DNA of 64,000 bases from an uncultured Actinomycetes bacterium (GTDB taxonomy: Bacteria; Actinomycetota; Thermoleophilia; Gaiellales; Gaiellaceae), in contig CAWJZI010000022.1 in the NCBI GenBank assembly GCA_963847305.1, forward strand, positions 20,385-84,384, given 5' to 3'. Shown piece after piece: positions 1-64,000 of this stretch. Every line of letters begins with the position of its first letter. Position 1 is the first letter of the stretch. Below the pieces are notes generated by a model. The model did no database searches. It had not been told where the DNA came from and worked only from the letters and a program-made list of their open reading frames with translations. Made by a program: the position numbers and the translations under genes.

Positions 1-218
1 CCGAGCCGTCCTCACGGAGCCCGACGACCACGCGTTCCGTGTTTCCGATCCGTCCCGGGAACCGAAGCTCGTTCTCATTCTCGATCGGCGCTACCGCGCC
101 CGGCGCGAGCGGAGGAGGAGGCTGAACGAGAGCGATCGGCGAAGGGAGGACGATCGGCGCGGCCGCGACCGCGCCGCCTGCCAGGCACGCCGCGGCCAGC
201 ACGAGCAGACCAGCTCAC
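1..218 (-). CDS. partial CDS, putative lipoprotein/secreted protein N-terminus (continues past window start)
   Basis: The minus-strand frame reads GLLVLAAACLAGGAVAAAPIVLPSPIALVQPPPP..., a hydrophobic h-region followed by a lipobox-like LAAAC. A TGA at 215-217 sits just upstream in that frame, so the start codon is unresolved (possible frame break). Confidence 0.25.
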
Positions 219-233
219 CGCCGCGCCGCGGAT

Positions 234-1472
234 CTAGCCCTCCTGCGGAATCGTCGGCAGGGTCGCCGATAGCGCGTCGTCCTTGACGGGCGCGTAGGTC
301 ATGTCCGCGAAACGCGCGAAGTAGACGTCGTCGTCGACGACGCCCTCGTGGTTCTTCTCGTTGAAGCCGCGGTGGTCGCCGTTGGCGCCTTCGATCGAGA
401 CCTGGTCGAGAGCGGACGTGACGGCATCCGGGTCCGACGACCGCGCCGCCCTGAGTGCAGTCGCGACGAGCCGGACGAAGTCGAAGGGGTACATCGCATA
501 GTCGGGCGGCTGCGTGACCGGACGGCCCTCCGAGGTCTTGACCCCGACCTGCTGGGCGCCGAACTGCTGCGTGAGCGCGGCCTGGAAGGAGAGGAAGGGC
601 CCGGGCCCCTTCTCGGCGGTCATCCGGCCCGATGCAAAGGTCAGGCCGTCGACCCACGAGGGATGACCGGCCAGCTCCTGGCGGACGAGCGGGTCCTCGC
701 CGGCCGGGGGCGTGTAGACCGGAACCTTCCAGCCGGCGCTCCGAGCCGCGATCAGCGCCTCGGCGATCGCCGTGGGCTGCCCCCAGACGATCAGCCCGGT
801 CGCATGCGCGCGGCGCGCCTGGAGGATCTGCGGAGCGAGGTCGGTCGCGGTCGAGGGGATCTGGATCCGGGTGACCACCGACTCCGGGTTCTCCGAGAAC
901 GCATGGTCGAGATCCTTCCGGCCCGCACGACCGTAGCCCGTATCGTCCGTGAGCAGCGCGAGCTTCAGGCCCTTCGGTACCAGGTACTCGGCGAGCCGGA
1001 ACGCCAGGCCGTGGTTCGTCGGCGCGATCCGGAACACGTTTGGCCGTTTCTCCGGGTCGACCAGCCCGGTTGCGCCGTCGTAGACGATCCCGATCGGGAT
1101 CCCCGCGTCCTTCGCGAGCTTCCACGACGCGTCCACGCCCGTGCCGTCGGTGACGATCGCGAGCACGTGATCGGCAATCGCGCGGCGGGTCGCGGCGACG
1201 GCCCTGCTCGCCGATGCGGCGTTGTCGTAGCGCTTGACCTTGAAGCCGTAGTAGTCCCGCCCGACCGGAACCATCAGCCGCCGCACCCCGAGCTCGGTGC
1301 CGTTCGCGATCGTCGTCCCGAGATACGACTCGCGGCTGAACGGGGCGATCACGGCGATCGTCGCCGTCTTCGACTTCGGGGTCTGGCCCGCCGGCTGCCC
1401 CTTGCCGCCGCCGCAACCGGCCAGCGCCGCCACGAGAGCCGCAAGGAGAGTCGCTCGGCGCACGGTCTCCAC
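234..1472 (-). CDS. ABC transporter substrate-binding lipoprotein, branched-chain amino acid (LivJ/LivK-like) family
   Basis: 412-aa ORF with signal peptide and lipobox (LVAALAGCGG). The body looks like a type I periplasmic-binding fold. It is the last gene of the permease-permease-ATPase-SBP operon. Confidence 0.85.
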   Translation of the reverse strand: METVRRATLLAALVAALAGCGGGKGQPAGQTPKSKTATIAVIAPFSRESYLGTTIANGTELGVRRLMVPVGRDYYGFKVKRYDNAASASRAVAATRRAIADHVLAIVTDGTGVDASWKLAKDAGIPIGIVYDGATGLVDPEKRPNVFRIAPTNHGLAFRLAEYLVPKGLKLALLTDDTGYGRAGRKDLDHAFSENPESVVTRIQIPSTATDLAPQILQARRAHATGLIVWGQPTAIAEALIAARSAGWKVPVYTPPAGEDPLVRQELAGHPSWVDGLTFASGRMTAEKGPGPFLSFQAALTQQFGAQQVGVKTSEGRPVTQPPDYAMYPFDFVRLVATALRAARSSDPDAVTSALDQVSIEGANGDHRGFNEKNHEGVVDDDVYFARFADMTYAPVKDDALSATLPTIPQEG

Positions 1473-1473
1473 T

Positions 1474-2175
1474 CTATGTAGCCGCTTTCCCGTCGGCCAT
1501 CACGACAACGCGGTCGGCAACTGCGCGGACGAGCGGAAGGTTGTGCTCGACGACGAGGAGCGAGATCCCCTGGGCGTGGAGCTCACGGAGGATCTCCACG
1601 AGCCCCGCGCGTTCCGGGGCGCCCGCCCCGGCAGACGGCTCGTCGAGCAACAGCACGCGCGGCCGCGTCGCAAGCGCGGCTGCAAGCATCAGCAGCCGCT
1701 GCTGGAAGCCGTCCAGCAGCGCGGCGGGCCGCCAGGCATGCTCCGCGAGCCCGACGAAGCTCAGCGCCTCGAGCGCGGCTGCGCGTAGGGCCCTGGACTC
1801 GGCACGAGCCTTGGGGGTCGAGGCGATCGTGCGCAGCGCGCCGCTCGACCGGGAGTGCAGCCCGGCGCCGACGAGCGCGCTCTCGAGCGCAGTCAGCGTC
1901 GAGAACGTGGACGTCTGCTGGAGCGTACGGACGACGCCGGCCTCGGCGAGCACCGCCGGCTCCAGTCCCGCGAGCGGCCTCCCGTCGAGCGTGATCTCGC
2001 CCCTGTCGACCGGTAGCGCACCGGCAAGCGCCCGGAGCGCCGTGGTCTTCCCGGAGCCGTTCGCACCGACGAGCGCAACCGTCTCGCCCCGTGCGACGTC
2101 GAGGTCGAAACCGGCCAACGCGTGCACGCCGCCGTACGACTTCCAGAGCCCGCGGGCGGTGAGGACGGCGGCAGC
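1474..2175 (-). CDS. ABC transporter ATP-binding protein (LivG/LivF-like); 5' end lacks a start codon as sequenced
   Basis: Walker A GANGSGKT, Walker B LLLDEPSAG and H-loop VVEHN are present. The ORF track starts at GTG 2127, but the conserved N-terminus AVLTARGLWKSYGG continues in frame to about 2175. No ATG/GTG/TTG occurs before the in-frame TGA at 2257-2259. Confidence 0.8.
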   Translation of the reverse strand, partial: AAAVLTARGLWKSYGGVHALAGFDLDVARGETVALVGANGSGKTTALRALAGALPVDRGEITLDGRPLAGLEPAVLAEAGVVRTLQQTSTFSTLTALESALVGAGLHSRSSGALRTIASTPKARAESRALRAAALEALSFVGLAEHAWRPAALLDGFQQRLLMLAAALATRPRVLLLDEPSAGAGAPERAGLVEILRELHAQGISLLVVEHNLPLVRAVADRVVVMADGKAAT

Positions 2176-3205
2176 CGGCCGGCGACACGGCCACGGCCGG
2201 GGCGGGGGAGGGGAGGGCGCGGTCCCTGGCCGGGCGGTAGCGGAGGACGAACGGGATCACCCCGTCGCCGCCGAGCGCGAGAATCGCGAGCAGGATCGTG
2301 CTCGCCAGCATCGGCTGAAGCTGCGCCGGCGCGCCGTTCTGGAGCCCGGCCCACGCGTGGCCGAGGAGCGCGATCGCGCCGAGAGCGCCGACGCCGACCA
2401 CTCCCGCGCTCGCGTAGGACGCGCCGCCGAGCAGGATCGCGACCAGGAGCTTGAAGGACGTGAACGGGCCGAATGCATTCGGGTCCGAGACGCCGGCCAG
2501 CTGCACGGCGAGCGACCCGGCAAGCCCGCCGACGGCCGCCGAGGCGACGAACGCCCCGAGCAGCAGCCGGCCGCTGCGGACACCGAGCGCGCGCGCCGCG
2601 GCCGGACGGTCGCGGATCGCGCGCAGGCTGACGCCGATCCTCGTCCGCCTCAGCACCGAGAGGCCCGCGACGGCCAGGACGGTCAGCGCGAGCGCCAGCT
2701 CGTAGTGGCCGGTTGCGCTCAGATCTGAGGGCACGGTGTAGCCCTGCGAGCCGCCGGCCACGCCCGGGAACTCGGTCGCGACGAGCAGGACGAGCCACGC
2801 GACGAGCCAGGTGCTGACCGCGAGGTAGAGAGGTGGCAGGCGGACGAGCACGACGCCGCAGGCGAGCGCGAGCAGGAGCGCCACGGCGACGGCGACCGGG
2901 ATCGTCGCCGAGGCCGACCAGCCCGCCCGGGCCACCAGGAGCGCGGTCGCGAACGAGCCGACGCTCATGAACGCGCCCTGGGCAAGCGACGGCAGACCCG
3001 CCAGCCCCGCGGTGAGGGCGAGCCCGGTCGCGGAGAGCGCGAGGTAGAGCCACGCCGCGAGCACGTCGGTGTGGACCCAGTCCGGCCCGAACCAGGGCAG
3101 CGCGGCAGCCAGCGCCAACAGGACGGCGAGCACGGTCTGCTCGCCGTGCCAGGCGGCGCGCGCATCGCGCGCCGCGCCGCCGAATGCGTCCGCGACGGTG
3201 CTCAA
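2176..3205 (-). CDS. livM: branched-chain amino acid ABC permease (LivM-like); no stop codon in frame, runs out of frame into the ATPase gene
   Basis: TTG start at 3205 overlaps the livH stop (ATTGA). Multi-TM LivM-type sequence (GLPSLAQGAFMSVGSF..., RIGVSLRAIRDRPAAARALGV...). The frame stays open to 1583, giving the artefactual 1033-aa ORF 1583..4684. Confidence 0.8.
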
Positions 3206-4131
3206 TCGGCCTCCACCGGCCTGGCCCGGGCCCTGAAGGCGAGCACCACCAGCGCGATCGCGATCGGCAGCACCTCGCGGTAGGACGGCCCGAAGCCGTG
3301 ACCGAACAGCTCGCCGCTCGCGATTCCCGACTCGAGGACGCCGAGTGCGAGGCCGGCGGCGAACGCGCGCAGCGGCGAGCCGAAGCCGACGACGACGGCG
3401 GCGACGAGGCCCTTCACGCCGAGCAGCGCCCCGGTCGTGACGGAGAACGGCCCGCTGGGCGCCGCGGCGACCGCGATCACCACGGCGAGCGCGCCGACCA
3501 GGCCGAACGCGAGCCCCACGTACCGGTCGTGCGGGACGCCGATGATGCGGGCGCCCTCGGGGTCCTCGGCGATCGCCTGGAGCCCTCGGCCGAACTGCGT
3601 GCGCTGGATCACGTAGGTGAGGGCCGCGACGAGGGCAAGGCCGAGCGCGATCACGAAGAGGGAGCGCAGCTGGAAGGTCGCCCCCGCAACCGAGACGATC
3701 CCCTCGTTGCCGGCGCGGTCGAACGGGATCGGGTCCGGGAACACGTACGCCGAGCGCGGGAAGGCGACCGCGAGGATGTTCTCGATCGCGAACGCGATCG
3801 CCACCGTCGCCGCCACCCAGCCGAGCGTGGACCCGCGCACGAGGTACTGGTGGATGACGGCGAAATAGCTGCCCGACCCGACCGCCGCCACCGCAACCAG
3901 CGCGACTGCGAGCCCCGCCAGGAAGCGCCAGCTCGAGGCAGAGGACGCCGTCACCGGCCCGCGGCCGGCGGTCACGAAGAGCGCGATGAACACGCCGAGG
4001 CCGACGAGGTCGCCGAGCGCGAAGTAGACGATCCCGGTCAGCCGGTAGACGAGCGTATGCCCGACCGCGAGCAACCCGTAGACGCTGCCGGCCGCGAGAC
4101 CCGTCAGGATCACCTGCAGGGTCAGATTCAC
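3202..4131 (-). CDS. livH: branched-chain amino acid ABC permease (LivH-like)
   Basis: 309-aa polytopic ORF (MNLTLQVILTGLAAGSVYGLLAVGHTLVYRLTGIVYFALGD...), typical of the LivH family. First gene of the operon. Confidence 0.9.
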   Translation of the reverse strand: MNLTLQVILTGLAAGSVYGLLAVGHTLVYRLTGIVYFALGDLVGLGVFIALFVTAGRGPVTASSASSWRFLAGLAVALVAVAAVGSGSYFAVIHQYLVRGSTLGWVAATVAIAFAIENILAVAFPRSAYVFPDPIPFDRAGNEGIVSVAGATFQLRSLFVIALGLALVAALTYVIQRTQFGRGLQAIAEDPEGARIIGVPHDRYVGLAFGLVGALAVVIAVAAAPSGPFSVTTGALLGVKGLVAAVVVGFGSPLRAFAAGLALGVLESGIASGELFGHGFGPSYREVLPIAIALVVLAFRARARPVEAD

Positions 4132-4133
4132 TG

Positions 4134-4163
4134 CAGGAGCGTATGACGTCGCTTATGCTCCTG
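4134..4163. promoter_or_regulatory. imperfect 30-bp palindrome in the divergent livH / DUF1326 intergenic region (candidate operator)
   Basis: CAGGAGCGTAtgacgtcgctTATGCTCCTG. The 10-nt arms match 9/10. It lies between the livH start (4131) and the DUF1326 start (4196). Confidence 0.25.
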
Positions 4164-4195
4164 ACGCAGGCAGCCAGCGCTGTGGAAAGGAGCCG

Positions 4196-4801
4196 ATGAT
4201 GGCCTGGAGCGTGGAGGGAACCTATTTCGAGACCTGTTCCTGCGACCTGATGTGCCCGTGCAACCTGTCCTTCGACCACGGCGCGACGTACGACTACTGC
4301 CGCGCGACGCTCGTCTTCAACATCAAGAAGGGCGAGATCGATGGCACGGACGTCGGCGGGCTCAGCATGTGCGCGATCATCGACACCCCGAAGGTGATGA
4401 CCGAGGGCAACTGGCGGCTCGGGGTGTTCGTGGACGACAGGGCGAGCGACGAGCAGATGGAGAAGCTGGTCGCCGTCTTCACGGGGCAGAAGGGCGGGCC
4501 GATGGAAGCGCTCGGGCCGCTGGTCGGCGAAGTGCTCGGCGTGGAGCGTGCGTCGTTCGACGTCGTCGAGGACGGGCTCGTGCACAGCGTCAAGATCGGC
4601 GACGCGATCGACTTCGAGGTCAAGGACATCGTCCCGTTCGGCGTCGAGAACGGCCAGCCCGCGCGGCTCGTCGGACTCTTCCATCCGGCCGGGTCGGAGC
4701 TCACCGCAGCGGAGGCGACCCGCTCGAAGATCAACGCCTTCGGCATCGAATACGAGGGAAAGACGGGGCTCTCGAACTCCAGCTTCGCCTGGGCTGCCTG
4801 A
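4196..4801 (+). CDS. DUF1326 family protein
   Basis: 201 aa. N-terminal EGTYFETCSCDLMCPCN Cys motif and ...FTGQKGGPMEALGPLVGEVLGV... match my recollection of DUF1326. A GGAAAGGAG Shine-Dalgarno sequence lies upstream. Confidence 0.85.
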   Translation: MMAWSVEGTYFETCSCDLMCPCNLSFDHGATYDYCRATLVFNIKKGEIDGTDVGGLSMCAIIDTPKVMTEGNWRLGVFVDDRASDEQMEKLVAVFTGQKGGPMEALGPLVGEVLGVERASFDVVEDGLVHSVKIGDAIDFEVKDIVPFGVENGQPARLVGLFHPAGSELTAAEATRSKINAFGIEYEGKTGLSNSSFAWAA

Positions 4802-4889
4802 AAACGAAAGCTGCCAAATCCCTCGAACGAGGGCTCTTCACCAGACGTTCGGTTCGTACGCTGTGAGAGGGGTACCTGAGGGGGAAACC

Positions 4890-5105
4890 GTGCTGTGGGC
4901 ACTGGCAGACCGTTTCGTCGGTGAGGTGATCGAGCTCTACCGCTCGCGCGAGCAGGCTGAACGAGCTCTGCGCGCGGTGCTCGTGGACGAGCCGGACTGG
5001 ACGGGGATGATGGAGGTCGTACCCGTCCCGCTCTCCGATCCGCACTGGCAGCCGAAGGGCAAGCCCGTCCGCCGGCCGCGCTGCCAGGACCCCTTTCTCG
5101 TTTAA
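4890..5105 (+). CDS. small hypothetical protein (71 aa)
   Basis: GTG at 4890 is preceded by GAGGGGG. Reads VLWALADRFVGEVIELYRSREQAERALRAVLVDEPDWTGMMEVVPV... I recognise no family. Confidence 0.35.
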   Translation: MLWALADRFVGEVIELYRSREQAERALRAVLVDEPDWTGMMEVVPVPLSDPHWQPKGKPVRRPRCQDPFLV

Positions 5106-5183
5106 CCGCCGACGGTGTGGGGCGGGGCGGGACTCCCCGAGCTACTCCGTCGGCGGAAATCGGTGCGACAATTCGTTGCCCCG

Positions 5184-6197
5184 GTGAGAGTTGTGCGTGC
5201 TTTTCCCCTGCTATTGGCGCTATGTGCCGTTTTCGCGTCCGCACAGGCGTCGTCCGGCGCTGCGCCGGTCGCGGTCCCGGACGTCTCGGTCTTCTACTAC
5301 CCCTGGTACGGGACGCCGCCCCGAGACGGGGGCTGGGTGCACTGGACGCGTCCGGATACGACCTCGTACGCCTCCAACTACTACCCCGCCCGAGGGCTCT
5401 ACTCGAGCTCGGACGCGCGCGTCGTTCTGGCCCAGATGCAGGAGATCGCGGGCGCCGGGATCCAGGAGGTCGTCTCCTCGTGGTGGGGCTGGGGCTCCCC
5501 GGAGGACAGGCGGCTCCCGCTCGTGATCTCGGCGGCCCGGCTGGCGCACGTCAGCGTTGCCGCCCATCTCGAGCCGTACCCCGGCCGCAACGTCCTCACG
5601 GTGCGGTCGGACCTCGAGCACCTGGAGCAGCTCGGGATCAGGCGGTTCTTCGTCTACCACCCGTTCGACATCTCCGACGCCGACTGGGCGGCGCTCCGCG
5701 ACAGCCTCCACGGTGTCCAGCTCTTCGCCGAGACGACCCTGATCGGACACGCAGCCGCGGCCCATTTCGACGGCGTCTACACGTACGACATCGTCAACCG
5801 CGGCGCGGGCACCTTCGACCGGTTCTGCAAGGCGGCGCACAAGCTCGAGCTGCTCTGCCTGCCGTCGGTCGGCCCGGGCTACGACGCGATGCGCGCGACC
5901 GGCGACAAGCGAATCAAGCCTCGCCGCGGCGGCAAGACCTACGACTCGATGTGGAGGGCGGCGATCCACTCGAAGCCGGACGGCGTGACGATCACGAGCT
6001 ACAACGAGTGGCACGAGGGGACGCAGATCGAGCCGGCCCGCGCCACGCCGCCCGGGAACGCGGCCAAGCTCTCGTACGAGAGCTACGAAGGCGCCTACGG
6101 GCTGCACGGCAAGGCCGCGGAGCGCGCGTACCTCGACCGGACGCGCTTCTGGGTGCGTGCGTTCGGGCGGTCCGAGCGCCCCGAAGTGCCTGGCTAG
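5184..6197 (+). CDS. secreted glycoside hydrolase family 99-like protein
   Basis: Signal peptide VRVVRAFPLLLALCAVFASAQA. Motifs YYPWYG...W and ITSYNEWHEGTQIEPA are typical of GH99 endo-alpha-mannosidase-like proteins. The ORF is open from 5115, so the start is uncertain. Confidence 0.75.
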   Translation: MRVVRAFPLLLALCAVFASAQASSGAAPVAVPDVSVFYYPWYGTPPRDGGWVHWTRPDTTSYASNYYPARGLYSSSDARVVLAQMQEIAGAGIQEVVSSWWGWGSPEDRRLPLVISAARLAHVSVAAHLEPYPGRNVLTVRSDLEHLEQLGIRRFFVYHPFDISDADWAALRDSLHGVQLFAETTLIGHAAAAHFDGVYTYDIVNRGAGTFDRFCKAAHKLELLCLPSVGPGYDAMRATGDKRIKPRRGGKTYDSMWRAAIHSKPDGVTITSYNEWHEGTQIEPARATPPGNAAKLSYESYEGAYGLHGKAAERAYLDRTRFWVRAFGRSERPEVPG

Positions 6198-6200
6198 GAC

Positions 6201-7226
6201 CTAGCTCTCGACGAAGACGTCGGCGCCGCAGCCGAAGACGAGCGCGTTCAGCACGTCGCCCTCGACGACGCCGCGGAGCGAACGGTGGCCGAGATCGACG
6301 GTCGCTTCCGGCCACTCCTCGAGGCCGAGCGCGGCCGCCCCCTCGTCGGAGCCGAAACACAGCAGCGAGCCGACGGAGATCACGTTCCGCTTCCCGGCGG
6401 CACGACGGGCGGTACCTTCCAGCTCCCGAAGCTCCTCGAGCGGGTCGATGCGGACGTTCGAGTCGGAACCGATGCACATCCCGATCCCGCGGTCGCGGAG
6501 GGCGGCGACGGGGACGAATCCGTCCCCGAGGTTCTCCTCGGTCGTCGGGCACACGCAGACCCGCGCACCGGCCTCCGCGAGCAGGTCGAGCTCGGCATCG
6601 CTCGCGTGCGTCGCGTGGACGACCGTCGTGTGCGGGCCGAGGCAGCCGGAGCGATCGAGCAGCTCGATGGGGCGGACCCCGTGCTCGGCGACGCACTCCT
6701 CGATCTCGCGGGGCTGCTCGTCGGCGTGGACGTGGAGCGGCAGCCCCTCGGCACTCGCGTAGCGCCCGATCTCCTCCAACCACTCGGACGGGCACGCCCG
6801 CACGGAGTGGGGGGCGACGCCGACCCGGATCCCGCGCCCGCGGAGCTCCTCGACCTGCTCGAGGTACGCGGCCGGGGATTCCTGGCGGAAGCGGGGGAGA
6901 CCTCCGCGCGCGTAGGCGGAGAGGAGCAGGGTCAGCGCGACGCCGGCCTCGTCCGCGGCCTCCGCGGCGGCGAATGCCTCGGCGAGCCCGAGGTAGTGGA
7001 ACTCCCCGACCGCCGTGTAGCCGGCGGCGTGCATCTCGGCATAGGTCTCGACGTACTCGGCGCGCACGGTCTCCGGCGTCTGGCGTTCCGCCTCGGCGAG
7101 CATCACTTCGCGCCAGGCCCAGAAATCGCCGCCCTCGGCGCGCCCGCGCAAACGGCGCTGGAACCCGTGCGAGTGGGCGTTGACGAACCCCGGCAGCGCC
7201 AGGCGGCGTGTCTCGGCAGCCCTCAC
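6201..7226 (-). CDS. amidohydrolase, formimidoylglutamate deiminase (HutF)-like, N-terminally short
   Basis: [16 protein letters not shown] (HxH metal motif already at residue ~18), [49 protein letters not shown] and GSDSN are HutF-like. No other hut genes are nearby. Confidence 0.75.
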
Positions 7227-7249
7227 CAGGGGACTATCCTAGGGTGACC

Positions 7250-10200
7250 ATGGCGGCCGACACGGCACCGTTGCCGATTCTCGCGAAGCTGCCGAATGCG
7301 CTGACGATCGCGCGGTTCGCGCTGATTCCGGTCTTCATCGTCCTGCTCGCGCAGGCCGAAGGAGGGCACAGCTGGGCGGCGGGGATCATCTTCGGCGTCG
7401 CCGCGATCACCGACCAGGTCGACGGCTGGCTCGCGCGCCGCTGGCACGTCGAGTCGGAGTTCGGGAAGTACGCCGACCCGCTCGCCGACCGGCTGATGAT
7501 CGACACGGCGGTGATCATGCTCTTCATCGCCGACCGCCTGCCCTGGGCCGCGCTCGTGGTGATCATCGCGCGCGACGTCCTCCTCGTCGTCGGAACGAAG
7601 TTCGTGCTGGGCCAGTCCAGCTACGAGTTCTCGGTCAGCTTCCTCGGCAAGGCCGCCACCTGGGTGCTCTACGCGGGGATCGCCTTCGTGCTCGTCACCC
7701 CGGAGGGCACGTCCTGGCCGCTCTGGATCTTCTGGATCGGCCTGGGGATGGCCGTCGGCGCCGGCGCGCTCTATGCCGCCTCGGCCTGGCGGACGATTCG
7801 CGGCGGCCGCAGGGTGGAAGTGACCGAGGACGTGAGAGCCGTCGTCATGGCGGGGGGCGAGGGCACGCGCCTTCGCCCGCTGACCTCGAACCAGCCGAAG
7901 CCGATGGTGCCGGTCGTCGGCAAGCCGTGCATGGAGCACATCCTCGAGCTGCTCAAGCGCCACGGCTTCGAGGACGTGATCGTGACGCTCGCGTTCCTGC
8001 CGCAGCAGATCCGCAGCTACTTCGGCGACGGCGAGTCGCTCGGGCTGAACATCGAGTACTCGGTCGAGGAGTCGCCGCTGGGGACAGCCGGCTCGGTTCG
8101 GCTCGCGTCGCGCAAGCTCGACGACACGGTGCTGGTCATCTCCGGCGACGCGCTCTGCGACATCGACCTCGGCGCGCTGCTCCAGTTCCATCGCGACCGC
8201 AAAGCCGCCGTGACGATCGGGCTGAAGGCGGTCGAGAACCCGCTCGAGTTCGGGATCGTCGTCACCGACGAGGACGGCAAGGTCGAGCGCTTCCTGGAGA
8301 AGCCTTCGTGGGGGCAGGTCTTCTCGGACACGATCAACACCGGCATCTACGTGCTCGAGCCGGAGGTGCTGGAGCACGTGCCGACCGACCGGCCGTACGA
8401 CTTCTCCAAGGAGCTCTTCCCGCTCCTGCTCGAGATGGGCCGACCCCTGTACGGGATGGTCTGCGAGGGCTACTGGCAGGACATCGGCAACCTCGACCAG
8501 TTCAAGCAGGCGAACTTCGACGCGCTCGACGGCGCGGTCGAGCTCGAGATCCCCGGGATCCGGCTGCGCGGGAACATCTGGATCGGCGAGGGCGTCGAGA
8601 TCGACGATCTCGAGGACGTCGAGGGGCCGGCGTTCATCGGCAACTACTGCCGCATCTCGCCGCAGGCGTCCATCGGCCCGTACTCGGTGCTGGGCGCGAG
8701 CGTGACGCTGCGCGAGCGTGCCCGCACCGTGCGCTCCGTGATCGATGCCAACACTCACATCGGCCGCAGCGCCCTCGTCGAGGGCGCGATCCTCGGCAGC
8801 GGCTGCGACGTGCGCTCGCACGTGCGCATCCAGGAGGGCGCGGCGATCGGCGACGAGGTCGTCCTCGGCGCGCAGAGCATGGTGCTTCCCGGCGTGCGGA
8901 TCTACCCGTACAAGGAGGTGGAGTCCGGCGCGCATATCCACGAGAGCCTGATCTGGGAGTCCCGTGCGACCTCGGCGCTGTTCGGCAAGGACGGCGTCAC
9001 CGGCCTGATCAACGTCGACCTGACGCCGGAGACGGCCGTGCGTCTCGCCGCCGCGCTCGGCACGGCGCTGAAGCGCGGCGCGCGCGTGGTCGCGAGCCGC
9101 GAGTCCCCGCGTGCGTGCCGGACGATCAAGCGCGCGATGATCACCGGCCTCAACTCCGCCGGGGTGGACGTCGCCGACCTGCGGGTGCTGCCCGCGGCGG
9201 TCAGCCGGCACCTGATGAAGACGCACGGCTACGAGGCCGGGTACCACGTCGGCGTCAGCCAGAGCGACCCCGAGATGATCAAGATCCAGTTCTTCGAGCA
9301 GCCCGGGATCCAGATGACCTCCGCGCTGGAGAAGGAGGTCGAGAAGCACTTCAACCGCCGCGAGCTCAGGCGCGTGCCCTTCGGCGACATCGGCCAGGTG
9401 ACCTACCCGGCGCGCGTGCGCGAGAGCTACGCGCAGGATCTCCTCTCCGAGCTCGACGCCGACGCGATCCGCGCGCGCGGCTTCCGGCTCGTCGTCGACT
9501 ACGGCTACTCGGCGAGCTCCTTCGTCCTCCCGCTGCTGCTCGGGCCGCTCGAGATCGAAGCGGTGACCGCTCACGGGTTCACGACCGACCAGGCCGCCAC
9601 CGCGGCGTCGCTGCGCGGGTCGATCGGCCATACGAAGCGGCTCGTCTCGGCGATCGGGGCGGACCTCGGGGCGGTCTTCGACCGGGCGGGGGAGCGGCTG
9701 TTCCTCGTCGACGAACAGGGCCACGAGCTGCCGGTCGAGAAGACGCTGCTCCTGTTCCTGCGCCTGCTCGGTGCGGCGGGGAAGCGCGGCACCGTCGCCG
9801 TGCCGGTCACGGTCACGAGCCGCGTCGAGGAGCTCGCCGGCGAGGCGGGCCTCGAGGTTCTGCGGACGCCCGCGGCCCCGGCCGAGCTGACGCGCGCGGC
9901 CTCCGAGGACGGCGTCGTCTTCGCGGGCGCGATCGGGGGTTTCTACGTCTTCCCGGAGTTCCTGCCGGCCCACGACGCGGTCACGAGCCTCTGCAAGCTG
10001 CTGGAGCTGCTCGCGAGGGTCGACCGGCCGCTCTCGGAGCTCGCCGCCGATCTGCCGCGCTCCACCGTCGTGCACCGCCAGCTTGCCTGCCCGTGGGCGA
10101 TGAAGGGCCTCGTGATGCGCGTGCTGACCGAGCGGCTGAAAGGCAAGGAGCTCGACCTGACCGACGGGATCAAGGTGATCGACACGCGCGGCTGGGCGGA

Positions 10201-10354
10201 GGTGCTCCCGGACCCCGACGAGCCGCTCGTCCACATCTACGCCGAGGGCGGCACCGCGGAGCTCTCCGCCGAGCTCGAGGCCGAGCTGCAGGAGCTCGTC
10301 GAAGAGGCGATGCAGGGGCAGGAATCCGCCCTTCCGGCTCAAATCTCAAGCTGA
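7250..10354 (+). CDS. three-domain fusion: CDP-alcohol phosphatidyltransferase (PgsA-like) + sugar-1-phosphate nucleotidyltransferase with left-handed beta-helix + phosphohexomutase-like domain
   Basis: One uninterrupted frame. N-terminal membrane domain carries [23 protein letters not shown] (D-G-x2-A-R-x8-G-x3-D-x3-D). Next come [15 protein letters not shown] and EESPLGTAG (NTP transferase), hexapeptide repeats, then PGM/PMM-like domains I-IV. The ORF is open from 7208; the ATG at 7250 is the likelier start. Confidence 0.8.
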
Positions 10355-10356
10355 GG

Positions 10357-10385
10357 TTGAACCTTTTGGCGGCGCCTGCTTCAAT
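10357..10385 (+). promoter_or_regulatory. candidate sigma-70 promoter upstream of the 81-aa ORF
   Basis: TTGAAC, 17-nt spacer, TTCAAT, about 30 nt before the ATG at 10416. An AAAGGGA Shine-Dalgarno sequence is present. Confidence 0.3.
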
Positions 10386-10415
10386 GCGTCGGCTGCTCAA
10401 ACAGAAAGGGATTCG

Positions 10416-10661
10416 ATGGAAGCGCTTCCGGACCTCGCCGGTCTCTCCGATTCCGCACTGAAGAGCCTGATCCACGAGCTCGAGGCGGAGGAGAACGAGA
10501 TCTCTTACCAGCGCCGGCTCCTGCACGGCAAGCTCGACATCCTGCGGGCAGAGCTCGTCGCCCGCCTCCAGAAGAAGGGGGATAGCGAGCTGGGCCAGGT
10601 CGACATCGACCGTCTGACCGAGATCCTCGCCGGAAAGGCAGCTCCACCCAACCAGGAGTAG
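10416..10661 (+). CDS. small coiled-coil protein, RsiG-like (single-motif candidate c-di-GMP-dependent anti-sigma factor)
   Basis: 81 aa, predicted all-helical. EENEISYQRRLLHGKLD fits E-x3-S-x2-R-x3-[Q>H]-x3-D. Good ATG and Shine-Dalgarno context. Confidence 0.6.
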   Translation: MEALPDLAGLSDSALKSLIHELEAEENEISYQRRLLHGKLDILRAELVARLQKKGDSELGQVDIDRLTEILAGKAAPPNQE

Positions 10662-10664
10662 CCG

Positions 10665-11129
10665 TTGAGCCACGTCTACTGTCCCGAGTGCGGGTTTCAG
10701 AACCTCGAATCCGCAAATTACTGCTCGCGCTGCGGCGCGCTGCTCGTCACCGAGGGGGTCGACAACCCAACGGAGACGATCTCCCTCGAGGAGCTCGAGG
10801 AGGCCGCGCACGACGAGATCGAGGCGCTCGGAATCGAGGGCCCGGCGCTCGTCGTCCGCTCAGGGGGCGGACGGGCAGGCGAGCAGTTCCCGCTCGAGCG
10901 CACCCAGACGACGATCGGCCGCACTCCGGACTGCGACATCTTCCTCGACGACGTGACCGTCTCCCGCCGCCATGCGATCGTCGCGCGCGGCGCAGCCGGG
11001 TTCACGCTCGAGGACCTCGGCAGCCTGAACGGGACGTTCCTGAACCGACACCGGATCGAGAAGGCCGATCTCGAGAACGGGGACGAGGTTCAGATCGGCA
11101 AGTACCGCCTCATCTACCTCGCCCGATGA
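10665..11129 (+). CDS. zinc-ribbon + FHA domain protein
   Basis: N-terminal CPECG...CSRCG zinc ribbon. C-terminal FHA domain: GRTPDCDIFLDDVTVSRRHAIV...LGSLNGTFLN...GDEVQIGKYRL. Confidence 0.85.
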   Translation: MSHVYCPECGFQNLESANYCSRCGALLVTEGVDNPTETISLEELEEAAHDEIEALGIEGPALVVRSGGGRAGEQFPLERTQTTIGRTPDCDIFLDDVTVSRRHAIVARGAAGFTLEDLGSLNGTFLNRHRIEKADLENGDEVQIGKYRLIYLAR

Positions 11130-11794
11130 CGACCACCGCACAGGCACCCACGACTCCGCGGCTGCACACGATCGGCGCGATCTGCCGGCGCCTCCAGGCC
11201 GAGTTCCCGGATATCTCGATCTCGAAGATCCGCTACCTCGAGGATCAGGGCCTCCTTTCGCCGAAGCGGACGCGCGGGGGATACCGGCTGTTCAGCGAGG
11301 ACGACGTCGACCGGCTGGAGACCATCCTCCGGCTTCAGCGCGACGAGTTCCTGCCTCTGCGCGTGATCCGCCAGGAGCTCGCCTCGCCCGTCGGCAAGGA
11401 GCGCCGCCGTCGCCACGCGGGGCTCACCGCCTCGCCGCAGTCGATCGACCTCGTCGAGCTCTGCGAGCGTGCCGGCATCTCCGCACAGCAGGGGCGCGAG
11501 CTCGTGGAGTACGGGCTGCTCGAGGCGCCGTTCACCGAGGCAGACGCCGACACGGCCGCCGTCTGCGCCCGCCTGATCACCGCCGGGCTCGACGCACGCC
11601 ATCTGCGCAAGTTCGTCACCGCAGCCGGCAACCAGGCAGACCTGCTCGAGGCGCTCGTCCCGAAGCTGCGCTCGCGGAACCCGGAGGCCCGCCGGGGTGC
11701 GCTCGAGGACCTGCACGGGCTCGCCGAGCTGACCCAGGAGCTGTCCCAGCTGCTCTTCTGGCGGACACTGCGGCATCGGGTGGCATCGACGTGA
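11126..11794 (+). CDS. MerR family transcriptional regulator (FtsR-like)
   Basis: The ATG overlaps the FHA stop (ATGA). HTH: IGAICRRLQAEFPDISISKIRYLEDQGLLSPKRTRGGYRLFSEDDVDRL. FHA-MerR pairing is common in Actinomycetota. Confidence 0.85.
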   Translation: MTTTAQAPTTPRLHTIGAICRRLQAEFPDISISKIRYLEDQGLLSPKRTRGGYRLFSEDDVDRLETILRLQRDEFLPLRVIRQELASPVGKERRRRHAGLTASPQSIDLVELCERAGISAQQGRELVEYGLLEAPFTEADADTAAVCARLITAGLDARHLRKFVTAAGNQADLLEALVPKLRSRNPEARRGALEDLHGLAELTQELSQLLFWRTLRHRVAST

Positions 11795-12306
11795 CCGACC
11801 TCGCGGCCAAGATCCGGGACGTCCCGGACTTTCCCAAGCCCGGGATCGTCTTCAAGGACATCATGCCGCTGCTCGCCGACCCGGAGGCGCTGCGCGAGGC
11901 GGTCGACCAGATCGCGGAGTGGGCAGCCCCGCGGAAGCCCGATCTCGTCCTCGGCGCCGAGGCTCGCGGCTACATCACCGGCGGCGCGCTCGCCTGCCGG
12001 CTCGGCTGCGGTTTTGTCGCCGCGCGCAAGCCCGGAAAGCTGCCGTGGCGGACGGTCGCGGCGAAGTACGCGCTCGAGTACGGCTTCGATTCGCTCGAGG
12101 TCCACGCGGACGCGATCGTCGCCGGGCAGAAGGTGCTGATCCACGACGACGTGCTGGCGACGGGCGGCACCTCGAAGGCGACGGTCGAGCTCGTCGAGCA
12201 GCTCGGCGGTGAGGTCGTCGGCCTGCCGTTCATCATCGAGCTGGAGTTCCTGAACGGACGCGAGCGGCTCGAGGGGTACGAGGTGTACTCCCTGATCAAA
12301 TATTGA
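11791..12306 (+). CDS. apt: adenine phosphoribosyltransferase
   Basis: 171 aa. DFPKPGIVFKDI, GAEARGY and VLIHDDVLATGGT (PRPP-binding motif). The GTGA overlaps the merR stop. Confidence 0.95.
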   Translation: MTDLAAKIRDVPDFPKPGIVFKDIMPLLADPEALREAVDQIAEWAAPRKPDLVLGAEARGYITGGALACRLGCGFVAARKPGKLPWRTVAAKYALEYGFDSLEVHADAIVAGQKVLIHDDVLATGGTSKATVELVEQLGGEVVGLPFIIELEFLNGRERLEGYEVYSLIKY

Positions 12307-12352
12307 CGACTCCAGCGTTTTCTCCGTCTTGCGCATTGGCTAAAAGAGCCTT

Positions 12353-12967
12353 GTGTACGACGCGCTGACGACCCGGTACACGTTCGCGTGTCCGTCACGC
12401 GGAGAGACGGCCGTGCCGCTTTCGAACTTCCGGCGCCTGGAGCGCCTCGAGGGAACCGGACACCCGGTCGTCTACCGCGTGCGGTTCGACTGCCCCTGCG
12501 GAGAGGAGCATCCCGGGCTCGTCTCGCACGACGATCTCGACTGGGCGCCGCTCGGCTTCCACGCCGGCCGGTTCCTGAACCTGCTGACCGCGCGGGTCGA
12601 AGAGGTCGGCGCCGAGCTCGGCGATGCGTCCTGCCGGCGGATCGAGGCGGGGGAGTGGCCCTGGAGCTTCTTCTGCTACCCCGAGGGACGGCCGCGGCCC
12701 GTGTTCCCGTCGTCGTTCTTCCTGCTCGCTCCCGGCGGCCGGGAGACGCGCATCGGGCTCGCCGTTCGCTGCCCGGCCTGCGAGCGGATGTCGCTGAACC
12801 TCGTCTCGCACGAGCACGTCGACCTGCCGTTCCACAACGATCTCGAGATCGGCATCGTCGAGCACGTCTTCGCGGGCGACGCACTCCTGACCGTCGAGGA
12901 GTTCCGGGCAGAGCTGTACTCCGCGAGCTTCGACGCCCGGCGGCTACTGCTCGATGAGATTGCTTAA
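12353..12967 (+). CDS. hypothetical Cys/His-rich protein
   Basis: 204-aa ORF with CPSRG, CPCGEEH, CPACE and HEH clusters. I recognise no family. Confidence 0.55.
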   Translation: MYDALTTRYTFACPSRGETAVPLSNFRRLERLEGTGHPVVYRVRFDCPCGEEHPGLVSHDDLDWAPLGFHAGRFLNLLTARVEEVGAELGDASCRRIEAGEWPWSFFCYPEGRPRPVFPSSFFLLAPGGRETRIGLAVRCPACERMSLNLVSHEHVDLPFHNDLEIGIVEHVFAGDALLTVEEFRAELYSASFDARRLLLDEIA

Positions 12968-13009
12968 GCTCGCGCCGAATCGGGTAGTTCGCAACCCGAT
13001 CAGGAAGGA

Positions 13010-13591
13010 GTGGTGCAGATGATCGGAGCCGTGCGCGGGGTCTTCACGCTTGTCGGAGCCGGCATCGCCGGCCTGCTGATCTGGCTGACGACGCAGATCG
13101 GCACCGGCACGACCGGCGGGTACTGGGAGGTGTACGGGATCTTCGCGGCCGCGGGCCTGACGATGGCCCTGTCGCAGCTGTTCGGCGGCTGGACGAAGTG
13201 GGGGTGGCCGCGGATCTCGGCGGGCGTGCTCCTGATCGGCTTCCTGCCGGTCCTGGTCGTCGGCGGCTGGGTGCTGCTCGCCGGCCAGCCCGACGCGAAC
13301 TGGTTCCAGCGCCACCTCGTCTCCTGGTCCGGCCATGCGGGGATCGACGGCGTGGTCAACGACCTGCGTGAGCAGCTGGCCGTGATCGCGTTCGGGATCG
13401 GCCTCGTCTTCGGGTTCACCTTCGACACGACCGGCCCGAGCGGAACCGCGGCACCCGAGCCGGCGCCGGAGGCGGTGGAGGTGGCGGAAGCGCCGCCGGC
13501 AGAGCCCGTGTCGGAGCCGCCGCCCGTGATGCAGCCGCCGGTCGAGGCGCCCACGGCAGAGGTCGAGCCGAACGAGAGCCGGCGGCTCTAG
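13010..13591 (+). CDS. hypothetical membrane protein with Pro/Ala/Glu-rich tail
   Basis: GTG preceded by AGGAAGGAG. About 4 predicted TM segments, then APEPAPEAVEVAEAPPAEPVSEPPPV. Confidence 0.6.
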   Translation: MVQMIGAVRGVFTLVGAGIAGLLIWLTTQIGTGTTGGYWEVYGIFAAAGLTMALSQLFGGWTKWGWPRISAGVLLIGFLPVLVVGGWVLLAGQPDANWFQRHLVSWSGHAGIDGVVNDLREQLAVIAFGIGLVFGFTFDTTGPSGTAAPEPAPEAVEVAEAPPAEPVSEPPPVMQPPVEAPTAEVEPNESRRL

Positions 13592-13764
13592 CTCCGCGCT
13601 CGCGAGCGCCGGCGCGGCTCGTCCTCGCCGTAGAGGCGCACGTACAGGAAGATCCCGCAGGCGACCAGGGCGGCGACGATGAAGGACGTCGCCTTCGAGA
13701 TCCCGATCCCGAGCATGAAGGCCCAGAGCAGGACGCCGAGGAGGAACGCCCAGACGAAGGACAT
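13588..13764 (-). CDS. small membrane protein (58 aa), below the ORF-track size cutoff
   Basis: My own translation: MSFVWAFLLGVLLWAFMLGIGISKATSFIVAALVACGIFLYVRLYGEDEPRRRSRARS. It has two hydrophobic helices. Its stop overlaps the stop of the convergent gene. Confidence 0.35.
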   Translation of the reverse strand: MSFVWAFLLGVLLWAFMLGIGISKATSFIVAALVACGIFLYVRLYGEDEPRRRSRARS

Positions 13765-13812
13765 GATCCCGTGGTCGACGCTGGGCGGGCGCAGGTGACA
13801 TCGCGCGCGATC

Positions 13813-14710
13813 CTAGCGGGCGAGCGGGCCGCGGACGAGCACGACCGGCGGCTGCGGCTCGTAACCCAGCCTGGCGTTGATCCCGCGCATCGCCCCGTTT
13901 GCCTCGTCGTTGTAGGTGACGAGCCGCCCGAAGCCGTTCTCCGCCGCCCAGGCGATCTGGGCGCTCTTGAGGGCGGTGGCGACGCCGCGGCCGCGCCATG
14001 CCCGCCTGACGGCCGTGAGCTGGTGCTCGGCCGTGCCGGGCTCGGCCGTGCGCGCGAGCAGCGCCGCGTAGCCGACGACCTCGCCGCCGGCGAGCGCGAC
14101 CGTGCAGGCGTGGGGCAGGGCGCTCGGGCCTTCGAGATTGGTCGCGCGCCAGGTCTCGTACGGCCCGGCCGCGAGCTCGGCCCCGGTGGGGATGTCCGGC
14201 ACCGCCTCGGCGTCGATCGCATGGGCGGCCGGCGCGAGGTCGGGCCGGTCGCCGAGGCTCGTTATGTCAACCCCGGGAGGCGGGGGCAGCGCCGTGCCGC
14301 GGCGACGTGATCGTCAGGACGGACTCGATCTCGCGCCCGAACTCCTCAAAGCCACGGCTGAGAGCGAACCGGAGGCCCTCAGCGTCGAAGACGCGGCCCC
14401 AGAGCTGCTGGAGCCCGAGCGACTGCGCGTGGGCGGAGAGAGCCTCGTAGAGCGCCGAGCCGGCTCCCTGGCGGCGAGCCTCAGGGAGCACGCGCGCGAT
14501 CGCATAGAACGTGCCCTGCATGGACGAGCGCTTGCCGACGCCGCTGCCGACGACCTCGCCCTCGTGGCGCGCCAGGAAGAAGCGAGTGTCCGGATCGGCG
14601 GCGAGATCGTGCTCGAGCTCGGCGCGGTGGATGCGCTGGCCGTGGAGCCGCTCGACGACGAGCGCGAGCGCCGCGAGGTCTTCCGGGGAGGTGGCGGTCT
14701 CGATCGTCAT
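13813..14710 (-). CDS. two-domain GNAT N-acetyltransferase, frameshifted as sequenced (near 14295-14310)
   Basis: N-terminal domain 14267-14710 (RRQGAGSALYEAL). The linker ALPPPGVDITSLGDRPDLAPAAHAIDAEAV and the second GNAT domain (RRAWRGRGVATALK) continue in another frame down to 13813. Confidence 0.7.
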
Positions 14711-15046
14711 CGGACCAAAAAAATTCGCCGAGCCGGTGACGCTTTCGTCCGTCGAGCCGACTGACCTTCGGCTTCCGCCTACTGCCGCCCGACTCGACTT
14801 CGACCTACTTGCGCTCCGTGCTCGGCGCAAGCAGCAAGCTATCCGGTCTCCCTCGGTCCGACAAGAGGGGGGACGAAACGAAAAGGACGCAATTTGCGAG
14901 GCGCGCTTTCGGATATCTCCCAACTTGACAGAACGCCGATTATCGGGAGTCGAAGGTCGAGTGGGAGCGGCGGGTTGCGACGAGGGCGACAAACTCGACT
15001 TTCTTGGGCGAACGTGTTTGAATCGCTCACGGGGGCGGGTACACCG

Positions 15047-16132
15047 ATGTACCCGATGATTATGGAAGCACCGATCGCCGCGATCGACAGTGTCGTCCAG
15101 ACGGAAGAGCTCCAGCAGCTCTTCGAGGCCGCAGAGTTGGCCGGCTCCGTGCGGACCTCCGAGCTGACCGAGATCCTCGAACCGCATGCGCTCGCGCCGC
15201 TCGAGGTCGACGCCGTGTACAGGATGTTCGAGGAGCGGGGGATCGAGCTCGTCTACGACGGCGAGCGCGAGGAGGCCGTTGCCCCTCCCCCGCCTTTGCC
15301 GACGGCGCCGCTCGAGACGACCACCGACGCCCTCCAGCTCTTCCTGCGCGAGACCGGCCGCCACCCGCTGCTGACCGCCGCCCAGGAGGTCGAGCTCGCC
15401 AAGAAGATCGAGCGCGGCGACATGCAGGCGAAGACGCACATGATCCAGTCGAACCTGCGCCTCGTCGTCTCGATCGCGAAGAACTACCGCAACCAGGGCT
15501 TGCCGTTCCTCGATCTGATCCAGGAGGGCACGCTCGGGCTGATCCGCGCGGTCGAGAAGTTCGACTGGCGCCGCGGCTACAAGTTCTCCACCTACGCGAC
15601 CTGGTGGATCCGCCAGGCGGTCGCGCGGGCGCTCGCGGACAAGGCGCGGACGATCCGCATGCCCGTCCACATCGTCGAGCGGCTCCAGAAGATGAATCGC
15701 GCCGAGCGGCACCTCTGGACGCAGCTCGGCCGCGAGCCCACGCTCGAGGAGATCGCCGAGGAAGCGAGCCTGCCGATCCACCAGGCAAAGGAGGTGCGCG
15801 CCGCCGCGCGCGCCGCGACGAGTCTCGACCAGCCGGTCGGCGACCAGGACGACGCGGTCCTCGGCGACTTCGTCGCCGGCGAGGGAATGCTCCCCGAAGA
15901 GCAGGTCGAGCTCTCGCTCCGCAGCCAGGCGCTCGCCGCCGCGCTTGCCGCGCTCGGCGACCGCGAGCGGCAAGTGCTCGTCCTCCGCTACGGCCTGGCC
16001 GACTTCGAGCCGAAGACGCTCGAGGAGATCGGACGCCGCCTCGGCCTGACGCGTGAGCGCGTCCGGCAGATCGAGGTCGAGGCGCTCCGCCGGCTCGCGA
16101 CGCTACGCGAGATCGAAGCCGTAGCGCACTAG
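15047..16132 (+). CDS. RNA polymerase sigma-70, primary-like (region 1.1 present)
   Basis: Region 1.1-like N-terminus. Regions 2-4 are fully conserved: [55 protein letters not shown] ... [19 protein letters not shown]. The start could be ATG 15047, 15056 or 15062. Confidence 0.9.
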
Positions 16133-16180
16133 AATCGTCTCCCGCGCGTCGGCGGGTCTTGCCCGGCGACGCTGCGCAGG

Positions 16181-17161
16181 CTAAGCCGTTCTGAGATACA
16201 GGAAGAGCTCGGGCGCCTGGGCTCGCAGTTCGCGCAGCGCGCGCCCCTCGAGCTGGCGGACCCGCTCGCGGGTGATCCCGAGCTCGGAGCCCACCTGCTC
16301 CAGCGTCTGCGGCGTCTGGCCGTCCAGCCCGAAGCGCCTGGAGATGACGAACCGCATCCTGGGGTTCAGCGTCTCCAGGGCCTTCGCGAGCTCCTTCGAG
16401 CGCATCGACTCGGCGGTCGTGTCCTCCGGCAGATCGGCGTTCTCGTCCTCGATCAGGTCGCTGTAGACGCTCTCGCCGTCGCCGACCGGGGTCTCGAGCG
16501 AGATCGGGTCATCGATCAGCTCGAGCAGGTCACGCACCTTCGCCTCGGTGAAGCCGCTCTCCTTGGCGATCTCACGCAGGACCGGCTCGCGGTTCAGCTT
16601 CTGGGAGAGGATGCGGCGGGCGCGCATCACGCGCCGCACCTGGTCGGCGACGTGGACGGGAAGGCGGATCGTGCGACCCTGGTCGGCGAGCGCACGGGTC
16701 ACGGCCTGCCGGATCCACCAGGTCGCGTAGGTCGAGAGTTTGTAGCCCATCCGCCAGTCGAACTTCTCGACCGCGCGGATCAGACCGAGATTCCCTTCCT
16801 GGATGAGGTCGAGGAGCGGGACGCCGGCCTTCGTGTAGTTGCGCGTGATCGACATCACGAGCCGGAGGTTCCCCTCGACGAGCTTGCGCTTGGCCTCTTC
16901 GTCGCCCTCGTCCTTGCGCTGGGCGAGCTCGCGCTCCTCCCCCGCTGTCAGCAGGCGGCCGTCGCCGATCTGGCGGACGTAGAGCTTGAGCGGGTCCTGG
17001 ACCGGCACCGGGGCGTCGAGCGTGTCGACATGCTCCTCTTCCAAGGCCTCCGGCTCATCGAGAGCCGGGACGAGCTCGAGCTTCGGCTGCTCTTCCTCGC
17101 GCACAGCGTCGCTCGCAGGGATCTGCTCCACCACACAGGTATCGGCACCGGCCCGCCTCAC
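16181..17161 (-). CDS. RNA polymerase sigma-70, group 2-like
   Basis: [55 protein letters not shown] ... [22 protein letters not shown] 17161 is preceded by GAGGGA. The longer 602-aa ORF overlaps the opposite-strand GATase gene and is rejected. Confidence 0.85.
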
Positions 17162-17248
17162 TGTCCATCCCTCGTGCGAGTGATACACGTTCGAGTGACG
17201 CAGACCGACACCGCGAACCTCCGGAGGCCGGTCTACGATGAAAAGACC

Positions 17249-18037
17249 ATGTGCGGCATCGCCGGCTACAGCCTCGGACCGTCGAGCTCGATCGACCGGA
17301 CGCTCGCTGCCCAGGCGCTCCTCGCCGGGATCGCCGAGCGCGGCGCCGATGCAGTCGGGTACGCACACCGCTCGCCCGGCGCCCCGATCGTCGTGCACAA
17401 GCAGCGCAGCGGAGCGAGCGCCGTCCTCGATCGGATTGCGATTCCCGCCGATGCCCGCCAGGTACTGCTCCACGTCCGCGATTACACGAAGGGCCACCCG
17501 CGGGTCGAGGCCAACAACCATCCGGTCCGTCACGGCGCCGTCGTCGGGATCCACAACGGCCACATCGACAACGACGACGAGCTCATGGCGCGCTATGGAT
17601 TCGAGCGCGCGGAGCCGGAGATGAGCGTCGACTCCGAGGTCATCTTCGCGATTGCCGAGGCGAACGGCGGCACCGCTCGCGGCTTCGAGGATTTCCGCGG
17701 CTCCCTCGCGACCGGCTGGCTCGACGAGCGGGAGCCCGAGCTGCTCTTCCTCGCGCGCGGCGTCGGCCGCCCGCTCTGGGTCGGCACCACCCGCCGTGAG
17801 CTGTTCTTCGCCTCGACCCGTGAGGCGCTGGAGATCGCCGAGCACTACGCGGGTCTGCGCCTCCGCAAGCGGCAGGTTCACGAAGGCAAGCTCGCCGCGT
17901 TCAAAGGCTCCCGCGTCGTGCGGATCGAGAATTTCGTCCCCGATCCGACGTACGAGCCGGACCCGCTGCCGGCCGTGCGCGCGCCGCACGAAGGCGCTTT
18001 CTGCCTCGAGCGGCTTGCTGTCATTGCCGCGGCATAA
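17249..18037 (+). CDS. class II (Ntn) glutamine amidotransferase domain protein
   Basis: Starts MCGIAGY (Cys2 nucleophile). 262 aa. [20 protein letters not shown]... I recognise no synthetase domain. Confidence 0.8.
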
Positions 18038-18056
18038 TCGCGGCGCCTTGACGGTT

Positions 18057-18782
18057 CTAGCCGGCGCCTAGGCTGCCGTCGCGGCCGACCTCCACCCCCT
18101 CCTCGCGCAGCCGCTGCCGCACGAGGAACTGGAACGTCGACCACGCCCCGCGCCGCGCGTCGAACATGCGGTAGACCTGCCACTCGGTCAGCAGCGACGG
18201 GTCGCCCCGGCGCGCATCCGCCCAGTCGTTGAACTTCGGCAGGCGCCCGAGCCGCCGCGCCATCGCCACGCCCTGCTCGATCGCGCGCTCGAGGCGCTCC
18301 TCCCCCACCGGGACGTCGAACCCCGCCTCGCGCAGCGCGTTCGTCAGCGACCCGAACGTATGCCAGTAGAGCGACTTCGACGGCATCCAGCCGCGGTTCG
18401 CGTCGACGTCCTTCGCGGTCGGCACGCGCCCGAGCCGCTTCCCGAGCTCCTCGAGCTGGCCGATCAGCTCCGCCCGCGTCGCGTTCCGCCGCGGCACGAG
18501 CCCCGCCAGTCGCTTTGCCTTGTTCCAGCTGCCGAAATGCTCGATCACCGTCTGTGGGTGCACCCTCGTCTCCGGGTCGTCGGCGAACTCCTTCATCGTC
18601 GGCGAGCGCTCGAGACGCGCCGAGCATGCGCGTAGCTCCTCGAGGATCTCCTCGTCCGAGTAGCGCCGCCGGAGGCCGGACTGGAACTCGGCCAGCTCGG
18701 CGGGGTCGATGGTCGTGATCGCGCGGAATTGCCGCTTTCTCGGCACGGGCAAACAGAATATAGCGTTCTGACCTGTTTGCAA
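18057..18782 (-). CDS. protein made of homing-endonuclease-associated (HNH_repeat-like) repeats, no nuclease domain
   Basis: Three repeats: [73 protein letters not shown], and [28 protein letters not shown]. The 5' end is uncertain (TTG 18782 or GTG 18746), and the upstream region is AT-rich. Confidence 0.7.
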
Positions 18783-18814
18783 AGACCTGCGTAAACTGAA
18801 TCAGAACGTACTGA

Positions 18815-18847
18815 ACGCTCTGCAAAGAGACGCTAGGAGACGGCTGC
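18815..18847. repeat. 33-bp direct repeat, copy A
   Basis: ACGCTCTGCAAAGAGACGCTAGGAGACGGCTGC matches copy B at 31/33 positions. It contains the TAG stop of the HD-GYP fragment on the minus strand. Confidence 0.9.
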
Positions 18848-19321
18848 CAGCTCGGCGGGCTCGTCCGGAGCGGTGATGCTCAGCCCGAGCGCCTGCTCGA
18901 GCGCCCGGATGCAGCGGGGGCAGAACTGCGCGCCCTCCCCGCGGCGAAGCTCGCCGAGCGCCTCGTCCTCGGTCAGCGCGTGGCGATAGATGCGGGCCGT
19001 CAGCATCGAGTCGAGCGCGTCCGCGACGTGAATGATCCGTGCTCCGAGCGGGATCTCCTCGCCGGAGAGCCCGTCCGGGTAGCCGGAGCCGTCGTACCGC
19101 TCGTGGTGGTGGCGGATCGCCGGCACGGCGTCGGCAAGGAAGCCGAGGCGCTCGATGAGTCGCGCGCCCTCGTCGGCGTGGCCACGCATCAGCCGCCACT
19201 CCTCGGTGTCCAGGCGGGCCGGCTTCATCATGATCGAGTCGGGGATCGCCAGCTTGCCGATGTCGTGGAAGAGCGCTGCGTGTCCGAGCAGGTCGAGCTC
19301 CGCCTTCGAGACGCTCTGCAA
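18833..19321 (-). pseudogene. 5'-truncated HD-GYP domain ORF (c-di-GMP phosphodiesterase family remnant)
   Basis: Starts inside the domain at ...LLGHAALFHDIGKLAIPDSIMMKPARLDTEEW...HHERYDGSGYPDGL...ADALDSMLTARIYR. The first His-containing helix and any sensor or receiver domain are missing. Upstream the frame is only the antisense of murT. Confidence 0.6.
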
Positions 19322-19343
19322 ATAGACACTAGGAGACGGCTGC
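19311..19343. repeat. 33-bp direct repeat, copy B
   Basis: ACGCTCTGCAAATAGACACTAGGAGACGGCTGC, 496 bp from copy A. On the minus strand both copies begin an ORF reading MQSV from a TTG. Confidence 0.9.
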
Positions 19344-19366
19344 GAGGCCTCCAAAGAGGCGCCCTC

Positions 19367-19372
19367 TAGACT
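19367..19372 (+). promoter_or_regulatory. candidate -10 hexamer TAGACT, 7 nt upstream of the murT ATG (leaderless-type)
   Basis: cTAGACTgggccgaATG, with no Shine-Dalgarno sequence. The same hexamer lies 6 nt before the ribokinase GTG at 46437. Confidence 0.35.
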
Positions 19373-19379
19373 GGGCCGA

Positions 19380-20744
19380 ATGCGACTTGCGCTCGAAATG
19401 GCGGTTGCCAGGCTTGCCGGGCGCCTTTCCCGCCTGGCCGGACGAGGCGGCGGAACCACCCTTCCGGGCAAGGTGCTCGCCACGATCGACCCGGGCGCGG
19501 TGTCGACGCTGGCGGCCCGGCTCCCGCTCGGGACGGCGGTCGTCTCGGCCACGAACGGCAAGACGACGACCGCCTCGCTGGTCGCCGGAATCCTCTCACC
19601 GCGAATCCGGCTGGCGCACAACAGCTCCGGAGCGAACCTCGTTTCCGGGGTCGCCTCCACGCTGCTGGCGGCAGACGGCGCCGAGCTCGGGCTCTTCGAG
19701 GTGGACGAGGGCGCGTTCCCGGACATCGCCGCTCGCGTCCGGCCGCGGGCGGTCTGCCTCGGCAACCTGTTCCGCGACCAGCTCGACCGCTACGGCGAGC
19801 TCGAACGGATCGCGGAGCGCTGGCGGGAGGCTGTCCGTGCGCTTCCGGCCGGTTCGAGGCTCGTCGTCAACGCAGACGACCCGCAGGTGGGCGATCTCGC
19901 GACCGAGCGGCCGGAGGCGACGACGTTCGGCGTCGACGATCCCGCGCAGGCGAGGCCGTCTCTCCAGCACGCCGCCGACTCGAAGTACTGCCTGCGCTGC
20001 GGCACGCCCTACGCATATGCAGCGGCCTACGTCGGCCATCTCGGAGACTACCGGTGCCCGCACTGCGGTCACGGGCGTCCGCCCCTCGCCGTTTCGGCCC
20101 GCGCGATCGAGCTCACCGGGCTCGACGCCGCCTCCTTCGACCTGGTCACGCCGGAGGGGACGCGGCGCGTCAGGCTCGCCCTGCCCGGGCTCTACAACGT
20201 CTACAACGCCCTTGCCGCCGCCGCCCTCGCGCGCGAGCTGGGCGCGAGCCTGGACGAGATCGAGGCGGGGCTCGCCGGCGCGCGACCGGCGTTCGGGCGC
20301 TTCGAACGGATCGCGGTCGGCGACAGGACCGTGCTCCTGCTCCTGATCAAGAACCCTGCCGGGGCGAACGAGGCCGTGCGGACGCTGGTCGCGGGCGGCG
20401 CGCCGTCGCTCGCGGTGATCGCGCTGAACGACGCGATCGCCGACGGGCGCGACGTGTCCTGGATCTGGGACGTCGACTTCGAGCCGCTCCTGGAAAGCCT
20501 CGAGCGCCTCGTGGTCACCGGCGGGCGGGCGGCGGAGCTGGCCGTTCGCTGCAAGTACGGCGGGCTCGACGCCTCTGCGATCGAGGTCGTCCCGGACCTC
20601 GAGCGCGCGCTCGACCGCGGGCTGGAGCTCACACCGCCCGGCGGTGTCTTGACCGTCCTCCCCACCTACACGGCGATGCTCGCGCTCCGGCGCGTGCTCG
20701 CGCGTCGCGGCAGCGTGCCGCAGTACTGGGAGCGCGCAGCGTGA
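19380..20744 (+). CDS. murT: lipid II isoglutaminyl synthase, Mur ligase-like subunit
   Basis: 454 aa. Contains TNGKTTT, the Cys4 ribbon CLRCG...CPHCG, and a C-terminal DUF1727-like domain (NDAIADGRDVSWIWDVDFE). Confidence 0.9.
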   Translation: MRLALEMAVARLAGRLSRLAGRGGGTTLPGKVLATIDPGAVSTLAARLPLGTAVVSATNGKTTTASLVAGILSPRIRLAHNSSGANLVSGVASTLLAADGAELGLFEVDEGAFPDIAARVRPRAVCLGNLFRDQLDRYGELERIAERWREAVRALPAGSRLVVNADDPQVGDLATERPEATTFGVDDPAQARPSLQHAADSKYCLRCGTPYAYAAAYVGHLGDYRCPHCGHGRPPLAVSARAIELTGLDAASFDLVTPEGTRRVRLALPGLYNVYNALAAAALARELGASLDEIEAGLAGARPAFGRFERIAVGDRTVLLLLIKNPAGANEAVRTLVAGGAPSLAVIALNDAIADGRDVSWIWDVDFEPLLESLERLVVTGGRAAELAVRCKYGGLDASAIEVVPDLERALDRGLELTPPGGVLTVLPTYTAMLALRRVLARRGSVPQYWERAA

Positions 20745-21495
20745 GTCCGTCGTCCGGATCGGCCACCTCTATCCCGACTACCTGAACATCTACGCCGATC
20801 GCGGGAACATGGCGGTCTTCGCGCGCCGCGCCGCGGCCCGCGGCCTCGAGCTCGAGGTGAGCGCCATCGGGATCGGGGAGCCGGTCAGGGCCGGGGAACA
20901 CGACCTCTACTACGTCGGCGGCGGACAGGACCGCGAGCAGGCGCTGATCGCAGACGACCTGGCCGCGAAGGGCGAAGGGCTTCGCGAGGGGGTCGCCGGT
21001 GGCGCCGCGGCACTCGCCGTCTGCGGCGGCTACCAACTCTTCGGCCGCTTCTACCGCGACCGCTACGGCGGCGACCTCCCGGGCGCCGGCGTGTTCCCGC
21101 TGGAGACCTACGCGGGCGAGCGGCGGATGATCGGCGATGTCCTGCTCGAGTGCTCCTTTACGGGCGAGGAGCGGACGCTCGCCGGGTTCGAGAACCACGC
21201 CGGGCGCACCGTCCTCGACGAGCGCGCCGAGCCGCTCGGACGCGTGGTCGCCGGGTTCGGGAACGACGGCCAGAGCGGCTACGAGGGCTGTCGCGTCGGC
21301 CGCGCGGTCGGCACGTACCTGCACGGGCCGCTGCTCCCGCGCAACCCCTGGCTCGCCGATTGGCTGCTGGCGCAGGCGGCGGCGCACAGCACGGGCGGCG
21401 AGCCGCCGGTCTTCGAGCCGCTGGACGACGAGCTCGAGGCGCAGGCGCATGCGGTTTCGGCTGCTCGGGCGAAGGCCCGCGGCGGTCGCTACTGA
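20741..21495 (+). CDS. gatD: lipid II isoglutaminyl synthase, glutaminase subunit; frameshift just after the start as sequenced
   Basis: GTG 20741 overlaps the murT stop (GTGA). The conserved N-terminus VVRIGHLYPDYLNIYADRGN is in the next frame. Catalytic CGGYQL and the downstream HG motif are present. Confidence 0.8.
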
Positions 21496-21499
21496 GGGA

Positions 21500-21952
21500 C
21501 TAGGGCGCCCAGAGCGGCCCGAGGTACACGATCGGGTCGCCGGGCCGCCAGCGCGCCAGAAAGCGCTGGATCGGCGGGTGCAGCACGATCTCGTCCAGCT
21601 CGTTCAGCCCGAAGAGCCGGTGGCCGCGCACTGCAGCGTCGGCGGAGGTGACGGCTTCCAGAGACCGCCCGCCCAGGTCGCCGGAGAAGATGATGTGGAC
21701 GACGTGCTTGGCGGAGGCGAACCGCGCCGGCGCGATCGAGTCGACGATCGCGATCGGTCCCTCGAACGGCACGTCATGGATCCCGACCTCCTCGGCGAGC
21801 TCGCGGCGTAGCGCGTCCAGCAGCGACTCGCCCGAGTTCACGCCCCCGCCGGGCAGCAGCCAGTACTCCTTCCCCGGCTTCTCGTGGCGGCAGAGCAGAA
21901 TGCGGTCGCGCCACGCCAGCAGCGCCGAGACCCGGATCCGCGGTTCGCTCAC
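21500..21952 (-). CDS. NUDIX hydrolase
   Basis: Nudix box [23 protein letters not shown]. 150 aa. Confidence 0.85.
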
Positions 21953-22018
21953 GCTACGCTCCGCTCCGGTGCCGGCAAAGCCGCCACCTGCGCTCTCTTA
22001 GTGGGCACTCCGTCAAGC

Positions 22019-22459
22019 CTACGGCCCATGCCCCGACGAGCCGAAGCCGCCCGTGCCGCGCTCGCTCGGCGGCAGCTCGTCGACCTCGCGCAGCTCCGAC
22101 TCCGGGACCGCGACCACGACGAGCTGGGCGATTCTCATCCCCGGCTCGACGACGAAGGTGGCCCGCCCGTCCGTATTGTGAAGAATGACACGAAGCTCGC
22201 CTCGATAGCCGGAGTCGACCAGCCCCGGCGTATTCACGATCGTGATCCCGTGCTCGGCGGCGAGGCCCGACCGCGGCGTGACGAGGCCGGCGTGACCGGC
22301 CGGGATCGCGACCGCGATCCCCGTGCCGACGAGCGCGCGCGCCCCCGGTCCGAGCTCGTGACGCTCGCACGCGACCAGATCCAGCCCGGCGTCGCCGGCG
22401 TAGGCGCGCCCCGGCAGGACGGCGTCATCCCGCAGCCGCGTCACCGGAATCTCGATCAC
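22019..22459 (-). CDS. dut: dUTP diphosphatase
   Basis: AGDAGLDL, PRSGLA, GLVDSGYRGE and GFGSSG motifs. The GTGA overlaps the hflX stop. Confidence 0.9.
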   Translation of the reverse strand: MIEIPVTRLRDDAVLPGRAYAGDAGLDLVACERHELGPGARALVGTGIAVAIPAGHAGLVTPRSGLAAEHGITIVNTPGLVDSGYRGELRVILHNTDGRATFVVEPGMRIAQLVVVAVPESELREVDELPPSERGTGGFGSSGHGP

Positions 22460-23736
22460 GCCGCGACGAGGAAGCGCGCGAAGCGCTTGACGTCGCGCTC
22501 CGGCAGACGCGCGCGGATCAGCACCCCGTCCTCGCGGTCCTCGCGCGACTCGATCGGCGGCCCGAGCGCGTACAGCTCCGCGAGCTTCCCGCCCTCCTCG
22601 TACGGAACGAGCAGCTCGACGAGCTCGTAGCGGTCCTCGAACCGCTGCGCGATCCGCCCCCGCAGGGCGTCCATGCCTTCCCCGGTCCGTGCCGACACCT
22701 GCAGGGACTCGGGGAAGCGGTTCGCGAGCCGGCGGCGGTGCAGCGAGTCGACGGCGTCGATCTTGTTCAGGACGAGCTCGACCGGGAGCTCGGTCGCGCC
22801 GATCTCCTCGAGCACCGCGTTGACCGCGGCCAGCTGCTCCTCCAGCCGTTCCTCCGGCGCGGACGCATCGGCGACGTGGAGGACGAGGTCGGCGACGAGC
22901 GTCTCTTCGAGCGTCGCCGCGAACCCCTCGACGAGCTGCGTCGGCAGGCGGCGGATGAAGCCCACGGTGTCGGTCACGAGATAGCGCCGACCCTCGTACT
23001 CGAAGCCGCGGGTGGTCGGATCGAGCGTCTCGAAGAGGCGGTTGTCGACCGACGCTCCCGCCCCGGTCAGCGCGTTCAGGAGCGTCGACTTGCCGACGTT
23101 GGTGTAGCCGGCGAGCGCGATCGTCGGCGTCTGCGAGCGGCGCCGCTGCTTCCGACGCGTCTCGCGCTGCTTGCCGAGCTCCTCCAACCGCTCCTTCAGG
23201 AGCGAGACGCGGCGCCGGGCGAGCCGGCGGTCGGTCTCGAGCTGCGATTCGCCGGGGCCGCGCGTTCCGACGCCGCCGCCGAGCCGCTCGAGGTGCTGCC
23301 ACATGCCTCGCATGCGCGGGAGGTTGTACTCGAGCTGGGCGAGCTCGACCTGGAGCTTGCCCTCGGCGCTGCGCGCATGCTGGGCGAAGATGTCGAGGAT
23401 CAGCTGCGTGCGGTCGACGACGCGCGCCTGGAGGAGGTTCTCGAGCTGGCGCTGCTGGGAGGGCGCGAGCTCATCGTCGACGAGCAGCGACTCGGCGCCG
23501 GACTCGGCGTAGGCGTGCTTCAGCTCCTCGAGCTTCCCCTTGCCGACGTACGTGCGCGGGTCCGGGCGGGCGCGGCTCTGGACGAGCTCGGAGACGGGCT
23601 CGACGCCGGCCGTGCGCGCAAGCTCCCGGATCTCAGCGAGCTCCTCCGCGGGATCGGCCCTCTTGCCCACCACGGCGACGACGAACCCACGCTCCGGATC
23701 CGCCCCGGGGGCGGGATCGGGCTGGCGATGGGTCAC
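22456..23736 (-). CDS. hflX: GTPase HflX
   Basis: 426 aa with an HflX N-terminal domain. GTPase motifs G1 GYTNVGKST, G3 DTVGF and G4 NKID. Confidence 0.95.
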   Translation of the reverse strand: MTHRQPDPAPGADPERGFVVAVVGKRADPAEELAEIRELARTAGVEPVSELVQSRARPDPRTYVGKGKLEELKHAYAESGAESLLVDDELAPSQQRQLENLLQARVVDRTQLILDIFAQHARSAEGKLQVELAQLEYNLPRMRGMWQHLERLGGGVGTRGPGESQLETDRRLARRRVSLLKERLEELGKQRETRRKQRRRSQTPTIALAGYTNVGKSTLLNALTGAGASVDNRLFETLDPTTRGFEYEGRRYLVTDTVGFIRRLPTQLVEGFAATLEETLVADLVLHVADASAPEERLEEQLAAVNAVLEEIGATELPVELVLNKIDAVDSLHRRRLANRFPESLQVSARTGEGMDALRGRIAQRFEDRYELVELLVPYEEGGKLAELYALGPPIESREDREDGVLIRARLPERDVKRFARFLVAA

Positions 23737-23751
23737 GGGAGGATTCTAATG

Positions 23752-23790
23752 CCGATGGGGGGCCGCCCCCGGGCGGGCGGCCCCCATCGG
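23752..23790 (-). terminator. GC-rich hairpin downstream of the secreted repeat protein gene
   Basis: CCGATGGGGG(G)CCGCCC / GGGCGGCCCCCATCGG, a 16-bp stem with one bulge. No U-tract, which is usual for high-GC genomes. Confidence 0.55.
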
Positions 23791-23806
23791 ACTTGGTTCG
23801 GCGGAC

Positions 23807-24663
23807 TTACTGGTGGAGGTTGACGTCCACCGACACGAGCCGGTAGCCCGTGACGCCGCCGAGAACGTTCTCACCGGACTTCCGCGCCCTGAGGAACATG
23901 GCGAGGATGCCCTGCTTGCTGTTGACCGGGAAGTTGCTCAGCCGCTGGAAGTTCAGCGACGCCCAGCCGGTCGAGTCGGTCGGCTGCTCCTCGATCGTGA
24001 ACTGGTTGAACGGCGTACCGGTGCCGTAGACCAGCGCACCCTGGACGTCGCCGCCGCACGGCGAGGTCGAGGTGATGTGCACGCGGAGCTGGAAGTTCTG
24101 CGTGCCCGAGGTCAGAACCCGCGGGTTCGACTCGAACTTGTCGATGACGAGCTTCGTCGGCAGCGACATCTGCGCGATCTGCTTCGGGTTACCCGCCGGG
24201 CAACCGTTCGAGGCCGACGGCGTGGTCGTCGTTGTCGGCGGCGCCGCCGCCTTCTGGATCACGGCCGTCGGCACCGAGGTGGCCGTCGTCTTGCCGTCGG
24301 CGTTCTTCGCGATCACGCGGAAGCGGAGCGTGTTGCCGACGTCGGCCGACGTCAGCGTGTACTTCGTCGCGTGCGCGGCCGCTGATCACGGCGCAGCTGC
24401 CGCCGTGTCTTGCCGCAGCGGAGCCACGCGTAGTCGTAATCGGTCGGGTTGTTCGACCAGTCGCCGCGATCGCCGGTCAGCGTCTTGCCTTCCTGCGGCG
24501 TACCGGAGACGACCGGCGGATTGACGACGTGGGGCTTGTCCTTGCTCGCGGCGATGCCTGCGCCTGCGAAGAGCGTGAACGCGGACACGACGACCGTCGC
24601 GATGCCCGCGCCGAAGACGCCTCCAACGAGCAGCAACCCCTTTTTCTTCGGTGTGGACTTCAT
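23807..24663 (-). CDS. secreted protein with Ig-like repeat module; two frameshifts as sequenced
   Basis: ATG 24663 with a GAAGGGAG Shine-Dalgarno sequence. Signal/TM: MKSTPKKKGLLLVGGVFGAGIATVVV. The repeat VSGTPQEGKTLTGDRGDWSNNPTDYDYAWLRCGKT / GGSCAVISG / AAHATKYTLTSADVGNTLRFRVIAKNADGKTT is spread over three frames between 24375 and 24408. Confidence 0.6.
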
Positions 24664-24779
24664 TGCAAGAACTCCCTTCTTCGTACTGCGATTGGTTCTT
24701 GGATGCCCCGCCGTGGAGCGGAAAAACGGGTTTCCAAGAACGCTTACAAGCGGCGAACGGCGGGCTAACCTCCAACTCC

Positions 24780-25823
24780 GTGGCCACAGATCTCGCACGC
24801 CGCACGCTGGAGCTGGTGAACATCCCGTCCCCGAGCCGTTCGGAGCAGGCGCTGCTCGCGCACGTGAACGACGCGGTGTCGCTTCCGCTCACCTACGCGA
24901 CCGACGAGGCGCTGCTGTTCGCGACGCCGCGGTCGGGGCGCCCGCTCGTCCTGCTCGCCGGGCACCTGGACACGGTGCCGGAGCAGGGAAATCTCCCCGG
25001 CCGGATCGAGGACGGCTGGGTCGCCGGCCTGGGCGCCAGCGACATGAAGGGCGGCGTGGCGGTGATGATCGAGCTTGCGAACTGGGCGGCGGCCGGCCCT
25101 GCCCTGGAGCACGATCTCGCCTTTCTCTTCTTCGTTCGCGAGGAGCTGCCCGCCGACGAGAGCGCCCTGCCCCGCGTCTTCGCCGAAGCGCCGCTCGTGC
25201 TCGAATCGGATCTCGTCGTCATGCTCGAGCCGACCGACGGCGAGATCCATGCCGGCTGTCTCGGGAACCTGAACGCGACGCTCGTCTTTCGCGGCGAAAG
25301 CGCCCACTCGGCTCGCCCGTGGCAGGGCGTGAACGCGATCGCGCTCGCGGTCGAGGGGCTCGCCCCGGTGGTGGCAGTGCCGCCGCTCGAGGTCGAGGTC
25401 GGCGGCCTCACCTTCGTGGAGGTGCTGAGCGCGACGCAGATCCACGGCGGCGTCGCCGACAACGTCGTCCCGGACAGTGTCGAGGTGCGCTTGAACTACC
25501 GCTATGCGCCGAACCGCACGCAGGAGGAAGCGGCGGCCCGGCTGCGCGAGCTCGTCGGCGCCGACGTCGAGATCACCGGCAACTCCCCGCCCGCGCACGT
25601 CGCCGCCGAGTCGCCGCTCGTCCGCAGCCTCCGCGACGCGGGCGGCCTCGCGGTCGCGCCGAAGCAGGCATGGACGCCCGTCGCCGAGTTCGCGGCGCAG
25701 GGGCTCGACGCGGTCAACTTCGGCCCCGGCGCCACCCGCTACGCCCACCGCCGCGACGAGCGGGTCGAGATCGCGGCCCTCGAACGCTGCTACGAGGCGC
25801 TGCGCGCGTTTGTGAGCGGCTAG
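24780..25823 (+). CDS. dapE: succinyl-diaminopimelate desuccinylase (M20 peptidase family)
   Basis: Metal-site motifs LLAGHLDTVP, ASDMKGG and VREE. The GTG at 24780 gives a 347-aa actinobacterial-type DapE. Confidence 0.85.
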   Translation: MATDLARRTLELVNIPSPSRSEQALLAHVNDAVSLPLTYATDEALLFATPRSGRPLVLLAGHLDTVPEQGNLPGRIEDGWVAGLGASDMKGGVAVMIELANWAAAGPALEHDLAFLFFVREELPADESALPRVFAEAPLVLESDLVVMLEPTDGEIHAGCLGNLNATLVFRGESAHSARPWQGVNAIALAVEGLAPVVAVPPLEVEVGGLTFVEVLSATQIHGGVADNVVPDSVEVRLNYRYAPNRTQEEAAARLRELVGADVEITGNSPPAHVAAESPLVRSLRDAGGLAVAPKQAWTPVAEFAAQGLDAVNFGPGATRYAHRRDERVEIAALERCYEALRAFVSG

Positions 25824-25832
25824 CGTTCGGCC

Positions 25833-26975
25833 GTGCCGCTCTCGCCCGTCCTGTCCGCCCAGGGGACGTATCCATTCGTCCGGATCGAGCGCGCCAAGCG
25901 CGAAGCTGCCGAGGCGGGCATCGAGATCCTCGACTTCGGACAGGGCGACCCGCGCGAGCCGACCGACCCGGCGATCCGCCAGGCGCTCGTCGACGGGCTC
26001 CAGGAACGGATGGGCTATCCGAAGGCGGAAGGCCTGCCCGAGCTGCGCACGGCGATCGCCGGCTGGTTCGAGCGACGGTTCGGGGTCGCGCTCGACCCGG
26101 ACACGGAGGTGATCCCGACCTACGGGAGCAAGGAGGCGATCTTCAGCTTCGCGCAGGTCGCCGTCGACCCGTCCAGCGCGAAGGACACGGTCGTCGTGAC
26201 GGATCCGGGCTACCCCGTGCCGGCCAGGGGCGCGGCGTTCGCGGGAGCGCGGGTCGAGTCGCTGCCACTGCTCGAGGAGAACGGCTTCCTCCCCGACCTC
26301 GAGGCCGTCGAGGACTGGGCGCGGATCGCGCTCTTCTGGGTCAACTACCCGAACAACCCGACGGGCGCGACCGCGACGCTGTCCTTCTTCGAGCAGCTGA
26401 GCGAGCTCGCGCGCGAGCACGACTTCCTGCTCTGCTCCGACGAGGCCTACAGCGAGCTCTGGTTCACGGAGCCGCCGTGTTCCGCACTCCAGGTCGCCGA
26501 CCGCGCGAACGTCGTCGTCTTCCAGACGCTCTCGAAGCGCTCCTCGATGACGGGCTACCGGTCCGGGTTCGTCGCGGCCTCTCCGGAGATCGTCTCGGCA
26601 TTGAAGACGTATCGGCCCTCCACCGGAGCGGCGCCGCAGGAGTTCGTGCAGCGGGCTTCCATCGTCGCGTGGAACGACGAGGAGCACGTTTCGCGGACGC
26701 GCGAGGCGTACCGGCGGAAGCGCGAGGTCTTCCTGCCGGTGCTCGAGCGGAAGGGCTGGCGGGTCGCGGCGAGCGAGGCGACGATGTACCTCTGGGTCGA
26801 GGTGCCGGGCGGCGAGAGCTCCGAATCGGCGGCCGAGCGGCTGCTGGCGCACGGCGTCGTCGTCGCCCCGGGCGCGTACCTCGGGGCCGCGGGCGAGGGC
26901 TACGTGCGGCTCGCGCTGGTGCCGACGCTCGCCGAGTGTGAGCGCGCCGCCGGCATTCTCGAGGAGATCCTTTGA
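25833..26975 (+). CDS. dapC: class I/II aminotransferase, N-succinyldiaminopimelate aminotransferase-like
   Basis: NYPNNPTG, the SKRSSMTGYRSG PLP-lysine motif, and its position between dapE and dapD. Confidence 0.75.
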   Translation: MPLSPVLSAQGTYPFVRIERAKREAAEAGIEILDFGQGDPREPTDPAIRQALVDGLQERMGYPKAEGLPELRTAIAGWFERRFGVALDPDTEVIPTYGSKEAIFSFAQVAVDPSSAKDTVVVTDPGYPVPARGAAFAGARVESLPLLEENGFLPDLEAVEDWARIALFWVNYPNNPTGATATLSFFEQLSELAREHDFLLCSDEAYSELWFTEPPCSALQVADRANVVVFQTLSKRSSMTGYRSGFVAASPEIVSALKTYRPSTGAAPQEFVQRASIVAWNDEEHVSRTREAYRRKREVFLPVLERKGWRVAASEATMYLWVEVPGGESSESAAERLLAHGVVVAPGAYLGAAGEGYVRLALVPTLAECERAAGILEEIL

Positions 26976-27721
26976 GCGACGTCGAGGCGACGATCGCGGC
27001 GCTCGACCGGGGCGAGATCCGGGTCGCCGAGCGCGTCGGAGACGACTGGATCGTCAACGAGGAGGCGAAGCAGGCGATCCTCGACTACTTCCGCCTCCGG
27101 CAGATGGAGCCGATCGAGCTCGGGCCGTTCGAGTACCGGGACAAGATCCCGCTCAAGCACGACTACGCGTCGCAGGGCGTGCGCGTGGTGCCGCCTGCGG
27201 TCGCGCGCTACGGGTCGTTCCTGTCGGAGGACGTCGTGATGATGCCGAGCTACGTGAACATCGGCGCCTGGGTCGGCCCGCGGACGATGATCGACACGTG
27301 GGCGACCGTCGGCTCGTGCGCCCAGATCGGAGCGGACGTCCACCTGGCCGGCGGCGTCGGGATCGGCGGAGTGCTCGAGCCCGTGAACGCGCGACCCGTC
27401 GTGATCGAGGACGGCGCGTTCATCGGGTCCCGCTGCATCGTCACGGAGGGCGTGCGCGTCGGCGAGGGCGCGGTGCTGGGACCGTTGGTCGCGCTGACGG
27501 CGACCGTGCCGATCATCGACGTCACCGGGCCCGAGCCCGTGGAGCACCGCGGCTATGTGCCGCCGCGGTCGGTCGTCGTCCCCGGCACGCGGCCGAAGGA
27601 GTTTCCGGCCGGGACGTTTCAGCTCGGGTGCGCGCTGATCATCGGCCGGCGGAGCGAGTCGACGGATCTGCGCGTGTCGCTGAACGACGCGCTGCGCGAG
27701 TACGGAATCTCCGCGGGCTAG
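26972..27721 (+). CDS. dapD: 2,3,4,5-tetrahydropyridine-2,6-dicarboxylate N-succinyltransferase
   Basis: Hexapeptide-repeat core SYVNIGAWVGPRTMIDTWATVGSCAQIGADVHLAGGVGIGGVLEP. 249 aa. Confidence 0.9.
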   Translation: MSDVEATIAALDRGEIRVAERVGDDWIVNEEAKQAILDYFRLRQMEPIELGPFEYRDKIPLKHDYASQGVRVVPPAVARYGSFLSEDVVMMPSYVNIGAWVGPRTMIDTWATVGSCAQIGADVHLAGGVGIGGVLEPVNARPVVIEDGAFIGSRCIVTEGVRVGEGAVLGPLVALTATVPIIDVTGPEPVEHRGYVPPRSVVVPGTRPKEFPAGTFQLGCALIIGRRSESTDLRVSLNDALREYGISAG

Positions 27722-27844
27722 AGCCGCAGCGTAGGTCCCATCCCTAACGCCGCCACCCACCCGGGGAAGAACTCGCGGCCGCGGACGATCCTAGGGCGCA
27801 AGCGCGAAGCGGCCGTGACGCTGTCCGTGCCGAAAGGTTCGCGC

Positions 27845-28549
27845 CTATTCGACCCGCTCGACGGGCCCGGTCAGGTGCGCGCGGCCGTCCTCGATCCGCA
27901 CGCGAAGGTCGCCGCCCGGGAAGGACACGACGACCTCGCCCTCGCCGTGGGTCGCGGCGGCGACTGCGACCGCGCTCGTCCCGGAGGACAGCGTCTCCCC
28001 GACACCGCGCTCCCAGACCCTTGCCGTCACCCGTCCCGGGCCGTCGATGCGGGCGACCTGGACGTTGGTGCGCTCCGGGTAGCGCGGGTGCGTCTCGAGC
28101 AGCGGCCCGATCAGCGGAAGGTCGTTCGGGTCGCCGACGACGACGGCGTGCGGGTTTCCGACCGAGACCGCCACGACCTCCAGGCCCGCGACCCGCTCGC
28201 GGTCGTAGACCTCGACCGCGCCGAGATCCTGCTCGATCTCTCCTCCCGGGAGCATGCGGGCGACGACCTCGCGGGGGCCGACTCGGATCGTGACCTCCCC
28301 CGCGCCGCTCTGCCCGGCGAGCCAGCGGGCCGCGATCCGCGTGCCGTTGCCGGACAGCTCCGCGGTCGAGCCGTCGGGGTTCCAGATCACGATCTCGGCC
28401 TGCGCGCCGTCGACGGAGACGACTTCGAGGATCCCGTCCGACCCGCCGACCTCGGCGCGCACGCGCTCGGGGGTCAGCGGTTCGCCGAGCTCAGCCCGTT
28501 CGGCCAGCAGGTACTCGTTGCCCGCCGCGCGCCAGCGCGAGAATCTCAT
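27845..28549 (-). CDS. dapF: diaminopimelate epimerase
   Basis: MRFSRWRAAGNEYLL, SGNGTR (first catalytic region), VGNPH, and GETLSSGTSAVA in the second catalytic region, which has S where the canonical Cys sits. Confidence 0.8.
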   Translation of the reverse strand: MRFSRWRAAGNEYLLAERAELGEPLTPERVRAEVGGSDGILEVVSVDGAQAEIVIWNPDGSTAELSGNGTRIAARWLAGQSGAGEVTIRVGPREVVARMLPGGEIEQDLGAVEVYDRERVAGLEVVAVSVGNPHAVVVGDPNDLPLIGPLLETHPRYPERTNVQVARIDGPGRVTARVWERGVGETLSSGTSAVAVAAATHGEGEVVVSFPGGDLRVRIEDGRAHLTGPVERVE

Positions 28550-29408
28550 CCGCCACCTCGTCCGGGAACCGGTCGGCCCGCACGCTAACGAGGCCGGGGA
28601 TCCGCCGCATCCACTTGCGCTGGTAGGCGGCGAAGCGGCGCGTTCTCGCCGACAGCTCCGAGATTGCCTCCTCCCTGGGCAACTCCGCGACCTCGCGCAG
28701 GCCCATGACCTTCCGGGCGGTCGCCGACAGCCGCCCGGCGAGCGCCGCTCGCACCTCCTGCTCCACTCCGGCGTCGAACATCGCCCGCGTCCGCTCCTCG
28801 ATGCGGCGGTTGAGCTCTTCCACCGGGACATCGAGCCCGACCACCAGCGTCGGATGACGCGACTCGTCCTCCCACAGCCGGTCGCCGGCGAGCGAGTGGC
28901 CGGTCTCGGCGAGCTCGAGCGCGCGGACGACGCGGCGGCGGTCGTTCGGGTGCACGGCCGCGGCGGCAGCAGGGTCGCGCTCGGCGAGGAGCGCGTGGGC
29001 AGCCTCGGCGCCCTGGTCGTAGAGGCGCTCCCACCGCTCGCGCGCGCCGGGCTCGGGCGCCGGCGGCACGTCCAGACCACCCAGGGCAGCGCGGAAGTAC
29101 AGACCGGTGCCGCCGACGACCACGGGTGTTCGACCGGCTGCGAGCGCAGTGTCGATCGCCGCGTGGGCGAGCTCCTGGTACTCGGCGACCGATGCCTCGT
29201 GGTCGAGCTGCCAGATCCCGACCAGCGCCGCCGAAGACTGGTTGGTCAGGATCGGCAGGCCGCGGTAGAGCTGTGCCGAGTCGGCCGCGACGAGCTCGGC
29301 AGGGATCTTGCGCGCGATCGCCTCGGCGACGGCGCTCTTGCCGCTCGCCGTCGGCCCGAAGAGCCCGAGGACGACGGGCTCAGGCGGCGGCTGCGACGAG
29401 CTGGGCAC
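28491..29408 (-). CDS. miaA: tRNA dimethylallyltransferase
   Basis: P-loop GPTASGKS, then DSAQLYRGLPILT and VVGGTGLY. GTG 29408 overlaps the miaB 3' end. Confidence 0.85.
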   Translation of the reverse strand: MPSSSQPPPEPVVLGLFGPTASGKSAVAEAIARKIPAELVAADSAQLYRGLPILTNQSSAALVGIWQLDHEASVAEYQELAHAAIDTALAAGRTPVVVGGTGLYFRAALGGLDVPPAPEPGARERWERLYDQGAEAAHALLAERDPAAAAAVHPNDRRRVVRALELAETGHSLAGDRLWEDESRHPTLVVGLDVPVEELNRRIEERTRAMFDAGVEQEVRAALAGRLSATARKVMGLREVAELPREEAISELSARTRRFAAYQRKWMRRIPGLVSVRADRFPDEVADEILALARGGQRVPAGRTG

Positions 29409-30691
29409 CGCTGAGCGTCGTCGAGGTGGCGCCGCCGATCTCCACCGGAACGAGCTCCCCCGGGTCCGCCGTCCCGGTGAAGTTGACAGTCGTGTTCCGC
29501 CTGGTGCGGCCCCGGCGGAGAGCCGGGTCGGTCCGGCTCGGGCCCTCGACCAGTACCTCCTCGACGCGGCCGACGCGCTCTGCATTGCGGACGGCCGCGG
29601 TCTGCTGGACGACCTCGATCAGCCGCTCGATGCGGTCGCGCTTGACCTCGTCCGGAACCTGGTCGGGCATCGTCGCCGCCTCGGTCCCGCTGCGCGGCGA
29701 GAACACGAAGGTGAACGCGGCGTCGTAGCCGACCTCCTCGACCGCCGAGACCGTCTGGAGAAAGTCGTCCTCCGTCTCTCCGGGAAAGCCGACGATCAGG
29801 TCGGTGGTGAGCGCCAGGTCGGGGATCGCCGCCCGCAGCTTCGCAACGAGCGTCAGGTACCGCTCGCGCGAGTAGGTCCGGCGCATGCGCCTGAGCACGG
29901 GAGTCGAGCCGGACTGGAGCGGCAGGTGCGCATGCTCGCAGACCGCCGCGCACCCGGCCATCGTCGCGATCACGTCAGGGCGGAAATCCTTCGGGTGCGG
30001 GCTCGTGAAGCGGATCCGGTCGATCCCCTCGACCGCGTCCACCGCGCGCAGGAGCTCGGCAAAACCGACCCGCGTGTCCGGCGGGAGATCGCGCCCGTAC
30101 GAATTGACGTTCTGCCCGAGCAGCGTCACCTCACGCACGCCGTCCTGAGCGAGCTGCTCGATCTCGGCAAGGATCTCGCCGGGGCGCCGGCTCACCTCGC
30201 GGCCGCGGACCGACGGCACGATGCAGTAGGCGCACGTCGAGTTGCAGCCCATCGAGATCTGCACCCAGGCCTGGAAGCTTCGCTCGCGGTGGAGCGGCAG
30301 CGTGGCGGAGAAGCGGCGCTCGTCGGCGGTGCCGAAAGCGCTCCGCGCAGACTGGCCGCCGGCCCCGAGCCACTCGCCGAGGTGGGGAATCGACCCCGGC
30401 CCGAAGGCGACGTCGACGAACGGGTACCGCTCGAAGATCCGCTCGCGCTGCGCCTCGGCGTAGCAGCCGCCGACCGCGATCACCCGCTCCGGGTCGCGGT
30501 CCTTGAGCGCCTTCGCCTGCGCCAGGTGCGCGGCGAGGCGCTGGTCGGGCTTCTCCCGGATCGTGCAGGTGTTGAAGACGACGACGTCGGCGTCCTCCTG
30601 TGCGGCCGCCTCCCCTAGCCCGAGCGACTCGAGCATGCCCTTGATCCGCTCCGAATCGTGGGCGTTCATCTGGCAGCCGAAGGTGCGTCAC
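29380..30691 (-). CDS. miaB: tRNA-2-methylthio-N6-dimethylallyladenosine synthase; frameshift in the first ~20 nt as sequenced
   Basis: Radical SAM motif CNSTCAYC and a TRAM C-terminus. The conserved TFGCQMN continues upstream of ATG 30669 but meets a TGA. GTG 30691 is in another frame. Confidence 0.9.
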
Positions 30692-30738
30692 GTCAGTACT
30701 GCGTCACGGCGGCGGCATCGGTAGCCCGGCGCGGCTGC

Positions 30739-31340
30739 TCAGCTCGATCCGCGATCGCCCGGCCAGATCGCGTGCAGCGCGTCGTCGCGCAGGCTCGGGT
30801 CGAGCTCGCGGAACGAGGCGTCGGGTTGGGCTCCCAGCGAATCCAGCGTCTTCGTGAAGAACGACCGGAGCGCCGCGGCGAGCGCGACGTCGACGACCTC
30901 CTCGTCGCTCAGACCGCAGCTCGCGCAGCCGGTCGATGTCCGCCTGCGTCACCGACGAGGCGTCCTGCGCGACCTTGCGCCGCGAACTCCATCACTGCCG
31001 TGTCGACCTCGTCGAGCGGATACGTGCCGCTCGCGATCCCGACCACGTCGTCGGTGAGTAGAACTTCTCCGCGAGCACCTTGCCGTGGGCGAGCGAGCAG
31101 TAGCTCGACGAAGGCGCCGTGCCGCGGCCAGCGTCGCCAGCTCGTACCGTCGCTCGTCCATCCGGCCCTTGACGGCTCCGACGAGCTGCTTCCACGCGGC
31201 AAACGCCTCGGGCCGGTGTGCCAGGACCCTGAAGTAGTTCGGCACGTAGCCGAGGCGCCTTCGCATCGGCCGCCATCTCCTCGGGAAGCTCGCCGTCCGG
31301 GACAGGCGCGACATAGCTGGCACGAGCGGGAAAGTACCAT
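30739..31340 (-). pseudogene. carboxymuconolactone decarboxylase/AhpD-like (peroxidase-related) gene with at least 5 frameshifts
   Basis: Conserved pieces jump between frames: SYVAPVPDGELPEEM / LGYVPNYFRVLAHRPEAFAAWKQLVGAVKGRMDERRYELATLAAARRL / SSYCSLAHGKVLAEKFY / DDVVGIASGTYPLDEVDTAVMEF / KVAQDASSVTQADIDRLRE / GLSDEEVVDVALAAALRSFFTKTLDSLG... Confidence 0.7.
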
Positions 31341-31347
31341 CGCGGCC

Positions 31348-31727
31348 GTGGACGGCGAAGCTGCGGCACGCGCCTGGGTGGCCGGCTGGACGAGGGCTGG
31401 GAACGCCGACGCCGACGGAGATCGCCGCTCTGTACACGCGCGGACGCGCGTCTTCCGGTCGCTACCCGTTCCGGAGCCGGAGAAGAGCGCCGCGACTACG
31501 CGCGTCGCGCCTTCGCGGACGAGGAATTCGTCGAGTGCCGTCTTCGGCGAGCCGGTCGTCGCCGGGGACCGAGCGGCGGTCGAATACTGGGCTGTCCTCA
31601 GTGCCGACGGCGACGAGGAGACGCTCGCCGGGATCGCACTGCGTGCGGTTCGGGCCGGGCGGCAAGCGTGCTCGAGCAGCGCGACTACTGGTCGATGGAG
31701 CCCGGCCGCCGCCCGCCGAACTTTTAG
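31348..31727 (+). pseudogene. NTF2/SnoaL-like small protein gene with at least 4 frameshifts
   Basis: Pieces lie in different frames: VDGEAAARAWVAGWTRA / EIAALYT / RRDYARRAFADEEFVEC / FGEPVVAGDRAAVEYWAVLSADGDEETLAGIAL / RFGPGGK / VLEQRDYWSMEPGRRPPNF*. Confidence 0.55.
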
Positions 31728-31733
31728 AGCACG

Positions 31734-33266
31734 CTACTTCGCGTACTCGATCGCGCGTGACTCGCGGATCACCGTCACCTTGATCTGGCCCGGGTACTCG
31801 AGGGCCGCCTCGATCTCGCGCGCGATCTCGTGCGAGAGCAGCACCGCCTGGTCGTCGTCGATCTCCTCCGGCTTGACGATCACGCGGATCTCACGGCCGG
31901 CCTGGAGCGCGTAGACCTTCTCCACCCCGTCCTTCTGGGCGGCGAGCTCCTCGAGCGACTCGAGCCGCTTGATGTAGTTCTCCAGGCTCTCGCCACGCGC
32001 GCCCGGCCGCGACGCGGAGATCGCGTCGGCCGAGATCAGCAGCACAGCCTCGACAGTCTGGGGCTGCACCTCGTAGTGGTGCGCCTCGATCGCATGGACG
32101 ACACCCTGCGTCTCGCCGTAGCGCCGCGCGTACTGCGCCGAGATCAGCGCGTGCGAGCCCTCGACCTCGTGGGTGAGCGCCTTGCCGAGGTCGTGAAGCA
32201 GCGCTGCGCGCTTCGCCGTCTTCACGCTCGCGTCGAGCTCTGCGGCCATGATCCCTGCGAGCTGGACGACCTCGAGCGTGTGCTTGAGGACGTTCTGTCC
32301 GTAGCTCGTCCGATACCGCAGGCGCCCGAGGATCTTGACGATCTCCTCGTGGAATTCGCCGCAGTTCGCCTCGAAGACCGCCTGCTCGCCCGCCTGGCGG
32401 ATGTGCTCGTCGAGCTCCGCCTTCGACTGGTAGTACATCTCCTCGATTCGGGCGGGATGGATCCGACCGTCCTCGATCAGCTTCGTGAGCGTGATCTTGG
32501 CCACCTCGCGGCGGATTCCGTCGAACGAGGAGAGGACGACCGCTCCGGGCGTGTCGTCGATGATGATGTCCACGCCCGTCAGGTGCTCGAGCGTGCGGAT
32601 GTTGCGGCCCTCACGGCCGATGATCCGGCCCTTCATGTCGTCGGAGGGAAGCTCGACGAGCGAGACCGTCGTCTCGGCCGCGTGGCTCGCCGCCACCCGC
32701 TGGAGCGCGTCGGCGACCAGGTTGCGGGCGCGCCGGCGTGCCTCCGACTGCGCCTCTTCCTCGAGCTGACGGACCCGGCGCGCAAGCTCGTGGCGGACGA
32801 GCTCCTCGGAGCGCGTCAGCACCTCCGCCTTCGCGTCGTTGACGGTCATCCCGGATACGCGCTCGAGCTCCTCTAGCTCCCGCTCCTTCGCCGCCTTCAG
32901 CTCCTCCTGGAGCGAGCGCGCGTGCACTTCCCGGTCGGCGACGCCCTGGTCGCGCCGCTCGACCTCGTCGAGCCGGCGTTCGAGCTCGGATTCGCGCGCG
33001 GCGAGACGTTCCTGGGTCCTCAGCGCCTCGGACTGGCGCTCGTTCAGCTCCCGCTCGACCTCCTCGCGGAGCTTGACCGCCTCCTCCTTCGACTCCAGCT
33101 GCGCCTCACGCTTGAGGGCGTCTGCCTCCCGCCGAGCCTCCTGGATCAGCAGCTGCCGGGTCCGGCGGGCCGCAGCGAGGCTGGAGCTCCCTGTGAAGGC
33201 GAGCCACGCGATCACCAGCGCTCCACCGGCGACGAGGCCGATGACGATGCCGATCACGATTCCCAA
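31734..33266 (-). CDS. rny: ribonuclease Y
   Basis: N-terminal TM segment, coiled coil, KH domain (MKGRIIGREGRNIR) and HD domain (LLHDLGKA). 510 aa. Confidence 0.95.
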   Translation of the reverse strand: MGIVIGIVIGLVAGGALVIAWLAFTGSSSLAAARRTRQLLIQEARREADALKREAQLESKEEAVKLREEVERELNERQSEALRTQERLAARESELERRLDEVERRDQGVADREVHARSLQEELKAAKERELEELERVSGMTVNDAKAEVLTRSEELVRHELARRVRQLEEEAQSEARRRARNLVADALQRVAASHAAETTVSLVELPSDDMKGRIIGREGRNIRTLEHLTGVDIIIDDTPGAVVLSSFDGIRREVAKITLTKLIEDGRIHPARIEEMYYQSKAELDEHIRQAGEQAVFEANCGEFHEEIVKILGRLRYRTSYGQNVLKHTLEVVQLAGIMAAELDASVKTAKRAALLHDLGKALTHEVEGSHALISAQYARRYGETQGVVHAIEAHHYEVQPQTVEAVLLISADAISASRPGARGESLENYIKRLESLEELAAQKDGVEKVYALQAGREIRVIVKPEEIDDDQAVLLSHEIAREIEAALEYPGQIKVTVIRESRAIEYAK

Positions 33267-33356
33267 ATTGCGTCCCCTTGCTCGGACTCGGTTGTCCGCG
33301 GCGGACGCCGCGGGCCCATCCGCCGCCGAGCCGGCGCGGACGCATACCGCGAATCG

Positions 33357-33390
33357 AAAAAAGCAGACGGCGACCCCGCAGGGGCCGCTC
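33357..33390 (-). terminator. intrinsic terminator after recA-recX
   Basis: On the minus strand: GCGGCCCCTGCGGGGTCGCCGTCTGC followed by TTTTTT. This is the only clear U-tract terminator I saw in the window. Confidence 0.6.
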
Positions 33391-33527
33391 GGGTTGACTT
33401 ACGTCACCCGGTCGGGCGCCTCCTGAGGCCGTCGCTTGCCGGATTGAACATGAGTTTCAGAGTTCCAGAGGTCTTGATTCGATTCGGAAATGCGTCGTAT
33501 GCAGGCAAAACGTCGAATGAAGCTTTT

Positions 33528-33996
33528 CTATCCTACTCCTGTCGACGGGTCCCGTGCAAGGAGCGCTTCCAGCGTCTCCTCGGCGAAGCCCCGGCGGGCC
33601 ATCGTTCGCGCAGCGGCGAGACCGCCCCGGAGCTTCGCCCACTCTCCCGGAGCGCGCTCGGCCTCGGGCTCGAGTCCGCGCGATCGCGTCGGCGGCCACC
33701 TCGGCGGCCACGCCCTGAGCGTCGAGGTCGGCGCGGATCCACTCGTCGCCGTAGCCCCGGGCGGCCAACTGCTCGGCCCGCGCGCGCGCGAACCGCGCGT
33801 CGTCGACGTACCCGGCACGCTCCAGCGTCTCGAGCGCGTCGTTCTGCGCGTCCTCGGGCACGCCTGCGCGCGCGAGCTTGGCCCGCAGGGATTCCGCGGA
33901 GTGATCGCGCCGGGCGAGCGCGCGAACGGCGCGGTCGAGCACCCGCTCTTCAGGCGACGGAGCGTCGCTACTCGACGCTGACAGCCTCCTCGACAA
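33528..33996 (-). CDS. recX: recombination regulator RecX; one frameshift as sequenced (near 33685-33697)
   Basis: N-terminal part: [21 protein letters not shown]...[12 protein letters not shown]. The C-terminal part, [30 protein letters not shown]..., lies in the frame the ORF track fused to recA. Confidence 0.8.
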
Positions 33997-35102
33997 CAGC
34001 CTCCTCGAGCCTCGGCTTCGGCCTCCTCGCCCGCGGCAGCCGCGGCCGCCGCCTTCTTCTTCGCGGCCTTCTCCTGGTCGGCCGGCTCGGCGACCGGCAG
34101 CAGCCGGGCGGAGGCGATCTGGTCGTCGCCTAGCTGTGCCTGGATCCGCTGGAGGATCGACTGGGTGACGTCGGGGTGCTCGCGCAGGAACGCGGTCGCG
34201 TTCTGGCGGCCCTGGCCAAGGCGCTCGTCCTCGAAGCTGAAGTAGGAGCCCGACTTCTGGACGACCTTCCGCTCGAGCCCCGCGTCGAGCACCGAGCCCT
34301 CCCAGGAGATCCCCATCCCGTAGAGGATGTCGAACTCAGCGAGCTTGAACGGCGGCGCGACCTTGTTCTTCGCCACCTTCACGCGCACGCGGTTGCCGAT
34401 CGCCTCGACGCCTTCCTTCAGCGTCTCGATCCGGCGGATGTCGAGGCGCACCGACGAGTAGAACTTCAGCGCGCGGCCGCCCGGGGTCGTCTCCGGGTTG
34501 CCGAACATGACGCCGATCTTCTCGCGCAGCTGGTTCGTGAAGATGCAGATCGTGTCGGTGCGGTTGAGCGTGCCCGCGAGCTTCCGCATCGCCTGGCTCA
34601 TCATCCGGGCCTGGAGGCCGACGTGGCTGTCGCCCATCTCGCCCTCGAGCTCGGCCTTCGGCGTCAGCGCCGCGACCGAGTCGATCGCGACGACGTCGAG
34701 CGCGCCGCTGCGGATCAGCAGCTCGGTGATCTCGAGCGCCTGCTCGCCCGTGTCGGGCTGGGAGACGAGCAGATCGTCGATATTGACTCCGATCCGTTTC
34801 GCGTAACTCGGATCCATTGCGTGCTCGGCGTCGATGAACGCGCAGATCCCGCCGCGGCGCTGCGCCTCGGCGATCACGTGGTAGACGAGCGTCGTCTTGC
34901 CCGAGGACTCCGGTCCGAAGATCTCGACAACCCGGCCGCGCGGCAGCCCGCCGATCCCGAGCGCGAGGTCGAGCGCGAGCGAGCCGGTCGAGACGGCGCC
35001 GATGGAAACCTGTGGACGGTCGCTCATCTTCATGACCGACCCCTTGCCGAACGCCCGCTCGATCTGTCCGAGCGCCGCGTCTAGAGCTTGCTCACGATCC
35101 AC
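33971..35102 (-). CDS. recA: recombinase RecA; frameshift in the acidic C-terminal tail as sequenced (near 34003-34014)
   Basis: The core is fully conserved ([16 protein letters not shown]). The expected end ...[12 protein letters not shown] is in another frame with a TAG at 33971. As sequenced, the ORF reads through to 33528. Confidence 0.95.
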
Positions 35103-35701
35103 GCTCTGTCCTCTCTTTCACTTCGGGCCCTCCTCCTACGCCAAATTCCTGAAGTGCCACGTACTGCGCCCCTGTCGGGCGGAGCATGGAATGGTAGACA
35201 GCGGCTCCGGACGGAACGACCTCGCCCGAGATCCGGTAACCGAGGCTCGAGCCGTGGCCGCTCCCGAAATCGCACCACGGAGACGTGCGGAAGCCAGGGA
35301 CGACGCTCTGACTCGTAGACGCCGAGCCGCTCGAGGCGCGCCTGCAGATCGGCCGCGAGCGCGGCCGCGGCGCCCTCCGCGTCGTCGAGCACGAGCATCC
35401 CCACGCTGCGCGTCTCGCGGTAGCCCTGCGCCGAGAGCCGGACAGGCCTGGCGGCCCGGGAGGCTGCCTCGAGCTCCGCGGCGATCGGCTCGACGTCGCG
35501 CCGCGGACGGTGCCCGAGGAACGCGAGCGTGACATGCAGGTTGTCGGGCGCGACGGGCCGGAACCGCCCGGCCGGCAGCGACCGCCTTTCCTGCAACAGG
35601 GCCTGCCACTCGACCAGCGCGTCGACGGTCTCGTCGGGGAGCCTGAGAGCGCAGAAGAGACGGATGCGGACATCGCCTTCGACGCTAGCAGCGTCGGTCA
35701 T
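35092..35701 (-). CDS. thpR: 2'-5' RNA ligase / RNA 2',3'-cyclic phosphodiesterase family; one frameshift (near 35222-35230)
   Basis: Two HxT/S motifs (HVTLAFLG and HVSVVRF). The tail [21 protein letters not shown] is in another frame. The ATGA overlaps the cinA stop. Confidence 0.8.
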
Positions 35702-36968
35702 ACGTCTCTGTGACTGTTCCGTGCCAAGAGACGCCGCACGAGATGCAACGCGGCGACCGTCGCCCGCGACCGGATCGTCTCCCGGTCCCCGGGCAGCGTG
35801 AACTCGATCCCGTGGCCGCCCTCGGGCGTCTCCGCATGCAGGAAGACGAGCCCGACCGGTTTCTCCGCGGTCCCGCCCTCCGGGGCCGGCAATGCCCGTG
35901 ACCGCGACGGCCACGTCCGCGCCCAGCCGCTCGCGGGCCCCTGCCGCCATCGCTGCCGCGGCCTCCGCCGAGACTGCGCCGTGCGTCTCCACCAGCGCCG
36001 GCGAGACGCCCAGCTCCGACTGCTTGACCGAGTTCGAGTAGGCGACGACCGACCCGAGGAAGACATCGCTCGACCCGGGCACCGACGTCAGCCGCGCGGC
36101 GACGAGCCCGCCCGTGCACGACTCTGCCGTGGCGAGCGACCAGCCGCGCCCGCGGCACGCCTCGAGCACGATCTCCTCGACCCGCTGCTCGTCGCGCGTG
36201 AACAGGTACTCCGCGAGCGGCTCGGCGAGCCCGCGCTCCACCTCGTCCCCGCGTGCCGCTGCGCCCGGATCGACGAGCAGGTCGACGTGGATCTCGAAGT
36301 CGCGCGCGCAGATCGTCGCGACGACGCCGTCCCGCTCGCCCCCGGCGTCTGCGAGCGCTTTCGCGATCGCCGACTCGCTGGCGCCGTAGAACCGGAGCAC
36401 TCGACGGGCAGGCTGCCGCGCCCGCTCGAGTACCCGCCGGAGCGGCTCGGTGTCGAGCGCCCGCGGCCACAGCTGCTGGAGCTCCGCGGGCGGCCCGGGC
36501 AAGACGACTACCGGCGCGCGCTCCGTCTCCAGGACGAACCCCGGCGCCGTCCCGACGAACGCCGAGGGAAAGAGCCCCCTCCGGCAGCGTCGCCTGCTTC
36601 CGCACCCCAGGCTCGAAGTCCGTGTACGGCCGCCGCAGCCGCTCCGCGATCCGGCGCGAAACGGCGCCGATCTCCTCGAGCAGCGCGTTGTCCAATACGA
36701 GCGGCCGGCCGGCAACTCTCGCGACGAGCTCGACGGTGCGGTCGTCGTGCGTCGGCCCGAGCCCGCCGGAGACGACGCACAGGTCGGCGTCGAGCGCGAT
36801 CCCGAGCGCGGCCCCGAGCTCGCCAGGATCGTCGCCGACGATCGAGATCCGCGCCGGATCGACCCCGAGCAGCAGCAGCTGGCCGGCGAGAAACGGGCCG
36901 TTCCGGTCCGTGCGCTCGCCCCGGACGAGCTCGCTGCCGGTGACGACGATCGCGGCCCGCGGCCGCAA
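35698..36968 (-). CDS. cinA: competence/damage-inducible protein CinA (MoCF-binding + PncC deamidase); two frameshifts (36575-36579 C5 run, about 35872-35885)
   Basis: IVVTGSELVRGERTDRNGPFLA and SGGLGPTHDDRT, then LFPSAFVGTAPGF...TAESCTGGL...TGIAGPGG, then GTAEKPVGLVFLH, in three successive frames. Confidence 0.85.
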
Positions 36969-37667
36969 CTACCGACGGCTCGCGGGAACGATCAGGCTGC
37001 GCGGCTGGCCGCCGCCGACCGGCACGTCGCTTCCGTTCAGCTTCATCCGCACGTTCTCGGGCGAACCGAGATAGACCCAGAGGCCCTTGCGGGTGCCGAA
37101 GCGCTGCAGGGTCCCCTTGGTCAGCGTCCCCTGGTACACCTGCTTGCCGCCGTCGGAGCCAACCCGGACGATCAGCAGCGTATCGCCCTTGACGGCCCGC
37201 ACGAGCAGCCCGCCGGCACGCGCCGGCACCTTCGCAGGCGTGCTCAGCGGGAGCTTCGTGTGGCTGCCGCCCCCGAAGCGCCACGCGGCGATCACGAGCG
37301 CAGTGACGACGGCGATCCCGATCACCGTGAACCAGACGACGTTCGACTCGAGCTTGCGACGCCGGCGTCGCTGCCGCATACGCGGCCGGGGAGCCGGCGT
37401 GGTGCGCAGGCCCCGCTCGAGCACCTCGTCGCCGGTGCCGTAGCGGACGTTGTACTCGTCCACGTACAGCTGGCCGTCGAGGCCGAGGTAGTCCGCGTAG
37501 GTGCGCACGAAGCCCTTGACGTAGGTCGGCCCGGGAAGCTGGTCGAACGCCTCGTCCTCGAGCGCCCTCAGGTACTTCGCGCGGATCTTGGTGCCCTGCT
37601 CGAGCTCGGGGAAGTCGAGCTCTTTGCGCACGCGCGCCTCGCGAAGGCTGTTACCGATCTCGAACAC
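36969..37667 (-). CDS. RodZ-like HTH/DUF4115 membrane protein
   Basis: N-terminal XRE-type HTH (IGNSLREARVRKELDFPELEQGTKIRAKYLRALE), a single TM segment, and a C-terminal DUF4115-like beta domain. Confidence 0.8.
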   Translation of the reverse strand: MFEIGNSLREARVRKELDFPELEQGTKIRAKYLRALEDEAFDQLPGPTYVKGFVRTYADYLGLDGQLYVDEYNVRYGTGDEVLERGLRTTPAPRPRMRQRRRRRKLESNVVWFTVIGIAVVTALVIAAWRFGGGSHTKLPLSTPAKVPARAGGLLVRAVKGDTLLIVRVGSDGGKQVYQGTLTKGTLQRFGTRKGLWVYLGSPENVRMKLNGSDVPVGGGQPRSLIVPASRR

Positions 37668-37686
37668 GGCGGCCCATTGTAAGCCG

Positions 37687-38037
37687 TCAACCGGCGAAAA
37701 GGGTCAATAGCCCCCAGAACCCGACTGCAAGAGCTGCGGTAGTTGCGAAAAGAACGCCGACGATCCCGAGCAGGCGGCCGATCCGGGCCGTGCTCGCGCC
37801 GCCGGCGCGGCCGAGCGTCAGGACGATCCGCTCGCGGGCGCGGCGCGCGAGGAGGATCGCGAACCAGCCCAGCAGCAGCGCGACGGCGATCGAGATCGTC
37901 GCGAGCCGCAGCGTCACCCGCTCGCTCTCGCGCGCGAGCGCGACGCCCGCGGGCATCGCGATCAGGGAGAGAACCCCGCACGCGAGCGACCACCCCGCGC
38001 GCGGGTTCGCCCTATTGCTTGACGTACGGCCGTCCAA
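37687..38037 (-). CDS. hypothetical membrane protein
   Basis: 116 aa with 3 hydrophobic segments. It overlaps the 3' end of the upstream permease by 26 nt, so the start is uncertain. Confidence 0.45.
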   Translation of the reverse strand: MDGRTSSNRANPRAGWSLACGVLSLIAMPAGVALARESERVTLRLATISIAVALLLGWFAILLARRARERIVLTLGRAGGASTARIGRLLGIVGVLFATTAALAVGFWGLLTLFAG

Positions 38038-39274
38038 CAGCTGCGGGCGGAACCGACCTGCCGATCACTCCGATCACGGCGATGAGCGTGATCACGTAAG
38101 GAACGGATTGCACGAGGACGTTGTACTCGTAGCCGTACCCCTGGACGCGCGTGGCGAGGCCGCCGAAGAAACCGAACAGGAGCGCGAAGGCGAAGGCGCC
38201 TCCCGGTCGCCAGTTGCCTGCGATCAGCGCGGCGAGACCGATGAACCCGCGGCCTGCGGTCATGTTCTCGGTGAACGAGTGGACGTAGCCGATCGCCAGG
38301 TACGCGCCGCCGAGCGAGGCGATCACGCCGGAGAGGATGACCGCGCCGTAGCGCGTCTTGTAGACGTCGATCCCGACGGTCTCGGCTGCGCGCGGATGCT
38401 CGCCGACCGACCGCAGGCGCAGGCCGATCGACGTCCGGAACATGACGAAGTACGCGAGGACGATCACGGCGAACAGCACCCAGATCATCAGGTTGAGATG
38501 GCCGAACGCCTGGTACCAGAAGCTCGGCCGGCCGGGGTCCTTCGGCGGAATGTGGTTCAGGAAGTGGAGGTTCACGTCCGGGATGTACGGGACGCCCGTG
38601 CCCGGCGTGCCGTTCAGCCCGTAGATCTGGATGAAGAAGTAGCCGGTGATGCCGACGGCGAGGAAGTTGATCGCCGTGCCGCCGACGATCTGGTCGGAGC
38701 GCATGTGCACCGAGAAGAACGCGTGGATCAGGCCGAGCACCGCGCCGGAGATCGCCGCGGTCAGGATCCCGAGCTCCCACGAGTTGAACTTGTCCGCGCC
38801 GAGGATCCCGAAGAAGCAGCCGGAGAGCATCATCCCCTCGAGGCCGATGTTCACCACCCCGCTCCGCTCGGAGAACATGCCGCCGATCGCGGCGAAGGCG
38901 AGCGGCGTCGCGAAGACGAACATGTTGTAGGTCAACTGGCCCCAGTCGACGACGCCGGCGCCCGAGGACGTCGTCAGCGCGCCGTCGAGGTGCGCGAGGC
39001 TCGACTGCGTCGCGCCGTAGGCGAGCAGGGCGCAGATCCCCGCGACCGCAACGCCGCCCCAACCCAGCTTGGTCTCGCCGCGGGCGGCGGCCCACGCGCC
39101 GCAGGCCGCGCCGACCGCGACCAGGATGAACGACGTCACCGGCGAGCGGAGCGTGACCGGCGGCAGGACGAGCCAGAGCCCGAGGGCAGACAGGGCGATC
39201 CCGGCCCAGCACGTCCAGCGCACGGCGGACTCGGAGCGGATCGCCTGCTGGACGGTCGGCGAGAGCGCACTCAC
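38012..39274 (-). CDS. ABC permease (nucleoside/simple-sugar, BMP-associated, second permease)
   Basis: GTG 39274 overlaps the stop of permease 1 (GTGA). 420 aa, polytopic, with GGMFSERSGVVNIGLEGMM. Confidence 0.85.
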   Translation of the reverse strand: MSALSPTVQQAIRSESAVRWTCWAGIALSALGLWLVLPPVTLRSPVTSFILVAVGAACGAWAAARGETKLGWGGVAVAGICALLAYGATQSSLAHLDGALTTSSGAGVVDWGQLTYNMFVFATPLAFAAIGGMFSERSGVVNIGLEGMMLSGCFFGILGADKFNSWELGILTAAISGAVLGLIHAFFSVHMRSDQIVGGTAINFLAVGITGYFFIQIYGLNGTPGTGVPYIPDVNLHFLNHIPPKDPGRPSFWYQAFGHLNLMIWVLFAVIVLAYFVMFRTSIGLRLRSVGEHPRAAETVGIDVYKTRYGAVILSGVIASLGGAYLAIGYVHSFTENMTAGRGFIGLAALIAGNWRPGGAFAFALLFGFFGGLATRVQGYGYEYNVLVQSVPYVITLIAVIGVIGRSVPPAAVGRPYVKQ

Positions 39275-40570
39275 GACGAGGTACCCCCTGCGGCTGCTGT
39301 TGCCGCCGCCGGGGGCGCGGCCGGCTTGCCCTTGATCTTCTTCCGGAAATTCCAGAGCCAGAGGAAGAACAGGTCGGCGCCCACGAAGAGCAGCACGAGC
39401 CCCTGGATGATCAGGGTCAGGTTGCCGGCGAGCTCGGGCTTGATCACGTCCTGGATCGCCGGGTTCCTCGTCGACGTCCCCTGGAGCAGCGCGCCGAAGA
39501 GCAGCGCGCGCGAGCGGGACGCCGATCGCCGAGTTGCGGCCGAGCAGCGCGACGGCGATGCCGATGAAGCCGATCTGGGAGACCTGGATGTCGAGCACGC
39601 CGAGGCGGAACTGCCAGCCGAGGATGTCGATCGCGCCCGCGAGCCCGGCGAACGTGCCCGAGATCGCCATCGCCAGCACGTAGCTGCGCTTCACGCTGAT
39701 CCCGCCGTAGCGCGCCGCCTCCGGGTTGAACCCGGTCGCGCGCACCTCGTAGCCGAGCGTCGTGCGGTTGAGGATGATCCAGTAGACGACCGGCGCGGCC
39801 AGGGCGATGAAGAACCCGACGTGCAGCCCCTGGAGGACCGGGTCGCCCCAGAAGACCGGCAGGTGGGCCTTCTGCACGATGTCGCTGGACACCGGGACGG
39901 ACTTGTCGACGCTGTTCTGGAGCTGGCCGCCCTGGCCGACCAGGGCCTGCGTTATCCAGATCGCTATCCAGTTCAGCATGATCGTCGAGATCACCTCGTG
40001 CACCCCGACGGTCGCTTTCAGGAAGCCGGCGATCGCCGCCCAGGCCGCCCCCGCCACGGCCGCGAGCACGATCGTGATCGCGATGTGCAGCCCCGAGTTC
40101 ATGTTCGCCCAGGAGGCGCCGACCCAGGCCGAGATGAACGCTCCGACGATGTACTGGCCCTGGCCGCCGATGTTGAACAGGCCGCACTTGAACGCGAACG
40201 AGACCGCGAAGCCGGTCAGGATCAGCCCGGTCGTCAGGATCAGCGTCTGCTGGAGGTTGAAGGCGGCCTCGTCCCGCGCGTCGCCCATCACCCACGGGAA
40301 GAGCCAGTTCAGCCCGGTGCCGTCGAAGATCCCCTTGAACGCCTTGAACGGGTTGTGGCCGGTGACGGCGACCACGATCATCGCCATCGCGAAGGCGAAG
40401 AGCGTCGTCACGAGCGGCATCACGATCCCGCCGGCGCGCTGCATCAGCGCCATCCGGGCCGCGACGCTCGGCGCGTAGTCGCCCCCGTGCACCTCCTCTG
40501 GTGTCTGGAGGAGCTCGTCCTGTTCCGCCGCGAGTTTCTCTTCTTGCGGGTCGAGCGGGCCCTCGGTCAC
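39271..40570 (-). CDS. ABC permease (BMP-associated, first permease); one frameshift (near 39505-39520)
   Basis: GLFNIGGQGQY motif. The C-terminal LLFGALLQGTSTRNPAIQDVIKPELAGNLTLIIQGLVLLFVGADLFF... lies in another frame that ends at TGA 39271. Confidence 0.85.
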
Positions 40571-42104
40571 GCCGCTGCCGTCTCCTTTCGCCGTCCGCCG
40601 GTCATCGCGATCCCGAGCTCCTCCTCGGTCACGCCCGGGTCGTACTCGCCGACGATCTCGCCCTCGAAGATGACGAGGATCCGGTCGGAGAGCGACATCA
40701 CCTCGTCGAGCTCGAGCGAGACGAGCAGGACCGCCCGGCCCGCGCCGCGCTCGGCGACGAGGCGGCGGTGGACGTACTCGATCGCACCGACGTCGAGGCC
40801 GCGGGTCGGCTGTGCGGCGATCAGCACCTTCGGGTTACGAGCGACCTCGCGCGCGACGACGACCTTCTGCTGGTTGCCGCCGGAGAGCGCGCCGGCGCGC
40901 GTCTGCGGACCACCGCCGCGGACGTCGAAGTCCTTGATCAGCCGCCCTGCCCGTTCGACCAGGCGGCTCGGGTAGAGCCAGCCGAGCTTCGAGTCCGGCT
41001 CCATGTTGTAGTCGTGCAGGGCGATGTTCTCCGCGATCGAGAACTCGAGCACGAGGCCGCGCCGCTGGCGGTCCTCGGGAATGTGCCCGATGCCGTGGTC
41101 GAGCATCTCGCGGGACGTCGAGGCACGGTCGACCTCCTTGTCCGCGACGCTGATCTTGCCCTCGGCGAACGGCGTGAGCCCGGTGAGCGCGTCGATCAGC
41201 TCGGTCTGGCCGTTGCCGTCGACGCCGGCGATGCCGACGATCTCGCCGGCTCGCACGTCGAAGGAGACGCCGCGCACCTTCTCCAGGCCCCGGTCGTCGA
41301 AGACGTGCAGGCCATCGACACGGAGCAGCGACTCGCCCGGCGTCGAGGGCGGCTTCTCCACGCGGAGCAGCACTTCCCGGCCGACCATCGCCCGGGCGAG
41401 GCTCTCCTCGGTCGCACCCTCCTTCGGGACGGTCTCGATCATCTTCCCGCGCCGCAGGACCGTGATCCGGTCCGCGACCTCGAGCACCTCGTGGAGCTTG
41501 TGGCTGATGAAGATGATCGACTTCCCCTGCGCGCGCAGCTCGTCGAGGATCGCGAACAGCTCCTTCGCCTCCTGCGGCGTCAGCACGGCGGTCGGCTCAT
41601 CGAGGACGAGGATCTCCGCGCCGCGGAAGAGGGCCTTCAGGATCTCCACCCGCTGCTGCTGCGCCACGGTGATGTCCTGAATGCGCGCGTCGGGGTCGAC
41701 GGCGAGGCCGAAGCGCTCGGACAGCTCGCGCACCTTCTTCTTCGCCTCGCGGAAATCGAGCATCACCCCGGCGTACGTGGGCTCCTCGGCGAGGACGATG
41801 TTCTCGGCGACCGTCATCACCGGGATCAGCATGAAGTGCTGGTGCACCATGCCGATGCCCGCCTCGATCGCGTCCTTCGCCGACGAGAAGGAGACCTTCT
41901 TCCCTTTCAGCAGGATGTCGCCCTCGTCCGGGTGGTAGAGCCCGTAGAGGATGTTCATCAGCGTCGACTTGCCGGCGCCGTTCTCCCCCAGCAGCGCGTG
42001 CACCTCGCCCTCGAGCAGCTCGAAATCGACGTGGTCGTTGGCGAGCACGCCGGGGAACTGCTTCGTGATCCCGCGGAGCTCGAGGACGGGAGGGTGCCGG
42101 ACAT
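40567..42104 (-). CDS. ABC transporter ATP-binding protein with two NBDs; frameshift a few codons after the start
   Basis: Walker A GENGAGKST and GVDGNGQT, with two LSGG-type signatures (ITVAQQQRV, LSGGNQQK). ATG 42104 gives MSGTLP, then the conserved VLELRGITKQF is one frame off. Confidence 0.9.
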
Positions 42105-42184
42105 GAGGCGGGATTCTCTCACGGAAAAGGAAGAGGCGGGCACGTGGCCCGCCTCTCCGCGTGTGTCGTCGAGCGATGCCGCTT

Positions 42185-43220
42185 CTAGAACTTGTTCGGC
42201 ACCTTGATCTTGCCGGTCTCGATCTGAGCTCTGCAGCTGCGCGAGCCTCGCCTTGTAGGCCGCGGGGACCTTCGGGCTGATCTTGCCGACGCGCGACGCC
42301 GCCGTTCTTGAGATCGAACACGAAGTCGTGGCCGGGCACCAGCGTGCCGGCCTGGACCGCCTGGACGAACCGGAAGACGCCGAGATCGACGCGCTTCACC
42401 GCGCTCGTCAGGATGTGCGGGCCGAGGTACGACTGGTCGACGTCGACGCCGTCGCCCCAGACACCGGCCTCCTTCGCCGCCGCCAGCGCGCCGAAGCCGC
42501 ACGGGCCGGCGACCGCGAAGACGACCTTCGCACCGGCCGCGATCTGGTTCTGCGCGACCGCCTTGCACTTGTCCTGCGCGATGAAGTCCTGCGAGTAGCC
42601 GACCAGGACCTTCGTCCCGGGGGCGCACTTCGCAGCGCCGGCCTTGTAGCCGGCGATGAACGAGTCGACCGGCGGGATCTTCACGCCGCCCGTCGCGCTG
42701 ATCGTGTTGCCGCCCGCCCGCTTCGCCATCAGCGCGGAGAGGCAGCCGACCAGGTAGCTCTGCTGCTCGGACTTGAACGTGATCCCGGTGATGTTCTTGA
42801 CGATCAGCTTGCCCGGTCTTGTCCGAGAACGGCGGGATCTCGACCGGGTAGTCCGTGATCGCGAACTGGGTGTTCGGGAACTTCTTCGCGACCGTCGCCT
42901 CCGCGTCTGCGAGCAGGAAGCCCGCCGCGATGACTGCGTCATAGCCCGAGCCGCGCGACCGACGCGAGGTTCGGGATGTAGTCGCCTGCAGAGTGCGACT
43001 CGATCGCCCGGGTCTGCACGTGCAGCTGCGCCTGGGCCATCTTCAGGCCGGTCAGCTGGTTCTGGTTGAAGCCCTTGTCGTTGAACCGGCCGACGTCGCT
43101 GACCAGGGCTGCCTTGAAGGTCACCCTGTTCGCAGCGCCGCCCATCCCGGCCAGCAGCAGTGCGACAAGCGCGATCACCGGCACGGCAAGCGCAACCGGC
43201 ATGAATCGTCTCTTACTCAC
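42185..43220 (-). CDS. BMP family (PnrA/Med-like) substrate-binding lipoprotein; four frameshifts as sequenced
   Basis: GTG 43220 with a GGAGGA Shine-Dalgarno sequence and a signal peptide. FKAALVSDVGRFNDKGFNQ / SGYDAVIAAGFLLADA... / KLIVKNITGITFKSEQQSYLVG...DVDQS... / VGKISPKVPAAYKARLAQLQ / AQIETGKIKVPNKF* are in alternating frames. Confidence 0.8.
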
Positions 43221-43500
43221 GTAATTCCTCCCTCGTGCGGGTATCCACTCGTTGTCGGAGCCGCATGATCCTACTCCGTTCGACCCCGTCCTCAAAGCGT
43301 AAGACGCGGCCCTTTGCGCTCGGTTAGCGGTCAGGCCGCGGGATTAGCGCATTTGGACCACGCCGCGGCCGCGGCGGCCGGCCAGTCGCCGGTGCGAAAT
43401 GCGTCCAGATGGCTCAACCATGCGGGCGTCTGCACCGGCGGGACCTGGTCGCGCGGCCGCGGAGGCTCGCCGAGGGCCGTCGAGGACGAGCCCGCGAGAG

Positions 43501-44571
43501 TCAAGCCGCACGCCGCTCGGCTTCCTCGACGAGCGCGTCCGCGCAGGCGCGGATTCGCGCCAGATCGTCGGGCGTCGCGCGCGCAACGCGCTCCTGGACG
43601 AGCTCCTCGCAGCGCTCCAGCACTGCCGGCCACGACTCGGGGTCCTCGCCGCGCGCCTCCAGCAGGCGCCGCAGCCAGCGGCGGCCGTACTCGGCGTGGA
43701 GGGTCTCGTCGGCCCAGTCGAACTCCATGTCGGTCTCGCTCGTCGCGTCGCCCATCTCGTGGAACGCGGCGGCGCGCTCGCGCTTCCGGCCGATGTTCTT
43801 CGTCTCGAAGTAGCCGAGCATCCCGAGGCCGTAGAGCGGGTCCTGGTGCTGCCAGGCCTCGTAGATGTAGCCCCCGAGCGGTATCGCCTCGGGCGGCAGA
43901 CCCCAGCCCTCGAGCCTCTGCTTGCCCATCAGCATGTGGCGCGTCTCGTCGTAGAGCCAGCGCGCCGCCTCCCGCGTGAACTCCCACCCGAGCTCGGGCG
44001 AGAGCTCGTCGAGGATCCGGCCGGCGGTCTCGACCGCCCAGACCTCGTTCAGGTGGCTGACCGCCGAGCGGAGCTGGAGCGCGACGCCCTCGCCGTACGG
44101 GTAGCTCGGGTCGAGGACGTCCGGCCAGTAGACCGGGGAGGCGAAGTAGCGCGCGTCGCGCGCAGGATCGTCGTCGCTCAGCTCGAGACCGGCGAGCGCC
44201 TCGCGCTGCCGCTCCTTGTCGCGCAACGCGGCCTCGACCAGGCGCCGCGAGGGCCCGTCGGCCAGCTCGTCCACGTGGTCGAGGTAATCGGCGTAGTCGT
44301 CGCGCAGCTCCGCGAGCAGCGAACGCAGGTCGTCTGCCGACTCCAGCGGCAGCTCTTCGGCCTGCTCGTCGAGGAAACGGGTCGGGTAGCGGAGCTCGAA
44401 GACGCGCTCGCGCAGGGCGTCACCGGCCAGCGCGGACTCCCACGCCGTCCGGCCGAGCTCGGCCTTCAGCTCCAGCGGCGCCGTCCGGACGATCCACCGG
44501 CCGCAGGCGAGCACGACCGCGTGCTCGCGGTAGAAGAGGCGCGTGAGCGCCTGGGCGGTGTCGAGGCGCAC
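43501..44571 (-). CDS. uncharacterised ferritin-like di-iron carboxylate protein
   Basis: Intact 356-aa ORF. Two E...ExxH units: NEVWAVE...DETRH and FETKN...DETLH. Helical throughout. Confidence 0.7.
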   Translation of the reverse strand: MRLDTAQALTRLFYREHAVVLACGRWIVRTAPLELKAELGRTAWESALAGDALRERVFELRYPTRFLDEQAEELPLESADDLRSLLAELRDDYADYLDHVDELADGPSRRLVEAALRDKERQREALAGLELSDDDPARDARYFASPVYWPDVLDPSYPYGEGVALQLRSAVSHLNEVWAVETAGRILDELSPELGWEFTREAARWLYDETRHMLMGKQRLEGWGLPPEAIPLGGYIYEAWQHQDPLYGLGMLGYFETKNIGRKRERAAAFHEMGDATSETDMEFDWADETLHAEYGRRWLRRLLEARGEDPESWPAVLERCEELVQERVARATPDDLARIRACADALVEEAERRAA

Positions 44572-44601
44572 CCGCAGCGTCGCGGGTCGGCGGCAGGTGC
44601 C

Positions 44602-45526
44602 TCACGACAGCAGGCCGTAGAGCAGCTCGAAGAACGCCTCCGTGTCGTAGTCGGTGACGACGCGGGCGTTCGGCTCGCGGCCGGTGCGGTTCTGCGTGTC
44701 GATCAGGCTCCAGCCGCGCGTCAGCTCGCCACGCGTCTCGACGTCGACGACCGCCTCCTCCGTGGCGAGCACGAGCGAGGGCTCGAGGATCGCAGCGCAC
44801 GCCATCGAGTCGGGGTGCGTGGACCCGCCGAGGTGGTTGACCTTGTCGTCGAACTCGCGTGCCAGGCGGTTGACCTGTCCGAAGAACCGCGCCAGCGGCG
44901 TGCCCAGGGCATCGACGCGGGCGAGCTGGTCGTCGTTGAACACCCCGTGCGTACGCGTCAGCGACCAGGTGAAAAGCGTCAGCGGGAACCCCGCGTTGAC
45001 GACGATCTTCGCCGCCTCGGGATCGACGAAGAAGTTGTACTCGGCGGCCGGCGTGATGTTCCCGACCCCGCCGCCCATCAGGTACAGCGCCCGCACCTTG
45101 CCGGCGATCGAGGGATCGCGCGCGACGGCGGCTGCGAGGTTCGTCAGCGGCGCCTGGCAGAGGATCGTCAGCTCGCCCGGGCTCTCGTTGATGCGGCGGA
45201 CGAGCTCGTCGACCGCGTGCTCCGCCTCGGGGCGCTGCTTCGCCTGCGGGAAATTCGGAGTCGCCCATCCCGTCGTTGCCGTGGACGTACTCGGCCCCCA
45301 CCCACTCCCCGACCAGCGGCCGCCGGCAGCCGGGATAGACCGGAACCTCGCCCGACCTGCCCGCCATCTCGACCGTGTACAGCGCGTTCTCGACCTCCTG
45401 CTCGAAGCGGACGTTCCCGCAGCAGACGGTGATCGCCTCCAGCCGCGCGCGCGGGTGGAGCAGTGCGATCAGCAGCGAGAAGACGTCGTCGCCGGCGGTG
45501 TCGGTGTCGATGATGAGGCGCGTCAT
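44602..45526 (-). CDS. nucleoside hydrolase (IUNH family), copy 1; one frameshift (near 45250-45262)
   Basis: N-terminal DTDTAGDD fingerprint. After GDSEFP the conserved QAKQRPEAEHAVDELV...LCQAPLTNLA...MGG...EYNFFVDPEAA continues in another frame. Confidence 0.85.
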
Positions 45527-46437
45527 ACAGTCTCCGCTCCGGCGCCGGCAAAGCCGGCACCTGCGCTCATCCGGTCGCCTCCGTCGAGCCTAACGCCTAC
45601 GGCTGTGACTGTAAGGCGTTCCTCGAGCTGCGCGCGGCTCGGTAGGCCGGGAATGACGCCGGGGTGCTCCACCATGTGCGCGCCGGCGGCGCAGCCCCAG
45701 CGGACGGCGTCGAGGTCGGAGGCGCCCTCGGCGAGCGCGACGGCGAAGGCGGCGCAGAACGCGTCCCCGGCCCCCGTGCTGTCGACGGCGCGCGCCGGGA
45801 AGGCCGGGACGACGTCGTCGCCGATCCGCGCGCCCTGCTCGCCCAGCGTGACGACCAGAGTCGCGGTCGAGCGCAGGATCGCCCGCGCCTCGGTCTCGTT
45901 CGGCACGACGTAGTCGGCGACCGGCGTGATCGGCTCCGTGGGCGCCGGGGCCGGGTTCAACACGGTGCGGACGCCGGCGGCGCGGCCGACCGCGAGCGCA
46001 TGCAGCGCTGTCTCGACCGGGATCTCCAGCTGGACGAGCAGGATGTCGGCGGCCTCGATCTGCGGCGAGAAGCCGTCCACGTCGGCGGGTGTGAGCGTGG
46101 CGAGCGCGCCGGGGACGATCACGATCCGGTTGTCGCCGCTCTCCTCGACGAGGATCGCCGCGGTCATCGTCGGCTCTGCCGAGCGCAGCACTGCGGACGC
46201 GTCCACGCCCTCCGCTCCCACAGCTCGTAGGCCCGGTCGCCGAAGTGTCCTCCCCCACCGCCGTGAGGAACGAGACCTCGGCCCCGAGCCGCGCGGCTCC
46301 GACCGCCTGGTTCGATCCCTTGCCGCCGTCGTCGGTGCGAAAGAGCGTCCCGATCACGGTCTCCCCGCGCTCGGGCGCGCGCGGCAGCCGAACGTCAACC
46401 CGACGCCGTAGCTGCCGACCACCGCCACCCGTGGCAC
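45523..46437 (-). CDS. ribokinase/PfkB family sugar kinase, copy 1; three frameshifts
   Basis: [13 protein letters not shown] / [13 protein letters not shown]...[15 protein letters not shown] / FGDRAYELW / EGVDASAV...[13 protein letters not shown]. The ATGA overlaps the hydrolase start. Confidence 0.8.
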
Positions 46438-46443
46438 GCGCTG

Positions 46444-46449
46444 AGTCTA
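46444..46449 (-). promoter_or_regulatory. candidate -10 hexamer TAGACT, 6 nt upstream of the ribokinase GTG (leaderless-type)
   Basis: On the minus strand: aTAGACTcagcgcGTG. No Shine-Dalgarno sequence. Confidence 0.3.
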
Positions 46450-46575
46450 TTCCCACGCCGATTGAGCGACCGCGGTTCACACCACGCGATCACCGACATC
46501 GCCGGTGCGTGGGTGATGCGCGAGCGCTGCGGAATCGGCAACGGCGAGCCGGGGATGCGCGAGGACCGCGTCGTT

Positions 46576-48775
46576 CTAGCTGCCGGTTTGTGCGAGGTCG
46601 CCCTCGCCGACGAGCACCCGGCGCGGCTTCGAGCCCTCGTACGGCGAGATGATCCCGCGCCGCTCGAGCATGTCGATCAGGCGGCCGGCGCGCGTGTAGC
46701 CGACGCGCAGGCGGCGCTGGAGCAGCGACACCGACGCGGTCTGCGCCTGGACGACGATCTCGATCGCCTTCTCCAGCAGCGGATCCTCGTCCGGATCGAA
46801 ATCGCCGTCGAAATCGTCGTCGTCGCCCGCCCCACCCTCCGGCTCCGGGGCCTCGAGCATCGACTCGTCGAGCTCCTGCTCGCGCTGCGCGCGGCACTGC
46901 TCGACGAGCAGCGCGACCTCCTCCTCGCTGACGTAGGCGCCCTGCAGCCGCTGGAGCCGTGAGGTCCCGAGCGGCTTGAACAGCATGTCGCCCTGCCCGA
47001 GCAGGCTCTCGGCACCCGACTGGTCGAGGATCACGCGCGAGTCGGTCTGGCTGGAGACCGCGAAGGCGATCCGGGACGGGACGTTGGCCTTGATCATCCC
47101 GGTGATCACGTCCACCGACGGGCGCTGCGTCGCGAGCACGAGGTGGATCCCGACCGCGCGCGACTTCTGGGCGAGCCGGATGATCGCGTCCTCCACGTCC
47201 TGGGGCGAGATCATCATCAGGTCGGCGAGCTCGTCGATCACGACGAGCAGGTACGGCAGCGGCTTCTCGCCGCGGCTGCGCAGCGCCCGGTTCATCTCCG
47301 GCAGGCCGCGCGCGCGGATCTGGCTCATCCGCTCGTAGCGGCGCTCCATCTCGCCGACGACGTTCAGCAGCGCCGCCGCGGCGGTCTTCGGCGACGAGAC
47401 GACCGGCGTCAGCAGATGCGGAATCGACTCGTAGAAGTTGAGCTCGATCCGCTTCGGGTCGATCAGGATCATCCGCACGTCGTCGGGGGTCGCGCGCAGC
47501 AGGATCGAGCTGAGGATCGTGTTGATGCAGCCGGACTTGCCCGAGCCGGTCGTGCCGGCGATCAGCAGGTGCGGCATGCGCGCGAGGTCGGTCCAGACGG
47601 CGTTCCCGGAGATGTCCTTGCCGAGCCAGACCGAGAGCGGGCTCGCCGTCGCCGGCAGGTCGTCGAAGATGTCGCCGAGCGTGACGATGTTCGGCGAGTG
47701 GTTCGGCACCTCGACGCCGACGGCCGACTTGCCCGGGATCGGCGCGAGGATGCGGATCTCGGTCGTCGCGAGCGCGTACGAGAGGTCGTCCTTCAGCCCC
47801 GCGACCTTGGAGACCTTGGTGCCGGGCGCGAGCTGGAGCTCGTAGCGGGTCACGCGCGGGCCGGCGATCTCGCCCACCACGGTCGCGTCCACGCCGAAGT
47901 TCGCCGAGCGCCGCGACCAGCGTCTCGGCGATGTGCGCGGTGCGCTCGGCGCTGTCGCCGGAGACGCCCTTCGACCGGCGCAGGACACCCGCGTCGGGGA
48001 GCGAGTAGACGCCGGCGTCCTCGTCTCCCTCGACGACGTCGAACAGGCTCTGCTGCTCGACATACCGGGCTCGGGCTCCTGCGGTTCCTCGTCGAAGACG
48101 AGCAGCGGCGGAGGCGAGACCACGTCCGGGAACTCCTCGACCCCGTCGATCGGCGGCGCGACCGGCAGCGGAACGACGCTGTCGGCCTCGACCGGCAGCG
48201 GCGGCGGCGCCACGGCCGCGGCACGGCGAGTGGGCCGCGCGCGCGCTGCACGGCGCATCGCGTGGCCGGAGCGGCGCAGGATCGCGCCGGCGGACGCGCC
48301 GCTGACGAGCAGCACTCCCGCGATCAGGACGAAGGCGCCGAGCAGCCGCGTCCCGGTCGTCCCGATCAGCCTGCCGAAGAGCGATTCCAGTCCCTCGCCC
48401 AGGTATCCGCCGTGTGCGGCCCCGAGGACGAGCGCGAGCGCGAAGGCGATCAGGATCAGCCCCGTCCGGAACGGCCCGAAGCGCGGCAGGTCGCTGCGCG
48501 CGACCATCAGCCCCCCGAGCGGCGATGCACGCGATCGGCAATGTGTACGCGGTGCCGCCGACGAGGGAGACGAGGCCGTCGCCGATCGCCTTGCCGACGT
48601 AGCCGCCGTTCCAGCCGACGTAGAGGACGGCGAACATGAAGAGGCCGAAGAGGAGCAGGCCGAGGCCGATCAGCTCGGGATGATGATGCGACCGGATCTT
48701 CCGCCGCGTCGTCTTCTTCCGGACACGGGACGGCGTCTTCGGGCGTACCTTGCTGGGACGCTTCTTGCGCGTCAT
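46576..48775 (-). CDS. ftsK: DNA translocase FtsK; three frameshifts as sequenced
   Basis: N-terminal TM domain, motor domain (GTTGSGKSGCIN, VVIDELADL) and gamma domain (ASVSLLQRRLRVGYTRAGRLIDMLE). Frame breaks are near the 48511-48525 C6 run, 48060-48072 and 47897-47903. Confidence 0.9.
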
Positions 48776-48875
48776 GCGCGCGACTTCGACGCGCGGCCGC
48801 GCTCTTCCGTCCGGCGCCGGCGCCGGCACCTCCGCTTCGCGCGCGTCGCGGCGCTCGCGAGCCGGCACCCCCGCT

Positions 48876-49799
48876 TCAACCCAGCGAGGAGATGCGCTCG
48901 ACCAGGAGGCTGATGAACGCGTCCGCGTCGATCCCGACCCCGACGTGCGCGTTCGGCTCCCACCCGACCCGCCCGCGGAGGTCGCAGTTCGTGCGGCCGC
49001 GGCCGAGCTCCTCGCCGCAGTCGACCCTCACTCCGACGTGGACCGTCTCGACGATCCCGGGCTTGAAGGCGTGCGCCATCGCGACCGCATCGTGGATCGG
49101 CGAGCCGTCCCAGCCGTAGGACTGCTTGTGGAAACGCCCGTAGAACTCGAGCAGCTCCGCGACCATCGCGCCCACGCGCCCGGCGGCTTTGATCTGCGCT
49201 GTCGGCTCGGGGCCGAAGATCGCCTGGTGCGAGACGTCGAGGCCGATCATCGTCACGTCCAGCCCGCTCTGGAAGACGCGCGCCGCGGCCTCCGGGTCGA
49301 CCCAGATGTTGAACTCGGCCGCCGGCGTGACGTTCCCCTCGCCGTACGCGCCCCCCATCAGCACGATCCGGTCGACCTTCTGCGCCGCGTCCGGGTGCAT
49401 TGCGAGGAAGAGGGCGATGTTCGTCAGCGGCCCGGTCGGGACGATGGTGACGGGCTCGTCCGAGGCCAGGAGGGTCTCGGCGATGAAGTCGACCGCGTGC
49501 CGGGCGACAGGCTTTGTCTTCGGCTCCGGCAGCGTCGGCCCGTCCATGCCGCTCTTGCCGTGAACGTACTCCGCGATGTAGGGCTCGCGGGAGAAAGGCA
49601 CCGGTGCGCCGGCGGCGACCGGGATGTCGGTCCGGTCGACGAACTCGAGCAGCTTCAGCGCGTTGATCGTCGTCTTCTCGAGCGTCTGGTTGCCGTGAAC
49701 GGTCGTGACGCCGAGGAGCTCGACCTCCGGGCTTGCGAGCGCGAGCAGGAGCGCGATCGCGTCGTCGTGACCCGGGTCGCAGTCGAGGATGATCTTCAT
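48876..49799 (-). CDS. nucleoside hydrolase (IUNH family), copy 2 (intact)
   Basis: MKIILDCDPGHDDAIAL, TGPLTNIA and EFNIWVDPEAA. 307 aa. Confidence 0.9.
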   Translation of the reverse strand: MKIILDCDPGHDDAIALLLALASPEVELLGVTTVHGNQTLEKTTINALKLLEFVDRTDIPVAAGAPVPFSREPYIAEYVHGKSGMDGPTLPEPKTKPVARHAVDFIAETLLASDEPVTIVPTGPLTNIALFLAMHPDAAQKVDRIVLMGGAYGEGNVTPAAEFNIWVDPEAAARVFQSGLDVTMIGLDVSHQAIFGPEPTAQIKAAGRVGAMVAELLEFYGRFHKQSYGWDGSPIHDAVAMAHAFKPGIVETVHVGVRVDCGEELGRGRTNCDLRGRVGWEPNAHVGVGIDADAFISLLVERISSLG

Positions 49800-50630
49800 G
49801 ACCCGAGTATCGCGTCTAGCTCCCGCGCGGCGGGGAGCGAGGGTTGCGCGCCGGACCGCGAGGCGGCGAGCGCGCCGGCTGCGCAGGCCCGGCGGAGGGC
49901 TTCGACGCGCGGCCTCTCCTCCAGAAGGGAGACGAGGAGACATGCCGTGAACGCGTCGCCGGCGGCGGTGCCGTCGACCGCATTCACGGCCGGCGGTACC
50001 GCGCGCGCGATCTCCTCTCCGTTCTCGATCAGCACCGCGCCCTCGGGCCCGAGCGTGAGCGCGGTCGAGGCCGTCATGGCGGCCGACGGCCTCGAGCTCG
50101 TACCGGTTGACGACCAGCAGGTCGACCTCGCCGAGCACGTCAGGTGGGAGCTCACGGGCAGGCGCGGCGTTGAGACAGAAGAACCGTGCCTGCCGCGCGG
50201 CCTCGGCCACCGTCTCGACGGGGATCTCCAGCTGGCAGAGCACCGCGTCGGCCCCGGAGACGTCCCCGGCCGCGGCGGAGCGATTCGCCCCCGGCGCGAC
50301 CACGATCTCGTTCTCGCCGTCGCCGCCGACCAGGATCAGTGCGACGCCGGTCGTGTCGGGGACGCGGCGGACGCCCTCGAGATCGACCCCGCCCTCCCGC
50401 AGGAGGACGAGAGCCTCATCGGCGAAGGGGTCGTCGCCGACTGCGCCCACGAGCCGCACCGACGCGCCCAGGCGGGCCGCCGCCAGCGCCTGGTTCGCGC
50501 CCTTGCCGCCCGGGATCCGCTCGAAGGTCGCGTCGGTCAGCGTCTCCCCCGGCCGCGGCAGCCGTTCGGCCCGCGCGACCAGGTCGAGGTTGATCGAGCC
50601 GACGACGGCGATCGCCGGGCTAGGCGGCAA
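49796..50630 (-). CDS. ribokinase/PfkB family sugar kinase, copy 2; one frameshift (near 50078-50088)
   Basis: IAVVGSINLDLV, GGKGANQALAAARLG and DGTAAGDAFTACL. The ATGA overlaps hydrolase copy 2. Confidence 0.85.
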
Positions 50631-51168
50631 GTGCGCGCAGGTCTTCGAGCGTCCGGCCGAGCAGGTTCTCGCGCAGGTCGAACAGGCCGGCCCAGAGCGA
50701 CGAGCGATCCGGCTCCGAGCCGATGTCCGCGGCCGCCCGCAATCCTTCCAGCGCGCGCACCAGGACCGCCAGCTCGAGATACGCCTGCGCGACGCGCACC
50801 GGCGAGACGCTCACGCCCGCGCGCTCCAGGACGTCGTGCCAGTCGCGCAGCTCGCCGGCGCCCGGTTCGCCGTACCAGGAACGGCCCTCGGCGCGCTCGG
50901 GCTCGAGCTCCAGCAGATACCGCCCCAGCGGACGCTCCAGGCCGGAAAGCGCGGTTTCCGCGCGCTCCGCCGCCCGGCGCAACGCGGCCTGCCGCTGCCC
51001 CGCCGTGGAGGGATCGGCCTCCCCTCGCGCCCACCGCTCCAGCAGCCGGCAGAACGAGAGCGCCGCCACCTCGCAGGCCGAGAGCTGCTCGATCAGCCTC
51101 CGCGCCGTCGACGCCTCCGCCGCGTTCTCGGCGAGCACGCCCGCCCAGCCGTCGGCGACCGCGCTCAC
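50620..51168 (-). CDS. hypothetical helical protein
   Basis: 182-aa ORF. Its start overlaps the rnj stop by 1 nt, and its stop overlaps the ribokinase 2 start region. I recognise no family. Confidence 0.5.
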   Translation of the reverse strand: MSAVADGWAGVLAENAAEASTARRLIEQLSACEVAALSFCRLLERWARGEADPSTAGQRQAALRRAAERAETALSGLERPLGRYLLELEPERAEGRSWYGEPGAGELRDWHDVLERAGVSVSPVRVAQAYLELAVLVRALEGLRAAADIGSEPDRSSLWAGLFDLRENLLGRTLEDLRALAA

Positions 51169-52826
51169 TAGACCTCGACGACCACGGGCAGGATCATCGG
51201 CCGCCTCTTCGTCCGGTCGTAGACGAGCTGCCCGACGCCGTCGTGGAGGTGCTCCTGGAGCAGCTTGATCTCGACCACACCGTCTGACAGGCAGTCGCGC
51301 AGTACGGTCTCCGCCTCGATCCGCATCTCGTCCAGCAGCGGCTCGCTCTCGGCGAAGCCACGGGCGACGAGCTCGGCGGTGGCGGTTCGCGAGCCGTTCT
51401 GCGACGCCAGCGTGGCGACGATGATCAGGACGCCGTCCTCGGCCATGTGGCGCCGGTCGCGCAGGGCGACGTCGCCGATGTCCCCCACCCCGAGCCCGTC
51501 CACGAACGTGACTCCGACCTCGACCTGGTCGACGAGCCGCACGCCCTCGGGGCTCAGCTCCACCACCGAGCCGTTCTCGGCGAGGATGATCGAGGACGCC
51601 GGCACGCCCGACTCCTGGGCCATCCGCGCGTTCGCGGCCTGCATGCGGTACTCGCCGTGGATCGGCATCACCGCCCGCGGCCGCACGAGGCCGTACAGCG
51701 TGCGGATCTCCTCCTGCATCGCGTGCCCGGAGACGTGCACCGCCGCGTTCTCCTCGTGCAGCACCTCGGCGCCGGCCTTGGAGAGCTGGTTGATCGTGTC
51801 GTGCACGCGCAGCTCGTTCCCCGGCACCGGGCGCGCGGACAGGATCACCGTGTCGCCGCGCTCGACGGTGACGGTCTGGTGGTCGTGGTAGGCGATCCGC
51901 GTCAGCGCCGACATGGGCTCGCCCTGGCTGCCGGTGCAGAGGATCACCACCTCCTCGGGGCGGTACTCCTCGAGCTCGTTCGGCTGGATCAGCGTGCCCT
52001 CAGGAAGCTCGAGATAGCCGAGATTCCCCGCGATGTTCAGGTTCTTGCGCATCGAGCGGCCGACGACGGCGACCTTCCGGCCGCACGAGACGGCGACGTC
52101 GATCGCCTGCTGCATCCGGTGGACGTTCGACGCGAAGGAGGCGACGAGGATGCGCCCCTGCCGTTGCGGGAAGATCTGGCGGAACGCCTCGCCCACCAAC
52201 CGCTCCGAGCCCGTGAAGCCGCTCCGCTCCGCGTTCGTCGAGTCGCAGAGCAAGAGGTCGATGCCCCGGTTGCCGAGCTCGGCGAGCTTGCCGACGTCCG
52301 TGCGGAAGCCGTCGACGGGCGTGTGGTCGAGCTTCCAGTCGCTCGTGTGGAACACGCGCCCGGCGTCGGTCTCGATCGCGATCCCGACGTTGTCCGGCAC
52401 CGAGTGGGCCATCCGCACGAATTCCAGGCGAAACGGCCCGATCTCGATCGGCCCGGCCTCCGGCTCGATCTCGCGCAGCTCCGCTGCGCGCAGCAATCCG
52501 TGCTCGTCGAGCTTCGACTTGACCAGGCCGAGCGTCAGCCGCGTCGCCCAGACCTCGGGCACCTGCACCTCGCGCAGGAGGTACGGCAGCCCGCCGACGT
52601 GGTCCTCGTGCGCGTGGGTGAGGACAACTGCGCGAACCTGGCCCGGCCGCTCCCTCAGATAGGTGAGGTCGGGCAGCACGAGATCGACGCCGAGATGCTC
52701 GTCGCGCGGGAACGCAAGCCCGGCATCGACCACGAGGCTTCCGTGCTCGTGCTCGAACACGGTCATGTTCTTGCCGATCTCGCCTAGTCCGCCGAGCGGA
52801 ATGACGCGAAGGATTGGACCTGGCAC
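51168..52826 (-). CDS. rnj: ribonuclease J
   Basis: Metallo-beta-lactamase motif THAHEDHVGG plus beta-CASP and C-terminal domains. 552 aa. Confidence 0.95.
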   Translation of the reverse strand: MPGPILRVIPLGGLGEIGKNMTVFEHEHGSLVVDAGLAFPRDEHLGVDLVLPDLTYLRERPGQVRAVVLTHAHEDHVGGLPYLLREVQVPEVWATRLTLGLVKSKLDEHGLLRAAELREIEPEAGPIEIGPFRLEFVRMAHSVPDNVGIAIETDAGRVFHTSDWKLDHTPVDGFRTDVGKLAELGNRGIDLLLCDSTNAERSGFTGSERLVGEAFRQIFPQRQGRILVASFASNVHRMQQAIDVAVSCGRKVAVVGRSMRKNLNIAGNLGYLELPEGTLIQPNELEEYRPEEVVILCTGSQGEPMSALTRIAYHDHQTVTVERGDTVILSARPVPGNELRVHDTINQLSKAGAEVLHEENAAVHVSGHAMQEEIRTLYGLVRPRAVMPIHGEYRMQAANARMAQESGVPASSIILAENGSVVELSPEGVRLVDQVEVGVTFVDGLGVGDIGDVALRDRRHMAEDGVLIIVATLASQNGSRTATAELVARGFAESEPLLDEMRIEAETVLRDCLSDGVVEIKLLQEHLHDGVGQLVYDRTKRRPMILPVVVEV

Positions 52827-52841
52827 CCGAGGAGTGTATCC

Positions 52842-52875
52842 CCGGCCGCCGGACCCCCTGGTCCGCGCCGGCCGG
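52842..52875 (-). terminator. GC-rich hairpin downstream of dapA
   Basis: Imperfect inverted repeat CCGGCCGCCGGACC ... GGTCCGCGCCGGCCGG. Confidence 0.35.
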
Positions 52876-52889
52876 TGTCTGAACTCGGC

Positions 52890-53771
52890 TTACGCTGCGG
52901 CCGGAACCCGGAGCCCCGCGCGCTCCAGGCAGTCGCGCACGCGCGCGAGCTCTTCGTCCGTCGGCGGAACCATCGGCAGGCGGTAGCCGCCCACCTCGTG
53001 ACCGAGCAGGTTCAGCGCGGCCTTGATCGCGATCGGGTTCGTCGTGATCTTCAGCAGGTCGTAGATGGGCTCGAGCTCGTGGTCGATCCGGCGCGCCGCC
53101 TCCTCGTCCCCGTCCTTGTAGGCCCGCACCATCTGCTTCACCTGGGGCCCGACGACGTGCGCGTGGACGCAGATGCCGCCGACGCCGCCGAGACGCAGGA
53201 ACGGGAAGACCAGGTTGTCGTCGCCCGCGTAGAGGTCGAGGCCGGTCTCGACGATCCGCCGCGCCTGGTCGAGATCGTCGTGTGCCTGCTTGACCGCGGT
53301 GACCGTCGGGATCTCGGCCAGCTCCGCGATCGTCTCCGGCTCGATGTTGATCACCACCCGGCTGGGAATGTTGTAGACGACGATCGGCCGGTCACTGACC
53401 TCCGCGATTGCGCGAAAGTGCGCGACGATCGCCCTCGCCGGCGGCTTGTTGTAGTACGGCGTGACGACGAGGAAGCCGTGCACGCCGAGCTCGTGCGCGC
53501 GCGCCGTCAGGTGGACGGAGTGCGCCGTCGAGTAGGTGCCGGTGCCCGCGATCACCGTCGCGCGGTCACCGACGGCGTCGACGGCGGCGGAGAAGAGCTC
53601 GAACTTCTCGTCGTCGCTCAGCGTCGGCGACTCTCCGGTCGTCCCGGAGACGACCAGGCCGTCGGAGCCGTTCTCGACCAGATGCTGCGCCAGGTCGCGG
53701 AACCGGTCGTAGTCGACCGAGCCGTCCTCCTTGAACGGCGTGCAGATCGCCGTCAGGACTTCGCCCAGCAT
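52890..53771 (-). CDS. dapA: 4-hydroxy-tetrahydrodipicolinate synthase
   Basis: GTTGE, YNKP and YNIPSR motifs. 293 aa. Confidence 0.95.
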   Translation of the reverse strand: MLGEVLTAICTPFKEDGSVDYDRFRDLAQHLVENGSDGLVVSGTTGESPTLSDDEKFELFSAAVDAVGDRATVIAGTGTYSTAHSVHLTARAHELGVHGFLVVTPYYNKPPARAIVAHFRAIAEVSDRPIVVYNIPSRVVINIEPETIAELAEIPTVTAVKQAHDDLDQARRIVETGLDLYAGDDNLVFPFLRLGGVGGICVHAHVVGPQVKQMVRAYKDGDEEAARRIDHELEPIYDLLKITTNPIAIKAALNLLGHEVGGYRLPMVPPTDEELARVRDCLERAGLRVPAAA

Positions 53772-53823
53772 CCCGTGATGGTAACCGGCTGGGATGCCGA
53801 AGGCATCCAGGGTGTGCCGCCGG

Positions 53824-53848
53824 GCGTCGCCGGCTGTGCCGGCGACGC
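53824..53848 (-). terminator. perfect 11-bp stem hairpin between dapB and dapA
   Basis: GCGTCGCCGGC tgt GCCGGCGACGC. This could be a terminator, an attenuator or a processing site. Confidence 0.45.
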
Positions 53849-53855
53849 TTCCAGC

Positions 53856-54488
53856 TCAGAGGAGGGCATCGAGGCCAACCGTCAGGCCCGGCGGGAGCCC
53901 GGGAAGCTTCTCCAGGGCGAGCAGCACGCCGGGCACGAAGGACTCTCGCGCGAGCGTGTCGTGGCGGATCGTCAGCAGCTGCCCCTCTCCCGCGAGCAGC
54001 ACCTCCTGGTGGGCGATCAGGCCGGGGAGACGCACGGAATGGATCGACGGGTCGCCGCCCATGCCCTCCGCGGTCGCCCGCGCCGTGCCGGACGGCGCGT
54101 CCTTCTTCGCCTCGTTGTGGAGCTCGATGATCTCGGCCCGCGGCAGGTGCCTGGCCGCCTCGGCGGCGAAGCGCATCATCAGCACCGCGCCGATCGAGAA
54201 GTTCGGCGCGACGAAGACGGGAACGCCACGCTCCTTCGCGAGCGCGTCGACGCGTTCCCGCTCGGACTCCCAGCCGGTCGTGCCGACGACCACCGGCAGC
54301 CCGCGCTCGAGCGCCGCCTCGATGTTCCCCACCACCGCGTCCGGCTGGGTGAAATCGACCGCCGCCTCGCCACCCTCGGGGATCGAGTCCCCGATCTCGA
54401 CGCCCAGCACCTCGTGGCCGGCGTTCTCGAGCCCCTCGGCGACGACCTTGCCGACCTTCCCCTCGTAGCCGAAGACGACGATTTTCAC
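53856..54488 (-). CDS. dapB: 4-hydroxy-tetrahydrodipicolinate reductase
   Basis: VKIVVFGYEGKVGK (NAD(P)-binding), ELHNEAKKDAPSGTA. The GTGA overlaps the M16 peptidase stop. Confidence 0.9.
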   Translation of the reverse strand: MKIVVFGYEGKVGKVVAEGLENAGHEVLGVEIGDSIPEGGEAAVDFTQPDAVVGNIEAALERGLPVVVGTTGWESERERVDALAKERGVPVFVAPNFSIGAVLMMRFAAEAARHLPRAEIIELHNEAKKDAPSGTARATAEGMGGDPSIHSVRLPGLIAHQEVLLAGEGQLLTIRHDTLARESFVPGVLLALEKLPGLPPGLTVGLDALL

Positions 54489-55775
54489 GCCGCGACCGCG
54501 AGCCCCGGGTGGATCCGCTCGATCGCCTCTCCGAAGCGGTCCTCGTCCGGGCCGATCCCCGCCGCCGAGATCCGCGCCGGGTCGAGCAGCACGCCGGCCA
54601 GCTCGGAGAGCGCTACGGGCTCGACCGCGTCGATCTCGGCGATGATCCGGTCGAGCGAGAGCAGCTCGGTGTCGGTGATCAGCGAGCGGCCGAGCCGGCT
54701 CATCCGGTTCGACGTCGACTCCATCGAGAGCGCGATCCGCCCCTTCAGGTTCTCCTTCGCCCGCTCCAGCTCGCGCTCGCGCAGGTTGCCGGCAGCGATG
54801 TCGGCGATCTCGGCGGCCACGATCTCCAGGCAGGACGCGAGGTTCTCCTCGCGTGTCCCGACGTAGATCCCGACGAGGCCCGTGTCGGTGTACTGGGACG
54901 CGAAGCTGTAGACCGAGTACGCCATCCCTCGCTTCTCGCGGATCTCCTGGAAGAGGCGCGAGGACGCCGACCCGCCGAGGATCGCGTCGAGCAGCGATGC
55001 TGCGAACCGGCGGCGGTCGCTGCGCGCGATCCCGGGGGCGCCTACGCAGACGTGGAACTGCTCGGTGTCCTTGCGCTGGAAGCGCATGCTGGGCGCGGGC
55101 TCGCGGACGAGCGGCGTGCGCACCTTCGTCCGCTTCGCCGGCGGCTCGACCCGATGCCGGGCGGACCGCTCCAGCAGGTTCACGACGGTGTCGTGCTCGA
55201 GGTTCCCCGCGGCGGCGAGGACGATGTTCCCGGCCACGTACGAGCCGCGGTGATACGCGGAGACCGAGCGCCGTCCGATCGAGGAGATCACCTCGGCCCG
55301 GCCGATCACGGGACGTCCGAGCGGGTGCTCGTGGAAGACGGCCTCCGAGAACAGGTCGTGGACGAGCTCCTGCGGCGCGTCCTCGACCATCGCGATCTCC
55401 TCCAGCACCACCTCGCGCTCGGAGTCGAGCTCCGCGAAGGTCGGCGAGAAGATCATGTCTCGCCATCACGACGAGCGCGTCCTCGAGATGGCGGTCGGGG
55501 ACGCGCGCGAAGACCACCGTGTGCTCGCGCGACGTCGCCGCGTTCAGCTCCCCACCCATCTCGTCGAAGACCTCGGCGATCTTCTGCGCGTCGTAGGAGC
55601 GCGTGCCCTTGAAGAGCAGGTGCTCGATGAAGTGCGAGACACCCGCCTTCGCGTCGGGCTCGTCGCGCGCGCCGGCGCCGATCCAGAAGCCGAGCGAGAC
55701 CGAGCGGACGCTCGTCAGCCGCTCGGTGATCAGCCGTTCGCCCGAGTCGAGCTCGGAGAGGACGTACTCCTGCAC
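54485..55775 (-). CDS. M16 family (pitrilysin-like) zinc peptidase; one frameshift (near 55458-55465)
   Basis: HxxEH zinc motif HFIEHLLFKG in the N-terminal frame. The remainder (MIFSPTFAELDSEREVVLEEI...) is in ORF 54485..55456. Confidence 0.85.
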
Positions 55776-55812
55776 CGCGCAGAGGGTACTCCTCGTGGAT
55801 AGCTTTCAAGCG

Positions 55813-57283
55813 ATGACGGAAGCCGTCGCCGTTGGTCGCGCCGAGAGTGACCCGAAGCGCTGGTGGGCCCTCGCTCTCCTCTGCTCGGCGTATTTCATGG
55901 TCATCCTCGACGTCTCGATCGTCAACGTCGCGCTGCCGTCGATCCAGAAGGACCTCCATTTCTCGCAGGGCGACCTTCAGTGGGTCCTCTCCGCGTACGC
56001 GCTGACCTTCGGCGGCTTCCTGCTCCTCGGCGGGCGCGCGGCCGACCTGCTCGGGCGCCGGCGCGTGTTCATGGTCGGCGTCGCCCTGTTCACGGCCGCC
56101 TCGCTGGCCTGCGGTCTCTCCAACTCCGAGGGGATGCTGATCGCGGCCCGCGCGGTGCAGGGCCTCGGCGCCGCGATTCTCTCGCCGGCGGCGCTCTCGA
56201 TCATCTCGACGACGTTCGCGGAGGGCTCCGAGCGGAACAAGGCGCTCGGGATCTGGGGCGCGATGGGCGGCAGCGGCGCCGCCGTCGGCGTGCTGATGGG
56301 CGGAGTGCTGACGAAGTGGCTCGGGTGGGAGTGGATCTTCTTCGTCAACATCCCGGTCGGCGTCGCCGTCCTCCTGCTCGTCCGTTCGGTCGTACGCGAG
56401 AGCCGGTCCGAGCACGCGGTTCGCCAGTACGACGCGCTCGGCGCGGTGCTGATCACGAGCGCGCTCGTCCTGCTCGTCTACGCCCTCACCCGCGCGAACG
56501 TGAACGGCTGGGGCTCGGCCGAGACCATCGGCGTGCTTGCCGTCTCGGCAGTCCTGCACATCGCGTTCGTCGTCGTCGAGCTGCACTCGAAGGCGCCGCT
56601 CGTGCCGCTCGGGATCTTCGCGCGCCTCCGAACGCTGACCGGCGCGAACGTCGTCGCCTTTCTGCTCGGCGGCCTCACCTTCGCGATGTTCTTCATGCTC
56701 TCGCTCTACATGCAGCAGGTGCTCGGCATGTCGGCCCTTCAGGCCGGTGCCGGGTACCTCGCCGTCGCGCTGACCGCGATCGTCTCCGCAGGCGTAGCGC
56801 AGGCGATGGGGGGGGGGGGCGCAGGCCACGGTGACGAAGATCGGGGTCAAGCCGGCGATGACCTTCGGGCTCGTGCTGATGACGCTCGGGAACGTCTGGT
56901 TCACCCAGGTCTCCGCCGACGGCTCGTACGCGGTCGACCTCCTGCCCGGGTTCTTCGCGATCGGGATCGGCCTCGGCTTCTCGTTCGTGCCGGTGTCGAT
57001 CGCCGCGCTGGCGGGGGTGGCGCCGCAAGAAGCCGGCCTCGCATCCGGGCTGTTCAACACGTCCCAGCAGATCGGCGGCGCACTCGGCGTCGCGCTCTTC
57101 TCGACCGTCTCGACCAATCGCACACAGCATCTGCTCGCCGAGGGTGAGAGCCGCGCGCAGGCGCTGACCAGCGGCTTCGCCCTGTCTTTCTGGGTCGCGG
57201 TCGGCTTCGGGGTCGCGGCGCTGCTGGCGGCGCTGCTGATGGTCCACGGCGAGGAGCTCGCGACGGTTCCGGCGGAGGCGTAG
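55813..57283 (+). CDS. MFS transporter, DHA2 (EmrB/QacA, 14-TMS) family; frame broken at a G12 tract
   Basis: LDVSIVNVALPSIQ and GRAADLLGRRRVF motifs. The C-terminal 150 aa (VTKIGVKPAMTFGL...) are in the +1 frame after 56808-56819. Confidence 0.85.
56808..56819 (+). repeat. homopolymeric G12 tract inside the MFS coding sequence
   Basis: gcgatGGGGGGGGGGGGcgcagg. Removing one G gives a continuous ~490-codon ORF (...AQAMGGGAQATVTKIG...). Confidence 0.95.
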
Positions 57284-57293
57284 GCAAAGCGTC

Positions 57294-59244
57294 TCAGACG
57301 ACGAGCACGACCATCCACCTGAGCCTGACGCCTCGGTAGCGGTCGCGGACCGTGACGGCGACAGTGTGACGGCCTCGCCCGAAGACGACCGAGACGCGGC
57401 GCGTCACCGTCTGCACACGGTGCCCGTCCACCGCCCAGGCGTAGCGCAGCACGTCCCCGTCGCGGTCGACCGCCCGCGCCACGTACCTCACGCGCACGCC
57501 GTGCCTCACCCGCCGCGGTCCACGGAGCGCAACCTCTGGAGCGCTGTTCGGAAGGCGGAAGGGTCCGAAGATCGCCGGTGTCGACTCGGCCCAACTGATC
57601 CTGCGCAGTCGCGGTGTAGGTGTAGGCTCGGTGTCCACGGAGTCCGCGATCGAGGCAGTCTCCACCCGTCGTCCGGCACACGATCTCGTTGTCCCGGCGG
57701 ACGACGATCGCGACGACACGGGGGTCGACCGTCCGCGCTACCTGGACGCGGAGCGTGCCGGTGCCCGCGGCGGTGGCAGAAACCGAGGCCGGCGGGGCAG
57801 GCCTCAGGAGATCCGCCAGCATGTTGCGGACGAACTGCTGCAAGGCAGGAAGCGGCGAGGTCGGGCGGCCCTGCGTCGGGGGCGTGAACGCATCGAGGCC
57901 CCAGGCGAACCGCATGGAGCCCGAGCTGAACACGCGCGCCCCCGAGTCGGCGACATAGCGGACGCTGTTCGCGCCGATCGGCGGGCCTGTGTAGTCGAAG
58001 AGGACCTTCAGGCTCGGCTTCACGCAGCCGTCCGGCGGTGCCGCCGGCAACGTGTCCCATTCGGGGCCGACGACGCCCGGAACGACCATCCCCGGCGCGA
58101 GTCCGGTCCCCACGAACCACGGATCGTCCGCAGGCGCACGCGCGACGTAGTCGAGCGACGGAGCGCTGCCGCTGGTCAGGCCGCCTTGGAACATGACCCC
58201 GAGGAGCTGGCACTCGGGCCGGTCGAGCTCCCGGAACAGCAAGGTTCGCAGCGTCGGGTCGTGCTCCGGGTCTGCCGCTGACTTGTAGGCGACGATCGTG
58301 CGTTCCTGGTTCTCGTAGCGAATCTGCCAGTAGCCGACGTTCGCACCGAAGAACGCGATGTTCGTCCCTGCATCCCGCGCCCGCTCGAAGGCGTCGCGCA
58401 TTCGGCTCGACCAGTACTCGCCATGGCCGGCGACGATCACGAGCCGATAGCGCGAGGAGACTCGCCGGATCGCGGTGCGTGTCGACGTCGGTCTGGTAGG
58501 CGACGTCGTAGCCCTCGCGCTCGAGGAATCGGAAAAGGTGCATCTCCCACTCGAGGGGCTGAAGGTAGGCCGGCGCGAACGGCCGCTCGAACGAAACGCG
58601 GTCTGCCCGACCCCCCGCGCTGTTGTCGTCGTACAGGCTCTTTCCGCCCCATGGGTTGTACGCCTGCCACGTGTTGACCGGAACCTCGACGAGAATCGGA
58701 GCGGGCCGCGAGGAAAGGGCGCGCACGACGAAGATCGTCGCCCCGACGCCGCTCCGCCCGCCCGCCTGGAAGCGGGCGAGGTAGTAGCCACTGACCCAGT
58801 CGCTCTGGAACGGTCAGCTCGCTCGTCACCGGCCAGCCCGCGCCGGTGGCGGCCGAGCTGCGCGGCTGCGGGTCGCGCCGTTCCGCCGAACGAGGCTACG
58901 AGCCTCGCTCCGAGACCGCCGTACCAGCCGAGCCGGTAGACGTCGACGGTGTAAGGGCCGGTCTGCTCGGAGGCGACGTGGAAGTGGACCGTCTCTCCTG
59001 GCAGCACACTCACCTCCGAGGTGTACCCCTCCACGGTCGTCGAGCCGGAGAGCGAGTCCGCCCACCCTCCGGTCCCCTCTCGGCTGTTCTCGAGGACAAC
59101 GGGATTCGGGGGGTTCTGTGCAGCGCCCTCGGCCGACGCGCCGATGGACGCCACGGCGAGCAGCAGGGCGACGTCGAAGCGCACATTGTGTCGGGCAGGG
59201 CGGAAGGGGCTCACGCCACGGCGGTCCCGCCCGAGGGGTGCCAT
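57294..59244 (-). CDS. secreted N,N-dimethylformamidase beta-subunit-like family protein with C-terminal Ig/PKD-like domain; four frameshifts as sequenced
   Basis: ENSREGTGGW, YRLGWYGGLGARLV / WPVTSELTVPE / DWVSGYYLARF...VNTWQAYNPWGGKSLY...FLEREGYDV / YRLVIVAGHGEYWSSRMRDAFERARDAGTNIAFFGAN... / final beta-rich domain. Frame breaks are near 58875-58885, 58805-58815, 58450-58462 and 57588-57600. Confidence 0.65.
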
Positions 59245-59265
59245 AGAAGGGATTGTATGTCGACC

Positions 59266-59294
59266 CGCGCCGGCAACCGTAGGCTGCCGGCGCG
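59266..59294 (-). terminator. hairpin downstream of pnp
   Basis: CGCGCCGGCA accgtaggc TGCCGGCGCG, a perfect 10-bp stem. Confidence 0.5.
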
Positions 59295-59313
59295 GATCGT
59301 CGTGCGGTAGCGC

Positions 59314-61783
59314 CTAGGCGCGCTCGCGCTCGCGGCGCGGGCCGCCGCGGCCGCCGCGGCGGTCACCGCGGGGCTCCTCGGGCGGGCGAGGAGGCGCGTC
59401 CTTGGCGCGCTCGATCAGCTCTTCGGGCTGGACGAGCGAGCCGTTCTCGTGCTTGGCGACCAGCTTCAGGCCGATGCGCCCGCGGGCCTTGTCCACCTCC
59501 TGGACGATCACGTCGAGCACGTCGCCGCGCTCGATCACGTCCTCGATGTGGCCGACGCGGCCCGGGCCCACGTTGGAGACGTGGAGCAGGCCGTCGGTGC
59601 CCTTCTTCAGTTCGACGAAGGCGCCGAACTGGGTCGTCTTCACGACCTTGCCGGTGTACGTGTCTCCGACCTCGGGCTCCTTGGTGATCGCCTCGATCGC
59701 CTCGATCGCGGACTGCGCCTTCGTGCCCTCGGTCGCGTAGATCAGGATCGTCCCGTCCTCCTCGATGTCGATCTGGACGTCGTTCTCGGACTCGAGCGCG
59801 CGGATCGTCTCGCCGCCCTTGCCGATCACCATCCCGATCTTCTCCGGGTCGATCTTCACCGTCGAGATGCGCGGCGCGTTCTCGGCCAGCTCCGTGCGGG
59901 CCTCCGAGATCGTCTCGCCCATCTTGTCGAGGATGAACTCGCGCGCCTGCTTCGCCTGAGCGAGCGCCTGGCGCATGATCTCCTGCGTGACGCCGGTGAT
60001 CTTGATGTCCATCTGGAGCGCGGTCACGCCCTCACGCGTGCCGGCGACCTTGAAGTCCATGTCGCCGAGGTGGTCCTCCGCACCCTGGATGTCCGTCAGG
60101 ATCACGTAGTCGTCGCCCTCCTTGACGAGGCCCATCGCGATGCCGGAGACGGGCGCCTTGATCGGCACGCCGGCGTCCATCAGCGCGAGGGTCGAGCCGC
60201 AGACCGAGCCCATCGACGAGGAGCCGTTCGACTCGAGCGTCTCCGAGACGAGGCGGATCGTGTACGGGAACTCCTCCGGGGTGGGGATCATCGGCTCGAG
60301 CGCCCGCTGCGCGAGCGCGCCGTGGCCGATGTCGCGGCGCTTGGGGCCGCGCATGAAGCCGGTCTCCCCGACCGAGTAGGGCGGGAAGTTGTAGTGGTGC
60401 ATGTAGCGGCGGTCGGTCTCCAGGCGAGAGATCGTCGATCCGCTGCCCCTCCTTGGCGGTGCCGAGGGTGAGCAGCGTCATGATCTGCGTCTGCCCGCGG
60501 GTGAAGAGCGCCGAGCCGTGCGTGCGCGGCGAGACGCCGACCTCGGTGTCGATCGGGCGGATCTCATCGGTGCCGCGGCCGTCCGGGCGCCGCTTCTCGA
60601 CCGCGATCTTCTTGCGGACGAGGTCCTTGTAGATCGCCTCGGCGGCGCGCTTGACGAACTGCTTCGTCAACGTGTCCTTGACCACGGTCTCGCCCTCCGC
60701 AGCGGCAGGGCCGACGGGGAACGGCAGCTCGACGGTCTCGACGATCCGCTCGAAGAGCAGGTTCCGCTTCGCGGACTTGAGCTCCTTCGAGTCCTGCTCC
60801 GCGTCTGTGAGCGCGCGCAGCTCGTTCTCGAACTGCTGGCGCACCGGGCTCTCGATCGCCTCGAGCCGGATCGACTCGAGCAGCATCGCCAGGCTCTGGC
60901 GCACCTGCACCTGGCGCTGGATGTCGGCCTCGGTGGACTCCATCGTCAGTCCGGGGCAAAGCTCGGCGAAGACCTCCTCGACGGCGGCCGACGCCTCGCG
61001 CAGGCCCTCGGCCTGGACCCGCTCGCGGATCCGGTTGCCGTGCGAGCCCTCGATCTCCTTGGTCAGGCTCGTGTCGAGCCACTTCGCCTTGCCGACGCGC
61101 CGTGCGAGCTCCTCCTGGACCTCGCAGAGCTTCTTGATCTCCTCGTGCGCCTGGGCGAGCGCCTCGAGCAGCTTGTCCTCGGGGATCTCACCGGCGCCGG
61201 CCTCGACCATCGTCAGGCCGTCCTTCGTGCCGACGACGATCAGGTCGAGCGTGCTCTCGTTCTCCGACTCCTGGAGAGTCGGGTTGACGACGAGCTCGCC
61301 GTCGATCATCCCGATCCGCACCGCGCCGACCGGGCCGGAAAACGGCAGCGGCGAGATCATCAGCGCCGCAGAGGCGCCGTTGAGGCACAGGACGTCGTGC
61401 GGGGTGACGAGGTCGGCCGAGAGGATCGTGCAGATCACCTGAACCTCGTTCCGGAAGCCCTTCGGCCACAGCGGCCGGATCGGCCGGTCGATCATGCGCG
61501 CGGTCAGAATCGCCCTTTCGGTGGGGCGTCCCTCGCGCTTGAAGAAGCCGCCCGGGATCTTCCCGGCGGCGTACATCCGCTCCTCGACGTCGACCGTCAG
61601 CGGGAAGAAGTCCGCGCCCTCGCGCGCCTCCATCCGCCCCTGCGCCGTCGCGAGCACGACGGTCTCGCCGGAGCGAACGACGACTGCGCCGTCCGCCTGC
61701 TTGGCGAGCTTGCCCGTCTCGAAGGAGATCTCCTGGTCACCGATGGTGACGGAGACGGACTCGTTGCCCAGGGCAACACTCAT
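59314..61783 (-). CDS. pnp: polyribonucleotide nucleotidyltransferase (PNPase); one frameshift (near 60431-60438)
   Basis: ATG 61783 with a GGAGGA Shine-Dalgarno sequence. Two RNase PH domains, then KH and S1 domains. ...[11 protein letters not shown] / [20 protein letters not shown] is the frame junction. Confidence 0.95.
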
Positions 61784-61807
61784 ATCTATTCCTCCACTCT
61801 GCTTCAA

Positions 61808-61881
61808 GGAGAGTGGGAGTTTGAGTCAGCGCCTCGCTCCGTCGTCTGATCGGGGGGCGCTCGCTCAAACTTCCACTCTCC
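61808..61881 (-). promoter_or_regulatory. long imperfect hairpin in the rpsO-pnp intergenic region (rpsO terminator / pnp leader processing-type structure)
   Basis: The 26-nt arms GGAGAGTGGGAGTTTGAGTCAGCGCC and GGCGCTCGCTCAAACTTCCACTCTCC pair at 23/26 positions, 24/26 if G-U wobbles count. It ends about 25 nt before the pnp ATG. Confidence 0.6.
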
Positions 61882-61899
61882 GGTGTGTGCTTGGCCCCC

Positions 61900-62169
61900 T
61901 TATCGCCTGAGGCCGAGCTCCTTGATCAGGGCGCGATAACCCTCGAGATTCTTGCGCTGGAGATAGTTCAGCAGCCGGCGCCGGCGACCGACGAGCTTGA
62001 GCAGGCCGCGGCGCGAGTAGTGGTCCTTCGCGTGCGTGCGGAGATGCTCGGTGAGCTCGTTGATCCGGGTCGTGAGGAGGGCGATCTGCACCTCCGGAGA
62101 GCCGGTGTCGCCCTCGTGCCGGCCGTGCTTGCCGACGATGTCCAGCTTCGCTTCCTTGGTAAGAGTCAT
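61900..62169 (-). CDS. rpsO: 30S ribosomal protein S15
   Basis: [70 protein letters not shown]... 89 aa, with a GGAGGTGG Shine-Dalgarno sequence. Confidence 0.95.
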
Positions 62170-62303
62170 GCCACCTCCATGTAGACGTCTCCGCGATCCC
62201 CGCACGCCGTGGGAAGCGCCACGAGCGGCCGAGACCGCGGACGGCAGAAGGGTAGCAGCCCCCGGGCGGGCTCGGCCCGACGCCGAGCGTCTAGGCTCGC
62301 GCC

Positions 62304-63677
62304 GTGAACCCCGCCGTCGCCGCCGGCCACCCCAAAACGGCTGCCGCCGGGGCCGAGCTCCTCGCGACCGGCGGATCGGCTGCCGACGCCGCCGTCGGCG
62401 CCTGCCTCGCGAGCTGTGTCGCGGAAACCGTGATGACGGGTTTCCTCGGTGGCGGGCACGCGATCTACTGGGACGCCGAGAGCCGGCAGGGGCGAAACCT
62501 GGACTGCTTCTGCGCCGTGCCGAGCGGCAGCGGAGGCGATCTCCTCGAGCTGGACGTGCAGTTCGGCGAGGAACTCGTCCACTACGCGGTCGGGCCGGCG
62601 TCCTGCGCCGTCCCCGGCGTCCCGGCCGGGCTCGACGCGCTCTGGCGAGAGCACGGACGGCTGCCGTGGGCGGAGGTCTGCGCGCCGGCTCTGCGACTCG
62701 CGCGCGAGGGCGTACCGATGCCGGAGGCGCACGCTGCGTGCCTCGCGATGCTCGAGCCGGTGATGACGATGGGCGAAGGGGCGCGGATGTACGCGCCGAC
62801 GGGCCGACTGCTCGAGCCGGGCGAGAAGCTCGACCAGCCCGGCCTCGTTCGCGCGCTCGAGCTCGTCGCCGAGGAGGGCGCGCGCAGCGCGTACGAGGGC
62901 TCGATCGCCGAGACGCTGCTCGAACTGATGGCGGAGCGCGGCGGAGTCGTGACCCGCGCCGACCTCACCTCGTACCGGGCGGTGTGGAGCGAGCCGGCCG
63001 AGGTTCCGTACGCGGGCACCCGGTTCCTGACGCGTGCCGGCCTCGCCCCTGTCGGCCCCGCGCTCGAGCGGCTGCCGGCACTGCGCGATCTCGGCGAGCC
63101 AGAGCGGACGCTCGCGCTCTTCGACGCGCTCGACGGCGCGCCCGATACCTCCTCACACACGACGAACCTCGTCACCGTCGACGGCGAGGGCAGCGCCTGC
63201 GTGCTCACCACCAGCCTCGGGCTCGGGTCGGGCGACTGGCTCCCCGGCCTCGATCTGCACCTGAACAGCATGCTCGGCGAGGCCGATCTCGTCGTCGCAC
63301 CGCTCGAGCCGGGGGCGCGGATGGAGAGCATGATGTCGCCGAGCGTCGCCCTCGACGGCGGCAGGCCCGTTCTCGCGATCGGCGCCGCAGGCGGGACACG
63401 CCTCCGAACGGCGCTCGTCACGACCGCGTCGGCGATCCTCGACGAGAACCTCTCGCCCCAGGCCGCCGTCGACCTGCCGCGGATTCACCGGGCCGGCGAC
63501 GTCGTGAATGCCGAGCCCGGGATCGACGAGTCCGCGCTCACCGCGCTCGAGTCACGTGGACTCACCGTGCGGCGCTGGGCCGCACGACACCACTATTTCG
63601 GCGGCGTCAGCCTCGTCGCCGCGGCCGGAGCAGCGGCCGACACGCGACGGAGCGGCGCTGCGATCCAGCCGACGTAG
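62304..63677 (+). CDS. ggt: gamma-glutamyltransferase family protein
   Basis: 457 aa. The Ntn threonine region is [26 protein letters not shown]. Also GGTRL and YFGGV. Confidence 0.85.
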
Positions 63678-63709
63678 CCGCACCACGGCCGGCGCGGGTT
63701 GCGGCGAGG

Positions 63710-64000
63710 CTAGACGGGCCGTCCGGCGCGCTCGGTCTCCTCGACGTCGCGCGCGATCTGGTCGATCAGGTCCTGCTCGCTCGCGAACGCGCGCTCGTCG
63801 CGTAGGCGCCGCCAGAGCTCGACGACCAGCCGCCGTCCGTAGAGATCGCCCGCGAACCCGAGCAGGAAGGCCTCGACCCGCAGCTCGTCCCCGCCGTAAT
63901 GCGGATTCGTCCCGATCGAGATCGCGGCGCGGTGCCCGCCTGCGAAGCCCGCGTAGATCCCGTGCCGGGGCACGAGCAGCTCCGGGTCGACCGAGAGATT
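63710..64000 (-). CDS. ribF: bifunctional riboflavin kinase/FAD synthetase, C-terminal part (5' end beyond window)
   Basis: Riboflavin kinase domain: PRHGIYAGFAGGHRAAISIGTNPHYGGDELRVEAFLLGFAGDLYGRRLVVELWRRLRDERAFASEQDLIDQI. Confidence 0.8.
   Translation of the reverse strand, partial: NLSVDPELLVPRHGIYAGFAGGHRAAISIGTNPHYGGDELRVEAFLLGFAGDLYGRRLVVELWRRLRDERAFASEQDLIDQIARDVEETERAGRPV

Follow-up and report, generated by a model that had tools for sequence, protein, structure and literature searches.

The DNA analysed here is a stretch of 64 kb (hereafter the window) from a genome that is Thermoleophilia-like and has Gaiellaceae MAGs as its nearest relatives, in agreement with the deep-branching actinobacterial placement proposed in a preliminary description of the same sequence. 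It carries a compact group of genes that starts with a small rsiG-like gene and continues with genes encoding an FHA protein, the MerR-family regulator FtsR and an adenine phosphoribosyltransferase (Table 1). The rsiG ORF cannot have an upstream in-frame start, shows a coding-like GC3 of 0.84 and is preceded by the Shine-Dalgarno sequence GAAAGGG (10404–10410), which is conserved in the aligned loci together with the start codon. The FHA gene begins with a TTG 3 nt past the rsiG stop, with AGGAG at 10654–10658, and its orthologs start with ATG, TTG or GTG. The FHA stop overlaps the ftsR start (ATGA, 11126–11129), and the ftsR stop overlaps in turn the GTG start of apt (GTGA, 11791–11794). The first two of these junctions had been reported in the preliminary description and both hold in the sequence; the third implies that the unit probably runs past ftsR, the gene at which that description ended it, with apt as its probable fourth gene.

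Table 1. Genes and sequence elements of the rsiG region, in window positions
Feature	Position	Strand	Details
Upstream gene, 1048-aa fusion: CDP-alcohol phosphatidyltransferase + nucleotidyltransferase with hexapeptide repeats + phosphomannomutase/phosphoglucomutase	7208..10354	+	Pfam domains
Inverted repeat AAATCTCAAGCTGAGGTTGAACCTT, candidate FtsR operator	10341..10365	+	core CTCAAG-N5-GTTGA 10345-10360
Sigma-70-like promoter candidate	10357..10385	+	-35 TTGAAC 10357-10362, 17-nt spacer, TG 10377-10378, -10 TTCAAT 10380-10385
rsiG-like gene, 81-aa single-motif RsiG homolog	10416..10661	+	ATG 10416, TAG 10659-10661
GarA/OdhI-like FHA protein, 154 aa, N-terminal C4 zinc ribbon, Thr-rich linker	10665..11129	+	Pfam FHA, Zn_Ribbon_1
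ftsR, MerR-family regulator, 222 aa	11126..11794	+	NCBIfam NF050798; Pfam MerR_1
apt, adenine phosphoribosyltransferase	11791..12306	+	NCBIfam apt equivalogs above cutoff
HD-GYP protein	18833..19765	-	HDIGK + GSGYP retained; first ~40 profile positions missing

The 81-aa protein had been described as RsiG-like, and profile comparison supports this identity. It matches the Pfam RsiG-like family PF22802 with 71 bits against a cutoff of 27 (E = 6.8e-20; positions 2–65 of the 65 in the profile), and a phmmer search against the PDB retrieved RsiG from Streptomyces venezuelae (RsiG_Sv, 1.9e-10) and from Rubrobacter radiotolerans (RsiG_Rr, 1e-7) and, besides these, weak noise only. The alignment to the S. 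venezuelae protein spans query residues 3–73 and includes the C-terminal DRLSEIL helix. The segment EENEISYQRRLLHGKLD contains, as proposed, the RsiG motif with H instead of Q (E-x3-S-x2-R-x3-H-x3-D; E26, S30, R33, H37 and D41), a pattern seen in only 37 of the 200,000 shuffled sequences that had the same composition as the protein. A conserved C-terminal helix, D-x-D-R-L-T-E-I-L, follows. The family is large, with 5,956 clusters at 90% identity in a protein search and 919 clusters at 50% identity in a representative search, and the motif is intact in nearly all of the homologs retrieved. A protein search with a 46-residue RsiG_Rr fragment gave at least one hit, P0296, which then served as the query for the metagenome scan. 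Homologs without the E/S/R/D positions had been named as evidence that would speak against the assignment, and the motif proved to be complete in 432 of 440 homologs. The stacking position of their motifs is occupied by H in 458 cases and by Q in 22, so that H is the norm. For the effect of the Q-to-H change, which the preliminary description considered open, most of the answer has been published: Schumacher et al. 2021 (PMC8325347) noted that Q is often H and wrote the motif as E(X)3S(X)2R(X)3[Q/H](X)3D, and they showed c-di-GMP binding by an H-type RsiG, that of Conexibacter woesei, with a Kd of 25 µM alone and 1.7 µM with WhiG. According to this, the protein itself is a Gaiellales-like addition to a known kind of RsiG.

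An AF2 model of the protein (pLDDT 82) consists of two helices, residues 12–54 and 58–71, with the linker KKGDSELG. A PDB fold search with this monomer model gave no match at E ≤ 0.001, which we do not hold against membership in the family because a single long helix is uninformative in such a search. For a twin-motif homolog from the same type of locus, the top four PDB fold matches were all S. venezuelae RsiG (probability 1.00). The closest characterized proteins are the RsiGs of C. woesei (Cwoe_3492), Thermoleophilum album and Patulibacter medicamentivorans, which belong to the same class, Thermoleophilia, and are likewise small and single-motif; H at the stacking position, stated for the C. 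woesei protein (RsiG_Cw), is also present here. These three proteins homodimerise, bind c-di-GMP and co-purify with WhiG (PMC8325347). They come from other orders, whereas the protein described here is Gaiellales-like. MAGs of the C. woesei, T. album and Patulibacter orders encode proteins 55–62% identical to it at the same locus, and we base orthology to the validated Thermoleophilia RsiGs on these loci and on the single homolog per genome reported in that paper. Full conservation of the motif, together with the binding shown for RsiG_Cw, suggests that the 81-aa RsiG binds a c-di-GMP dimer, and it would presumably do so as a homodimer.

RsiG_Rr also has a single motif within one long helix, and query residues 5–50 align to it at E = 1e-7. 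It homodimerises as an antiparallel coiled coil that encloses a c-di-GMP dimer (PDB 7LQ2, 7LQ3, 7LQ4). In the register of the phmmer alignment its contact residues D39, R77 and R72 correspond to D6, R44 and K39 here. However, RsiG_Rr has Q where the 81-aa protein has H, its C-terminal helix reads SPEELARVLLG instead of DIDRLTEILAG, and it bears an N-terminal extension of ~33 residues (FDW...ED), missing here, in which a helix makes contact with sigma region 2. Its close relatives share the same rsiG-FHA-ftsR-apt slot. The S. venezuelae RsiG (AmfC; PDB 6PFJ, 6PFV) is the best PDB sequence match and its alpha1 half aligns with the same motif chemistry, but it is a monomer with two motifs, both with Q, and a loop that shields c-di-GMP, and it controls sporulation.

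Regarding the sigma partner, no sigma-28 gene is present in the 64-kb window, and the two sigma genes found there are sigma-70 genes with region 1.2, consistent with their previous assignment to group 1/2. A scan of ±6 kb around rsiG in 86 loci likewise detected RpoD-like genes only and no sigma-28 gene. The missing partner had been left as an open point; again, the literature largely settles it, as rsiG and whiG are ~1.5 Mb apart in S. venezuelae (PMC7005675). Because the two genes are unlinked in Streptomyces, the lack of whiG in 64 kb is uninformative. Moreover, RsiG reportedly never occurs without a WhiG homolog (PMC12871210), and each of the five single-motif RsiGs studied co-purifies with its own WhiG (PMC8325347). 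We infer that the 81-aa RsiG has a WhiG partner too. WhiG-type promoter patterns (TAAA or TCAA, N15–17, GCCGA; GCCGATAA with ≤1 mismatch) occur in the window at about chance level, and literature searches on Gaiella and flagella returned nothing relevant. The HD-GYP gene had been called a remnant, which is a fair term for a protein with the features listed in Table 1.

The synteny of rsiG is far stronger than could be visible to the reader of this one sequence who wrote the preliminary description. The order CDP-alcohol transferase, rsiG, FHA, ftsR (and apt) was found without exception in the 99 related loci whose flanking DNA was long enough, the CDP-OH_P_transf left neighbour being present as one or two genes, and it extends to Rubrobacter-type loci and to twin-motif forms of RsiG. 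Co-occurrence of the rsiG-FHA-ftsR trio across Thermoleophilia and Rubrobacteria had been suggested as a check, and the trio is present in 82 of 82 Thermoleophilia loci and in the Rubrobacter-type loci as well; the same slot is occupied in 7/7 more distant homologs. In Rubrobacter-type loci rsiG lies between an NTP-transferase/PMM gene and FHA-ftsR-apt, and its product is identical to the crystallised 7LQ2 fragment in 33 of 46 residues (72%). Tight spacing is conserved (median gaps of +1 nt for rsiG-FHA and −4 nt for FHA-ftsR in 95 loci), and apt follows ftsR in most loci, Rubrobacter-type included. These distances suggest that rsiG, FHA, ftsR and apt are co-transcribed, and the synteny is consistent with the proposed coupling of FtsR to c-di-GMP sensing and phospho-Thr signalling. 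The conserved gene order appears to be new. Literature searches on RsiG together with FHA gave nothing relevant, and PMC8325347 does not mention the FHA/FtsR neighbourhood of rsiG.

The regulator gene, previously termed FtsR-like, encodes a protein that scores 186.5 bits with NF050798 (cutoff 150; positions 2–221 of 223), and the ftsR orthologs at related loci carry Rv1828_C. FtsR (Rv1828/Cg1631) is a MerR-type activator of ftsZ, and GarA/OdhI is an FHA-domain protein that regulates 2-oxoglutarate metabolism. The closest structures to the FHA protein in the PDB are GarA (2.2e-27) and OdhI (2.2e-24), and its gene lies directly 5' of ftsR. With the NCBIfam OdhI model NF041660 it reaches 125.9 bits, below the cutoff of 200, in a match that begins at profile position 20; a zinc ribbon takes the place of the N-terminal ETTS phospho-acceptor segment. 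Because of this sub-cutoff score and the lack of the ETTS segment we consider the protein GarA/OdhI-like and not a member of that group. Its linker carries PTETIS, aligned with TT-x-S/T in the orthologs, which resembles the ETTS segment and may be its counterpart. Four apparent fusions of RsiG to the zinc-ribbon FHA protein (P0138, P0176, P0193 and P0209), at first sight Rosetta-stone evidence, were rejected as assembly frameshifts, all of them being singletons with out-of-frame junk between the domains. The arrangement resembles the odhI/garA-ftsR cluster of Kraxner et al. 2019 (PMC6683498), in which a GarA/OdhI-related FHA gene also overlaps an ftsR placed directly 3' of it. In that cluster ftsR is always downstream of odhI/garA and the gene upstream varies (PMC6683498), whereas in the lineages analysed here it is consistently rsiG. 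The two also differ in the FHA protein, which here adds a zinc ribbon and stays below the OdhI equivalog cutoff, and in the genes downstream, apt here and a bifunctional nuclease and a second MerR gene in the published cluster.

Upstream of rsiG we found an inverted repeat whose spacer contains the TGA stop of the preceding gene. It is ≥80% conserved in 47 Gaiellales loci, in which the rest of the intergenic spacer varies, and its strict pattern lies 5' of rsiG in 60 of 99 loci; this position accounts for 62 of the 66 strict occurrences in 2.14 Mb. Compared with the FtsR boxes of C. glutamicum and M. tuberculosis, which are 25-bp imperfect inverted repeats (PMC6683498), it matches 15/25 and 16/25 positions, ranking second and tied first, respectively, among ~128,000 positions of the window. 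The half-site core and the 5-nt spacing are those of the experimentally defined box, and they alone are shared, the full C. glutamicum box having no match in the window with ≤3 mismatches. The conserved CTCAAG-N5-GTTGA repeat upstream of rsiG appears to be new, and it may serve FtsR to control the operon; ftsZ is absent from the 64-kb window. The repeat overlaps a putative promoter, read from the sequence, with −35 and −10-like hexamers (TTTACT, TTAACT, TTCAAT) that are found again in roughly half of the loci aligned. A standard consensus scan for promoters and terminators over 10000–13100 reported no sites, and it missed this candidate because its −10 lacks the A at position 2.

Taking these data together, we think it probable that the locus encodes a single-motif RsiG whose c-di-GMP-loaded dimer sequesters a WhiG2-type sigma-28, and that its gene heads an ancestral rsiG-FHA-ftsR-apt unit. 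The 81-aa protein is a true single-motif RsiG and the positional ortholog of the small RsiGs characterized in Rubrobacter and other Thermoleophilia. By analogy to the R. radiotolerans complex, two subunits would pair their long helices (residues ~12–54) as an antiparallel coiled coil, each contributing one E-x3-S-x2-R-x3-H-x3-D motif, and a partly intercalated c-di-GMP dimer would be held between the two motifs. Once loaded, the RsiG dimer would sequester the sigma factor, which would be encoded elsewhere in the genome. Against this reading stand the lack of a sigma-28 gene in the window and within ±6 kb of rsiG in the 86 loci, the chance-level frequency of WhiG-type promoter patterns, and the missing N-terminal extension through which RsiG_Rr contacts sigma region 2. 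The rsiG gene would be the first cistron of the unit, translationally coupled to its neighbours, and the unit is probably driven from the promoter overlapped by the FtsR-box-like repeat.

A different partner could be encoded in cis, that is, the RsiG-like sensor could target the adjacent GarA-like FHA protein or FtsR, with or without WhiG, so that the c-di-GMP level would feed the control of 2-oxoglutarate metabolism or of ftsZ expression. The adjacency is indeed invariant, with gaps near zero or overlapping in 95–99 loci of Thermoleophilia, Rubrobacter-type and other lineages, whether RsiG has one motif or two, whiG is near none of the loci scanned, and an FtsR-box-like repeat lies at the operon promoter. 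Furthermore, the conserved Thr/Ser of the C-terminal helix (RL-T-EIL) would suit a pT-x-x-L FHA ligand in Thermoleophilia. However, FHA domains require pThr, whereas several homologs have Ser at this position and the Rubrobacter type has Ala; the apparent RsiG-FHA fusions are artefacts, and binding to WhiG is established for the validated single-motif RsiGs from these classes. Synteny by itself is weak evidence because the gene upstream of the garA-ftsR cluster, an old neighbourhood of mixed functions, varies across Actinobacteria (PMC6683498). We therefore regard a partner in cis as unlikely.

The opposite view, that an ordinary RsiG has inherited a gene order and shares transcription with no regulatory meaning, would make the repeat a part of a conserved promoter, with the TTGA of the −35 and a symmetric partner, or a target of some unrelated regulator. 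The −35-like TTGAAC falls on the right half of the repeat, the match of the repeat to the FtsR box (15–16/25) is equalled at one or two other positions of the window, within coding sequence, and binding of C. glutamicum FtsR to its own operon has not been reported. In addition, the Rubrobacter-type loci share the gene order but have a different conserved upstream sequence, which looks like a leaderless promoter. On the other hand, conservation of the repeat by far exceeds that of the flanking sequence, its occurrences are concentrated at one site, its symmetry reaches beyond the −35, and its core and spacing equal those of the defined FtsR box, and we give this explanation little credence. That the ORF is no c-di-GMP receptor at all, but a generic coiled-coil peptide or a spurious GC-rich ORF with a chance motif, could be argued from its short, purely helical product and the null fold search, and is effectively refuted by the matches to RsiG, the coding-like GC3 with a conserved start and Shine-Dalgarno sequence, and the size of the family, in which nearly all retrieved homologs have an intact motif.

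By itself the protein is just one more member, of Gaiellales type, in a family that was described in 2020–2021, and it is its context that is useful. RsiG is the only known c-di-GMP-dependent anti-sigma factor, and its ancestral home appears to be the first gene of the garA/odhI-ftsR operon, which has links to the control of 2-oxoglutarate and to the transcription of ftsZ. We also entertain, as a speculation with a small chance of being right, that in the deepest-branching Actinomycetota RsiG was built into a GarA-FtsR module as an FtsR-controlled first cistron, maybe contacting the FHA protein or FtsR, that the WhiG switch of Streptomyces came later and unlinked, and that twin-motif forms arose several times by duplication in place. 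If so, one circuit would connect the level of the second messenger with Ser/Thr-kinase signalling, central metabolism and the expression of ftsZ. Twin-motif RsiGs are in fact found at the same locus in Gaiellales-like genomes, with halves up to 70% identical to each other, and the published single intragenic duplication for the twin-motif RsiG may need qualifying. Finally, the RsiG family in soil metagenomes comprises more than 5,900 clusters at 90% identity, compared with 135 catalogued homologs.

The main new result of this analysis is the gene context of the 81-aa protein, which is encoded in a conserved rsiG-garA-ftsR-apt unit; this unit, a repeat like the FtsR box upstream of it and the presence of twin-motif RsiG forms at the same locus are what the analysis adds.

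The protein had been described from the sequence as RsiG-like with a single motif, and the analysis confirms both what was observed and the assignment to this family. Over its full length, the protein matches Pfam PF22802 ("RsiG-like"; E 6.8e-20, 71 bits, cutoff 27), and RsiG was the only match above noise among PDB sequences (S. venezuelae, 1.9e-10, residues 3-73; R. radiotolerans, 1e-7, residues 5-50). Its third- and second-position GC (0.84 and 0.34, in a window of 70.5% GC) are as expected for a real gene, in-frame starts are absent upstream of the ATG, and both the GAAAGGG located 5 nt 5' of it and the start (A/G/T)TG-GAA are kept in relatives in the alignment of loci. The closest proteins (85-96% identity) come from soil metagenomes, those with names being Gaiellaceae, and the 80 best genomic loci belong without exception to Thermoleophilia MAGs (Gaiellales, Solirubrobacterales, and Thermoleophilaceae; 55-75% identity). 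Protein searches revealed a family of 5,956 clusters at 90% identity and 919 at 50%. Near-identical proteins or trios whose contigs bear the labels Verrucomicrobiota and Candidatus Eisenbacteria (P0096 and L073) are probably mis-binned Thermoleophilia and not a spread of the family beyond Actinomycetota.

The motif E-x3-S-x2-R-x3-H-x3-D is present with all the residues previously noticed (E26, S30, R33, H37, and D41), and only 37 of 200,000 shuffled versions of the protein contained it by chance. Of the 440 homologs retrieved, 432 carry one full motif or more, and the motifs of this set have 458 H and 22 Q at the stacking position. The preliminary description left the effect of the Q-to-H change open, but it is settled for this protein class because the motif has already been published as [Q/H], H often replacing Q with the same stacking contact possible (Schumacher et al. 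2021; PMC8325347), and the H-type single-motif RsiG of Conexibacter woesei binds c-di-GMP (Kd 25 µM alone, 1.7 µM with its WhiG) and not c-di-AMP (PMC8325347). The 81-aa protein is a further RsiG of known type, not a variant with an unexplained substitution. The c-di-GMP motif has been lost in two Rubrobacter-type homologs that occupy the conserved slot (L099 and L100; ERMVGYRLSVLRGRMD and ERVAAFRLEVLRGRAN; S to G/A, R to L, Q to R, and D to N in one).

An AlphaFold2 model (25 homologs, mean pLDDT 82) predicts a long helix (12-54) and a second one (58-71) joined by a short linker with Gly, which is the published subunit architecture of RsiG_Rr, the Rubrobacter radiotolerans protein. A fold search with the monomer model gave no PDB match at E 0.001 or below, as expected of a lone helix. 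According to the PDB alignment, in which residue n corresponds to RsiG_Rr n+33, the WhiG-contacting D39 and R77 of RsiG_Rr are conserved as D6 and R44, and R72 and K60 are replaced by K39 and N27. Compared with the Rubrobacter type, the protein is without an N-terminal extension of ~33 residues, and all Thermoleophilia orthologs share the start M-[DE]-x-[FL]-P-D-L.

Coordinates of the features discussed (window positions unless a related locus is named)
Feature	Position	Strand	Remarks
Upstream fusion ORF	7208-10354		1048 aa; CDP-alcohol phosphatidyltransferase + nucleotidyltransferase/hexapeptide/phosphomannomutase
Inverted repeat	10341-10365		AAATCTCAAGCTGAGGTTGAACCTT; CTCAAG-N5-GTTGA, found by alignment; 5-nt spacer contains upstream gene's stop codon
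rsiG	10416-10661	+	ATG 10416, TAG 10659-10661; 81 residues, MEALPDLAGLSDSALKSLIHELEAEENEISYQRRLLHGKLDILRAELVARLQKKGDSELGQVDIDRLTEILAGKAAPPNQE
FHA gene	10665-11129		TTG start; C4 zinc ribbon, then FHA domain (Pfam)
MerR gene (ftsR)	11126-11794		
apt	11791-12306		GTG start
Cys-rich protein	12353-12967		204 aa; CPSRGE, CPCGEEH, CPACER; no Pfam or NCBIfam match
RpoD-like sigma genes (group 1/2), convergent	14894-16132; ~16181-17200	+; -	
HD-GYP ORF	18833-19765	-	HDIGK and HHERYDGSGYP kept; first ~40 profile positions missing
Long ORFs	38012-42942; 44602-46221	-; -	
pfkB-nucleoside hydrolase fusion	48876-50630	-	Partial copies of both domains nearby
Twin-motif rsiG	L086:2031-2588; L087:6001-6525; L088:6001-6507; L089:676-1281; L090:6001-6441		146-201 aa; upstream of FHA-ftsR
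FliW gene + GGDEF gene	L089:4907-5410		3-4 kb 3' of the twin-motif rsiG-FHA-ftsR-apt unit
rsiG without motif	L099:~5950-6207; L100:~3250-3537		Rubrobacter type

The FHA gene begins 3 nt past the rsiG stop, with AGGAG within the end of the rsiG ORF and a start position at which ATG, TTG or GTG interchange in aligned orthologs, and its own stop overlaps the MerR start (ATGA, 11126-11129). Both junctions had been recognised before; a GTGA overlap between the MerR stop and the start of apt (adenine phosphoribosyltransferase; 11791-11794) had not. The best structural relatives of the FHA protein in the PDB are GarA (2e-27) and OdhI (2e-24), its score being below the NCBIfam OdhI equivalog cutoff, and the MerR protein, earlier called FtsR-like, is FtsR (186.5 bits against a curated NCBIfam cutoff of 150). 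FHA-ftsR is therefore the familiar odhI/garA-ftsR pair, reported to be always adjacent in Actinobacteria and preceded by a varying gene (PMC6683498). GarA and OdhI carry an N-terminal ETTS segment where the window protein has the zinc ribbon, and this ribbon (CPECGF...NYCxxCG) is found in all aligned GarA/OdhI-like FHA proteins of these lineages. The linker in these proteins keeps a Thr-rich TT-x-[ST]-[YF] (PTETIS in the window), which we take to resemble the ETTS phospho-acceptor site.

The order CDP-alcohol transferase (with or without NTP-transferase/PMM), rsiG, FHA, ftsR is present in 82 of 82 Thermoleophilia loci, with apt next in most. Three more distant single-motif homologs and five twin-motif ones occupy the same slot, three of the latter in a wider, Gaiellales-like context identical to that of the window. 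In 10 Rubrobacter-type loci, found with a protein that has 73% identity to the crystallised fragment of RsiG_Rr (best locus, 33/46 identical), the slot lies between an NTP-transferase/PMM gene and FHA-ftsR-apt. Altogether, a CDP-alcohol transferase/NTP-transferase/PMM gene, rsiG, FHA and ftsR follow each other in all 99 loci with sufficient flanking DNA, in a sample seeded by the window RsiG and one Rubrobacter-type protein that leaves out Streptomyces-type loci. The median gaps in 95 loci are +1 nt between rsiG and FHA (mostly -10 to +27) and -4 nt between FHA and ftsR. Two RsiG papers whose text was searched mention neither FHA nor MerR, the 2021 one does not speak of synteny either, and a literature search for RsiG together with FHA gave no relevant result. 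The two parts of the upstream ORF are separate genes in four relatives (L001, L087, L088, and L090) versus a single tblastn match across both in L010, because of which the fusion may be real. The Cys-rich protein lies directly 3' of apt in most Gaiellales loci (57-74% identity).

The most interesting alternative is that RsiG is functionally linked directly with the FHA protein or FtsR. Its support is the synteny and we consider it rather improbable. The RsiG-FHA "fusions" in databases are singleton frameshift artefacts, rejected here, and the conserved Thr of RLTEIL becomes Ser or Ala in other branches. Regarding WhiG, single-motif RsiGs co-purified with their own WhiG in five of five cases (PMC8325347). 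As previously stated, the window has no WhiG-type sigma gene, its only two sigma-70 family genes being RpoD-like with region 1.2; in 86 loci, the 6 kb on either side of rsiG contain no sigma-28 gene, and WhiG-type promoter patterns in the window are at chance level. This local absence is no argument against a WhiG partner because whiG lies ~1.5 Mb from rsiG in S. venezuelae (PMC7005675) and a WhiG homolog reportedly always accompanies RsiG (PMC12871210). The WhiG partner in this lineage is putative, the sigma-28 scan having covered the window and the rsiG flanks. Many Gaiellales loci have the same convergent sigma pair 3-5 kb 3' of the trio. In the HD-GYP ORF, the N-terminal ~150 codons are rich in Ala/Ser/Pro/Arg and probably untranslated, and in L001, a close relative, a GGDEF gene lies just past this ORF.

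A block conserved at 80% or more stands out in the otherwise variable spacer 5' of rsiG in the alignment, and its inverted repeat recurs at the same position among L001-L090. The FtsR box defined by experiment in the ftsZ promoter of C. glutamicum (AACCCTAAAGTAAAGGTTGAGGGTA, core CTAAAG-N5-GTTGA; PMC6683498) shares its core and spacing. In post hoc statistics, 60 of 99 loci have CT[AC]AAG-N5-[CG]TT[GCT]A within 200 nt 5' of rsiG, a number that rises to 78 if the pattern is relaxed, and of the 66 copies counted on both strands of the 2.14 Mb fetched, 62 are at this site. The window 25-mer matches the C. glutamicum box at 15/25 (ranking second) and the M. tuberculosis box at 16/25 (tied first) among ~128,000 window positions, equally good matches occurring once or twice elsewhere in the window by chance. 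A -35-like TTGAAC overlaps the right half, followed after 17 nt by TG-n-TTCAAT. The repeat is thus a candidate FtsR operator, which would imply autoregulation of the rsiG-containing operon. The Rubrobacter-type loci (L091-L100) have a different, strongly conserved block ~60 nt 5' of rsiG (CTAAGAYTGYACTTSAGGTTSAGGG...GTTATAC), with the ATG ~7 nt past TATAC(T), that looks like a leaderless promoter; its AGGTTSAGGG is similar to the FtsR box's right half.

For one twin-motif protein, the top four matches of a PDB fold search were S. venezuelae RsiG. The two halves of some of these proteins are 46-70% identical (P0121, 70%; P0130, 65%), in contrast to 33% in the Streptomyces protein, and this high identity therefore suggests repeated, recent intragenic duplications instead of one ancient event. 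From the FliW gene of L089 it follows that this relative, at least, is equipped with flagellar genes, presumably together with a FliA/WhiG-type sigma factor.

Elsewhere, the window is occupied by a housekeeping core (hflX, dapF, miaB, rny, recA, cinA, ftsK, rnj, dapA, and murT/gatD). The unusually long ORFs between 38012 and 46221 contain either a pair of BPD_transp_2 permease domains or two ABC ATPase domains joined to a Bmp substrate-binding domain. Like the pfkB-nucleoside hydrolase fusion, they may be genuine fusions or duplications, or else frameshifts from the assembly.
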